Origin: Raillietiella orientalis
Taxonomy: Eukaryota
NCBI GenBank assembly: GCA_036172245.1
Contig: JAYWIR010000006.1
Span: forward strand, 5,828,001-5,892,000
Direction of reading: 5' to 3'
DNA: 64,000 nucleotides
The position numbers and the translations under genes were made by a program. Below, in pieces: positions 1-64,000 of the stretch. Under the pieces are notes generated by a model. It was given only the letters and a program-made list of their open reading frames with translations, was not told the origin of the DNA and did no database searches. Every line of letters starts with the position of its first letter. The first letter of the stretch is position 1.

Positions 1-1330
1 AGGGTACCCTCATCTGTAGGGGAGTCAAGGCACCACCGCCATGGGAGTCGCCTGGGGCATCCTTCGCTCTTGGTCAGGTCATTTCGCCCTTGTGCGCCGA
101 AGACGTTCGTCGGTAGGGGAGAGAGGGATGGGTTGAGCGCTTTGAGGTTGGCGACGCCGCACGAGTCCTGCGAGCAGGTGGCGCCCGTCCTCCTAGTCGG
201 GTGCCACGACCCCGATGGGAACTGATCGCGCTCCCCCACTCTGGGGGATATTCGTCCGCCAGTCGTCCCGCTGCGCGGACGAGGTCCTCTCTGAATTGGG
301 CGGCGGCGGCGTGACTTCCTCCGAAGCGTGGAGCTGACAGAGGCCATGGTCTTGCTGCTTGTTGCCGTTCCGGAGGGACCCGTGTCGGGATGGGGGATCG
401 CCATCCTGTGGAGTGGTCGAGGTGGCGCTGGATCGGTGGCTCGAGCCTGAGGGGGCCGTTGGCATGGGAACCGCTCGAGCGGGTGGTCTCCGGAGGGCAC
501 CCGTGGGAAGCGGGCGATCCTGGGCGCGCGGACGCCGGATTCCGGTTTTACCCGAGGCTCGTCCGACTCTCCAGTGGGGGATCTCCTGACGGGGCTGCTG
601 TTTTTTGTGGCTCCGCGTGGGCCTGGTACTGCTGCTCTTTCAAGTTGGCTGCTAAGTCCCCCTCACATTCGAGTTATGCGCACGCCCACTGTGCGACGGA
701 CGGGCACGGCTTCCCGTCTTCGTTGCATAAGGTAGCGCATCCGAGAAAGTGAAGTGGTGGAAATTCCCTTCAGTTTGCGACGGATGAGGGGGAGGAGGGT
801 TGAAAGGATCACTGGGCCTACGTGCAGGGAAATGATGGGAGGTGGGGGCCCTTTGAAAGCGTGAGGGGACGGACGTGGTCAAGCGACCCCAGGTGGAAAA
901 GGAATGTGCGTGGAGCGCGTGCTGATTTGCCAATTTTTATGGAACGGGCGCTGCATCTCCAATGGGGTCTTGGCTGACCTCTGGAAGTCACATGCTGTTG
1001 CCTCGAAGGAGCGATTCCCTCAAAGACTTGGTTACTAAAGGGACCAAAGGTGATCGCCATGGTGCTCTGGCGTCCGTTGAACTCCTCTGGTGTGGTGGGC
1101 GCTGCCTCGCTGTCCAAACTCGGGGTGTGCTGAGGGGTGTTGGTGCTCGTTTGGACAGAAGCGAAGACGAAACTGCCGATGGTTCTGGGCTGGCAGATGG
1201 CGCTTTTCGGATAGGAATTCGCTCGGGGAGGGGGGAGGATCGGATGGGACTTCTCGTAGAGCCAGCGAGAGCCGGCCAAGGAGCGGAGGAAAGAGTTTGA
1301 CCACCACCTGCGGCTGGTCATCAGGAAGGG
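1..1330 (-). mobile_element. Decayed L1/Tx1-like LINE fragment (ORF1 zinc-knuckle region to start of ORF2 endonuclease)
   Basis: Minus strand reads RGQPRPHWRC (cf. ORF1 YxGQPxxCxxC) and FHLGSLDHVR (knuckle relic). Near 100-150 it reads KALNP...TNVFG, matching QALNP..ANVRG at 58070. Confidence 0.45.
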
Positions 1331-1859
1331 TAAGGAGGTTGGGGTGGAGCGAGGCGGCAGACGGGCATCCCGGCTTCTCGAGGAAGTCCCGGAGGGAGCC
1401 GCATGCGCGGAGAGTTGAGGTGGCGAGGCGCCTCCAGCGCCACGGCGGCGGCGGCGGCGGGGTTCGCTTCCGAGAGGGCTCTTTCCTCCGCCCTCCCTCC
1501 CTGCAGCCCGCGCCGCCCCGGGCTGACTCCCGGGAGAGTCAAAGCGCCACGTCGAGGCCGTACTCTTTCCGTGAGGCTGCTCCAGGCGGTCTACGGGAAC
1601 CTGGAGGCGGCTCCTGCGTAGAGCGACCGGACCAGCGAGGCCAGCGGTCGCTGGCGCGGCTGCCCCGCGCGAGACGCCGGGTCCCTTTGGCGGAGAAAAT
1701 CGGGCGAGGGGGGGGGGGGAACACGCAAAAAACTCTTTCCCCTTCCTTCCCGATGAAGCCTGTCCGACTGCTGAGATCTCTCGGAAGAGCTGCGGCCCTT
1801 ATCCGACGCGGTGCCGGTCAGAATCCCAGTGTGGGCGTCTCGAAAGATCACAAAAGTAA

Positions 1860-3075
1860 ATAAATATGCTGATTGTATGCCTTAATATATATATTCTTGT
1901 ATGAATTGGTTACATATTTATTTTAATGTGCATATGCTTAGTATTTGTTAAGATACATTTTATTGATATTAACATTATTCTAACATATACGTTTATTAAT
2001 ATGCGAGCATATATGTTTATAGAATTTATTTTAACACATATATTGATATGATTAATAATGTATTACTGATACATGTTTTTTAAATTCTAAATATATACAT
2101 ATGTGCTTATCATGTATTAGTATATACAATAATATATAGATTAATATACCAATTTAATCTAACAAAATATTTATTATTCTTTAATAATATAATTAACAAT
2201 ATGTATTAGTAGATGTTTCCATATATATATACTCTTATGTATTCTATGAATATTTGTACATATATTTCTAGGTGTACTTCTATGGATATATCTCTCTATA
2301 TTTCTATATGGACTCTTATATATATTTTTGTGCACGTTCCTACATATACTTCTATATATGATAAATACATCTTAAATGAATAGATTAATATCGAATTAGG
2401 AAAAATAAGAAACAATGGGAACAATCAAAAATGGTGGACAAAACACACACAAAAAGGAAATTTTCGATTTCATTTTCTAACTCTCGACAAATGTCTTTCC
2501 TCAGGAAATGATGAATTCTGCTTTCGGGATTTCTATCGTATAAATTAAATGCATAAGTGTACCTATGCAATGAATATATAAAATATCGAATTATGAACGA
2601 TTAACATCTTGAAAACAGATTGCGTCATTTCCTAAGGAAGTGGCATTTATTGAGAGCTGGTAAACGAATTACGAGATTTTTCTTTTTTAGTTTTCTTAAT
2701 TTGATTCCTTCTTTGTTAAAGATTATACAAATGTATGTTCATCACGTATATTAACACACATTTATACATGTGTTAAGTATATACTTTTCAATTTATGTAT
2801 ATTTTAAGTACTCACAGTATACTTTTAATGAGTGTGTACTATCTTGAATATATTAAGGCATGTTATTGAGTATATTTATAAATATGCATGTTAAAATAAA
2901 TTTGCATACTAATCTATACCTACATATGCACGAGAATATTTTGTACTTTTTATGATGTATTTTATTATCTTTACTAATGAATATAAATAATTAAATTAAT
3001 TAAAATATTAGTAAATATGGATAGATAGATTAAATAGATATATTAGTAAATAGATAATCTATGTAATGACCATAT
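1860..3075. repeat. AT-rich island 1 with inward-facing border motifs and two inverted core cassettes
   Basis: Abrupt AT-rich tract. Borders cgaaagatcacaaaa (1841-1855) and ttttatgatctttcgcgatttcggcg (3075-3100) are inverted relative to each other. Cores at ~2387-2550 (+) and ~2581-2706 (-) are homologous to 23851-24035. Confidence 0.75.
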
Positions 3076-6000
3076 TTTATGATCTTTCGCGATTTCGGCG
3101 TGCGGGATCTCCAACGTGACCCCGTGTCTGGTAGGAAACGTGCGCTGGGCAGCGGTCACGGCGATGGCCCCATCGGCGCTTGTGTGACGCAAGCGACTCC
3201 GGTGTGTTGCAAGGCACAGCGGAAGGAAAAGAAAGGAACCCAGCGGGGCCCGAGGCGACCACCGAGCACCGCGGATGAAATCGGCTGTTTCCAAGGAGAC
3301 CCGGGAAACTCGTTGCTCACCAGAGACCACGGAGTAGAGGGTTCGCGGACTGGTCAGGGGTCAGGGCTGGATTTGGGGGACCGGAAAGCCGGGGAAGGGG
3401 GAGTGAGCTACTCCCTACTGTCTTCTCAGGAGCCGTGGCTGCCCCGCGAGGCGGCGGGCCGGGCCGGAGGGAGGGGAGAACCGTGCAGGTGGAGAGGCGC
3501 GTGCTGTCTGCGCACGGGATTCGGCTCCGAAAGTGCGCCCGCGCGACCTGCGCTTGCAGGAGGGGCCGCGCGTCAGCTTCCCCCCACCCCCATTCGCGCA
3601 CGCACGCGCCTGACGTCATCGAGAAGGGGGGACATCCAGCGCCTGCCCCGAGTGCGGCGATCGAGGGGGGAGGGGAGAAAGGAGCACGTCCGGCTGCCCT
3701 TTCGGGACGAGGGCGAAGCCTTCGACTTCCCGCCGAGTCGGAAGGGATCCAAAAGGACGCGGATCACCCAGCAAGGCCACTCGACCGGGCCGGACCCGCG
3801 GAAACAGGTGGCAGGAACGCTCGCCCGCTTTGCTTAGCAACGGACTCCTGCGATCCGGAGCGGCGCCCTCCGCCTTGCCCGCCGGGGGGCTGTGCTGCTC
3901 GCTGGCGATTTCTGGAGCGGTTTTCCGCGGCGCGCCGACCCTGTCCCGTCTCCACCGGGAGATGTCCTGAGAACATCGCGTGCGCAGGACACGTCCGCTT
4001 CTTCTTATCTCGTGGCTGCTGCGGAAGTGATCGCCGCCCGCGACGGCAGGAGGCGGTGACCTCGGGGAGAGACTGTCGGACCGTGCTCTCCGGCAGGGAG
4101 GATGCACGGGGAGGGTCCTCCGCCCTTCCATCCCCCCTTGAAGAGAGTGCCTCTGGGAGGAGAAGATGCGCGACGGGATGACGCGACGCCTTCTCGCACC
4201 CTCAGGGGTTCCCAGGAGCGCAGGGTCGCGGAGCGCTTCCCCGTGAGAGGAGGGGACACAGCAGCTCTCTGGCTGGTCCCTCCCCTGACCGCCGCCGCCC
4301 CCTGGAGGGGATTCGCGGACCGCCGGACCTCCCGTACCCCTTCCTTCCCCCTGCACCTCAGTGGCGCGAGCTGCACCTCCCCTCCCGGGAGTCGCACAGC
4401 TCGTTCCTGTCTCACTGCCCCAGGGAGGCACCCCTCTGACCTTAGTGGGGTGGAGCCAAGGTCCGACGAAGATTCCCGCGACCCGAGGGCTCGTCGAGGG
4501 ATCAGAGGAGAAAGGAGAGAGACTGCTTCCCCCATGCTGTGGCCGCCGATCAGGTCCATAGGCTGTATGAAGAAATCTTGCCCCGGATGGTGCTTCAGGG
4601 TGCCCTGGAAGCGACAGGCCGGTCAGCTCCAGGCGGCGCGCAGCAGCTTCACCCCCTACCCGTCTCGCAGCATCCCCTGGCCGAGCCGAGAAGCCGCCTG
4701 CCGACGGGTGGGGAGGCGAGGAGGAGGGAAAGCCAACTGGGAAGCAGGGGGAGGGGTGGACTGCCCAGGGGAGTTCGGTGGGGTGCCCGAGGGCGTGGGA
4801 AGGGTGAGGTGGAGTCGCGATCGACCGAGATTTTCCGTGGTCCTCTCAACCCTGCTCGGATCGCCCTCACCCCGCTACACGCTCAGGAGATGGCGTCCTT
4901 GACCGCCCTTCTTCCATATCGGCGGTCGCCCTGGAGGAGGACCGCTGGCCACGGGACAGCCGGCGGGAAGGAATGGCCGAGGCGCCCTCCGAGATGTGCA
5001 CCCGTCCCCGGAGCAGCCTCCGGAGAGTTCCGGCAGCGCTGGTGGCGGCGGCGATTCCTCGGTGGAGTCCCTCCACACAGGAAAGGGGAGGGGGAGGGGG
5101 AGGCAGTCAGGGAACGCGGGGGATCTTGATCCGCTCCGGTCCGGGCAAGTACTCAGGCGACTGTGCGATCCAGACGAGGCTGCCTCTCTCGCCCGGGCGC
5201 TCCTCGGACCCCAGGGAAACGGCAAAGAAAGGCGGCGGCGGGGAACTCCCAGTCCTGCCACGTCCAGGTTCGCTCGGAAAGATGCCGAGATGAGGAGGAT
5301 CGCCTAGGAAACCTGGAAGAGGAGATGGGGGGGGGGGGAAAGAGGAAGAAGAAGAAGAAAAATGATGAGAACGGCCTCACTCCTCTAACAGATGCCGACA
5401 GCTTCCGGGCGGATGAGGCCGCCTTGCAGAGGGAGTGCTCAACGGCGGAACCTCCGGGGACAACCCGGCGCGTTACCGGAGGAGACGGAGGGCAAGCGGG
5501 CGGTTTCGACCCCTGAACTGAGGATGTCCTTACCAGATGGCCTCCCTCCATCGCGGGCGTAGCTTTCGGCCTCGGCCCCTCCTCACGCGAGGGGCCGTCC
5601 CAGCAGGTCGCCGCCAGGCGTTCCGAGGGCACCGGAGGGCAGAAGTGGCGCTGTGAGGTGCTGGGAGTGGAGCCCCCCTTGGGCAGCCTCCGCCTTCCTT
5701 CCGCAGAGCTCCGCAGATGCCCGGGATCTTCCCCTCGCTTTCCTCCTGCAGCCCCTCCGGCTGGAAGAGCGAAGGGAAGCTGTGCCCTAGGCCGCCCACG
5801 CGCGAAAGGCCAAGCGATTAGAGAAGGAGCGGTGCCGGCGATCGCTCAGGGGTCCAGGGAGGCTGAAGGGGAGCGACGGGGGAGGGCAGGCCTTGTGCCC
5901 ACGTCTCTGCTTTTTGGTCCCCTTGGGCTGGCTGCACTCGCGGCCCGGCATGGGCCTCCCTCGGACCGAGTCGTTGCCCCGCAACGGGCATCCTCCCGCA

Positions 6001-6399
6001 CGGTCAGTCGAGCGGAAGCCGCGGATGCCCAGGGCACCCCTCCAGCGAAGCCGGTGGGTCGGAAAAGAGCCCGCAGGTGACACGGTGAGCGCGCGTCAGA
6101 CCCTGAGCGCCGGATCGCTTCCGGGAAAGTCTCCCGGCTCCCGTGAGGCGTCAACTGGCGACCTATCTCTCCGGGAGGTCACCTCGACTTCCTCCGGGTC
6201 TCTGATCGCCCTCCGCCGCAGCGGCTGCGGAACGGTGCGCTCTCCAGCGGCGGCGAAGCGAAGTAGAGCATCGGAGACGACGAGTCCGCGCGTAGATCCC
6301 AGTGGCGTCAACAACGGGCGGGGGAGGCGCGTCCGCTGCGCACCTCATTTCTTAAAACGAGGACGATCAGGGAAGCCACTTTTGTTGTTGCTGTACTTC

Positions 6400-7200
6400 T
6401 TCTTCTTCATGGTGAAGCGGATCCTATCTTATTCTTTGGAAATTGAACTCTGATCTCAATGACTTTCCTCCTCCTCGCTCCCCCTAGATTCGCCAGTGCC
6501 TTTTTTTGTAGCTTCCAGGGACTCTGCTCCCGCCTCGGTACGACACAGTGGCAGCAGTGGCGGCGGTCAGGAGGCGACTCAAGAGGAAGGGTAGGTCTCT
6601 GGTAGCCAGAGGGTGTAGGGTCACGAAGCTCCATAAGGGGAGGGACGAATACAGGCAGCTGTGGGTGGAGCAGGAACTGCTGCCTTCGTTGTTGCGGGGG
6701 TTCTCAAGGGTCACTCCCTTACGGACCGCGGGTTTGGTCACGGAAAGAGCGGCTGACGAAGCAGTACCGAATGAAAATATGATGGGTCTTGAAAACCTAC
6801 AAACCTCTACCGCAGGAGGAGCAGTTCCCGGGCGATACCGCCACTTTCGTCGTGATCGAAGGGTCGCAGGACATCGACCAGGCGTTTCCTCCCTCGCGTT
6901 CCTCCTCCCCCTTCTCCATCCTCCGGACATCCCATCCTCCCTGGGAGCCACCGATTTCCCGAGGGCTAGGCGGACTCCACAGTGGCTCAGACTGCATCCT
7001 AAAGGCCCCATTCCTCCTTCCCATTTGAGACTGTTCCCTTCTCTGAGACCTCCGGCGCTTCCACTCCGGGGTCACCATGAGAACGACCGAGACTCCTACT
7101 GGCCTGGAAATCCATCCCGCCAAAATTCGCTTCCCGGAAATCCACTCTCTCAGAGGACCTGAAATCCAGACGCGTACCGCTCACTCGTCCCCCTACCCCT
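6400..7200 (+). mobile_element. Decayed LINE ORF1 (gag-like) fragment
   Basis: GPIPPSHLRL followed by a frameshifted knuckle relic (cgc ttc cac tcc / ggt cac cat gag aac gac = xFHx..GHHENDx) resembling the other ORF1 relics in the window. Confidence 0.4.
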
Positions 7201-7895
7201 TCTTTCCGCGTGAATCCGTGGCAGCATCCCTGGACGAGGGATGCCGCCATGGAGGGGGGCTGCTTCCAGAGGGGTGGAAGTGGCTCGAGTCTGCTTCTTT
7301 GCTTCCTTATTCACTCCCTCCACGAAGGCTGACTCCAGGACGCGGACGAGGCCGAATCACGGCGGCGTCGGTCAGCATGATGGGGCTCCACGTGGGCCGC
7401 TGCTTCCTACCACCGGAGATCGCAGCTTGCGGTGCGGCAGGAGATCCGCTGATGTTCTTCCCACAGGGCAGCGATGACCTGGGATCTCCGTTGCGAGCCG
7501 GAAGCGACGCCGTTCCCTCGCAACCGACCGCGCGCACGCTTCGGGACTTGGTGAGCAGGTGCTGCATCCAGTCCTCGACCATCCCAAGGCCACCACCCTC
7601 AAGTGAATTTTCATCTTCGGCGCGAAGATGCTGAGCCCTGAATTCCTTCGTGATCTCTGAAACAAACCGTCGGCCTTGCGGCTCCTTCTAGGGCTTTCCT
7701 CAGGAGGCCCTCCGCCCCTGCCGCTTCTCCCCGTATGGAGGGAGCGACACAGAAAAAAAGGAGGCCGGAGAAAAGAAGCGACGTCCCTTATGGGGACCCC
7801 TTCCAGCAAACGAAGCGCGCCATCTTGCAGAGGCGCCAGTGCCATCTGGAGCATTAGCAAAGTTGCAGCGATGGGAACGCCTGGGAAACCCACCT

Positions 7896-8656
7896 GCTCG
7901 CGTTGGCTGTCCCGTGCGGCTGCTGCCTCCGCTCATGGCACCACCAAGCATCGCGGGTTCGAATCCTGCCCGGGGCGAAGGACCGACGCCGAGGAGTGGG
8001 TATGTCGTGGGTGCAAGTCCCCTCCCACCACAGAATGGTGCTGGTTGGCCTATTCGGGTGCACAGTGGCTGGAAAGAGGGTGCTTCTGCTGTCCGGCAGG
8101 GATTGGAAGTTGACCCTTCGTGGTCCCTTCCAGGAACCAAAATGTCCTTCCAAGTTCCCCTCCAGTTGTGAAAAGGGAGTCATCCCCTCTCCACAGGGGG
8201 AGAGGGGGAATATCCTTATTCGCGTACCATGGAACTGGTTGATTCCTCCCTCGAAGGGCCACCTGCCCTGGGTGCTAGAAGCGCACCTTTCCTTTCGGGG
8301 AGCGCCCTTCAGAGAAATCGGGAGGCGCCACTCCGGGGTTCTCTTCAGAGGAGGAAACCAGGAAAGGGTACTTTTCCGGAATCCCCCGGAGAGAACAAGG
8401 AATTCTCTTCGGGGGTCCCCGTATTAAGTTCAAGAGGAACAGACTCCTTCCTCCGGAGCCTTCCTGGATTCATAGGGTGGTCCCCTCCCGGGTATACCCT
8501 ATCTTGAAGAGTCACACGTACCCTCGGGTGGAGTGGACAGTGTCAAGGAGCTTCGTGAGCCCTCCTCCCCTCCCCCGCCCCTAAGGAGGGGAACAGTTCT
8601 CCAGCATTTGCGAACCCAAAAAAGGAAAACTCGAAAAAACAAAAACAAAAACAAAA
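7896..8656 (+). mobile_element. Long tRNA-derived SINE-like repeat, near full-length copy
   Basis: Head gctcgcgttgg, B-box GGTTCGAATCC at 7956-7966, shared body motifs (ggcctattcggg, gattggaagttgaccc, ctcttcagaggaggaaa, gagtcacacgtaccctcgggtg) and an A-rich tail at ~8617-8656. Confidence 0.7.
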
Positions 8657-11600
8657 GCTGGGAGGAAAGCAGCGAAAACAGAAAGACCCCAAAGGATTTC
8701 ATCATTCAAGGCCAACAGTAACTATCTCCCAGTGAAGTCGCTACTGGTCTTTTCATCATCATCATTAATTTAAAAAAAAATCCCAGATTTTCTGAGTGAG
8801 AGCGTGTACGGGAGGGGGGGGGGAGCTCGGTTGCACTCATTTCCGGATCCTCGAACGGGAGAAGCACTGTACAGCTAAATCCTCCTGAATCCAAATCGGG
8901 CACAGACGAGGTGCGAACGCCAAGTTGTTCAGGCACGAATCTTCCGGGCGTTGCTGAAGTTAAAAATAGCTCCGTAAAGGGTGAATCAGCTGTTTGGTCT
9001 CGTGTGGTCTCTGCAGTCATCGTTACTGCCGCCGGCTTCGCGCGACTCCTTCCGACTTTCGAAAAACCTCCGCGAAGAATGTGCGGCCACGACAGGCAGT
9101 CCTCAGCCTGCTTGCCTCTTGCCACCCTGGCTTCCGGTCCTTCAGTAACCTAAACTTGAGGAAGGGCATCCCAGTAAATGATCTCGTGTGAAATCAGGTG
9201 GCAGAAGAGCCATAACCGGAAGCGGAGGCATGCTCATAATGTTCAGATGCTGCAGGACAGGAATAAAACGCCCAAGTGGATTCCACAAAACAATGAATGA
9301 ATTTGTTTACTTGGTAGTCCTCTGGAAAAAAAAGTGGGTGCCGGCAACGATCCCAAAGAAAGGAAACATTTTCGACGCGGATGTAATTGCCAGAGACAGG
9401 ATACCGATGCTTCGCCCTGATTACCCAGTCTCCCGAGCCACTGCTTCCTTTGGTGTGCTTTCTTATCCTCAATCCGGTCTTGAAGTGATTCCCTGCAAAT
9501 CCTCATGAAATGAAGGATGCTCTGTTTCATATCACCAAAACACGTTCCATGCAGAAAATAAAGGATCATTATAGGTGCCGCGGCAACTTCTCACAGCTCT
9601 CCATTTTTGAACCGTACCCAAACTAATGTTGGGGAGTAAAACCCAACCTTAGGTCCCTCGGAACGTTATGGGCCTTCTAAAGAAAGCTTCCCCTTGACCG
9701 AAAGACTGATCAGAAAGAAAAATTTGCACCGAAAATCGGTAACGAACATCCCATGGAATTCTTGAAATTCTTTAATAACCCGTCGCTTGTACCAACAGTA
9801 CAGCATATACAGGCACGTGGACATAGGCTGAGAGAACGCAAATAGCTAAATGTGTACGTCGAGTGGATAGATGACCGAGCAACACTCTTCAGGTGCTTAG
9901 AGGAGCCTTACTGTGACTCGTCAAAATCAAGTTTGACGGAGTTGCAATAGACTGCCAAGGCTGCTGTTGACGTATTTTAGAAAGTGATGTACGACTGCTT
10001 CCTATGGAAGTGTACTGAACATTGTAATTAAAAATAATTGCCGCAGGTATTCGCGACGAGGTGCGGACTGTTCCGAATTATCTGGCAAGAGTGATTTATT
10101 CTTGTTCCGGGTTCCGACTTCTCTTCTGGTGGTTACTGCATGAGGTGCTCCATTGCTTTCCACTTCCCAGTCGCCTTCGTGATGAAATACTCTTGGGAAA
10201 CGTCTGAAATATTGTGGGCATCTTACAACGGCATTTTGTTTCACAGCATTTCACCATCTTCTGGTCACTTGGCTGCAATCCACTCGCACGGAAGCACTAA
10301 CGTCTTTATCCGTGGAGCAATGCGAGTGATCTCCAGCATTTGGGAATTTCACTGCTTCCCGCAATCAGAAGCCTCTTTTTTTTTTTTTTTTGTTGCTCCC
10401 CAAATTCTATTGATTGGAGAGAAGGAGAGGGAGGGGGGAGGGCGAGCAGAGACGGCATCAAACAGCACTTTCCCATCATTTTCGTGTGGCGTTTCACCAT
10501 GGGGTCACTTTGCAGGCTTGCCATCTCGGAGCAGCCTCTAAAGGAAAAAGTGGGGTTCCTCGGATGGTAGGTGGTGGATGTGGGGACCAGTGCGTTCTTT
10601 TTTGTGGGTCGCTGAGGACACGCGAGGAAAAATAAAAAAAAAAAAAAAAAACGAAGCAGTGGTGGTGGCGGAGCACGGAAGCCCTTTTTTTCACGGTTCC
10701 GCGGCTTTTGTGGCAGACAGGAACAACAACATTCCCCAACGGATGCTGTGTCTCCATCGGTGGGCAAGGCACGGTGGCCAAGGGCGTGCGAGGTGGAAGA
10801 GTCACGGGGGGAAGGTTGCCTCCTTCGAGTTCCCTGTTCCTTCCCTCCGCCCCCATTCCCTCCCGGTACGGGAAAGCAAGTGCTGTGGCGTTGCGTCTTC
10901 TGGGGTGAACGTGAAAGTCACGTCAGTAAGCCAACTTCCCTCCGTGGAGTACCGTGCGAGTGCACCCACGAATTGGGCCAGGAAGTGAATAGGGAACCGA
11001 GCGGACTTCGACGTGGGTTTAGTCAGGACGTGTCTTATAGGGGAATGCATTCTGTGTGAAGAATGGCAGTTGGTGCCACGCCGTTTTTCGAGTCACTTCT
11101 CGTTCGCAAGAAATGTGTTTGAGGTAATGAAAAAAAAAAAAAAACGTAGTAGGACTTTGTGAAGTAGTGGGAAGAAGGTGAGGAGGTATTAGCGTGGATC
11201 TGTGTGTGTGTGGCTTTTTTTTTTCTTCCGGAAAGACGGTTCTCATACCCGTGAGGCCTACCGTGCAGTTTTCATTTCACTTTGGAGGACGACTTTCACA
11301 GAAAAGTAAGTTAGAAATGCATGCACTGTTTTATCTGATAGCAAACAAGTCAACCCACATTGGGAGTATCAGTATGCCTATTCTTATTAAGCAGGATAAT
11401 AAAAAGTTGAAAACAAATGTGCAACATTTAAATGTATGTGAATTAGATACGGTGAAACAACAAAAGGAAAGATTGCACCTGCAATTTTCATTAAAGGTAC
11501 CGCAAGCCTAGACTTTGTTGGTCTCATTATTCGTGCAAAGAAGAATCGCCAACTGTTTTCTCAAACTTCCCTGATATTAGAAATTCAAATGCTTACAAAC

Positions 11601-12278
11601 TCATAAAAATCTTTCTTTAGGCTTGTAAAGTCTGTAAGCGATGTCATGTTGATCCTTTAAGGGGAACTGTTTATACGTTTGTACTGTTTGTACTGTTTGT
11701 TTGTACGTTTTCTTGGTGATGATAATTAAAAAACGGCAAATTATGTATTTGACGAATTTTGTGTATTTTAACTGATTGGTGTTTTCGTTTGATTGGTTTT
11801 CTTTTAAATTCATTTTCATATGGAACGTATGAACTTGAGATTGTGAGGAATAGATGAAATTTAGGAAGGCATGCAACACATCTTTGAATGTGACATAAGA
11901 TCTGTGATTCAGTGTGATCTGTAAGGAGTGATTCATGTGAATGGTGTCAATCATGTGTGGATTTTGAATCATTTTGCATGACAACTTAAGTCTCATTGCA
12001 TCAAGCTATAACTGCACAATTCTTCATATGTTAGTTGGAAAATACCTAGTAGAGATGCTGCAGCAAGCTGTGAGAAAAGGATCTGGAGAATAGCAGATAG
12101 AAGTTGAAAGCTATGCTTTAAATTGACCATTTCCATTCGCGAAAAATGACTATTTTAATTCCAACATCTCGTAATGATCATTGGATGTATTGTAAATGAA
12201 TCATATTTTGGATGAATTCATTCAAGTGTTTAAAAAGAGTGGTAGCTCATGTAATATTTAATATCTATGCATTTCTAG

Positions 12279-12424
12279 GTTTTTGTATCTGAGTGCTTGA
12301 TAATGCTTCCAACTGCAGAACTGCTAACTGCGTTCTGCAGTGAGCTATGTGGCATGAGTGTTGCTATATTGAGTGCAGTCCAAATCTTTGGAGAGATTGC
12401 AAGAAAAGTTAACATTTGAGTGAA
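12279..12424 (+). other. Possible 5' UTR exon of fem-1
   Basis: Acceptor-like atttctag (ending 12278) and donor-like GAA|GTAGGA (12425) would give a 70-nt intron ending at the 12494 acceptor. Splice-site resemblance only. Confidence 0.3.
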
Positions 12425-12495
12425 GTAGGATGTGGGTGATATGGTTGGAATGGTGTATAAGATCTCTTATTTAATTATTTCCTTGATTTTTCAGA

Positions 12496-14211
12496 ATGGC
12501 TAATGAAGTCTTTGAAATCTTAGCAGAAAAAAACATAAATTTGTTTAAAAGAAAACTGTTTTTAGAACTTATTTCCGAATGTAATCATGCCACTTCCAAA
12601 GAACACTTATCATTTGCCTTGTGTTGCAAGTTAAAGAGACTTGATAAAGCTGTCCTCCAAGAGATTGTGTCTTACAAACATGATGGTTGTGCTCCTTTGT
12701 TCATAGCTTGCAAGAATGGAAATTTTCAGATTGTTGATCATCTACTTGGACAATGCTATGCTGATGTAGAGCAGCGTGGGAGGTTTGACGTTCCTGAAGA
12801 CAAATCAGTTCATACTGTTACACCTCTGTGGTGTGCTGCGGTAACTGGTCATCTAGACATTGTTAAATGTCTTGTTTCTCATGGTGCTAACATTAATAGT
12901 GTGTCTGATACAGGTTCTACACCTGTGCGTTCTGCCTGTTTCATGACTCACTATGAAGTTGTATATTACTTAGTCCAGTGTGGTGCTGACATAAGGCTTC
13001 CGAATTTCAGTGGAGGTACTTGTCTCATTAACTCAGTGCAAAGTGTGCCATTATGCAAATTTCTATTGAAACATGGTGCTGATGTGAATGCACAAGATAT
13101 TCAGAAAAAAACTGCACTTCATTATGCTATTCAAGAGCATAGGCTAGAAACTACTCTCTTGTTACTAAAATACGGAGCTGATGCAACTTTACGAAGCCGT
13201 TCTCTAGATGATGCATTGCAGATTGCATGTCTAGAGGGCACAGTTCCCATTTTCGAGTTTCTTGTGCAACTTAGCTGTTATACTTGCAGCAGAGTGGCGG
13301 ATGCATACGAACTCATGGGGTGCACATTTTTGGATGAGCATCATGATTTGCAAGCTGCACTTCTTTTCTGGAAGCAGGCTTTTGACATAAGATCTGCTGC
13401 CTCCATAACCAAAAAAGTGCTCCCTCCTTGTTGCCATTTCCAGTATGTCACTGAATTCACAACTCTGGAGGAGCTAGAAGCTCTGGCAGCTGACCTCGAT
13501 CTGGCAAGGTTGCATAGTCTTCTTATTTGCCGGCGAATACTTGGAAGTCAGCACAAAGATCTTGCTTTCCGTTTAATGTATCGAGGAGCAACTTATGCTG
13601 ATAGTTTATGTTATCAGCGTTGTTGCAACCTATGGCAGTATGCTTTAGAATTGCGCATAGCAAAGGATACCATTTTGTACAGCGATACGTATTTTACAGC
13701 CCAGGCTCTCACAAGACTGTTCTTAGATCTTCCAAAGTACTCAGAAGGCTTCATCAGGGAGGCAATTCAGTTTTACAATGTGTACAGTGTCCTTGAAATG
13801 TTGGTTAAAAATGTTCCACAGGCTATGTGGCTTGTTGCAAGAAAACCTTTGTATTTAAAGCACGAGGAAGGATTAGATCGGATTTTGCGTATTTGCCTGT
13901 ACTTGGTGTATATTCTGTTGAAAATTGAACTCAGTTGTGAACAAGATTATATGTTTAAACGCCTATTGCATGAATTTGTGCAGATGAAACCACGCACGTC
14001 TTCTGGTGATACTTTGCTTCATTTAGCTGTAACAAAGAGTACTGTTATTCAGAATAATAGTGTTTTTGATGAATTTTCTCACTTGACAGTATTCCCTAGT
14101 AGTGAAGTGGTTCAACTTTTGTTAGAATGTGGTTCTGATGTAGATGCCATGAATAAACAGTCGTCGACACCTCTTCTTCTTGCTTCTATATCCAGTAACT
14201 ATAATCCTGAG
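12496..14211 (+). CDS. fem-1: Protein fem-1 homolog (ankyrin-repeat/TPR CRL2 substrate receptor), coding exon 1
   Basis: Long open frame with Fem-1 family ankyrin repeats (GCAPLFIACKNG, VTPLWCAAVTGH, STPVRSACFMTH, KTALHYAIQEH), a TPR-like mid-region (DAYELMGCTF, LMYRGATYAD) and C-terminal ankyrins (GDTLLHLAV). Acceptor ttttcag ends at 12494, one base before the ATG. Phase-0 donor GAG|GTAAGC at 14211/14212. Confidence 0.95.
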
Positions 14212-15355
14212 GTAAGCTGTATTGCCTCAAACCATTATTTTGCATGATTTTTTGTGACTTGCTTTGTTTTTTCGAAGTATCGCCATTTCATAAGAGGAGT
14301 AACGGGGAAGGTCTAGGCACTTATGAAGCCCGCCTACTTTTAAGTAAAGTTAAATTGAAAATTTCGAGAACACTTTATGCCAAACAAGGATTGCAGCCAC
14401 TGTTGGCGGTGTTCATCGTGTCCTCGCGCCTGTTGGTCTTTTGGACTCGAAACGAATGAATTGCACTAAGACTCGTGCAAAGAACGCTCCGTCGAATCGG
14501 CCCGTCGGATTAAAGGGGTTCGAAAACTTGTACCGTTTTTCTTTCATTTTAAAATTTCCATGTCATGTGTTTTCGGAGAAGGATCCCTTGCAGCTGTCAG
14601 CGTTGCGTTGCCTGAGCAAGGGCTCCCCAATGTTCCACGTGCGTGGGGGTGGGCAGGGGTTCACTTCGCCTCCGTCTAACGCCCGTTCCCATTACGAAGG
14701 TCTGATGTGTTTTCCGACACGAGACGAGGATTCCGGAACGAACTTTTCATCAAACGGATGCGTCAGTTTTCAGCCTCTCTTTCTCCTCTTGATCCCATAA
14801 GTGGACGTGGAAATGCCGCTGCGTGGCATCCGTCGTTCGGTAGCAAGATGCCCGTTCCATCTGGAAAAGGAGATCAGGCTCTGGGTGTGGTGACATTCAG
14901 GTGCTCTCAGGAAGGTCGTAATGGAATCCTTGCGAGCAGTGGTTCGGCCTCTCTCTCGAATACCATCGCGTTCGTGCTTTTCTCGATCCATCGTTTTGTC
15001 GGAAGTGTGAAACCTGGGTGGCTGACCTGGCGTTCGTGGGTCGGCGGTGTATCCGCCCAGCCCTCAGCTTATCGGGACGAACATCTCTCTTTTTGGAGCG
15101 GCATGAGGCCCTCTCGTTCTTCGGCAGCATCACTTGCTTACGCCGAAAGCTTTCAGCTGCCATTCCAGAGGGTCCGTTCCCTTGGGTTCCCTAGCGCTAG
15201 GGTGTACGAGGCACGTGTCTATCCTGTCGAGGTGTGCTCGAAATTCCACGGGACCTCGCGGGCACGTAGCGCATGCTGGGTAAACGGTTGCTTTCGTTAT
15301 CCACGGTTTGAGATGGATCAATGTTCAAAGATAAACAGTTTTTTTCTTTCCTTCT

Positions 15356-15389
<34 letters not shown>

Positions 15390-15406
15390 TACATGTTATT
15401 CTTTAG
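14212..15406 (+). other. fem-1: fem-1 intron (1195 nt, GT-AG, phase 0)
   Basis: GTAAGC donor and CTTTAG acceptor join the two Fem-1 coding segments in frame. Confidence 0.9.
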
Positions 15407-15616
15407 GTTGTGGATATTCTGCTAAAAGGAGGCGCCCACATTGATACGGTGAATGAAAATGGGATGAGACCTTCCATTCTTTTACAAAATTCTCATGTCA
15501 ACGTAATGAAGTACACCAGTCTACAGTGCCTCTCTGCCAGAATCGTGTCACAGGAAAACTTAGTTTATAGGGGAGCGGTGCCTCCTAATATTGGCACGTT
15601 TATCAGACTTCACTGA
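15407..15616 (+). CDS. fem-1: Protein fem-1 homolog, coding exon 2 (last ankyrin plus VHL/BC-box C-terminus)
   Basis: Acceptor ttattctttag ends at 15406. In-frame VVDILLKGGAHIDTVN...YTSLQCLSARIV...FIRLH* is the typical Fem-1 C-terminus. Joined protein is 572+69 = 641 aa. Confidence 0.93.
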   Translation, partial: VVDILLKGGAHIDTVNENGMRPSILLQNSHVNVMKYTSLQCLSARIVSQENLVYRGAVPPNIGTFIRLH

Positions 15617-15634
15617 CCAAAGGTCATTAGCCCG

Positions 15635-15640
15635 AATAAA
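15635..15640 (+). promoter_or_regulatory. Candidate polyadenylation signal of fem-1
   Basis: AATAAA 18 nt after the stop codon; the sequence turns GC-rich and repeat-like within ~200 nt. Confidence 0.5.
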
Positions 15641-18231
15641 CGGATGAAAGCAGCCTCTGTTTTGCTCTTTGAACCGTCGATGGCTGCCCATCGTCATGTT
15701 GTTGAAAGGAAGTCCGTCTTCGGGTTCTGGAGGGCTCCGCGCCTTAATTTCTGCTGTTTCGTTTCCGTGGTGATTCCATTTTCGTGTGGTCAAGGCACTG
15801 GTGCGTTTTGGGATTGCGGAGCGAATGGAGATGGAAACTGACGGCATTGCGAGACTGTCGCCGGGACGACCCGGAGCCGGTGGACGTGCTGCGCGAGCAG
15901 CACAGGGATGCAAAAGTTGGCAGCCCCACCCGCCAGCAGCGGCAGGACTGCCGCCATCGCACCTCCGTTCGTGTTCGTTCTGGGGGGGCCCGAGAATATC
16001 TGCTGCCCTTTTCCGGTAGCTAGTCTACGGGAAGAGGTGCCGAGCGATCCCCCCTCCCCCCCTTGCCCTCGGCGCCTCGCAGGCTCGACTTGGTCCCACG
16101 CAAAGCCGGAGCGCCGCATCTCCGACCGGCGGTTCCCTCTTCTGGAAGGTTCCGCGGATCGCGGGTCTTCGTTCCCCCCTCCCCCTCCTCCACTCTTCGC
16201 CGATCAAAGGAGGTACGCGTGCATGCCCTGAATCCCCGTGCCCGGTGCCTCGAGTAGTTTCCCACCTAGGAGGACCCTGCGCGCGGGCGGGAGTCGGTAG
16301 CGCGTGTGCTCACTTCCCCTGTCCGCCTCCACGCCTGCTCCCCTTTTCGCTAGGCACCTCCCTGTCGCCCTCCTGGGGGAATCCGTAGCGCGCCACTATG
16401 ACGTACGGCACCCGAGGAAGGAAGGGTCTCCCTGGACCCTCGCGCGGCGACTCCCTGGAATCCGGAAGCACCCCGGGCCGGCGATTCGCTGCCGGGCGAG
16501 GTGGCGGCCCCTCTCCCCTCGACTACCCAGGGGCGGTGGCACCTGCGGAAGGGACTCCGTCCGAGAGGAGGTTGCCGTCCGGAGAACGGTAGATGGTGGA
16601 GACTGGTTTCCCGGGAGGCTGGAGGGAGGAGAGCCATCCAATCGGCGCGATGGAATTGTGGTGGTGGGGATATGTCGGATCGGCCAGTTATGCCAGCTGC
16701 CCCCGGTCCAGATCCGCCTCCAGGAGGAACCGCTCGGGTGATCAAGGCCAAAAAGGTCCTGCGGGGACCTCCGGCCCCCCGTTAAGTGGCGACGCCGGCC
16801 TTTTCTCTGCTCGAGCGTTTGCGTAGGGATGCCACCTTTCCGAACGCGTCCTCGGACGTGTTCTTTCACGCGCCTTCTTCCGGTGCTGAGGGATGACCGC
16901 GTTGGCACGCGCCCGACCTTCCCAACTCACCCTGCCGCCGGTGCGGCCGCAGGGTGCGGGTGGTCGCGACGATGCCTCGGGGGCACCGGCCTGTGAGAGA
17001 TCTCATCGTGGCAGTGCTGGACGGAAGCTGACGGTCGGCACGGAAGCGCTCGCGGACCGTGCGCCTCTGCAGGGCGGTCGGTGAAGTTCCCTCGCCGCCG
17101 GAGGAGCGGGGCTCCTGGAAACGGCTCGCTCCACCCCTCCTCCCGCCGCACCCCTGCCGTTCCTCACGTCGGCAGTGAGGGCGCCCCAAGGCATCCAAGT
17201 AGTCCGCAGGGCGAAAAGGAACGTTCCAGAACTCCCGGCGACTGCGGAGCCGGAACGCTCACGTTGGTGGGTGCGCACCTTGGCGCAGGCGCCAGAGGTG
17301 GGGCCGCGGCACGGGCCTCGAGATTCGCGCAGCTGCGCCGGCCTGCCAGTAGCAGGACTCTGCCGTCCGTATCCGACGTGCGAAGAAGGGCGCTGCCCCG
17401 ACAGGGCGATGCGATTCGCTCACTCCCTCGGTGTGGCGCTTCCGCTCAAGCACCAAAGCCGAGAGCGGTTCCTCCGGGAGGCGGTGGCGCTGGACCGGGG
17501 GCAACTGTTATCCTTGGCCGACCCTGGAGGACCTTCCTTCAGGGTCCTCCGACTCTTGAAAGGACGCCGGACGAGTCAGCCCCGGTGGGCAGCGGCGGCA
17601 GGCAGTAGGGAGAACTCCCTCCTCCTCCCGCTCCCATGGCACTGCGGTAGAAGGCGAAGGGCGCCACAGTCGCCTAGCCACTGCGCCTCCGCCGGTCAGG
17701 GACGCTGCGGTTCCGCAGGAGCTTCCCGCAACCAGCGGCGCGCCGGCCTACGGGACGCGAGTGGCGCTCTGGAAGAACCGTGGCTCCCGCGATGGGGGAG
17801 CCGAGCAGCCGCTGCCAAGGGGGACGAGTAGTACGTCACCTGCAGCATTCTACGAGGGGCGCATCCACTTTTCCCGGCCTGTTCGTTGCCGGCTCCGCGG
17901 AGGTGTCGCGGGGGACAGAGCTGCTGCGGTTGCGGAGACCTTGATCTTCCCTTCTTTCATGGCCGGTCGCCATTCCCCTGCTCGGAGGGGGGGGGGGGCG
18001 CCTCGCGTCTCTTCTCCTTAGGGCTCCTCAGGCGTGCTCTTGGGGTCGCACGCAGCCCTGAGGATCTGGGACGCGCATCTGGCCCACCAACTGGTCTCCT
18101 CCGCTTTGACCTCACTTTGCCCTGACTGCTGCCTTCCGGTGCGCCCCCTGGCGACCTCGAAACGGAGACCAAGGGTGCGTCCCGCCTACCCTTCTGGACC
18201 AGGAATCGACCGTACCCCGGAGAGGGGTTTC

Positions 18232-18730
18232 ATCACCCGGTTATGCCGAGGCATTTTATTGCATAATATAAACTTACATATTTATTACATTACATAACAT
18301 GGCTGCTTGAAGGAAAAATTTAAGGAAACCACCTGGGTTACGGGTCGCCCTCCAAGAGGACAAGTGAGCATTCCTCAACGCGAAAGTCGATGAGCCCTCG
18401 ACCCATCGGGAAAGACCAGTGAGTCCAGCACGCAAGGCTCGACCTCTGCTGTTCGCCGGGGCGAACGTCGGACTCGCGAGCTTGGTTGACCCTGGCGGAC
18501 GATTCCCTCGAAGATCCGACTCGCTGCTGACCACATTGCCAGGGGCCACCGGCACGCGCCGTTTCGTCTGTAGGAAGCTGAACGATCCACTCCAGCGGTT
18601 GGGAGGGACGCCGGATGGTCGAACTCAGCCTCCTGCTCCCGAATCCCCGAACTTCCCTCTTCGGGTTTAAAGGAGCAGCAAGCAGCACCGCGCGCTCTTC
18701 GCCTGCAGGAGCGCCAATCACTTGCCGCAC
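18232..18730 (-). mobile_element. 5'-truncated LINE 3' end (copy D)
   Basis: Minus strand ends with ORF ..LLEGDP* (cf. EDVEDDP in copy A), then AATAAA (tttatt 18255-18260) and the terminal hairpin ctcgg-cataa-ccggg shared with the other copies. Confidence 0.45.
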
Positions 18731-19177
18731 TGGCGCCGCTGCTGGACGTCTGCGCTAACTACCGGACCGCGTTTTCGGCGCACTCGTAGCGACTCGGTCG
18801 TAGGGACCCGCTGGGGTGCACTCCAGCTTGCTTTTAGCTGAGGTAGAAACGCCGGTGGAGGATCCTACATTCCATCAGCCCGTTCCCAGTTTGACGCAAC
18901 CACTCGCTTAAAGGCGCCCGCATCGGATGTATCCTCTCCCGAGGGGAAGGTGCTGCGGGGCGCGTGAGCGTCCTCTTTGTTTTCGGAGGGTGAATTAACC
19001 GGTGGGCGAATTACTATCGACACGTTCGCGTGTGTCCTCCGTGTCGGTAGTGACCGACATGTGTGCCTTCGCATGGAGAAGAGAGCCTCGCCTAGGCTGC
19101 TTTCCCCGCTGCGACGAGAGCCGCCTAGGCACGCAAACTAGGTACGAAACAAAGCACGGAGAGTAGGCTGTGATGAC

Positions 19178-21590
19178 GTTGCCCGGTTGTGCCTGGGCAT
19201 TTATTATAGAAAGTAACAAAATTATATTGGTGTGGTAAAATTCTTGGTTCTGCCACGTGCAGTGCACCTGCCGAAGACCGGTGCGCAGACCAGCGAGGTC
19301 CGCTTCGGAAGCAGGGGGGAAGGGGACCAAGGAAGGCATCAAGGTACGCTGCTTCCAGGCGTCCTCTGCATTCTTTTCAGGATGCTGGCAAGTTCCGTCC
19401 GTGTCCCGCCCAGGCGGAGTCATATCGAGGCGGTCCTCAGGAAGATGCGCAGCCAGCGTCCTTGCGTCCCTGCCATTTCGGCCCTCTTCTGGCGTCCCAG
19501 GCCGCCACGATCCCGCAGAGACAGCAGGGAACTGCGAGGGGCGCGGCCGGCGGCAGTGCGGTGCCCCGCACGAAGATGCGTCTGAAAATGTTCCTGTGGC
19601 CGCCCACCGGCATACCTAGGATCGTCGCGAGGCGATAGCAAAGGGGCCGGGGACAGCACAGTCCGACAGCAGGTGCTGTAGGGTCCCCTTCCCTCACTTG
19701 TCCCACTCTGAGCGTCCACCGATCCCTTCCTGTATCCAGTGGTGAAGACAGCCTTGTATGGGGTTCCCCTATACACCACCAGCAACGCACCGCCAAGTCC
19801 TGCCACTCGAGAGGGGGGGGCACCACTGCTCCAGAACTCTGGAGGCCACTTTATCTCCTCCGGAGAGATTCCGAGCAACTCTCCCCAGAGCAGAAGTCCT
19901 TGGAGTGGGATACTCGGGGTTGCAGCATCCGTGACCTCCTGAGTTCTCCACGAGCCCAGAAGTCTCTGTTTTGCTGCTATACAGCGCGTCACTTCCCACT
20001 TTGCTGGGATCATCATGTCCCTTTCTTCCCCAAGGCGGCACTGGGGCAAGGGGGGTGGGTGAACGAGGCTTACCGCATCTTCTGCGGGTTGCGGACGATC
20101 CCCTCCAGAGACTTGGGAGCTCCGAATCCTCGCCGCAGGCAGGCGCACCCCGCCTCGCTCACGCCGTGGATCTTCCCCCAGACGAAGACCCGACTCCTGG
20201 AGCTAGGCAGTGCAGTTCGCGGGGAGGCAGGAGATCCGTCTATTCTCACCAGGGCAACCATCTGGTGGAACTGGCGTCCGCAACGCCTCAGCCGTTTCTC
20301 GCGAGCGACGAGGGACGCGAGACCCTTGCAGCCGGTTGCGCTCTTCTCGAGGAGGAGTGCCGGTGCGCACCCGGGCGTGGTCCATGATCTCGCCGCGAAG
20401 GCGAATCCTCTGAACGGGAGCTGATTCTCCATTCTGTCAAGGGGAAAGGAGGTGGACGTCCCGGATGCTCTCCTTGTGGCGTCATTTCTCCCGGCGCGTG
20501 GTCAAAGTTTGTCTCCCGCTTCTCTCCTTTACCCTTGGATCACCGAGGGGAGATTTTCGAATCCTGTCTCCCAGTCGCTTCGGAGCGTTTCTTCGCAAAG
20601 AGCGGAGAACCCGGGGACTGGTTCCTGGCAGGACCAGACCGTGGAAAAGTGGATCAAAGGGCGGAGTGGGGTGGGGTGCAGAGGTTCTCTGCCTCCGGCT
20701 GTTCCTCCGTTCCAGCACCGGCGCAGTGCCCGTCGGCCATCTCCGGAGTGACTTCCAGCCGTCCTCTCACAGGCTGTTATGCGGGGCGACCTCCCTTGGC
20801 GGCACGCCTCCCGAGGCTCCGACATATAGCGGGCCGTGACGGTGGCGCCGATGCGCCACCGCGCGTGAGTAGTCGCCGCCTTAGGTCACAGGTGGTGCCC
20901 TGCGACGGGGGATCGACTCCACCGACCCGCACCCGAAGCAGTTCGGGGGACACAACTCTCCACCGGACAGGAACGAGATGCGGGTGCTGATTGCGTTGGA
21001 ACCCCCCCCCCTCCTGCAAGGGCAGCAGCGCGACCTTTCCAGCTCAGGGGCAACACCGAGCCGTCCGTGGGGAACGCCGGCTGTTCTTCCTAGGGGTCCG
21101 CTGGGAAGGTCGTTCCGCCCAGGCGGTCCGGAACGGGAACTGCCGACCTCTGCCAGTCGCCTAGGCGAGTTTGGTCTTCCCTGCAGTGGCACAGGGGAAC
21201 TCCGGCCTCCAGCCTGGGGACGTCTGTCGCTTGCCCTCAGGGAAGACGGCAGCACCGCGACCTCCAGGGTGGACCACTTTGCGACCTCCCTTCTTGGCGC
21301 ACTCGCTCTCCGCTCCGCGCCCAGCAGCTTTCCACTTCTTCGCAGGCAGAGGTGCTGGAACGCTGCTTTCGTGCTCGACGGAGACACGGTTAGCGGCGCC
21401 GGAGTCCCCGAGGAGGCGGACGAAGGGACGCCCTCGGGCAGTTCTCCTCGCATGCGGGGAATCCGGAAGCTGAGGGAGGTTGCGCGCGGTCGCCCCTTCT
21501 CCCTCCTCGATGGCAAGGGGCGGTTGCCAGTGCCTCAGCGCCGTCTGTCTTGGCCTGCGTCCAAAGACCAGGCCCGTGCTCAACTGCCAT
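19178..21590 (-). mobile_element. Decayed L1/Tx1-like LINE ORF2 plus 3' UTR (copy C)
   Basis: Minus strand has FVWGKIHGVS..CLRRGFGAP (cf. FxWxGK..GGLG) and GLLLWGELLGISPEEIKWPP, matching copy A (GLLRWGELLSIPLDVLEWPP). The 3' UTR aligns with 21640-21730 and 36500-36590. The part above ~20450 is weaker. Confidence 0.7.
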
Positions 21591-21592
21591 TA

Positions 21593-23340
21593 CACCCGGG
21601 TGCACCGGGGCGTTTACTTTCTTAAAAAAACAAACAAACATGTGTAGGGCCTATGCCCCTACAGCGTTCGATAAAAACTCTGAACTTGCCGAGTAGCCAG
21701 CGCGCAGACCGGCGAGTTCGACTCGGCAGCGGAGGGGGAAAGGAAAAATAAAAACAAAAAGAAAACACTATTTACAAAAGCAGGGAAGGGGTCACGTTCC
21801 GCTGGGGTCGTCCTCTACATCCTCTCCAGGATGCCGCATACGCCCCAGATGGGAGGACCATCCGGCTGCCGTCCTCAGGAAGCGCAGGGAGGAGCGGATG
21901 ATGTCCCTATCGTTCTGTCCACCAGTGGCGTTGCTCCAGGCCACCACAATCCCTCGCAGGCAGCAAAGGACTTCAAAGGCTGCGCCAGGCGAAAGGGCAT
22001 CGCTCACGAGGAGGAGCTTCATCACGTCCCTGGGATCGTCCGTCGGTGCACCAACGGCCGTTGCGTAACGCAACCACAGGGACTGGAGGGCAACACAGTC
22101 AAGAAGCTGGTGCGGGAGGGATTCCTGTTCCCCGCACCTGACACCGTTCGGGTCCACGGCCCCCCTCGTCCAGTGAGATCGGCGGGCGTTGCTGGGGAGT
22201 CCCCAGTGCAACACCAGGAACGCCGACTCCTGCCACTTCAGGGGGAGGGTCCGGGTATTCCTCAGCACTGGGGGCCACTCGAGTACATCCAGCGGGATGC
22301 TCAGCAGCTCGCCCCAGCGCAATAGTCCTTTCGGTGGGGCACTTGGGGTCTCAGAGTCAGTCAGCTGGTCCGTGGTCCAACCACCTTGTTTCCTCTCTCT
22401 TCTTGAGATGCTACAACGGACCTCCCACATGGCCGGCTGGCTACTGCCCAGATGTTCCTTGAGGTGGGACAGAGCTGCAGCAAGGGAGGTCCCATCATCT
22501 CATGCACTCGAGGCGGGCTGCACGATGATGTCCTGCAGCGAGCGGCTGTTGTAAAAGGAGTGCAGCAGTCGCTGCCTCAACTCCGGGCTCGCTTCCTCAA
22601 TCTGAGCCCATGTGCGAAGGCTTTTCTGCAACCAGGAAGTGCCGTTCGGGGGCCGGCAGGAGATCCAGGTGTTCATCCTGATCAGCTTGATCACTCGCCG
22701 AATTGCCAGTCCGCAATGGAACAGGTACCGGCGTTTGTGGCGCTCTAGGAAGGTAGACGGTCCCGCGCAGCTGCTGGCTCGCTGAACCAGGCGCCGTGCA
22801 GGCTCGCACCAGCTGGTGCTCCACAACTTCGCCACTAGGGCAATTGTCCTGAACTGCAGCTGCAGTTCCAGTCGCTCCAGCGTGAGGAGGCCGAGGTCTC
22901 CATCGCAACTCGGAGCACACAAGTCCTTCAGGCGCTCGACTGCCGGTGACCACCTTCTGACCTGTGTGACCTCGTGTCCTTCCTCCTCTCTGTTTCTCAT
23001 CTTCGGACAGGATCTGGTCGATCGCAGGTGGCAGCTCGCTGGGACAATCGGGCCACTCGTCAGCTAGGATCCTCTGCTCTGTTCCCTCCCCCCCCTTCTT
23101 GCGCGCCCATCGGACCAAGCGTGAGAGGCGATGTCTCCCGAAGCCCCCTCAGGGTCTCACGAGGGTACCCCACCAGGAAGGGTTCACTCGCTCTGCTCCT
23201 CGCTCCGTGCCGATGCCCAGGGCCGAATCTGAGATGCCGGTGCCACTTCGAATTCCCAAGGTCACTCTGCTGCCGCCGCCTACCAAGCCTCGGGTTGCCT
23301 TGAGTGGCAGCCCCCCATCTTCCACGAGGGGTTCTCATGG
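21593..23340 (-). mobile_element. L1/Tx1-like LINE 3' portion (copy A): post-RT region, zf-RVT, structured 3' UTR
   Basis: LKDLCAPSCDGDLGL (LCxPxxxGGLG motif) and LHWGLPSNARRSH..DPNGVRCGEQESLPHQLLDC..LW (zf-RVT CxxC...H...C relic), with frameshifts. Homologous copies lie elsewhere in the window. Confidence 0.85.
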
Positions 23341-23409
23341 ATGCGGGCAGCCTTCGTGTCCTTGCAAAGCTGATCGTTCTCGGTCCAAGGACCAACGATG
23401 CTGCGGATC

Positions 23410-24625
23410 TTATAATCATTATATATATATATATATAATGATTATAAGAAATAAATATATGTGTTTTATATTTGAATGTCGTTAATAGTTCGTTTATTAT
23501 ATATATTTTATGTATATTTGTATGTAATGTATCTTACAGAGTCTGCAAAAAATAAATACATATGTTTATTATATTCATTAATATATATCTTTATATATGG
23601 ATTAATATATATTAGAATGATTGCAACAATAAATGTAAATGTTTATTATAAATACTAATACGTGTATTGATATATAAATTAACATATAGAAATTACTTTC
23701 ACATACATATTTGTTGATATAAATAATCATGCGCATCAATATATATTATGGATGTATATAGTGAAAATTGTAAAAAAGAAAACATGAATGTTTATTATGT
23801 GCATCAGTGCACTTTTACATATGTTACAGATATATAATCAGTCAATATATAAATATCGAATTATAAAAAATGAAAAATAATGTTGGCAACTAACAATGGT
23901 GGGAAAAAAAACAAAAAGAAAATTTTGCTTTTCCTTTACCAACGCTCAACAAACGGCGCGTCCTCAGGAAATGACGAAATCTGTTTTCAGGACTTTAATC
24001 GTTCAATAAATGTATATGTTCATAATTGGATATTTATATATTCATTTCATATGTATTTATCATATGAGAAAATATCTATTAATACGTATAATAAACATAT
24101 ACATTTATTTTTTATACTCTTCAGTGTTTATCCTAATAGTATATATTGATAAATATCATAATTATATCACCAGATTTTGTTAAAATAGATGTATTTAGTT
24201 AAAAACCAATATATAATTATGCGTTTCAGTATACATAAAAGGCGTATATACTTATTTTTTGTAATCTTTAGAATATACAGTAATCTACATTTGAATTTAT
24301 ATATCAAAATACATATTAATATATAATGAACGTATGTATTACTCTCATTAATTTTTATAATTTATATTTATGTATACATAAATATATGTAATAACATGCA
24401 CATTAATAAATTGTAATGAATATATATGCTAAAATAATAATACCATTAATAATACATATGTTAATAAATATCAAAAAATATATTTGTTAAAATAAATTTG
24501 TATATTAACCTATGTATCCAAAATGAGTAGTTACACTTAGTTTTTTAGAATCCTTATAATATATATTAATCTGCACATTCAATTCATACATAAATATATA
24601 TAACAGACGTAGGTATTTATTTTCA
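23410..24625. repeat. AT-rich island 2 with one core cassette
   Basis: Almost the same length as island 1. Right border gatcgttcgggatttcgggc (24627-24646) resembles 3081-3100. Core at 23845-24041 is flanked by 20-bp inverted repeats with 1 mismatch. Confidence 0.75.
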
Positions 24626-25086
24626 AGATCGTTCGGGATTTCGGGCTGAGAATTTTGAACCGGACCCCTGCGGATGGCCTGATCATTGTCTTCTGCCAGG
24701 TACGGATGCTTTTTCGTGCCTGGCAGGTGGTCAGGGCAGCATGATCGCCACGACTGGATCGATGATTTGGCAGCCCTGCACGGCGGGAGCACCGGCGGGA
24801 GCTTCGCGCGTTCCTCCTCGCAGACTAGACCTCTGCGAGTGAGGTGACCTCCCAGCGTGCGTGGGGGAGGCCACCGGAGCGCATCCGTGCAAAGTTCGGG
24901 CTGCGCATCGCGAACGTTTCGGTGGACTTCCAACCGTCGTCACAGTACTGGGAGAGCTCCTTTGGTAATGGGGGAGCTCCTCTGGGACTGGGAGAGCGGC
25001 GTTGCGGAAAGAGTTGTTTGCGGATGCGCCTGCTGCTGCCGTTGCGGTGGACCACGCGCTCGCACCACGCGGCCAAGGAAAGATGG

Positions 25087-25545
25087 AAGTCGCTCTCGTT
25101 GATCGCGGATTCGTATAACCCGGCTAAGGAAAGGTGCACAGCTCTCGTATAACGCGGTGCATCAGCCCCCTTCAACCACGCTATGGATAGATTTCAATTT
25201 CGTCGAATAGTGTCAGTTCAGCTGTTTTTGAAAAGAACACGAGCAGCAATTAAGCAGGTCAAATCCCATTTCATTCCAATCTTCGTGAGAAGATACATTT
25301 TGCAGAGACGGGAGCGGTAGACATAGAATGGTTTAAATTGGTCGAAAATCAATAAAGCTCTAATGGCTAGATAAATAAAAACTTTCCCTTTTTCTTTTTG
25401 CTTTGAAGTAAAGTAATAGATATGCTACTGTTATGACTATCAATTTTGTATCTTTTAAGAATACGATCGATCCTATTATGCATTTGAAATCCATAGGGCT
25501 CGTATAACGCGGATTCGTATCCCCAGCGTTATAGGAGAGTTACCT
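25087..25545. mobile_element. MITE-like element with pogo/Tigger-style ends
   Basis: Reiterated subterminal motif ctcgtataacgcgg(attcg) at ~25094, 25144 and 25499. The right end agcgttataggagagttacct is a degenerate inverted copy of the left agtcgctctcg.../ctctcgtataacgc. Interior is AT-rich and non-coding. Confidence 0.55.
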
Positions 25546-27249
25546 CACCTTGGCTGAATGACGTCAGCAGTGCATACCTCACTCTCCACGCCGTCATGAT
25601 GCACTGCATGGAGTCCGCTTCGGCGCTTTTCGGGTCCTGCATCGAGGGAGAGAGCTCAGGCGCTGCTGGCACGCGATGCCTGTGCACCCCTGGAGGGAAC
25701 GTGCAGGGTCAGCTAGCTCTGTCGCCATCGTCGCTGTGCTTCCTTCCTTGGCCGTACCTCCTCGGGCGTCGCTGCCGAGTTTCCACGGAGACGGAAAACG
25801 CCAGGAGCGGAGCTTCAATTCTTCTTGAAGAGCCACCGGAGGTCCAGCCGGAGTTTCGAGCCAGGCAAAGTGGCCTTCCGTCCGTCCGCCCCACTTTACC
25901 CTCGGCTGCAACTTTCATATGTCATCGCCATTCCCTTCCTCTCCCCCCCCCCTGCTCGAAGCAGCCCAAAATGTCGTAGGAGCCCTCGGAGACAGAGCGC
26001 GCGTAGGTGACCGCGACCGTGAAGGCGACCGCACGTGCGTCCGTCCCTGCGACCTCATTCCGACCGCCGCTGCGGAAAGACATCTTGCGCGCACGCACGA
26101 GGCGCCCCCTCGTTGCCGGTCTCCTAAGCAACGTTCTCCCTCCAGCAGGAGGGTGGGGACGCCCCTGGAACCCAGTGTGGGGCTCGATGGAGGCTGCTGC
26201 ATCCTTAATGTAGCAAAAATCTTTCCTCTGAAAGTTTTGGCTGCTGGAAGTTTATCCATCCACCCTTCACCCTCTGGGGCGTTTCCCCCAGTCCGACTCG
26301 CAGTGGGGTGAACTCATTCCAGCAGAAAAGCCGCCCTCACCACTACGGGCATGACTGTTGCCATGCAACCGCGCACGCGCCGCTTCCGTCGGTCCCCCGT
26401 GGTTCGAGGGCGAAGGAACGAATGGTAAGGCACAGGGAAGAAGGGGCAGGGCGACGCCGAAGAAACCCTTTCGCGGGCCGCCTGGTGCCCGGCACCAACG
26501 GGCCCGTCCGCTTCTCGGAATCTCCTTGGCAACTCGGAAAAGTCTAGACTGGAAAGTCTAGACGTGGCTCTCCCGGTGAGGATGGTACGAAGAAGAAGGT
26601 CCTCGAAGAGTTCTAGCAGGTCCTCCGCATCGGACCAGGTTGTCTTTCTTGCACTGACCTCTTGGCCACCTGAGGATCTTGGACAGGGGATTCCCTAAGT
26701 GATTCAAAGTCACGGTTTCATGGCTCCGCACGGGGGCCAGCTTCCGCCATCGGGCTTCCTCCGTACGGCATTACTGCCTCGTTCTGCGCAGCATCCGTCC
26801 GTGATGAAATATCATCCCCTGGCGCCGGAGCGCATGTCATCCGCATGAAACGGGGAGAAGACACCGTCCCCAGCAGTCTTAGGGAGGGAATCCCGAAGAG
26901 ACTTCTATTTCCCACTTCCTGGGGTCCTCCCTACTCCCGATTTCCGACCGCGAACGCGAGCGCGTGCTTGAGACGCGCTCCCTAAGCCAGGGGCATCCGC
27001 AGCGTCATCTCGCGAGAGGACTCGGAACTCTCTGCGCGTTCGAAATCGGCATGGATCTCTTCAGCGGTGCTTCGAGCGCGCGCCGCAAGGTGCCGCGCGC
27101 GCGGAAGCCAACGCGAGCTGATCTTCGTGTGACCTCACGCCATCCCGTCGAGAGTGCAAACGAGACGGATGAAGCACTCTCTGTTCCATCCGCGTGCTCG
27201 TGGACCATCAAATGGTGCTTGCCCCCATGATCACCGGCATCAAAAGCGG

Positions 27250-27590
27250 CACCGGAGCTTTGTGGAGCCTCCTTGGGGGTGGGTGGGGGGCAAAGCTCTT
27301 TTAAACACTGTCCACGCTGCCTGAGGGTGCTTGTGACTCTCCAAGATGGGGGATACCCTGGGAGGGACCACCCCATAAATCCAGGAAGACTCTGGAGGAA
27401 GGAGTCCATTCCTCTTGAACTTGGTAAGGGGACCCCGGAAGGGTACCCTCCACCCTGGCTGTCTTTGAAGGGAACCCCGAAGGGAGTTCCTTGTTCTCTC
27501 TGGACGGATCCCCCGACAAGGATTTGCTCCTTGTTTCTTCCTCTGAAGAGAACTGTCGCGGGTTCCGAGCCCTCTCGAGAGATGACGCTC
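27250..27590 (-). mobile_element. SINE-like repeat, 3' half
   Basis: Reverse complement aligns with 8340-8560 (ctcttcagaggaagaaac, gactccttcctcc, cttcctggattt, gagtcacaagcaccctc, gtggacagtgt). Confidence 0.7.
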
Positions 27591-27779
27591 AGGATGTCCC
27601 TGGCTTCGTGAGCGCGCCGCAGGGACGCGCTCGCGCTCGTGGTCGAGCGATCTGGCTGCATCAAAACTCCTGACCACTTTCGCCAAAGAGGACCCTGAAA
27701 GCGATTCATGAGCGGCTCGGCACCCGAGGTCTCACGAGCGCTACCGCTGCTGCTGCACGCATGAGATTCGTTCTTACAG

Positions 27780-28300
27780 CAAGCAGGTGTGGGGACTTCT
27801 TGCCGCTGTTTTCATGGAAGCAGTCCGTACGTCTGCGCTCAGGGAGCTACAGGAAGCAAGAAAAGATAACAAACCAGAGGACACGGGTCTTCTTTGCACG
27901 CCCCCAGGTGACGTGCAATCCCGGAAAGATGTCCAGATGGTGGTTGGCGCGCCGATGCCGCGATCCTGTTGGTCACCTCTGCGGAGCGTCTCACGCTGAA
28001 GGTTGCATTTTCGGCTGATTTGTCGCTTCGGAATGCCCGTAGTGAGCGGCCACAGCGACAGGAGGCGGCTTCCCAAAAGCAGGGGTTCTCCCCGGGGAAA
28101 GACGTGGAGCACCAGCGGCGCCACCCGGAACCAGGAACGGACTGCCGAGAGGCAGAATCCCTTCGGAGTCCCGGAGCACCCGGACTGCTTCCGCGTTCAT
28201 CACGAGTGCCCCTCCCGACCGGGTTCCCAGCCAGCCGAGTTCCAAGTTGGATGGGACTGCGTTCACCTACAGGGCGACTCGGAGAGAGGTGGTCACTGTT
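27780..28300 (+). mobile_element. Decayed LINE ORF1 fragment
   Basis: GRIPS...CFR and CVHLQG knuckle relics. LCTPPGDVQ is similar to LCTPGGNVQ at ~25680. Confidence 0.35.
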
Positions 28301-29049
28301 TTTGCGCTCCTGAGGCTGCTTTCAGTAGAGGACAAGGAAGGGAGAAATTCCGTTCCTCCTTGGATCGAGGCCTTCAAGGCCGAAGGTTCGCTCAGCAGCG
28401 GCATCACTCGCCTCCTCCTTCCGGAACAACGGGCAGCAGGCTCTGCTGCAGGGGTTTCGCTTCCGGCAGTTGCCGAGGTCAGCTGGGGTCGAGAAGGCAG
28501 TTCTCTTGGTCCAGCATAGGAGAAGAGCGGGCTCGGAGAAGGTCAAAGTTCATAGGAGGATCAGGTTTCTGAGAGGAGGGAACAGCGGAAACCAAGGGCG
28601 TCGCGATTTGCCGGATCAGGGAGGCGGACTTTCGCTCTTTCACCTGGAAACTGTCAGCAACCACTACATCACTCAGTAGGCAGAAGGTGCGCCATCAGCG
28701 CCAAAGAGCTTCCTTCGCCGGTTGTCATGGAAACGGCAGCTCTTGGTTGCTTTTTGTTTGGCTGATGGGAGTCCTCTCTGGACCTGGGCGCTCCCGTCAT
28801 GCTTGCCATGGCGAAACGGAAGCGGCACGGGTGCGGGATGCCCGCGTGGGTCGAGGAAGTCTGAAAGGGCGCGGGCGATTTTAGGCGGCTCTTCTGCCTT
28901 CTACCCGTGGGACGCGTGGTTCCTGGGATTTCGGTTTTTCGCTCGCTTCGTCCCCTCCCCTCGAGGGAGAGAACACCGAGCAGTCGGCTGCTGCTTATGA
29001 GGCTGCTGAGATTCCCAGCTTCGGGGGGTGGGGGAGGCAGGAATCCCAT

Positions 29050-29490
29050 CCTCTTTCTTTCCTCTTCTTCCTTAAATCCTCTTTCCTTTCTCCTCCTCCT
29101 TCCTCTCCTGTTTCTCCTCTCCTCTTCCTCCTCCTTCCCCCCCTTCCTCGTCTTCCCTTCTTCCCCTTTCCTTTCTCTTTATTTCTTCCTCCTCTTTCAC
29201 AACATCCTCATCCTTTCCTCGTCTTTTCCATTCCTATTTCGTCTTCCGAGGAAAAGATGAGGATTTCTTTCCTCTTCCTTTTTTCCGGAGCCTGTTGTCC
29301 TCGGACTCTCTGGAGAGCTCGAGTAGTAATATTTTTTCTACCTCCTCTTCTTTGCTTATTTCACCTCCTCTTCCTCTTTGCCCTCTTTTTGGTTTCTTTC
29401 CTCTCTTACTCCTCCTCTCCTCCTTTCCTTTCTCCCCCCTTCCTCCTCCTCTTGCTTTTCTCGTCTTCCTCCTCCCTTCCACCTCCCCGC
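29050..29490 (+). repeat. Polypyrimidine (C/T-rich) low-complexity tract
   Basis: ~440 nt almost entirely C/T. Shorter tracts occur at ~30270-30380, 38250-38325, 58780-58920 and, purine-rich on +, at 49615-49680, 55370-55435 and 60100-60195. Confidence 0.85.
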
Positions 29491-32199
29491 GAAGGGAGAG
29501 CTGTATTCGGGAGTTAGCGCTGAGGAGCAGGCAGGAGTGCCAGCCTCTTGACCGACTTTGCTGGTCGCCGTGCCCTCCAGCAAGGGACGGGAGGACGAAA
29601 GCTCAGGAGTTTTGAGCGCTCCTGCTCGTCCGCTCCATCCGCCGCTCCCGGAGGACGGGGTAGGGCGCATTCCCGGCGGCCCGGAAGGGAGAGTGCGGGC
29701 TCGACCCTGTGGCAACGGTCCGAGGTGAACCAAGTCAATATTGCCAGAGCACGCAGCCATTCCGAGTCGTGAGCGTTCGAGGTGGTCTTCGCGCCTACTC
29801 GGATGGTTGTCGACGCCTCCCCCGGCTGAGCCCAGGAGTGGGCCACCACCTTTTGCCGGGAGGAAACTCTCTGCGCAGGACTCTTCAGGCCGCCCGATTT
29901 CCCTCATCCCCTAAGAGGAGTGGACCGGCGCCGGCTAGTCATCGCGAAAGGATCCAGAGGGAACAGAGGTCATTCTATCTCAGCAGCAGGAATCGCCTGC
30001 AGGCACGGGAGGAAAGACCCACGAGAGATGGGGGAGTTAGGGGGGGGGAAGGAAAGACAGAAGCTGGTTCAGGGAGCATTCTCAGCGACGCGCTTGCGGA
30101 ATGTCGGCTTTCCAATTATTGCCCTTCGAGGGTGGAGAGGCAGACGGCACCGGTGTGTCGGCCGATGCAGTCGAAGAGGTCGTTTCCAATCAGCAGCCGT
30201 GGCCATAGAGACTACAACTCCAGAGCCAGTTGGCCGCGGGCTCCCTAGAGCGCTTGGGCATTTTTTCCACCTCCTATCCTCCTCTTCGCTTCTTCCTCCT
30301 CCCACTCCCACCTCCTCTTCTGCCTTTCTTCCTCTTCCCTTTCTCCTTTCCTTTCTCCCTTTCTCCTCTTTCCCATCCTTCGTGAACCGTCCCATGATCA
30401 CGAAGAGAAGGGCTATCGCTACCAGGGGCGTGAAGATGTCCCCGAATTTCAAGAAGAGGAAGTTCTGCGAGATGCCCGAGCTTCCCAGTCAGAGGTCCCG
30501 GGATCCCTGGAGCGCCTGGACGGGAAGGAAAGAGCAAAGCCCACCGAGACCTCCGCGTACCGGATTGCCTCAGAAGGAAGAGAAGGGAATTTGCCCTTCG
30601 TTGCCGCTGCCCTCTGATGTATGGACCGGTTCGTAGAGTCGTGCAAACTAGTGGGGCTGGGGGAGGCGGCAAACGACCGGGGATCCTCACGGGCAGATCC
30701 TCCAAGCAGCCTTGGTGTTCCGTTGAGCGACTTCTCTGCTGTAGGCGCCTGGTCCATCCGTCTCCAGGGGGACGGAGCAGGAGCTCGGCCCATCTCTCGA
30801 TGGCGATGGCGCCATTCTGGAGCGGGCCGCTATCTGAAAAACCGTCCTAGACGTTTCCTCCTTTTTTTCCCCGGGCTGCCCGTCCCCTTTCCGGTGAAGA
30901 TCCGGGCACAGAGCCTTCGCTTAGAAAAGCCCTGTGGGGCACCCCTGATCCTCCCGAAAGAACTGATAGCTCCGCGCAGGAATGCCGACCCGTCCTCCCT
31001 CCCGGTAGCTCCCGGCCTCGGATCCCCAGCCGACCCAAAATCCTGGCGACAGGAGGCGACGGGGTTCTGGGCTGCCACTCTCGAGGCGCTCCCAGACGTC
31101 CCCGAGGGAGGCATATTGCAGGACCGGACGCTGTAGTCCCGGATGACGGTCACGCCCCTCGCCGCAGTCCTCAGGGCGTGCGGCGGTAGCAGCCCGCCCG
31201 CGGGCTGGGGATTGTCCTGTGTGGTTTAAAAGGTCGAGAAACTCCTGGACGGCTGGACGAGCCGGAGCCACCCGTCATCCCTGGAGAGAGGGATCCTCTT
31301 AGGAGTATCCCCGGAAAACTCCCCCGCTATCCTCTCCCTTGAGCGTAGATGCAACGGTCCCCCCGTTGCGGTGGAAACGGCACATCCTTCTACTGCTGCT
31401 GCTCCGGGGCTGCCGCGGCAACCGGCGCGGGCACCTGGTTTCCTAGGGGCCCAGAATGTTACCGAAGCGGGGAGACAGCGATCCTTCTCACACACCTCCC
31501 GTCGAACTGCCGTGCCTGAGAAAAACTCTGGAAGGGAAGACTGCCCTCGACGCTCCGCGACCTGCTGCGGCGATTCTTCATGCGGGGCGGGCTGACGGCA
31601 GGCATCGCAATGGCATTGGGACGCCGTACCTCCGCACCGTCTACGCAGCCCGCCTCCGTGGGCTGGGGTCTGAGGGGCAGCAGAGGAAGGTCGTCCCTGG
31701 ATGAGGATGGCTGCGGGGGCGGGCGGCTTCGCCTGTGGGAAAATCGTCAGCATTCAGCGCCATCTCTGGAAAGAAAGGAGCGATCGGCACCAAAGACCCC
31801 GCTCCATCCCATTTCAATCTCTTCTTTCCGGGACCTCGGTCCCCGGTGACCAGTAGCTTCGCTTATTTTTGAAAGAGCGTCCCAGCGTCACCGGGTCAAA
31901 ATGCAGTCTCAGGGATCGAGGAAACCAGGAAAATCATCCAACCCGGAGAACCTGGAAAGCCGCGCGAGAGGCCCGGAAAAGGCGTGTCCCCCTTTCGTTT
32001 GCCCTCCGTTGCAGAGGCGTTCCGGGAGGATGAACCAGTCCGGACGGGATCCGATCGCGTCCGGAGTCCCCTCTGGCGGCGAAGACGCGAAGTCCGTGCC
32101 GCTGACCTGGCCGCCCGCCCCGAGGTGCCCCAAGTCTCTCCCTGACCGCGTTCGCTTCATCTTCCGACCCGGAGGTCACCGCGCTGGAACCCTCCGCGA

Positions 32200-32790
32200 G
32201 TTTTCATCGAGCTGGTCGAAGCGGGTGGATTGGGGGCGCGACACGGAGAAGGGCTGGGGTCACGTGGTTCATGGGTTTCTGCCGAGCAACGCAGGCACCG
32301 TCCTCCTCGATTTGCGCCTTCGGGGGCACGGCTTATGGAGGATCCCGTAGTGGGACGGGCAGGTGCGTTGGCGGTCCGAATGCCCCGCGCCTACGGGTCG
32401 CAACCTGGGGACATACGCTCCCTCCTATCCAGCGGTGGTCAGGAAGCCCGGGGACCCCGCGACTGGCGCCACCTGATCGAACTTCTGCAGGGAGGTTCTC
32501 CTCTCCTTAGAGACCGCTGCACGGAAGCTACAGGTCACCTGCGCAGCTCCCGCGTGCCGGTCGCACGCACGCAGGGCCAGCAAGGAGGGCCAAGAACTTC
32601 AGAGTGTCCTTCCAGGAACACAGTGTCCTTCCAGAGTGCCTCGGGACGGACGATCACGCTCTCGACCCGGAGCAGGAGTGACTTCAGGGCCACGTCGGTC
32701 ACTTGGGAAACAGAGAAGACGCAGCTCCGTTGCGGAGCACCGCAGTAAGACTCATCCACTCCTCCAAAACAAAAGGAAGAGATGACCCAC
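32200..32790 (-). mobile_element. Decayed LINE ORF1 fragment with CCHC knuckles
   Basis: Minus strand CLRCSAETHEPRD(P) fits C-x2-C-x4-H-x4-C with the last Cys lost, and there is a second relic upstream. It shares tccataagccgt with the + fragment at ~46590. Confidence 0.55.
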
Positions 32791-32799
32791 GAGGGCATT

Positions 32800-34330
32800 T
32801 GGCCAGTTCCGCGTTAGGTCGAGCGATTCCTAAAAGAGGGCGCGCGGAGAGGTGCAGAATGATTCGCGCCGCAGAGAAGAGATGGAGGCGCGGGACTGCG
32901 CACGAGAGGATTCGGCGAGGTTTCAGCCTGTTCTTGCAGTGGGGAGGACATGAGGCGGCGGTGATCCTCGTGAGGAGCTGCGTGATATCCCGCGGACCTG
33001 ACTCTGGGCAGAGACAGGCCTATGGCTACCGCCTACACCTTGGGAATGGCGCGAGAGGATCGGCTCTTGGTCGGAGCAGTCGGGTCTGCGCTCAAGATTC
33101 TGATTTTCACACGGGTGCCAGCCAGTTCAGATCGGTCGTGGTGGTGCTTGATGTGGTCAGCACGAGGTCAGCACCATTTCGCTCCTTCGCACGGGCTGCT
33201 GCACGGCGCAAGGAAGCGTGGCAGCTCCTAGTGAAGAGCATCTAGATTGGGAGGAAGACGGAGGGAGGAGTCGTGACTTTGGTCTCCGAAATGGAGCTTC
33301 AGCTCTCCACAAAGTGAGGTGAGTTCAGGAGCACGATCTGGAGCCGGGGGAGGCTTTCCATGGCGAGGCGGCTGTGGCGGCGGTAGGAGCGCTGGCCGAC
33401 CGCAGGGCGGTAAGCCACAGATTGGCAGCCGGCGAACTGATCGTGCAAAGGCGGATCCTACAGGGTTGCCAGAATCATCAGGAAGGTGCGCTCCCGCAAG
33501 AGGACGTGCGAAGGTGAGCCGACAACGGTTCCAGGGAAACTGCTTCTCGCTGTTGGACCACTTCCCTCCTCTTCATCCCCCTTTCCTAGCCCTCGCTTAA
33601 CCATGGAAACGCACAGAGGGTACAAATGACTTTCACCCCGGCATTCAGAGGAGAACGCTGTTTGCAGGTTTCGCTACCCCCGTCCTCTCCCACCCGCTGC
33701 AGGAAATCGTGGGCTGCCCGAGAAGGCCACCTGGGCACGGAGCACCCCACTTGCAGCCGCGCCCAACAAAAACGCGACAAAGTGAAAATAGCGATGGCCT
33801 TGCAAGATGGGGACCGCCCTAAGACATCGTAGGAAAGAAGAAGCAGTTGGGATGCCGGACAGCGCGTCAACTGGTTGACACATCTACCCCCACCGCCCTC
33901 CCCAAAGGAATTCTCCATCGTGCGGACATTCTCTCAGAGGAGGCAGAGATACCCCTAGTGTTTATGGACAGCTCCCCTTGAGGTGGAATTCCAGCTGTTG
34001 CCCTGAGGATCCCATGCAACGCTCGATTCCACCACTGGACAAGCAGGAGTGTAGCGCCATTTGTGGGAAACGAGGAACCTTGCCTCACCTACCTTTCGAT
34101 TATGCTACCCTCCCGAATCTCTGGGAACGCTTCGCTGTGGCCCTCCTGCTCTCGATGGAGAACGGCAGGGAGTCCCTCTTCTCGAGCGCGGCTGGATGTC
34201 GCCCTCAGCCTCCCTCGCAGCCCTGCGCTGCCTCCGTGGGATTGCAGAGGCTAGAAGACGCGTCGAAAGAAGCAGGTCGCAAACGGCGAGGACACCGCAA
34301 CCGTCTTCTCCTTTGTGAGGAGGGCAGCAG
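32800..34330 (+). mobile_element. Decayed L1/Tx1-like LINE ORF2 3' portion with zf-RVT
   Basis: QFRSVVVVLDVVST (cf. QFRTIALVAKLWST), IPCNARFHHWT (cf. LPSNARRSHWT) and ICGKRGTLPHLPFDYATLPNLWERFA (cf. CGEQESLPHQLLDCVALQSLWLRYA) are collinear with copy A. Confidence 0.75.
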
Positions 34331-34399
34331 GATGACCCAGAACAAAAGGAGGAAGTTGCCAACGTCTTACAGGGGATGCTGAGGACTCCAGGAAGAAAT

Positions 34400-34855
34400 G
34401 CCCGCGTCGTGCGGCGGTCTTGGCGCGCGGCACCACTAGACGTCGTGGGTTCGAATCCTGCCCGGGGAACGGTTGACGCCAGGGGGAAATGAGTGCGTCG
34501 TTGGTCCGAGTTCCTCCCGCAAGATGGCGCTGGTCAGCCCAGAATCGGGTGAGGCGCTGGGAGAGGTAAAAAACCGGATACCCCCCGATGAGTGGTCAGG
34601 ACTGGGAGTCGACCTTCCTTCCAGGAAACAGAATCAAGGAGTCCCATCGGAGTTCCCTCCAGGGGGGTAAACAGGGAGTGCATCCTTTCCAGGAGGTCCC
34701 TCCGGAGAAGAAATTCTAGGAGCTTTCCGGATTCCCTTCGGAGACAACCCTTCGGTTCCCTTAGGGAACCCCTCCTGGGCGTGAGAGGGGGAACGGACTC
34801 CCTTTTCCGAAGCCCTTTCCTGGATTCCCTCCCAGGGTACCCCTTATCTTGAAGA
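34400..34855 (+). mobile_element. SINE-like repeat copy with internal deletion
   Basis: Head gcccgcgtcg; B-box GGTTCGAATCC at 34448-34458 followed by tgcccgggg as at 7967; 3' motifs ggaacggactcc and cctggatt..gggtacccc..tatcttgaag. Confidence 0.7.
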
Positions 34856-35719
34856 ACGATAACCTCTTCCATTCCCCATCCCCTTTTGCAACTCATTCTC
34901 AAGATTTTTTAGGCTGGATTTTGTATTTTTGCCTTTTTGTTTACCTCTCCCCCCACCCCACGACCCCCACCTCTCCTGTGCGGACGTCGTCGGGGGAGCT
35001 GCCTGCAAGAGGCAGCGCCAGACTTCGTGTCCAGGCGAGCGCTCCTGACAGGTCGCGGGGTCAGTCGTCCACCCTCGCTGGGGACGCCCAGCCCCCCGCA
35101 GCTTCGTTCGGAACGCCGAGCAGGGGAAGCCTTTGAGAGCACGCGGTGGGATCACGGGGCCCCTTGAGTTCCTCCTGTCCCTCCCGTTCAGGAGCGGGGT
35201 GGTTCCTCTGGAGGGTGGCTGGAGCTGTGCTCTCTGGCCTGCCTGCCGACGAATCTCTCTTGGCAGTCTGCCGAGTGGCACGCCCGCAGATATGCTTCCG
35301 GGGTGCTCCAGGGGCGTCCGCGGAACCGCTTCGGGAAGGCTTCCAGAGAAGAGGTCCGCAGACTCCAGTGATGCTGCCCGCAGCCACGCGAGGGCCGACG
35401 GCGCCATGCAAGATGCAGCACAGATTGAACTTTTGACGCCCTAAGCCCCTCTGCGCGGCTGGCCCTTGGGGTACTAGGGGTGCGGGCGGGGGCCCCTTCG
35501 AGGTCCGTTCCGTACCGTCGACGGATGCTGCATCTGCCGCGTGCGGACCGTTCGCGAGATCTGCTCGACGAGCGCGCGCAGGGGGGAGGGGGGATCCGGC
35601 AGCGGCTGCATTTCCCCCGAACGGGGGGAGTCGGTTCTGGGGTGGTTGCCTGGAGACGATGGGATGCGACAACAGTGCAGCTCTCCGGAAGCTCTGCGGA
35701 CGGTCTTCTCCGGATAGGA

Positions 35720-36050
35720 ACTCGCCCGGAGGAACGGACGTCCAGCCTCGGTCCGCGCGCGCTTCCTCGGAGGTGCAAGCAGGCGCCAAGGTGACTTCTG
35801 AGGGTCGGATGTCTTCCCCCCATCGCCAACAGTGAAATCCTTTTCCCCCTTCCGCGACACTGTGGGCTGCGCGCGTCGCTTCCGGCGACCTGGGCCCCCT
35901 CTTTGGCAATGGTAGCAGACGTGGGGACGCACCAACAGACGGTTTCGAGGTTCCTCTGGTGCCTTGAGGGGATTCTCCTCAGGACGCCGAATGACCTATC
36001 GACTGAGCCGCAGGAAGCGGACTTGGCTCCTTGAGGAGAGACGCTCATCC
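35720..36050 (-). mobile_element. Decayed LINE ORF1 fragment with three zinc-knuckle relics
   Basis: RRIPSR..VRPHVCYHCQRGG, then QCRGRGKR and CLHLRGSARGPR: three successive degenerate CCHC motifs, as in Tx1/L1 gag-like ORF1. Confidence 0.6.
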
Positions 36051-36452
36051 TCGGGGCTGCACCGTCGCCCTGGGGGTGGTCCTAAGTGCTTGGTCGGGGG
36101 GAGTTCTCCTTCGCACGTGTAGCCCCCTCTAGCGGGAGGGATGGGGGGAAAAGAGGTGCCTGCGCGAGGCGGCCTAAATGAGGCGCGTAGCGACGCGTCG
36201 AAATGCACCGCACCATCTTTCAGACTGGGAGGGGCAAGCCGGGAGCGCTATTGTCGCGTCTCCGTGGACAAGTGGCTCTTCCGCTCCGTGAAGAAAAGCC
36301 GGCTACGAAGGGGCAGCCGATTCTTCCCGAATTCTGATTGAGGGGCTTCATTTCAAGTATCCGCGATGGGAATGCCCTCAGGCAGTCATGTCGCTGAGCG
36401 ACAATCCATGAAGCGAGATGTTGCAGCCCCGCTTGGCTATTCTGGTTGTTTT

Positions 36453-37430
36453 ATCGCCTGGTCACGCCTGGACGTTTATTATGAAAATAATAAACATAGG
36501 GGTGTAAGGCCATTGGCCCTACAGTGTCCGAAAATGTTCAAAACCTGCCGAGGGACTGGTACGCAGGCCGGCGAGGTTCGCCTCGGCAGCGGAGGGGAGA
36601 GGGAGAAGGCAAACAAAAATAAAAATAAAACAAAAAAATGTATACGAAAAAAAGCTGGGAGGGTTAGGGAAGGGATTACCGGGAGCTGGAGGGCGCCCTC
36701 TACATCCTTTCCAGGATGCCGGCAAGTTCCATCTGAGTGTGTCCCAGGTGGAGCCATCTTGCTGCCGTCTGCAGGAAGCGCAGGGCGAAGCAGATGGCGT
36801 CCTTGTCGCGCCATCCTCTTCTCGAGTAGCTCCAGGTCGCCACAATCCTACGTAGGCAGGATCAAAGAGCTGCTGGGGATGAGGCAGGCGAAAGGGCATC
36901 GCGCACGAAGAGGCGCTTCGTCACGTCCCGGAGATTGTCCGTCGGTGCATCAAGGGCAGTTGTGTAGCGCAAACAAGGGGGCCGGAGGATAACAAGCAGG
37001 CGTGGGAGCTGGGATTCCCATTCCTCGCACCTGTAACAGTTGAGATCCACAGCCCCCCGGGTCAAGTGAGACCGACGGGCATTGCACTGGAGACTCCAGT
37101 GCAACAGTAGAAGTGCCTACTCTTGCCACTGCCGGTTGTCTGTCAGCGCTGAGGGCCACTCGATGCCTTCATGTAGGATTCCCAGCAGCAGGGGTGCCAC
37201 GACTAGGGAGGTTCTTTGCGCACATGTACACGCGGCGGTCTGCACGATGACTTCCTTCAGCGAGCGGCTGTTGTAGAAGGAGCGCAGCAGTCGCTGCCGC
37301 ATCTCCGGGCTCGCTTCGTTGTTCTGGGCCCACGTGCGGACGGTTCCTGCAACCAGACACTACCGCTAGTGGGCCGACAGAAGATCCAGTTGGTCCTGGT
37401 CAGCTGCAGCTCCAGTCCGGAACAACCTCT
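36453..37430 (-). mobile_element. L1/Tx1-like LINE 3' portion (copy B)
   Basis: RQRLLRSFYNSRSLKEVIVQ and HWSLQCNARRSHLTRGAVDLNCYRCEEWES closely match copy A; the 3' UTR hairpins and AATAAA are conserved. Confidence 0.85.
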
Positions 37431-37439
37431 TCCAGTTAA

Positions 37440-38035
37440 GAGGCGACTCCGTAGGAACCTCCCAATCGATCCGGGAAGGCCTCCCCGATTCCTCCTACAC
37501 CTGGGAGGGAACCTTGAAGGGGATTCTCTCCTTGGTGGTCTCCGGAAGGACTTTCTGGAAAGGACCCGCTCTCCCGTTTCCTCCTGTGAAGAGAACGCCA
37601 AAGGGGTGCTTCCTGAAGGGAGCAGCGTGTCCCAGGAGCCGCTCCTGGGACACGCTGGAGAGGTATCGATATACCAACTTTCTTGTAGGGATGCCCTCCA
37701 CCCCATTCAAAGGAAGCATCTCCACTTCGACAACCGGAGGGGAACAGCCCCGAATGCGTTCCCAGTTCCTGGAGGGACCCCGGAGGGTCAGCTTCCAATC
37801 GCGGATGCTAGTCAAGGGGGCCGCCCAGCTTCCACCAGTGCCGCTCCCGAATAGGCCGACCAGCGTGTCATTTTGCGGAGGGGGAAGGGGAGACTCAAAA
37901 TCCACGACGCACTCCATTTTCGGCATCGAACCCTTCCCCCCCTCCCTTCCCCTCCTTGGCGGCATTCGAACCCGCGAAATCCGGCGCCTCCGTGCACGCG
38001 AAGGCCGCCACAGTCGCACGACCGACAACGCGGGC
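37440..38035 (-). mobile_element. SINE-like repeat copy
   Basis: Reverse B-box gcattcgaacc at 37962-37972, head (rc gcccgcgttg) at 38026-38035, body cccgaataggcc and gggtcagcttccaatc. Confidence 0.7.
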
Positions 38036-39599
38036 GGCGGCCACGTGGCTGCAGTCCTGTCTTCTGAGAGGACCCTGGGAGCAGAGCGTGGCATCTTAAA
38101 AGTTACATTGGCTCCTCCCCCCTCCCCCCCCAAAAAAAGCGAGACCCGCAACGTGGCAAGAGGGAGCTGGAAGCGCGAGCGCGTCTTGGATGGAGGAAGA
38201 TGAAATGAAACGAAGTCTCAATTTTGCTGCCAGATGGCGCGCGTTGAGTTTTCCTTCCCCCCTCCCCCCGTGTCTTTTTTCCTTCTCCTTCTCTTCCTCC
38301 TCTCCCTCCTCTCTTCCCCCCTCTTCGAACGCTTTGTTTATCCGCCGTCTCAGACTGTCGCGCGATGCCTGTAACCGAGTGGGAGCGCGGGTGTCTCGCA
38401 ACAGCGACTCAGTGACTCCGTACATCCGAGTTACTTCCGCCGACCATACCGGGGAGGCCCTCCCCCCGGATTCATCCCGAATCGCATCTCGAAAACGGTC
38501 CTTCCAGCTTCCGACGAGCTGCAGTTTCTCCTCCTCCTCCTCCCGCACATATCTTCCCGCGGTTTCTACGGCTGCACGTGCATCGTCCTCCTACGCGATC
38601 CGCCCGCCCCGCAAGGCAGCGAACGCGCATCAAACGGGAGCGCCTCATTCCGCCCGCTGGACCGTCTAATGAATCATCTCCCGGTGACGGAGACGCATCC
38701 CGGACGGACTGGCGGCTGCAAAAGGCGAACGACGCTCCCCTGCGATCCTCGGCGGAGGAACATCCCAGGTTCGCGATCCTCCACCCCGAGGAATTCTCGT
38801 CCGGGAGGGAGGGAGGCAGGGAAAGAGAGCGGGTCCAGCGGTCCCGCCCACCGGCATCTTCCAAGATGATGATTAAAGCTTACTGTAGCTCCAAGAGTGT
38901 TGGTTCCAACTTGTTTACGTTTTATCGCATTCGGTACAGTGGTCGTTTACATGACGACGAGCCGTGACGCTCCAACAAGGAGAGGGGAAGGATCTTGCTC
39001 GAGCAGCAGTGTTTCCGGGAGAGAGAAATGTTTCCAGGACGAACCAGGAGAGAGAACCACTCCAGCTGCGCGTCGGAATCAGCATCCGAGGTTTCCCGAG
39101 GACCACAAGGAAACGGTGGAGAGGCCGGTCATCCGAAACGAGGCGGCTGCAGGACGTCAAAGGGAGTGCGGTCACGCGGCTGGAGGACGGGTGGTGCCTC
39201 GGGTAGTCTGTCCTCCTCCCTTCGAGGAGCAGTCCATCCCGAAGCCGGTTCTCCGTCCGATATTTCTTTCCTCCCAGCTCTCTTCCCAACCTCCTGGAGC
39301 CTGCTGGGGAGGTAGCGAGAAAAGGACAGCACCTCAGACCTACTGTGCGCATTGCATCTGCGGCAGCAGCAGCCCGCGCGGCCACCTCGCGGATGGTGGT
39401 GCGCGAGTGACGCCATCGGAGCTTCCCCGAGTTCGCGTGTGTGCACGCTGCAAGGAAGACGAGGGTGCTCGCGTCGGAGATCGGAAGGAGTGGAAGGGAG
39501 CCCACGCATCGCCTCCACCCCAGTGTGGGCTCCTCCCTCGGAGACGGTGGTGGTGGTGAGGTCCTGTACATCGCTTGCCGTGGAACCAGCTGACACCCC

Positions 39600-40020
39600 C
39601 GCAGGGCTGCCTCTCCAGAGCATCAGAAGCGCACTACGCCCTCGGTTGTTCTCTTCAGAGGAGGAGGAAAGAAGAGGAAGACCTTTACCCGGTTCCCTTC
39701 CGAGAATGATCCCCTCCAGGTGGTCCATCCGGAGAGAATTAGGAGGAAGAGGTTCCCTTCGGCATTCCCTTCCGAGGCAACCAGGGAGAGGGTTCTCTCC
39801 CCAGAAGTGAGCCAAACGGATTCCTTCCTCCTCTGGGACCTTCCTGGATCCATGGGGCAGTCCCTTTACTAGGGGGTGGTTACCCCCTAGGCTGGAGAGT
39901 CACATGAACCCTCGGGTGACGTGGGCAGTGTCAAAGAAGAGCTTCGTGGGTACCTCTGAGAGGGAGGTGAGGGGCTCTTAAGCATCCCTGGAGAACCAGG
40001 AAAAAGGAAAGGGAAAAACA
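39600..40020 (+). mobile_element. SINE-like repeat, 3' half
   Basis: ctcttcagaggagga, ttccttcctc, ccttcctggat, gagtcacatgaaccctcgggtg, cagtgtcaaagaagagcttcgtg and an A-rich end. Confidence 0.7.
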
Positions 40021-40389
40021 GCTCAAAGGGAGCAGTGAAAGGAGAACCCCTGGGGATTCCCCCCCCTCACAACGCAGTGACTCCTCCCTCGCGGGTCCCT
40101 GCTGCTGGAGCCAACCTTCGAGCTTGCCTGCTGTTGCGATGCCGATCGACGTCCGGAGCGACCCACATTCGGGGGTGGAGTTGACGACGCGCCTTTGCCC
40201 TGGTCGGCCGGCGCTCGCATCGCTGCGCACGGGGAGGGATCGGGAGCTTTCGGGGTCGGCATCGACCCTGCGTCTGGGAAGGGCATGAGGTGTGGCATGC
40301 GGGAGGACGGGAGACCTGCAACTTTCTTCGGGAGCGTCCCGGTCGGGCGATCGAGTGGGCAAGGGCGAAGAAAACTCCTCCCCACGAAG

Positions 40390-41150
40390 TTATGCTTTTT
40401 CCCTTTCGGTTTTCTTTACCTCTGGTTCCCAAGGGGTGCTGAAGAGTCGCTCTCCTCCCCCTCAGGGGGGAACACGAAGCTCTTCTTTGACAGCATCCAC
40501 GCCACCCGAGGGTGCGTGTGACCCTTCCAATCAGGGGATGCACCCGAAAACAGACCATCTCATAAATCCAGGAAGGCTCCAGAGGAGGAAGGAGTCCGTT
40601 CCTCTCACATATGAGGGAGAGAACTCCGGAGGGAACCACCTCTTCCTTATCCTTTACGGAGGAATCCCCTGAAGGGGGACGCTTCTCTTTTTCTTCTATG
40701 AGGGGAATCAGGAAAGGAACCGTTCCTGGAGCTTCCTTTACGGAGGAACCCCCAGGCAAGAGAATCGTTCCCTGTTTCTTTCTCTAAAGAGAACCCGGAA
40801 GGGACGCTTTCAGATGTCTCCACTGAAGGGAGCAGCGCGCTTCTCGCACTCAGGAGAGGCGTCAAGGGTTCACCAGCTCCCCCCACAGGGGAAGGGGACG
40901 GCTCTCTTTTCGCAACTGGAGGGGAATCTCGAAGGGCATTTTGGTTCCTGGAAGGGACTCCGGAGGGTCAACCTTCAATCCCTGCCGGTCAACGGGCATC
41001 CGGCTTGCAGCCACTGCCGCACCCGAATGGGCCAATCAGCTCCATCCTACGGGGAAGACTCGAAACACACAACGCACCCACCCCCCGATTCCTCGTCGTC
41101 GATCCTTCCCCTCCCGGGCGGGATTCGAACCCGCGACTCCTGGCGCCTCC
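40390..41150 (-). mobile_element. SINE-like repeat, near full-length copy
   Basis: Reverse B-box ggattcgaacc at 41121-41131; body and tail are collinear with 7950-8650. Confidence 0.72.
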
Positions 41151-41329
41151 GCAACCTCCTTCACTCGCACCTTTCCTGGGCGACTTCCACCGCCGCAGGA
41201 AGGAGCGGCGTGGAGGAAGGGAACTGACTTGCAAGTGGTGTCCTTCGAAGGAAGTCCGGGAGCAACGCAAGGAGGTCCAGCACGGGAGAGCTGGATCGTT
41301 CCGGGTTGGAGGGGAGGGTGAACTTTGCA

Positions 41330-42450
41330 GAGGCGGAGGCCGAAAGGAGTAGGCGAGCACGACTACGCAGCGCCACGCGCCCCGACCAATCCGACGGGGA
41401 GTCCCTCGTGGATCGCGGACGAGTCCAACTTGGGGAATGGAGAAGACGAGGAGCGCACGAGAGACCTTCCGTCAATCCTCCCACCGAGGAGATCCCGAAT
41501 GAGATGGATGGTGTGCCTGCCTCGTCTCCCGTGCAGTCGAAGCTCTTTCCCGCCTGGAGAAACCGAGCCATCCCGGCTGCATCCGCCGCGACCAAGTCCA
41601 ATCGGTGTGTTCCTTGCCGGTTCTTCTTCAGAAGGGCTCCCCTATACGGGAAGAGACCAAATGTGGCACCTCACCAGTCCTTCGTCAGGGACTCCAGGAC
41701 GCCACAGGAGGAACCCGAGGGATGCGGAGCTCTCCTGGTTACCAGGCAGCCGCTTCCTGAGGTGCGCCGGCCTTCGGTTCTCTCGCCGCGCGGTCTCTGG
41801 CGACTCGACTCAATTCCGCCAAGCTGCTCCCTTCGGAGGAATGCTCCCGGAACCTCGGGGGCGTAGGTGATTCCTTCGCTTCCTCCTCAGGGATGGCAGG
41901 ATGCCGCCGTTCCTGCTCTTCGCCGCTCGGCACTGACCTCGCGCTCCGATCTTCGTTCCCGCAAAGCCCGGACGACTTTCCGTCTCCGCGAGAGAGCTGC
42001 GGATCCCTCTCTCTCGCCTCCTCCCGGGAAAGTTCCTCCCATTCTTCCTCAGCAAGCAGTTTCGTCCTGGAGTTCTTCAGCATTGCGGCGACGAGGATTT
42101 CTGCATCTCCCCTCCTTCGGGGAGCATCAATCGCCCCCCTCCTACTCTTCCACCTCTACGGCGCTCTTGAGCTCTCCAAGCTTCACCCTTCACGTGGGCA
42201 GCTTTTCCCAGATTACCTGCAAGAAGAGCTTTGCTTTCCTCGAGGGTCGGTGGTCCATTTTTCTCCCGAGCGGCGCGTCCCCATCCGGGAAGGGAACGAG
42301 GCAGGTCGTCCTCGCGGGAGGGCGGGAGGCCTGGGAAGAAAAATCAGCGTCGATGTAGCAGCGCAGGAGCGAAGCCTCCCCCACTTTCTGGGAGGAGTTC
42401 AGGAGCTCTACATGCGCGGCTCACCCGTCGCTGAGCATCCCGACGGCAAG
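41330..42450 (-). mobile_element. Decayed LINE reverse-transcriptase core
   Basis: Collinear relics on the minus strand across frameshifts: KSRNGGILP (KSPGPDGxP), LWRP/SLTKD (WRPISL), FLQAGKSFD (LDxEKAFD) and GARG..SCSPTPF (GxRQGxPLSPxLF). Confidence 0.55.
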
Positions 42451-42920
42451 GGGAATAGGGATCAACCGCCCCGTCCGCCGCCAACATCTTCAAAGCCGCA
42501 ACGTGGCGAACGCTGCAAAGTGCCCTCCTCGAGACACGTGGAAGGGCTGGGCTACTGCCTCTGAGCGAGGGTTGAGGACTCGCCACGTGCACGGAGAAGA
42601 TCCGCCGCACGTCCTCTTCAGCCCTCCCCCCCCCATTCGTGAACCTGGCGAGCATTGGATGCTGACCCCCTTTTGACAAGGGGCGCGGCGAGCACTCAGA
42701 TGTGGATGCTGCAGAGAGGAACGCGCGAACCTTCCCCGACTTCGTGGCGTCTCTTCGCGCTGCCGCCATCTCGGGTGGAAGATGGGACGACAAAGCGGCA
42801 CGCAGTGATGCAAAGCAGCCTCGGCATCCCTTTGGTGCGAAGGCCTCGAGGCTTTCGCTTCCCGAATCACTGAAATGCTTCCCTAACGAATCTATCAATC
42901 CCTAAATGGATGCAGCTAAC

Positions 42921-43790
42921 GGGCCGCGTTGGCGGCAATGCAGCCGCGCGGCCTGTGGACGTGTTACTGGGCGTTGCGGGTTCGAATCCCAGCCGAATGG
43001 GAGGGGGAAGGGTCAACGCCGAAAAATAGGAGCGGCGCTGGTTCGAGTTCCTTCCTCAAGCTGATTCTGGCTGCCCAATTAGGATGCGGGCGATACTTGA
43101 CGCCCCCTTTGACTAACCGGGACTCGAAGTGGACCCTCGGGGATCATCCCGGGGTTTCACTCCGGATGTGAAAATGGGGTCCTTATCATGGAGATGGTTG
43201 ATGCCCCCTCGGAGGCTGTCTCTCCAGAGTGTCAGAAGAGCTCCTGCTCTGCCTTTTACGGCACGCGCTGGCGGCCGCGCGTGGAGGCGCCGGACGTCGT
43301 GGGTTCGAATCTCACTCGGAGAAAAAGGGTAGACGCCGAGAAATGGGGGTGCGTCGTGGTTTTCGAGTGCATCCCCGAGAGACGACGCTGCTTGGCCTAT
43401 CCGGGAGTGGCGGCATCGGTGGAAGCTGGACGACCCCGCTGACCGGCAGGGATTAGAAGTTAACGGCCATCCGGGTTCTTCTAAGCATCAAAGAGACGAA
43501 GCCAGGGCAATTACTACGAAGCTGGCTCTCCCTAAGTGGACCTCTCCTCGGGAGCTGCCTTCCTGGAGTGTCAGAAGCTCACTGCTCTTTACGGGGAGAG
43601 TTCCTTCTGAGGAATTGTAAGGCGTCCCTCCTCCAGCAGAGACGAATGATCCCTCTGGAAAAGAAATTCCGGAGCAGATCCTTTCCGGGTCTTCTTTGGA
43701 GAAAAAACGAGGAGTGGCCTTCCCTCCAAGGGTCTTTCCGGGGGCAATGGGGGAGAGGATCCCTCGGGGTTTCCCACCAAACGAGCCCCT
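42921..43790 (+). mobile_element. Tandem (dimeric) SINE-like repeat
   Basis: Two heads with B-boxes at 42979-42989 and 43302-43312, each followed by the family body. Confidence 0.65.
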
Positions 43791-44744
43791 GCGGTGTCGT
43801 CTTTCGAGATCTTTCGCTCACTCCTTGTTTGTGCCCCCAGGCAACTCGCCCACAGTTCGGGAGGATATCCAACAACAGCCCGAGAAGCAGGGTTGCAACC
43901 GGGACTCCACGTGCCTTTCAGCGCCCAGGGAAAATCCGTCCTTCATTCCCGACTCGTCTCGGCTTTTCGTCGTCCGGCTAGAGGTCGCCGTCTCTGTTGC
44001 TCCAATGATCATGCACGGACTTGCCGTGGTCCATTTTCCAGTACGCTCTCAACACCCAGGGAGCTCATCTCTTGCCCTACTCAATAGGGCAAACCGGAAA
44101 TGTCCCATCCACACCAACGTCCGGCATCTGCCGGCGCTGGCTCAGAATGCGGAAAGAGTGACCTTCCAAGAGTTCCTCTGGCCAGGTCCATGTCCGTCCG
44201 AATTCGTCAGTTTCCCCTCATCAGAAGATTCACCTTCTGCTGGGTTCTGTTTTCCTTCTGCGCATGCATACCCGAAGCGCGCGGAGGACCATAGTCCCCA
44301 CGGCGAGGGCGCAGTCTGCAGGACGACTTGGTCGGTAAACGAAAGCCGTGCCTCCATCCCTGGTCCTGTTGTGCAAGACACAGCAAGCGAGTTTCGCCGC
44401 CGGGATGCTTGCGTTGTCAATTAGGGGCGATCGTTCGGTGCAGCCTGGAGCAGGACGGAAGTCGTCAAATCACGTGATCACGGGATATCGATCGTCGGCA
44501 GCCCCACGACAGATACGTCGGGGAACGATTTTCTCCACGTGCGGCTGTTGCATTCCCCATAGCATCGTGAGGGCCGCAGGGCGCTTTTCGCATGTTCAAT
44601 CCCTAAGGCGAATACGTAAACCAGCATGACGTCACGTGAGCATAACTGCAACGTGGTCTTAGCAATAACATGTGCAAGACGTTCCCTCAGCTGAGAGGGC
44701 GTCCTGTCGGACACACATTCCTCGTACACACAGCGCATACTGAT

Positions 44745-44900
44745 TAGGGATGGTACTGTACACCACCGCACCGTACGTGCGCCGTTCCCGTTCAAGTCGA
44801 TCCCAGCACCGTCGACAGCTCTCGCCAAGCAGCGAAACTCCGCAGTCTCTGCCGCTCCGCACTGCTTGCAAGGTGCTTCCCTCGACAGCCACCATCCCTA
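44745..44900. mobile_element. Small hAT-like MITE
   Basis: Perfect terminal inverted repeats tagggatggt / accatcccta (12 bp including the flanking at). The 8-bp flanks atactgat and ataatcct match at 5/8 positions. Confidence 0.45.
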
Positions 44901-45894
44901 ATAATCCTCCCTAATGACCATCGTCCGCAGGGCGCTGCTGCACATTACAGGGTACTCGAACCATAGGGCTTGGCCGGTAGCAGGGAAAGCAGAACTCGGG
45001 GAGGAGGAGGGCGGCTGGAAGGAGGCTGCAGGGAGGACGTATTCATCCCATCTCTTCTTCCCAGCGATGGTGTTGTGCGATCACTGAGAGGAGAGGGGGA
45101 TGCGCGCTGCGCTCTTCGAGAAGAGTAGAAACGCGCATGCCTATACGGGACTCCGGGGAGGCGAGCAGAGACGCGGGCGGATGAGCACGGCTTCCCACTG
45201 CTGGTTTCTCCCCGAGAAGCTCTCGGAGGACGCCGTGGAAGCCTCTAGAGAAGCACCCAAAGCTGGAAGTCCATCAGCAGCCCTTCGATACGGAAGCACG
45301 CAAGGAGAGTAGCCGCCACCCAGTGGCAGCGAGTTCTAGTCTGGTGAAGGCTCGGAAGGAGCAACGGTTCTTGAGCGGGCGTCCGGAGGCCCGCGACCGG
45401 AATCCCGCTGTGATCCGCGATAGGACGGCCTTCCGATGGGCCAGGCAGGCAGGGACGGAAGGAGGAGCAGCTGGATGAGAAGGCGGACGTAAGGGTGCAA
45501 CCAAGAGGAACATCGGCGGGCATCCGCGAAAGCATGCAGAGGCCAATCTGCGACCCCTTTCCTTTACCCCTAAAACACTTCCGTCCTTTTTTGTCGTTCG
45601 GCATTTATTGATTTTTTTTTTTTTGCTTATTCCCCTTCCACCAAATTTCCCTTTGCGAACCTCTTCCGGCGGCTACTTCCGAAACATCAGGACGTGGTCG
45701 CACATCTCTGCAACTACGTAATGACCCATGGGTACACTGGTGGAATTGCTGATTTTTACGACAAACGCTCTGGTGTCGTGACCGGGTGGAAATGCCTTCC
45801 GGGCGTGTCCAGACCTTCCCACCCCATGCTTTAGGTAGAGAAACCGGCTGTCGAATCTACTAGCGGTGAGGTTATGGATGGCACCGCGTAGCGT

Positions 45895-46037
45895 CTCTGG
45901 TAAGTGTCAAAGGACGCCGCTGCGAGGACGTCACCGAGCCCGCTCTGGAGGCCGCGGGCGTCGCTGGTTCGAAGCCCGCCAGGGTGAAAGTGTGGACACC
46001 GGGAACGGGAGGTACGCCGTGAATTTCGAGTCAGCTC
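45895..46037 (+). repeat. SINE-like head, near-identical to 54743-54885
   Basis: 143-bp ungapped match with 8 mismatches; B-box-like ggttcgaagcc at 45966-45976. Confidence 0.85.
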
Positions 46038-46299
46038 ATGCGAGGTACGGGAATGAGGCTTTTGATTTCCCTTTGAAGACAGGAGACTTAGGGACTGCTA
46101 CCGCGAGAGCCGCCTGGACAGGAATAGTGGAGCCCGCGTTTCCGGCCTGCTCTAATCTAACAGGCGATGCCCACTCTCTGCCCTTCCACTCCAGGGAGGA
46201 AGATTCGAACTTTCACAGTGAAGACGAATTTCCACCGTGAAGACGGATTCGCGGACTATCCACCAAGCGGCAGCGCTTGATGCGTTCTGGCGGGAGACG

Positions 46300-46660
46300 T
46301 GGCGCCAGCAACCTACCAAGACCGTACCAACGGCAGCTCCATTTCAAGAGACTGGCCTTGGTGGCCAAGTGTTGGACCACCCGCTGGTGAGCCCCGGCGC
46401 GTCAGTTCCTCAGGCGAGGGTCCCGTTCCGAAGGACTGGTGACGCTGCTTTCGCGCCACCTTCGGGGAACGACCGCCTACGGCATCCTGCTGAGGCACGC
46501 GCCCGTCCCGGTGGGCGAACGTCCGTGGATCTCTTGCCACTCGGCAGACACTCGGAGGAGGTGGGTATTGATCTGACCACGTTGGTCCCATCCATAAGCC
46601 GTCCCCTTCGCCGCAGTGGTGTCTTCTGTTTAAGGTCCTTTCCTTTCCAGGTGCCTGGAC
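46300..46660 (+). mobile_element. Decayed LINE ORF1 fragment
   Basis: PSISRP...FCLRS parallels SSISRA...RCLRC in the 32200-32790 fragment. Confidence 0.35.
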
Positions 46661-48379
46661 TTCAGTCCACGGCACCTGCCTACCGGCGAAGTGGTAGGTT
46701 TTTTGCGTAATCTCGGTTCACGGGAAACATCCTGGTGGCTGCACCGCGCATCAGCTCGCACACCCTGCAGCATCCCAATGGACCCCTTCTTTTGCTGGGG
46801 TGGACTCTTCGAAATGCCGAGAGAAATCTTGGAGGTGCCCCAGGCGATGGAGGATAGCTCGTTCCTTCACCTGAAGTGGCAGCAGACGGTGCCGCTGATG
46901 CTGAACGGACCGCTCCCATGCGACCCACACGGCGCCTCCACTGGAACAGGGAGGAGCATCGGTTCTCAACCGTTCCAGGTGAGGGGAAAGGGAAACCTCC
47001 CGCCCGCCAGCGCGCTGGGTTGTCCTCTGGATTCCCGTCCCGGTGGACGACCCCAGACACGTCTCAAAGCCCCTCTGCAAGGCCAAGGGGGGCCGAAGCA
47101 ACCGGGCGCTGCCCTCTCCGCCGCCCATGTCCTGTGGATAGTCCCGAGGTGATTCCTCCTGAGATGCTATCAGGAGCAGCTCGCCGGCATCTGCAGAGGA
47201 TGCGGAGGAAGCAAAGGACCATTTTTATTCCTCCCTCCTCCCCATTCCCGTCCATGATTGTTGTTGTGGATCTCGTGGGCAGCTTCCTCCGGGTTGTCTG
47301 ACTAGGCGGGGCATAGCTTGCTGCCTTCTCGTCCTGGCTTAACTGGGTAGCAAAGGCCGTGCCAAACATTAAACCGGGCGCGGCGGTTTTCCTCGAGGAC
47401 CAGACGATTCCGTGAGATTTCCTGGATACGAAGAGGATCCGTCGAGAGAGGAAGCCGCAAAATGCCTCAGCGTGTGGTGGTTGCTTGTCTGCCCCCCTGC
47501 CCCCTCATTCGAAACCATCCCCAATCAATCAGGCACGATAAAATAATAAACGTCATCCTGGAATGGATGACTCGTCCTTGAAAGCCGCCCTGCATCTCCC
47601 GCTCCATTCATCTCAGAAGCGCCACCTTTCAAAATAGGGAGCCGACATCCAAAGCATCCTGCAAAGCTCGCTCTCCCATCAAGAAGAAAATAAATGACAG
47701 CATCCAAGCATCGCATAGGATGAAGATAATCATTCACCGTGACCATGGAGGTTTCCCGAGTGATTTCATATTGCTGAGCGATCCGGAGCGGTCGACAGGC
47801 GGAGACTGCTGTGACTCAAGGCAGAGAAATGCAGGTGCCGGTCCTGACCTGATCTGGTGCGAACAGCCTCCTCTCCACAGGTCGGGCCCATGGGGCCGCC
47901 TCGCCGGATGGCCAGGGGGAGGAAGAGGGGCCCGCCCCCTCGACCACCCAGGGACGGATGGAAGCGCCTCTGAGGAAGGCTGCGGGGGAATTGGGACCGG
48001 GAGAAGTGCGCACCTGGCGGCATCGGACGAAGGAAACGGTCAGCTTGGACGCGCCACCGGTCACCACCTCGGACATATCCTCTCTTGGGAATCCCGGCAC
48101 CAGGTACTTTTCGCGGTTGTTTGCCTTCCCGATGACGGGTGCAGCCGGGGGGAATCAGTCTGTGCTCCGGGACAGTGATTCTTACCTTCGTTCGAAGCCC
48201 GCTGAAGGGATTGAGCGAGTGAGCAGTGCTTCGCAACTCCGGGCAGCCTCCGCGATGCCATCACGCGCGGGGGTGGTCTGCCAGCGCCGCCTGGGGGTAT
48301 GGACACCCCCCGACGAGACCTCCTTGACGGATGCTGTCCGTCCCTCCCTGACTCCTGCGAAGGAACCCTTGCCCTGATC

Positions 48380-48680
48380 GTTCTTGGAGATATCCCCGTC
48401 TGCGGGGGTCGCTCACTATTTCTTCTTCTGAAGGGCTGTCTCGAGGGAACAGCGCGCGCTTTCCGATACCCTGGAGGGCGATCCTGAAGGACTCCGTGAC
48501 GTCCTGGAAACATCCCGGAGGGTCGACTCCCAGCAGGTCGGAGGGGTGGTCCGGGAGTTTCCGGCTAACAGCAGTGTCCCTTCCGAGTAGGCCGACCGGT
48601 GCATCATTTTGCGGATGGGAGAGGGGAACTCGATACCCACTACGCAGCCCATTTCTAGACAACGACTCTTCCCTCTTCCG
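48380..48680 (-). mobile_element. SINE-like repeat fragment
   Basis: Reverse body motifs tcctggaaacatcccggagggtcgactccc, ccgagtaggccgacc and actcgatacccactacgca. Confidence 0.6.
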
Positions 48681-50744
48681 AGATGCCTGGTGGTGCCTCA
48701 GCCGCTCGGGACAGCCAAGCGAGGGCGCAGCCAGAGACCTGCTGCTTCCGGCTTCCCTCTGTTCCCTTTCCCCCTTTGCCCCCTTTCCACAGGGCCCCCC
48801 GCCCTGCGGAGGCTGCAGCACAGTTCCCCGTCCTGCGACTGCTGTGTCCCTCCCTAGAAAGCCGTACCCCTCGGAGCGAACGGGATGCGCTATCCTTCCC
48901 GTCCCTCCTCCTCGCTCCGGACAAACCTGAGGGTGCTCCAGGGATGCCACCAGAGTAAGGGAAGCGCGCCTCCGGTGCCGGGGCAGCGCCCACGCCGGGA
49001 TTTGCCCTACGGATCTCCGGGGGGAGAGGCGGTGCGATGACCGGCCTCCGTCGTCCTGGGCGTCCCCTGCAAGTGCCCTTCGCGGCGAGGTCGACGGTCC
49101 GGGACAGCCCCCGGGCTCGGAGGAGCAGAGCGAAAGGACTCGCCCTCCCTGGAGCTGAGCCAGCCGCGTCCCGGAGAGGCGCGTGGGCGTCCAGGGAGCG
49201 CAACCCGTTGCCCTCCGAGAGAGCTCTCCTGCTCCCTTCAAGGAACGTCTCCCGTCCCCAGGACCTTCCCAGTGAGGAAATCCAAGGATCGGGTCAACCT
49301 TCCAGGGAAGAGGTTGCGAGGCACTCCGATTGCAGCCTCCCCGAATGCCTCGGGGCATTCGGGTGAGCGGCTGGCTCCAGGCGGCGGTCGGGTCTTCCTC
49401 TTGGAAAACTGCCTCCCCTCTTCCCTTCCGGGTGTGCCTGACCGATGACAGAGGTCCGACGGTCTTCTCCGTCGCCTGGGTAAGGTTCAGCGGATGCCTC
49501 GCACCCGTGGACACACGAAGGAGCTCCCTCTGCAAAGCAAACGCCCCACTGGACCCCCCTCTCGAGGAAGGGAAAGCCTCCTCCTCGATCCAGGAACGCT
49601 TACTTTCTCTCCTGTAGGAGGAAGAAAGGGGGAGGAGGAGGAGAAAGGGGAGAAGAGGAGAAGGAAAAGAAAGAGAGAGCCCAGCAGCCTCCGGGACCGA
49701 AGCTGCATCCAGCCTCTTTTCTTTCTTCCCAGCCCGCCGCCAACGGGCGATTCACGAGGGCGGGCGGGGGCTGAGCGCGAGGTCGCCCCCTCCCCTCTCC
49801 GGTGGGAAGAGTAAACAGTCTGTCAGCCGGCAGCTGTGTCGGCTGTTCCCGGGACCTCGGCTCGTCCCTGTTCCCGTAAATATTTATTCCGATCCCGGAA
49901 ATGAGCGGGAAACATCTGTTCCCGTCTTCCTGCCAGTCCCTCCCTCCGTGACGCGAGAGCCCGCTGCCTCGAGGGGGTATGGGGGGGGGAGGGATCCTGG
50001 GAACCTGCCTCTCCCACTCCTTTTTTCCAGCCCTCCGGGAGGGTCCCCGGAGGGCACCCTTCCCCTAAGGGGTCTCCCTTAGGGGAAGGGTCCAATGCTT
50101 TCAGAGGCTCCCGCCTTCTTGGGACATTCCCGGGATGGCATGGACTCCCCCTCCCTTGGGGCAGGTTGCCTTTCTTTGCCCCGTTTCCAAGAGGGCGGAG
50201 TGGGGTGCGACCCAGGCATTTCCAGTGGCAAAGGAGATGAGGAAGCCTTAGGCGGTTCCGCAGTCATCCGGAGGCGACTGGAGGACCCCTGATGGGGTCA
50301 AGGGTTAAGCTGGAGCTGCGGACGACAGGAAGAGGGAGCGGCGCCGGCCGAGGCCCCAGGAAAGGCGATCGCCTCCCGCGGCTGAGGACCGCGTGTCCTG
50401 CAGTACGATGGATGAGGGGTTGCCTCAGTCGGAATCCCGAAGTCAAGGGGGGGGAGGACGCCTACTGCCCGTGCTCCCGGATCGCTCCGGGAACAGTCCA
50501 CGGACATCCATGCTCTCTGGTCCGCGATGCGACCCCCAATGCGCATCCGGCCGCCACGCAGAGCCCCCGTGGGTTGCGCTTCGCCATCGACGGGAAGAGG
50601 AGGCCAGCTGACTAGGGTGTACCAGGGGAACTGTCCTGCTGATGTCATCAATGGCGCGAGTGCGCAAGCGCCTTTGTACGCGCGCGCACAAGATGGCTGC
50701 CATTCAAAAGCCCTGCCGCCGAAATCGCGAAAGCGCATCACAAG

Positions 50745-51220
50745 TAAACATATGTGCTTATCACATATAGTAACAAGTATGTATTTATGTATGGATAAGT
50801 ATACCATTGTTTTTTAACATACACATCTATTAATATTTATTAACGTAGATATTATGAATATGTATACTAAACATATATTGATTTTTATGATCTTTATAAT
50901 AAATATATTTAAATATATAATGCAGATATATATATGTATATATCTGCATTATATATTTAATATGTGCTCATATATATATAATAAGCATGAGCACATGTAT
51001 TAATTTTTATGATCTTTATAGTATATATAAATCTATACAACATATATATCTGTATTAATATATATGATGAGCATGCGTACTCATTTTATGATCATTCTAG
51101 TATATATTAATCTATAGATCAATGTGTATGTAATAATATACATTTATTTTTATGAACCTTATAATGTATGTTAGTCTATACAAATGTAAATATCTGCTAA
51201 GCGTGTATATTTGTTTTTTA
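50745..51220. repeat. AT-rich island 3 with perfect palindromes and reiterated ttttatgatcttta
   Basis: Left border cgccgaaatcgcgaaag (50717-50733) is identical to the reverse complement of 3084-3100. Palindromes at 50909-50960 and 50962-50996. Confidence 0.75.
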
Positions 51221-52329
51221 TGGACGTTGAGGGTTCTGATGGGCACCAGTAGAGGGTCCTCTGGGGTCTTCTGCACGCTCTCCTCGGAAGACGGAGAGCT
51301 GTCGCAGGCATCTTTGTGGTTCTGCTGACTTCCGTTTCGAAGGAAGGATGGGCGAAGGACCGGATTCACTCCAGAAACTGGGCAAGTATGCAGGTGGCTG
51401 CAACTTCAGGGTGGAAGGTTCGTCAGCATGGCAGGAGGCGAGCGCTTCTGGAGAGCTGCCTCGCAGGCACTCGTGTCCCCGGAGGTATTTTTGACTCCTC
51501 GCGCAGGAGGTCATTAAAAAAGGAAGCTCGGAATGAGCCCATGGTCTCCTTGCGGACGCGAATCGCGGAGATCCGAGCCCGAAAATGCGGTACACTGACC
51601 GCGTCGGTGCGGTGTACCATGTACCGCGTTCCGCAGCTTTTTCCCGTTGCCGAGTGCGGGAAGAGACTCACGCGCGAGTGGGGGGAGGGGGGGGGGAGCT
51701 GCCTCCAAGGCAACGGATGTCCGTGCTCGGGGGAAGCGACGCGACTGAGGAAGCAGAAAGGACCAAGAACCTCCATCTTTCCTCGCCCGAGGGGCCCGTC
51801 TCGGACGGGGAAAGGAAGCTACGAACCGGTCGCCGGCCTACGGAATCCCCTCGCCGTCTCCCGCTCGTCTGAAAAGGAAGGGTCAGTATCCTCCCGTGGA
51901 CCAGGAAGGGGACGCAAGCATCGGGTCGTCGGTTCACCCTCCTCAAGAAGCGTCCGCGTTCCCCACCTAAAAATAGCCAGAAGAGAGGCAGGAAGGGCAG
52001 AGCCCCCTGCAGGCTGGCAGAAGGCGAGAAGCGCCGGTTTCTAAGGAGACCAGGGGTCGTGGGGGCGTGACAGCATCTGCTCACTGTTTACAGAACGGGC
52101 GGTAAACGGGATGCGCTCTGAATCCAGGCGCGTGCGACTCGGGAGGAGCCCCTGCGCCTCCTCCGCGGTGCGAAGATGGCGGACCCATCGAGAAAGCCAC
52201 CTGGGTGGCTCTCCCCCGCGCTCTCCCGACTGCCTCCGCCGAGGCCTGTAGGACCCTCTCCCTCGGAAGGTGGCTCCGGTGCTCCGCAAGGGTGCAGCAG
52301 GGATGGTTTCCATTGCAACCAGGATGGTC

Positions 52330-52858
52330 TGAGCCTCCCTTTTCACGCTCGGTGGGGGAACCCGAAAGTGAATCGTTTCTTCCTTATTTTCTCCTTCGGG
52401 GGTCCTTCGGGGGCAAGACGATCTCCGTTTCTTAGGAAATCCGAAAAGGATCCGCTCCCGGAGTTTCTTTCCCTGGGAGACCCCTCAGAAAGGATCCTCT
52501 CCTGGTTTCCTCCTCTGAAGAGGAATCCCGGAGGGAACAGCGCGCTTCTGGCACTCCGGAGAGGAAGCCGTGGGAAGATTTTGACCAGCTCCATGGTAAT
52601 GGCCCATTTTCGCATCTGGAGGGGAAGGGCTCCTTGATGTCCTGGAAGGAACTTGGATGGTCAACTTCTGCATTCCTGCCGGTCGTCCAGCTTCCACTGG
52701 TGCCGCCCCTCCCGGATAGGCTGACCAGCGTCATCTCTCTGGGGGAGGGGACTCGAGACCCACGACGCGGCTCCCCCTTCTCCGCGTCGACTCTTCCCGT
52801 GCGGGATTCGAACCCACAACGCTCGGTGCCTCCGCGCGCGGAGGCAGACAACGTGGGC
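52330..52858 (-). mobile_element. SINE-like repeat copy
   Basis: Reverse B-box ggattcgaacc at 52804-52814, head at 52849-52858, body cccggataggctgaccagcgtcat and tttcctcctctgaagag. Confidence 0.7.
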
Positions 52859-54249
52859 GTCGTGCCTGGTTCATCTTCTGCGACCTCCCAGGGAAGAGAA
52901 GGCAAGAAGGAGGACCTCCTTTCGCAAAGAAGAGCAGAGGACAGGGCCTGGAGGTGCTTCCTGCACGTCGCTCCCGCCCTTCCCACGCGCACGAGCTTCA
53001 GGACGCGACTTCTCTCTGGAACGCTAGCGCATCGGTTGGGGCAGATGGGTCCACCGGCGCGTGGATGATGAACAGCGAAGGCCGCCGCGCATGCGGAGCG
53101 TAGCCTGAGAGGAAGGAACTGTTTCTTCCCGGATTCCTGTGCTTCGAGGAGTCCCTCGGTAACACGAGAGAAGCAGGGGAACCGCCCGTGCCCGACACCA
53201 GTTACCGTCCGGGTGCTCCCGTGGGCGGTTGCCTTGCCTGGAGGAAGGGTTGGTCGGTCCATCCGGAGGTATCCCGGCGCGCCGGAGCTACTTCGCTGCT
53301 GCTCAGCCGAGGGTCTTCTGTGTGCCGGTGGGCGCGGCAGTCTCAAGGCAGGAAAATTCCCGAAAAAAAAAGGCAAGATAAAATGAAGGGAGCGTCCCGG
53401 CCGTCAGGAAGATGCCAGAACTCCTCATCTTTCCGTGCTCCTTCCTCACCGGGTCACACCGGGCGTTTCTCCTTTTAAAAATAAACATGCAAAGAACCGG
53501 GAGAGGAGTTGCCAAGGGTAACGAGCAAAAGACCGCTGGGTGTTTCGCCGACACACGGGGCGGACGAGCATAGTCCGGAACGAAAGGAGGGAAGCAGCAG
53601 ATGAGGAAAAAAAAAAAAAAAACAGAATGCTGAGGGAGGGAACCAGGGATCTCCGTAAGCAGCAACCGTTCCTTCTTCGCAGCTTAGCATGACGCAAGAG
53701 ACATCCTGGAGGCTCCCTGAGGCATGCGGGGTCACCTCGCTGCCGTCTCTCCAGGAAGGCGGCTGCTAGGCAAGTGACTCCCCCGTCGCTGAGAGCCCAG
53801 CTCCAGGGGCGACGCGGACGCCAAGATGGCGACCACAAATCCCGGCGTTGCCTATGTCACGCCACACGAAAGCCTGTCGCGTGCGAATAGGCGTCGTGGC
53901 CGCTCCTTCGCGGTGTCCTCCGGAACGAGCGCCAGAAGGCAATGGAGAACGCGGGACAACCTGATCGTCACGCATCTGGCTGTGGTTCGGTTCACCCAGA
54001 AACGAGGCGCCGTCGCTGGTTGACGCGTTCGTTCTTCAGGATGGTCACACGGGCGCACGTCCACGCGTCTACAAGGCGAATGACCTCTCCGGTCGGTCGG
54101 CTGGCGGAGATGTTGACCACCCCTCGTCTGCATCCTCGTTCGGGGAATGACTGAGGTCTTCTAGGGCTGCAGGCAGGTTGCAACCGGATGGTTGGGTCCG
54201 GTTTCCCTCATTGGTTTTAAAGTAGCCTCCGCCCAGTCAGTGTGGAATG

Positions 54250-54600
54250 GAATCCCTGTACGCTCAAGGGCACGAAGCAGAGCCAGGAAGGGAATAAGCC
54301 GGGGAAACCCCGCTCGAGAATTCCCACATTTCGTCTAGGAATCCTAGAACTGACGGCTTTCTCCTGCGGGGTGCGTGCTATCAGTCCCGCGGTTCCGTCC
54401 TTCGAGTGGGATCTCCGGAGATGCAGCAGGCTCAGCAGAGACTTCGGACATCCCACGCGCCATCTTTTACGACGACTGCTGGACGGGAACCACGGGAGTT
54501 CAGGCTGCCCGGTCCAGAGGCGACGCGAGGGCTCAACCACCCTCTCTTCAAGCACCCTATTTCGCCCCCTCCCCTTCCATTTTCCCCTGCAGCCCCTTTT
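54250..54600 (-). mobile_element. Possible LINE ORF2 post-RT fragment
   Basis: RRLWTGQP...RVGCPKSL resembles FxWxG...GGxGxPxL. Confidence 0.3.
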
Positions 54601-54742
54601 GCGTCCCGCTTTCCTTGCGTTGCGTCCTCTTCGCTGTTCCAGCAGCAGAGTTCCTGCGGAGGCGAAACTCCAGGCTGCGTGAAGTCCAGGAATGTCCGTT
54701 CGGAAAGAAATCCCTTTGGTTCATCCACGCCCGATCGCGTGC

Positions 54743-55240
54743 CTCTGGTAAGTGTCAAAGAACGCCTCTGCGAGGATGTCACCGAGCCCGCTCTGGAGGC
54801 CGCGGGCGTCGCCGGTTCTAAACCCGCCAGGGTGAAAGTGTGGATACCGGGAACGGGAGGTACGCCGTGGATTTCGAGTCAGCTCTCAAGACGAACGCTG
54901 GTTGGCGCATAATCGGGTGCGTCTTCACGGATGAAAAGCGGGAGACCCATGGATGCACCCGTTGACCGGCTAGGATTGGAAGTTGACCGTACGGAATCCT
55001 TCTAGGAATCAAGGAGTCGCTCCTTTCCTGTTGGGAAGGCGTAGCCGTGCTCCCCCTCCATGGAAGGACCCTCCATCACTCTTTGTGGAGGTTGTCGATC
55101 GACACCTCTCCGTAGTGCCAAGAGAGGCGCGCTGCGCCCTTCGGGACCCTTCAGAGAAATCGGGAAGCGTCACTTCAGGATTCTCTTCAGAGGAGGAAAC
55201 GAGGATAGTATGCATTCCGTGTTCTTTCCGGGGCCCTTCC
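54743..55240 (+). mobile_element. SINE-like repeat copy
   Basis: Head matches 45895-46037. Body gattggaagttgacc, cccttcagagaaatcggga and ttctcttcagaggaggaaac matches 8101-8358. Confidence 0.72.
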
Positions 55241-56349
55241 GGGAGTGGAAACCAAGCGACCGTCCTCATCGGGGTGCAAGGTCTCGGTTCTGATGCACCC
55301 TATCCCAGCGGAGGGAGGAGACTTCTGTAGCCAGCTGGGAGCATGGAATGGTCTGGAATCTGGTCATCCGAAGGAGGAGAAGGAGAAGAAAGAGAGGAGG
55401 AAAGGAAGAAGGGAGGAGGAAGGGAGAGGGGGAGCTGATCACTCCTCTTGGCAGCAAGAGATCCACTCTGCCACTTCGGTCCTAGCTGCGGAAGAGCGCG
55501 GGGATCCACCGACGTGCCGCGCCACTGCGCTGTGCGGGTGGCAGGTGGGTGAGATGGTGACGCTTTCCAGGAGACCTCATGAGTAGTCCTGGAGGCATCA
55601 CACAGAACGAAGTGTGAGGGACGAGGAAGGAGGGAGGACGAGATGGCAGGTGTGTCACATCTGCTGACCAAGCGCTTCTGGCGCTTCCGAGGTACTTTCA
55701 CCGTGGATCTGCAGCTTTCCTTGTGGGAGGCGTGCGCGGATGCGGAATAGAGCAGCTCTCCGCGAGTCCACTTGCTGCGATCTCCCTCCCTCCCTTGATT
55801 TTTCCTCAGGAGACTCGCTCGGAGGGCTGCGGATGGCGTTCGGCGGTTGCGCCCTTCCCTCGAGGGCTCAACGGGTCGACGGGTTGGATGTCTTCTTCCT
55901 TCCGGTTGTGCTTTGAGTGTCTCCGCTGCCCTTTCGTGCGTTCTCGGTCTTCGTCCCACAGCTGACGGCGCCCTGGGGGTGGATTCTTTGACTTTGCCGG
56001 GCTGTCCGACCGGCAGCGAGCGAAGATCTCAGAGTCTCGGGACGCCATGCTGCGAATCTTTGATCCGCGCTAAGGTATGGATCCTTTGGAAGGTCCGCAG
56101 ATGAAGGCTGCTTTTGGAAACCCGGGAACGCAGTTTCCCCGGAAACGAGGTGCGAGCGCTCTTCTCGTTTTTTCTTCCTGTGTGCTCCCTGCAGCCCCTC
56201 CGTGGTCGATGGCGTGAGATTCCGGTGCAGCCACCGGTACCGTCAGCATGAGGGCGCTTCGTACTGGCCGCTGCGTCCCCCGTCGCGCCGTTTCCACGCG
56301 AACTCTGCTTTTGTTGGTCTCCCTCTCCCTCCTCTGCTTCGCGACAAAG

Positions 56350-56900
56350 ACCATGGAGAGCAGGGAACTGTCCCGGGTGGCCCGTTTGCTCTCGCGAGTC
56401 AGGGCGCATGGACAACCCGCTGCCCTTTGTTCCGCGACTAATCGTGGCAGGAAATCCAGCGACGATGGGAGCCTTCTGCCTCCTGCTCAGTGCTGCTTGC
56501 AGGGCAGAAGAAGGAAGAGAAAGGTGCGGGAGCAGGGCGCAGGGTTGGAGGTCTGGACGTCGCGCCCGCGACTCTCCAGTCGTCGGGAAGCTGGAAGCTT
56601 ACTGGAGACGCAGGGCAGGGGTCTCCCTGGTGTCGGGGGTTTGTCTCGTCAGGGGTTTACTAGTGGGCTCGCCTTGTTCTCCCAGCGTCGTCTCCACAGG
56701 AGCACTCACAGGGTCCAGAGGAGGGTCTTCTCCTTGCCCTGCGCCGGCCACTTTTGCACGCCCGCGCGAGAAGACGAGGCAGAGCGACGGAGACCTCTCA
56801 GATGCTCCCGAGACCGTGAAGAGACCCAGTACCCCTAGGGAATGGGTTTTAGAGCCATCCAGGTGGCGACGGACGCTCTGGTTCAAGACTCGCGCGTTCT
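56350..56900 (-). mobile_element. Possible LINE ORF1 fragment
   Basis: PIVAGFPATI...EQTGH resembles PVAGSPGFLT plus knuckle in the 32200-32790 fragment. Confidence 0.3.
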
Positions 56901-58059
56901 CACGGCGACCTCCCTTTCTCCGTGGACCCCTTCGTTCGATCGTCCTCTCTAGCCGTTGGCTGGTCAGCCTGGTCGCCTCTGGCCTTCTTCCAAAGCCTCA
57001 AGGGGCGCGAGCTGTCCCTTCGAAGGGAAAGTGCGCGTCCCAGGTCCTGTCGACGCTCCGGAGAGAGAAGGAGCCTTCCTCGATCGCGAGGAAGTGTGGC
57101 ATCCCGACCCTGCTCTTCTCCCTTTCTCCTGCGAGGGGTCGCTGGCCTGGTGTCCTGCGCGTCCGAGGACGGTGGCATTGGCGATCCCCTCAACTCCGTC
57201 GCCTGATGAGGGGGGTTGTCGCGTGCCTCATCGGGAAGTCGCGGCGGGGGACGGGAGGAGACTCCCAGAGGACACTCCCGGCTCCAGGGGAGAAGTTCAG
57301 CGGTGGCGCGCCAAGGACGACGTGGCAGGAAGACGGAGAAAGAAGGAAGGGCAGAAGAGCAAGAGGCCGCCGTCCGTCCGGGCTTCAGAAGAAGGGACGA
57401 GGTGAAACGGGTGAGTGGGAAGATGAGAACACGCGCGTTGGGGCGTGGGGACTCCCCGAGGTCGCGCGGCTGTCTCAGGCATCCTCCTCCGCCAGGAGAC
57501 CGGAAGGGCTGGATCCCTCCGGGCACTGACACTCCTCTGGTGCCAGAAGGTGGGGTGGTTGGCGTCTAGATGGGGAAGACGAGGCAGGGGGAGGAGCAAA
57601 CTGGGAAGGCGGGTCTCCCTCGGCCCCGGATTGAAATAGGACTGGCAGGTGCGCGCCTCCCGAAAATAGAAACTCCCAGAAGTCCCGGTGCCTGCGACGA
57701 GAGGCGTCTCCGGGACGAAGGACCCGCGGATGCGCTCGGAGGTCTGAGGAGGGGCATCGGCGAAAAGGCGCAGGGCAGGGTGTGGGAGCAGCCCCCGGTG
57801 CTGCCCTCGCTTGAAGAGGGGTGTTGGATGGGGAAGAAGGAGTGAGGCAGCAGCCCGGGAAGAAGGATCGCCGGGCGCTCCACCAGGGATTGGGGGAGGG
57901 AGCAACCCTCACGACGCCAGCGTGGGGCTTCCTGATGACGCAGCATCCCGACCTGCGGAGGCCGGGAAGTACGGAGGGGAAGGAAACACCGGGAGGGTGC
58001 GCAGGAAAGAGTCTTCCAATGGGCCGGGGGAAAAGGGGTGAGGATGGGAGATCGACGAG

Positions 58060-58500
58060 TCGCGTGCAGGCGCTCAACCCGCTGGCAATGAAGGTCGCGA
58101 ACGTGAGGGGAGTCGCGACGCCAAAGAGGAGAGGGTAGCAGCCCTGCTGACCTTCGGCTCCCAGCGTGACCGGACGAGCGCGTTCCCGCAGGGCGGCAGC
58201 AGCCAGGAGGTCCCGGAACAGGAATGGGCAGCCCGCGGGAGGTGTGCAGGGGGAGAAGGAGGTCTCCCGGCAGGGAGGTCAGATCGGAGGGCAAGCGAGT
58301 CAGCGGCAACCATGGATCTCGGGCAGCAGGGGCATCTGCGCAGGCGAAGGCAAAGTGCTCCGGGAACGGGAGCAGGTCGTCAAGGAGACGCGCGGGAGAT
58401 GGAGATGAGATGACGGCTGCTCCCACGATCTGGCCCGCCGGGCACTGCTCCAGGAAAGCACTTCGGGAAAACCCGAAAAAGAGTCGCGCCGCCGCTTTCC
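58060..58500 (+). mobile_element. Decayed LINE endonuclease (APE) N-terminus
   Basis: MKVANVRGVATPKRR resembles the APE start (NVRGL..xKR); later AFPQ (cf. FLQE) and IWPAGH (cf. IxGDFN) relics. Confidence 0.45.
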
Positions 58501-61500
58501 GAAGAGGGCAGCTCTCCTCTCATCGAGCATTGAAGGGCTCTCCCTCCTTGCCTTCCCGCAAGGGCGGACTGGAGCCCAGCGGGTCGTGATGGCAGCACGG
58601 TTCGAAGGCCTGGTGATATGACCAGCGAAGCTCCCGGGACTGGAGTCTGCGGAGGAGCGGGCATTGAACACACGGGGCACTAGGGGCCGAAAAGGTCAGG
58701 GTCCTCGCCTCAGTCCCTCGTTTGTGGCAGGTGCGTGGGTTTCACGCGCATCCCCACGCGTATGTAAGGAAAGCCGTCTTCCTCCACTTCCTCTTCCCTC
58801 CCTCCCACCTCCCTCCTCCTTTCCTCCTCCTCTCTTCCTCCCTTCCAATTCCTCTTCTTCCCTTCCTCTTCCTTCCTTTCGTTCTCTTACTGGTCTTCCT
58901 CTCCTCCTCCTCCTTCTCAAGTGAAAGGAACGGGAAGGAAAGAAGAAAGGAAAGACCCGATTATCCGGAAGAAGGGAACGTGGTTCGTGGAAGGTGGTGA
59001 CCTGAGTGCGGAGGTGGTGACTTCGCAGGAAACCACTGTCGTCCAGGATCCTTCTGAGCCGGGGCGCCACGAAACTTTGCTTTCCGGCTTCTCCCTCTCC
59101 GTGACCACGGGGTCCCATTGCGCGAGCTCACTCTCATGGCCTTTGACTAGGGAAAGCCTCTTCGTGAGGGAACCCCAAGGGGGTCTCAAAGCATCAGCAG
59201 CAGTTCCGGGTTGATGGTCCTGTGACTACGGGACCTCCGACGAGTTCTCTCGTCCTGCCGTGGGCACCGCCGCAACTAATGGCAGAGACTCCGGAAAGAG
59301 CGCGCGGAAACGGGAGGCGCATCTTTCGACGTGGCCGTCAGGGAACCGGGCTTCCAGACACGTTAGCGCGTGCGGCGTACCTCTCGAGGTTCTCAAGCGA
59401 CACGCCCCGGGGATGGCTAGCACACCTCGGTCACCGAGGTAGAGTGAGGCGTGTCTCGATGTGCCTGCGGGAAGCAAGCGAGTGCAGCAGGACACGTCGG
59501 GAGCTGAACCTTCGGGTCAGGTCAAAAGAGGAAGGATGAGCGAATGAGAGGGAGGGGAAGGGTGGGTGGACGAAGTTAGGAAAGCTGGGCAGGACGAGTG
59601 AGGAACGGTCTGGAAAAGAAGAACACAAGAGATGGCTGGACGATGGGTGGATGGGACAGGTGGTGGTTAGAAAGTGCCAGGTGGTGGGGAGTGCGAATAT
59701 CTCATCACTCCAGGGGAATCCCGCTGACGGGAGAGGTTCCGGCAAGCGATGCAGAAGCGTGGGAGGATGTCCCTCGGGTCGGCTCGGGAGGAGAAGCTCA
59801 CGCGTGGAAGACGCCGGATGTGACGGCGTCATCCTCGGACGCCGGCGGTTCCCGCTAAGCACAGCTCCCAAAGGTTTCCTCTAGAAGATCCGATGCTTTT
59901 CGCCGTCTTAATGGGTTGATCCGCGCTCCCCTCCTCCCCCAATCCAGCAGAAGTTGCAATGCTGCTCAGTGGAGTGTCCTCTCGCTATGCCTGCAGGCAT
60001 CTTTGCTCCAGAGTCTGGGCCGAAACAGCCGCAGATGCGTGGAGACGGAGAGAGAGCCGTCCCGCGAGCATCTGCGGCTGACCTTCCGGGACAGGTGCTC
60101 AAAAGGAGGAGGAAGGGAAAAGGGAAGGAAGAGGAAGAGGAGGAAGGGAAAAGGGAAGGAAGAGGAAGAGAAGGAAGAGGAGGACGAGGGAGGATCATTT
60201 AGATGCTGTCTCCCAGATCCCCGGGAACAATCCCAGGGATGTCATTGAGGGCTCCTTCGCGGGGGTGGGCCGCCCTCCAGCGGCGTCGCCTGCAGCCGTT
60301 CGCTGTCCCCTTCGCGGGATCGCAGAGCCCAGGAGAGACGCCGAAGGAGTCAGGGACGACGGGGACTTCGTCCACTTGGACGTTTTGCCCCTGCTCATCG
60401 TCACGAGACGGCCCCACCGGGGAAGCATCCAGGTGGGACTTGACGGTGCCCCGGGAAGGATGCAGAGGGCACCTCGCGACGGTCTGCTATCCCTTCCGTA
60501 ACTCCTCCAGCAAAGGCTTCTTATTTATTTATTTATCTATTTCGTTCCCTCTCCCCCCCACCCTTCTCACCCGTAGATGCTGCCGCTGCGGATCTTCGAT
60601 CCGCCCTGGCGTCCGGAGTTCGGCTTGCGCGGAGCCGACCCGGGGCCTGGCGCTACTTGCCCTGCTCCCGCGCAACTTCACGTTCGCGCGAGCGACCGGC
60701 GAGCTAAGGAGAGGCGGTGGGCGGAGGTGCGAGCAGGGAGCGAATGGGAGGGTCGCTTGCCAAGGGCAACCGATCCGTCACAGGGAAATACTGATCAGTC
60801 AGGAAGCGAGGCAGCTGCCGTCGAAGGAAAAAAAAAAAAAGAAAAATCCATGAGGTTTACGGGAACGGCGCTACCGAATGTCGCGCTGCCCAGAGTGAAC
60901 CAGCGAGATGAGTCCCTCCCAACCACCGTCCACGAATTGCATCGCCCACCTGCAACCTTTGAAGGAAGAAGGGAGAAGGGCGGCTGGATTCCGCCAGTCT
61001 CGAAGCGTCCTGCCTTGCCTCTGCACGAGCGCGCCTACTCCTCCCCTCCTCCCCGCGAGCTGACGGCATCACCGGCTCGCGATGCTGTCGGAGTCCGGAG
61101 GCTTCGCAGACGCGTCTGCCTCGGGGGGGAGGGTCAGGAGCGAGGAGCAGAGGCCCACCCTCCCCGCTGCCGCATCCTCCCGAGACGGCTTGAAATAAGA
61201 GATGTCAATCTGACCCCCTCCTCCTCACCGTCCACCGTCCCAACGTAGACCCGGCGACGGAGTCCCCTTGAATGAGGCCGAGGGAGGACCCAGGTGTGGG
61301 TGATCAAGTGAGTGCGGATTGGTCCCGGGTCACCTACGGTGAAGCGCCCGAATCTCGGGAGCCGTCTGCCCCAGGGATGCTGCTGACGACCCAGTGGCGC
61401 CCCCTTTTTCCAGCTCATTTTTTCCGAGCTCATGGGGGAAGGAGGGATTGGGGTCGCCTCTGCGAGGCGCTTGCGGACCGGAACTTCCTGAACGAGCGGA

Positions 61501-62499
61501 GCAACGCGCCTTGGGATGACCTTGGGTCCCCGGATGACCTTTGGGTCGATGCCGACAAGGAACTAGTCTCGGGAAGCCGCTTCTCGCTCGGAGAAGCAGG
61601 GGACTTCCGGTCGCTTCCCGAGGCGAAACCTTTTCCGGGAACGTCCCCCCCCCCTTCTTTTTTTCTTTCGCCCGAAGAGACGCTGCTAACTGTGGGATCG
61701 CGCCCGACCCACGCGCCATCGTCTGTCCGCAGATACTCCTTATCTCGGAGGCTGGCCGATGCCCGGCACCTCTGCAGGAGGCGGCGGCGCTCCCTCTCTC
61801 CCTCGCGCGCGCAAGCGCCGGTCGGGGAGCGGCGGGAGCGTCTCCCAGTCGGGATCGGCGACCGGTCGCGGCGGGAGTGCCGGGAAACTGCGGTGATCTC
61901 CCGGCAGGGAAAAAGCGCGTGCGAGGGCGTCCTGTGCGCGCGAGAGAGGACAACCCGCGCGCCACCTACTCTTCGTTCTCCTCCTCCCCCTTCCCGTGCT
62001 CCCGGCCGCTCCGGCAGCCGCGGAAAGGTCCGGAAACTCCCGGGAAAAGCGGCTCAGCGGGCGGGGTCGCCCCCGCCCCTGCTGTCGGGCCCTCCAGGCC
62101 CCTCCGGTAGCCTCCTCCCCCTTTCCCTTCAGAACTCCGGAGGTGAGCGCACGCCGCCGCAGCCGGCGCGGGATGCTGCTCGTCTGGACCAACGTGTGCG
62201 CCGTCCTCCTGGCGCTGTCGTCCTTCGCCTCCGGAAGCAACCTCGGTGAGTCCTCCGAACTCCGGGAGGGAGGGCGGTACATTGCTGGAGGGGCAGCGGT
62301 AGCCAGTTTTTTTGCTTTTTTTTTTTAACCCACAGGAGAGTCCGGAATGACTTCCGAGGTCATCCCGTCCTTCCGCTTCCGGGAGAGGGGAGAATGGGCT
62401 CGCCTGAAGGGAGACGATAGGGGAAAGAGAAGCGCGCGCGCCACCTCCGAGTCGGGACTGCCTCTTTCCAGCCTCCTGGCAACCCCTGCGGGAAGCGAA

Positions 62500-63450
62500 T
62501 GCCGGAAGTCCCCCCGCGGGCAACCCGCTCCCGATGCGCTCTCGGTGAGCATCGCCCAGCGCTTGTTGCCGCGGCGACCGCGCGAAGGCGGATGGCGAGA
62601 AGGGAAAGGGGCGTGGGGGCTACGCTTCCCCAGGTGGTCACACAGGCAGCCTTCTCCCCTTTCCACGGAGACGCCCTGGTTTCGGATCTCCAAAGCAGAA
62701 AGGCGCGGAGAGACGCTATCCCCACTTCGTTTGCCGGATCCGGAGTCAGGCATGGACCAGACCTGTTACGCGGAAACCCCCAGATGTCATCCCGCGGGCA
62801 CCATTCTACCTTCGCGATCTGCCGGGCCGCCCTTCGCTACTTCGAAGCCGTCGTGGCGCCTTCCCACTCGAGATCAATTCTGAGGGAGTCAAGGGTCATG
62901 AGCTCGCTCGGTTCATCCGAGCCAAAAATCGCCTCAGGACATTGTTGATTCAGGCCGCCAGCAGAAAGGTTGAAGTCGCTGGACCCCAGGAGTCGGTCGG
63001 AAGCCTCTCCCCCCTCTTCCCCGGCAGTTTGTGCTAAGGAACCCCGCTCATGGCGACGGCCGCGCATGGTTTCCTCTCTGTCTCCTGGCGACGCAGTCGC
63101 GCGCGCGCCAGCGCTCCTGTCGACTCTCCTCTCTATCGGTTGCTAGGGAACAGACGGAGCGACCCTCCCTTTCCGTGTCTTCGGGTGCCTGCGAGTTCCA
63201 GCATGGAGGACCCCCGGGAACAAGGAGAGGAGGAAGGAAAAAAATCTCCCAGAGGAGAAGTGCGTTTCCCTGGAGACCGAAGCTTCCCTTAGTTCCCTTC
63301 ACGCGACGTCCCCGTTTTCTTATCGCACGCCTCCGCAGGTTGCATCGATCTTTCGCGGAAGGTACATGCAGCCTCCATCCTCCCCCCGCCCCAGCCTGCT
63401 GGGGACCGGTTGCTGTGGAGACTGTGCAACCCAGACAGAGACATGCAGGG
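62500..63450 (+). mobile_element. Decayed LINE RT C-terminal half
   Basis: Ordered relics LRYFEAV..SILRES (cf. F..SG..IN..KS), GTPL (YLGxPL) and KKISQRRSAFPWRPKLPLV (cf. I..FxW..K..V). Confidence 0.4.
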
Positions 63451-64000
63451 TCACCACTTGAACACCGCGGCGAGGATAGTCGTGGCTTCTTGAAGGGAAT
63501 CTCGTAGGCACGCTCCCGCGCGCGCCCTTGGCCTTCCCAAGCCCGAGGTCGCTGTCGGCGAGGTGCGGTTCCTTCCGCATTCCCGGTGGAACCTCTGGGA
63601 GCGCTCTGCTGCCCCTTAGCACGCCGCCTCACTCCACGAAGGCGCTATCACCTCGAACCTTCCCGAAGAGGTCCGCCTGATGGCGGTGGGCGAGGAACGT
63701 CCCCGTCGGTATTGAAGAGGGCAGCAGCAGAGTCTTTTGCGGACACCTGCAAGTGTCGCAGCTCCGCTTCGCTGGGTGTCGCGAAGGGAATCCTCGCAAG
63801 GGACGGGGCTCGGATATGGTCCGGCCATCGGGTACTCCCCGATTGCCTCCCAGTGAGCCGCTGGAGCGCTTCCGCAAGAACCAAGGACCTCCTCTACGAG
63901 TCCGCCTCGTCCTCTTTTCCTGAGAAGATCGTCCTCACCGCAGCTTTCATCCTTTCCCGGGAAAAGGAAAGTGGAGGGCAACGCCACACTCCTTCCGCGG

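Follow-up and report, generated by a model that had tools for sequence, protein, structure and literature searches.

Introduction

Structured 3' tails have been published for L2, R1 and R2 elements and for a plant lineage of L1. In the L2 clade, the stem-loops of eel UnaL2 and of zebrafish ZfL2-1 and ZfL2-2, which provide the precedent for a tail function, consist of an upper stem with a specific loop, an internal loop or bulge and a lower stem; they lack a long poly(A) and are directly followed by a short terminal repeat, at which reverse transcription starts (PMC1636434, PMC4176376). In the L1 clade, the lineage 'monocot 1a' (LINE1-1_ZM, ZmSINE2/3) carries within its last 45-50 nt one conserved hairpin, common to its partner SINEs, in which changes in the stem are compensatory and bases of the loop are conserved (Ohshima 2012, PMC3472496). 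For human L1, an element of the relaxed type that ends in poly(A), a positionally conserved stem-loop in the 3' UTR, bulged 4-6 bp away from a loop of 5-7 nt, has been proposed, its role being a hypothesis (PMC5135761). In view of these L1 hairpins, the contrast drawn in the initial annotation of our locus, between LINEs with stringent 3' recognition and mammalian L1 relying on poly(A), is too sharp.

Here, three LINE copies (A, B and C) on the minus strand of a 64,000-nucleotide stretch of the Raillietiella orientalis genome (contig JAYWIR010000006.1; the window, to which all coordinates refer) are compared with 275 3' ends from the same genome, gathered mostly via LINE queries and with a profile of the terminal hairpin. 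The ends form nine subfamilies, whose ORF2 3' ends are 38-86% identical; 61 ends in clusters of three or fewer were left out of all consensus counts. The tail resembles those of UnaL2 and ZfL2 in its parts and in lacking a long poly(A), but its nested stem lies more than 100 nt upstream of the end, the short terminal tandem repeat of the UnaL2-type start is absent from the copy ends, and all subfamilies share their inner loop, unlike ZfL2-1 and ZfL2-2, which use cognate stem-loops to discriminate and have element-specific loops. It shares with human L1 such a bulged, positionally conserved 3' UTR stem-loop. With 'monocot 1a' it shares the L1-type element, the compensatory hairpin and the conserved loop bases, and for both stringent recognition is deduced from comparison only. 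In contrast to that lineage, it has three hairpins over 105-145 nt and no poly(A) tract, and no partner SINE with the same tail was found: the 275 ends, most of them retrieved by LINE queries, contained no group with a shared non-LINE head, and a SINE family search with an orphan end at position 18232 gave only that end itself and one 41-nt match.

An L1-group LINE family

The near full-length copy L259 encodes an AP-like endonuclease (PF03372, E 2.9e-14) in N-terminal position, before the reverse transcriptase (RT; PF00078, E 1.1e-19). Its best relatives among solved RTs are human L1 ORF2p (E 1e-37) versus R2 (E 1e-14), and the named protein matches, none of them a Tx1 reference, come from fish and plants, carry both RT and zf-RVT and show 25-31% identity. 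A C-terminal Cys-His motif of ORF2 (zf-RVT) and CCHC knuckles of ORF1 are visible, with Pfam E-values of 6.6e-4 and 4.9e-4 that both fall short of the curated cut-offs. The C-terminal query found zero matches in a search for longer proteins, and among 30 ORFs of the window an ankyrin ORF was the sole Pfam match. Target-site duplications of 8-18 nt flank 64 of the 192 copies tested (subfamily I was left out because of short flanks). The endonuclease, the closeness to L1-type RTs and 5' truncation with target-site duplications bear out the L1-like assignment made earlier.

In subfamily D the duplication side begins with TCG in 23/25 copies, and 10/25 are inserted at one site of sister RTs. This is a target preference, a trait of the Tx1 clade that is not exclusive to it. 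Tx1-clade LINEs (Tx1 in Tx1D, Tx1-Mar in Mariner-N4_AMi; PMC4494074) have the same L1-group anatomy and likewise combine subfamily-specific target motifs with recurrent insertion at fixed positions within other transposons, but in our family the sites hit lie in the coding sequence of sister LINEs. A covarying 3' tail of Tx1 elements was not described in the literature searched. An origin of subfamily A from an endonuclease-less, 5'-deleted master was refuted, as 17 of 19 copies continue into intact RT; L091 is a single internal deletion, and the break point common to subfamily A copies is an insertion hot spot.

The three window copies are 5'-truncated, decaying members of three subfamilies of this L1-group LINE, all on the minus strand. 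Copy A (21589..22933, subfamily A) comprises the C-terminal part of ORF2, 80% identical by tblastn to the C-terminal frame of L259, and the 3' UTR. Its stop codon, placed from the sequence and the subfamily A consensus frame, lies at 21815..21817, and an 11-nt target-site duplication with one mismatch occupies 22934-22944 and 21578-21588. Copy B (36451..37405, subfamily B) has an approximate 5' end, and no target-site duplication was found at its ends. The 5' end of copy C (19177..20430), an old member of the C lineage, is likewise approximate (tblastn matches reach 20408 and homology coverage stops at 20400-20500).

Architecture of the tail

On the sense strand, an outer stem (P1) usually frames an inner hairpin (SL1) and is followed by a second hairpin (SL2) and a terminal one (SL3). 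Pairing across the subfamily consensuses was compared with a null from 3000 of our own simulations, run on a tree in which three nodes are weak (33-39% support); the helices tested were picked from the same data. Tree length is about 3.4 substitutions per ORF2 site.

SL1 comprises 6 bp, not 5 as first described, around a 6-nt loop. It lies at 21696..21713 in copy A (CUGCGC loop, 21702-21707), 36555..36572 in copy B (CUGCGU, 36561-36566) and 19277..19294 in copy C (CUGCGC, 19283-19288). As the initial annotation noted, it is paired on the sense strand in copies A and C with the help of G-U pairs (6/6 in both) and has two mismatches in copy B. Both are G-to-A changes relative to the subfamily B majority, found in only 2/32 and 6/32 B copies, and hence represent decay rather than design. 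Among the consensuses, mismatches occur in the C majority (C/C) and in subfamily H (G/G). In total, 50/54 consensus cells are paired against 42.7 under the null, a count matched by 19/3000 simulations, and four of six columns show double-sided change (32/3000). The loop is nearly fixed as CUGCG(U/C/A), with the first five bases identical in all nine subfamilies. In the minor-lineage ends it is closed by at least five of six pairs in 26/61 cases, versus 7/54 control windows. SL1 lies 103-143 nt from the element end, a distance that is not fixed.

The strongest signal of all modules comes from SL2, which the earlier annotation had missed (copy A, 21643..21663; copy B, 36503..36523; copy C, 19232..19256, decayed and different in sequence from A and B). 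In the six alignable subfamilies 58/66 cells are paired, which 0/3000 simulations reach, and five columns carry double changes (5/3000). Subfamilies E, F and H, which could not be aligned, are left out of this count: in F and H this segment forms a hairpin of 11-12 bp with a different sequence, and E has no clear SL2.

The flagged outer stem was recovered in all three copies (A 21688-21694/21721-21727, B 36545-36553/36581-36589, C 19271-19276/19303-19308), and in copy A it extends from 7 to 8 bp (21687..21728; arms 21721-21728 and 21687-21694). Two compensatory positions had been claimed for it. One, where A and B have G-C and C has A-U, genuinely separates the subfamilies. At the other, the pair is U-A in A and G-C in C, while the subfamily B majority has an unpaired G/A; window copy B pairs here, in the innermost G-C of its stem, only through a private base seen in 1/32 B copies, so this apparent compensation is a private mutation. 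The stem core is invariant, its extension shifts, and a homologous stem is missing in subfamilies F and H, which were left out of the outer-stem and pseudoknot counts. In the remaining seven subfamilies 54/63 cells are paired (104/3000 simulations), with four double-change columns (3/3000). Subfamily comparison lends the outer stem moderate support, weaker than that for the inner and downstream hairpins, and it is the least reliable of the four helices. Consistent with this ranking, RNAalifold on nine representative copies, a check proposed with the original observation, returned SL1, SL2 and SL3 without the outer stem.

SL3 sits between the AAUAAA and the element end: copy A, 21589..21618 (mutated signal position 21613-21618, SL3 21595-21609); copy B, 36451..36480 (AATAAA 36475-36480, SL3 36457-36471, decayed); copy C, 19177..19205 (AATAAA 19200-19205, SL3 19182-19196). 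All 45/45 cells are paired with zero change, an invariance that is partly built in, since ends were gathered with the SL3 profile. Copies end about 4 nt (NNAA) past SL3, without the poly(A) tract of relaxed-type mammalian L1, and 60/64 duplications begin 2-6 nt past the hairpin. SL3 rather than the outer stem, which lies 103-143 nt upstream of the end, is the closer counterpart of the UnaL2 signal.

It is tempting to read the nested domain as a pseudoknot, formed by a 5' bulge (GRACY) and the bases just after the outer stem, or as a relic of an HDV-like ribozyme. Such a ribozyme is a nested double pseudoknot with P1.1, P4 and a catalytic C in J4/2. In the candidate helix 31/35 cells can pair, two columns show double-sided change, and 5 bp persist in subfamily A, where one side has undergone a deletion and the opposite side a substitution. 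However, neither count exceeds the null (289 and 479 of 3000 simulations), the helix ranks tenth of 903 candidates, below an unrelated non-covarying one, it is absent in F and H, no bases separate it from the outer stem, and there is no space for P1.1, P4 or J4/2. In 17000-39000, an Rfam search up to E 5 gave five matches; all scored far under the gathering thresholds, none lay on the stems and none belonged to a ribozyme family. With the putative P2 not above the null and no ribozyme match, we rejected this reading, which we consider very improbable.

Selection on source lineages

Folding energy does not distinguish the domain: the three window copies have z-scores of -1.0, -1.6 and -1.5, not beyond chance, and the nine consensus domains range from +0.2 to -2.4. 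Only 4/9 consensus domains (A, E, F, I) have the nested fold as their minimum-energy structure, and SL1 is missing from the minimum-energy structure in 5/9. The case rests on the comparison between subfamilies. Unexceptional energies, the private mutation posing as a compensation and an outer-stem core that carries no covariation, because it never varies, would all suit stems that are complementary by chance, in GC-rich sequence passed down from a single ancestor. Against this, SL1 and SL2 stay paired through repeated double changes, the loop and terminal motifs are fixed over the full depth of the tree, and lineage-level changes are depleted in stems. Chance is thereby already largely refuted for SL1 and SL2, and we regard it as a most unlikely explanation overall.

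The depletion is greater for shared changes. Private substitutions, seen in one copy, affect 222/10651 stem sites (2.1%) and 634/24889 other UTR sites (2.5%; SL2 of subfamily E is excluded from these counts), while those common to at least three copies affect 2.7% and 4.7%. Selection is therefore far stronger on lineages than on copies, and inserted copies decay almost neutrally. In plain identity the SL1 stems (73%) and SL2 stems (67%) hardly exceed the other UTR (66%), the last value being inflated by low-complexity runs; G-U and A-C cells (8 versus 5 of 228) hardly tell the strand. As judged from the nine subfamilies, the tail is under structural selection in source lineages. The selected RNA element posited initially is accordingly located in the 3' UTR, on the sense strand, with its structure kept by selection, while RT recognition is what we infer beyond this.

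Proposed function of the tail

The tail combines a conserved 3' stem-loop, compensatory changes and a conserved loop, the traits of stringent-type tails. We posit, with a probability of about 0.6, that it acts in cis as a modular RNA element on which retrotransposition of the active source elements depends, a stringent-type signal for 3' recognition and initiation. The AAUAAA signal would set the transcript end and the ORF2 protein may bind the tail through a conserved contact at the fixed SL1 loop, with the outer stem as an accessory frame presenting SL1. SL2, which keeps its shape with subfamily-specific letters, may serve as a spacer or as an element of cognate specificity. SL3 would set the register, placing the start of target-primed reverse transcription immediately 3' of itself and not inside a poly(A) tail.

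Alternatively, the hairpins may be selected for RNA 3'-end formation, stability, export or translation via host factors, or for ORF1 binding, with SL3 bringing AAUAAA and the cleavage site into register and SL1 offering a binding loop to a host protein. The AATAAA, unchanged in 9/9 consensuses with 30-31 nt from its start to the element end, and the large distance of SL1 from that end would fit, and an SL1 loop that stays constant while the ORF2 C-terminal proteins diverge strongly is expected for a slowly evolving host partner. The missing poly(A) tract, however, suggests that the tail itself dictates a fixed RT start site, and comparable tails tested in other LINEs act via ORF2 (PMC4176376). 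We consider this alternative possible but clearly less probable than the recognition and initiation signal.

A more specific version of that signal, which we hold to be doubtful, divides the labour between a family-wide CUGCG loop, an SL2 that keeps each ORF2 on its own RNA and an SL3 that fixes a poly(A)-independent RT start within a few bases despite an AAUAAA-ended RNA. A subfamily-specific SL2 would then explain why, although the subfamilies insert into one another, each tail type stays with its target motif. If true, the family would offer a natural series on the switch of L1-type RTs between priming guided by structure and priming guided by poly(A).

The kind of signal described here is already known from other LINEs, and the understanding of LINE mobility is unchanged. 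The family adds a well-supported structured and selected 3' tail of the L1 group outside the monocot lineage and mammals, with natural compensatory variants in nine subfamilies as ready-made swap material, and it accords with the view that the L1 clade started out with stringent recognition.

Element identity and subfamilies

The three decaying, 5′-truncated LINE copies of the window all lie on the minus strand and each belongs to its own subfamily: copy A (21589-22933, with an 11-nt duplication), copy B (about 36451-37405) and copy C (about 19177-20430). The 210-Mb genome was searched for relatives, and the best 40 scored relatives per copy were taken from 800-2800 first-look candidates. In L259, a near full-length relative, ORF1 carries two CCHC knuckles; the element also has an AP-like endonuclease (E 2.9e-14) and a reverse transcriptase (RT; E 1.1e-19), and zf-RVT is matched weakly. 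Among its solved relatives human L1 ORF2p scores best (E 1e-37, versus 1e-14 for R2), and its database protein relatives reach only 25-31% identity, with the exception of one unnamed protein at 78%. The element is an L1-group LINE. A young subfamily A copy (L091:6047-8647, plus strand) carries an internal deletion of ~2.9 kb, by which ORF1 and the RT's C-terminal half are fused in frame into one 866-aa reading frame without endonuclease; this type of deletion was seen in one copy among 41 matches.

Scanning about 1.02 Mb (the window and 258 loci) with a profile built on the final 40 nt yielded 275 distinct 3′ ends, and a reversed-sequence control on a smaller 0.82-Mb set gave 0 matches. Nine clusters of 17-32 members define the subfamilies (A 29, B 32, C 21, D 25, E 19, F 31, G 21, H 19, I 17), and 61 further ends fall in clusters of three or fewer. 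Members differ by 4-12% from their own consensus and, being mostly top BLAST matches to one query each, are biased towards less decayed copies. The nine consensus ORF2 3′ ends are 38-86% identical; the groupings A+B, C+I and F+H are supported in the subfamily tree, and three nodes are weak.

The window holds further remains of this LINE group. A lone terminal motif (18232-18259, minus), consisting of an AATAAA-like signal and the terminal hairpin SL3, follows unrelated upstream sequence; the genome search assigned it to no family, and it is probably a very short truncated copy. More decayed ends and ORF2 C-terminal pieces at 53445-53480 (minus), 45753-45792, 46352-46924 and 33637-34178 (all plus) represent more distant subfamilies. 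A separate repeat family occurs in both orientations with numerous 65-85% matches (7923-8566, 27293-27441, 34423-34551, 37765-37992, 39792-41152, 43275-43495, 52489-52847, 54951-55208). At 12487-14247 (plus), an AT-rich island (39% GC) within GC-rich repeats contains an open reading frame of 586 aa that encodes ankyrin repeats (Pfam Ank_2, E 8.9e-37).

Covariation of the 3′ UTR hairpins

The stems reported in the initial annotation were borne out in position in all three copies. On the minus strand each copy shows the flagged outer stem P1 with a 5′-side bulge of 7-8 nt and, inside it, the hairpin SL1, whose 6 bp close a CUGCG(C/U) loop. Folding-energy z values of -1.0, -1.6 and -1.5 do not single out this domain. 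Pairing was compared, for each base pair in each subfamily consensus (a cell), with a null in which the parsimony changes of each column were placed independently on the tree in 3000 runs.

In SL1, 50 of 54 cells pair (a count reached in 19/3000 runs; null 42.7), four of six columns show two-sided change (32/3000), and the CUGCG loop is constant in 9/9 subfamilies. The strongest signal came from SL2, a second hairpin 20-40 nt downstream and absent from the initial annotation, with 58/66 cells paired in the six alignable subfamilies (0/3000) and five double-change columns (5/3000). F and H have a different hairpin of 11-12 bp in this segment, and E has no clear one there. SL3, located 3′ of AATAAA, is paired in 45/45 cells with zero change, an invariance that stems partly from ascertainment. 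P1 was counted in seven subfamilies, F and H being without it. Its core is nearly invariant and hence uninformative (40/42 cells, 392/3000); its extension, kept in D, E and G only via a one-base bulge, pairs in 14/21 cells (269/3000) with three double-change columns (30/3000). Over all nine P1 columns the counts are 54/63 cells (104/3000) and four double-change columns (3/3000). RNAalifold on nine single copies recovered SL1, SL2 and SL3, with two-sided change in 10/22 pairs, and did not recover P1.

The initial annotation pointed to the right region but chose its weakest helix. Of its second compensatory column, the exchange between A (U-A) and C (G-C) stands; in the B majority the column is G/A, and pairing in the B copy of the window depends on a base present in 1/32 B copies. 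Pairing of the bulge with the bases that follow P1, as a pseudoknot, was rejected: 31/35 cells can pair, yet the null was not beaten (289/3000), and such a fold has no linker. An HDV-like ribozyme is very unlikely: the domain does not match the anatomy of such ribozymes, and Rfam gave no ribozyme match in 17000-39000.

Not all members of the group have the SL1 loop: three lineages (L123:2294-2470, minus; L121:2930-3102, plus; L037:260-437, plus) retain both the terminal hairpin and the GGACCUC bulge motif, with the SL1 loop different or missing. Two E-type copies (L021:397-560 and L040:2257-2400, both minus) have in common a short deletion between direct repeats that removes the SL1 3′ arm. 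The cause is either slippage that recurred or descent from a lineage able to move without SL1; the latter would speak against an essential role of SL1.

Selection on source lineages

Stem sites carry single-copy substitutions at 2.1% and other UTR sites at 2.5%; for substitutions common to at least three copies the figures are 2.7% and 4.7%. This indicates near-neutral decay of inserted copies and constraint on the source lineages. Between subfamilies, the P1 core, SL1 loop, AATAAA and SL3 are 87-100% identical. Plain identity of the SL1 (73%) and SL2 (67%) stems is scarcely higher than that of other UTR (66%), which counts against a simple reading, as does a minimum-energy fold that includes SL1 in only 4/9 consensus domains. 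The main alternative to recognition of the tail by ORF2 is that selection was for 3′-end formation, stability or host-factor binding, which we consider possible but rather unlikely.

Element end and target sites

Duplications of 8-18 nt were found in 64/192 tested copies, and 60 of the 64 begin 2-6 nt past the hairpin end, most often with four bases in between, the last two of them AA. Copy 3′ ends have neither a poly(A) tract nor a terminal repeat. The distance to the element end is 30-31 nt from the start of AATAAA in all nine consensuses and 103-143 nt from the SL1 loop. The source RNAs carry a conserved, covarying structure, and the element has a fixed end without poly(A).

Duplication-start motifs differ among subfamilies A-H (A AGCAG-like, B ACCA, C TCATC, D TCGA, F RCAG), with TCG opening 23/25 D duplications. 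Each type of tail thus goes with its own choice of target, the pattern to be expected were every RNA inserted by the protein it encodes. When 3′ flanks were mapped on L259, copies of D, E and H proved to be inserted repeatedly into sister LINEs in antisense orientation, at fixed coding sites: D at position 4691, in the RT KAFD codons (10/25 copies), E at 4435 (7/19) and H at 4308 (11/19). The D insertions are separate events, because their hosts differ from one another; the H insertions, with flanks alike, may include some duplications.

We posit, with a probability of roughly 60% for the mechanism as a whole, that the tail is bound by ORF2, that SL3 sets the start position of reverse transcription, that SL1, held in the frame of the variable P1, is the contact common to the whole family, and that SL2 acts as a module spacer or as the source of cognate specificity. 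Published accounts describe, in a monocot L1 lineage, a conserved 3′ hairpin that shows compensatory changes, keeps certain loop bases and is shared with SINEs (PMC3472496), the need for upper stem-loop, hinge and terminal repeat in UnaL2 (PMC1636434), recognition of cognate stem-loops by zebrafish L2 ORF2 proteins (PMC4176376), a bulged stem-loop in the human L1 3′ UTR (PMC5135761), and target preference in the Tx1 clade, with other transposons among the targets (PMC4494074); a review also exists (PMC3747384). In the literature searched, which was largely without subscription papers, no paper described a Tx1-like element with a tail of three hairpins. The tail hairpins are a real, selected RNA structure of an already known kind, and copies A, B and C are fossil versions of this signal.
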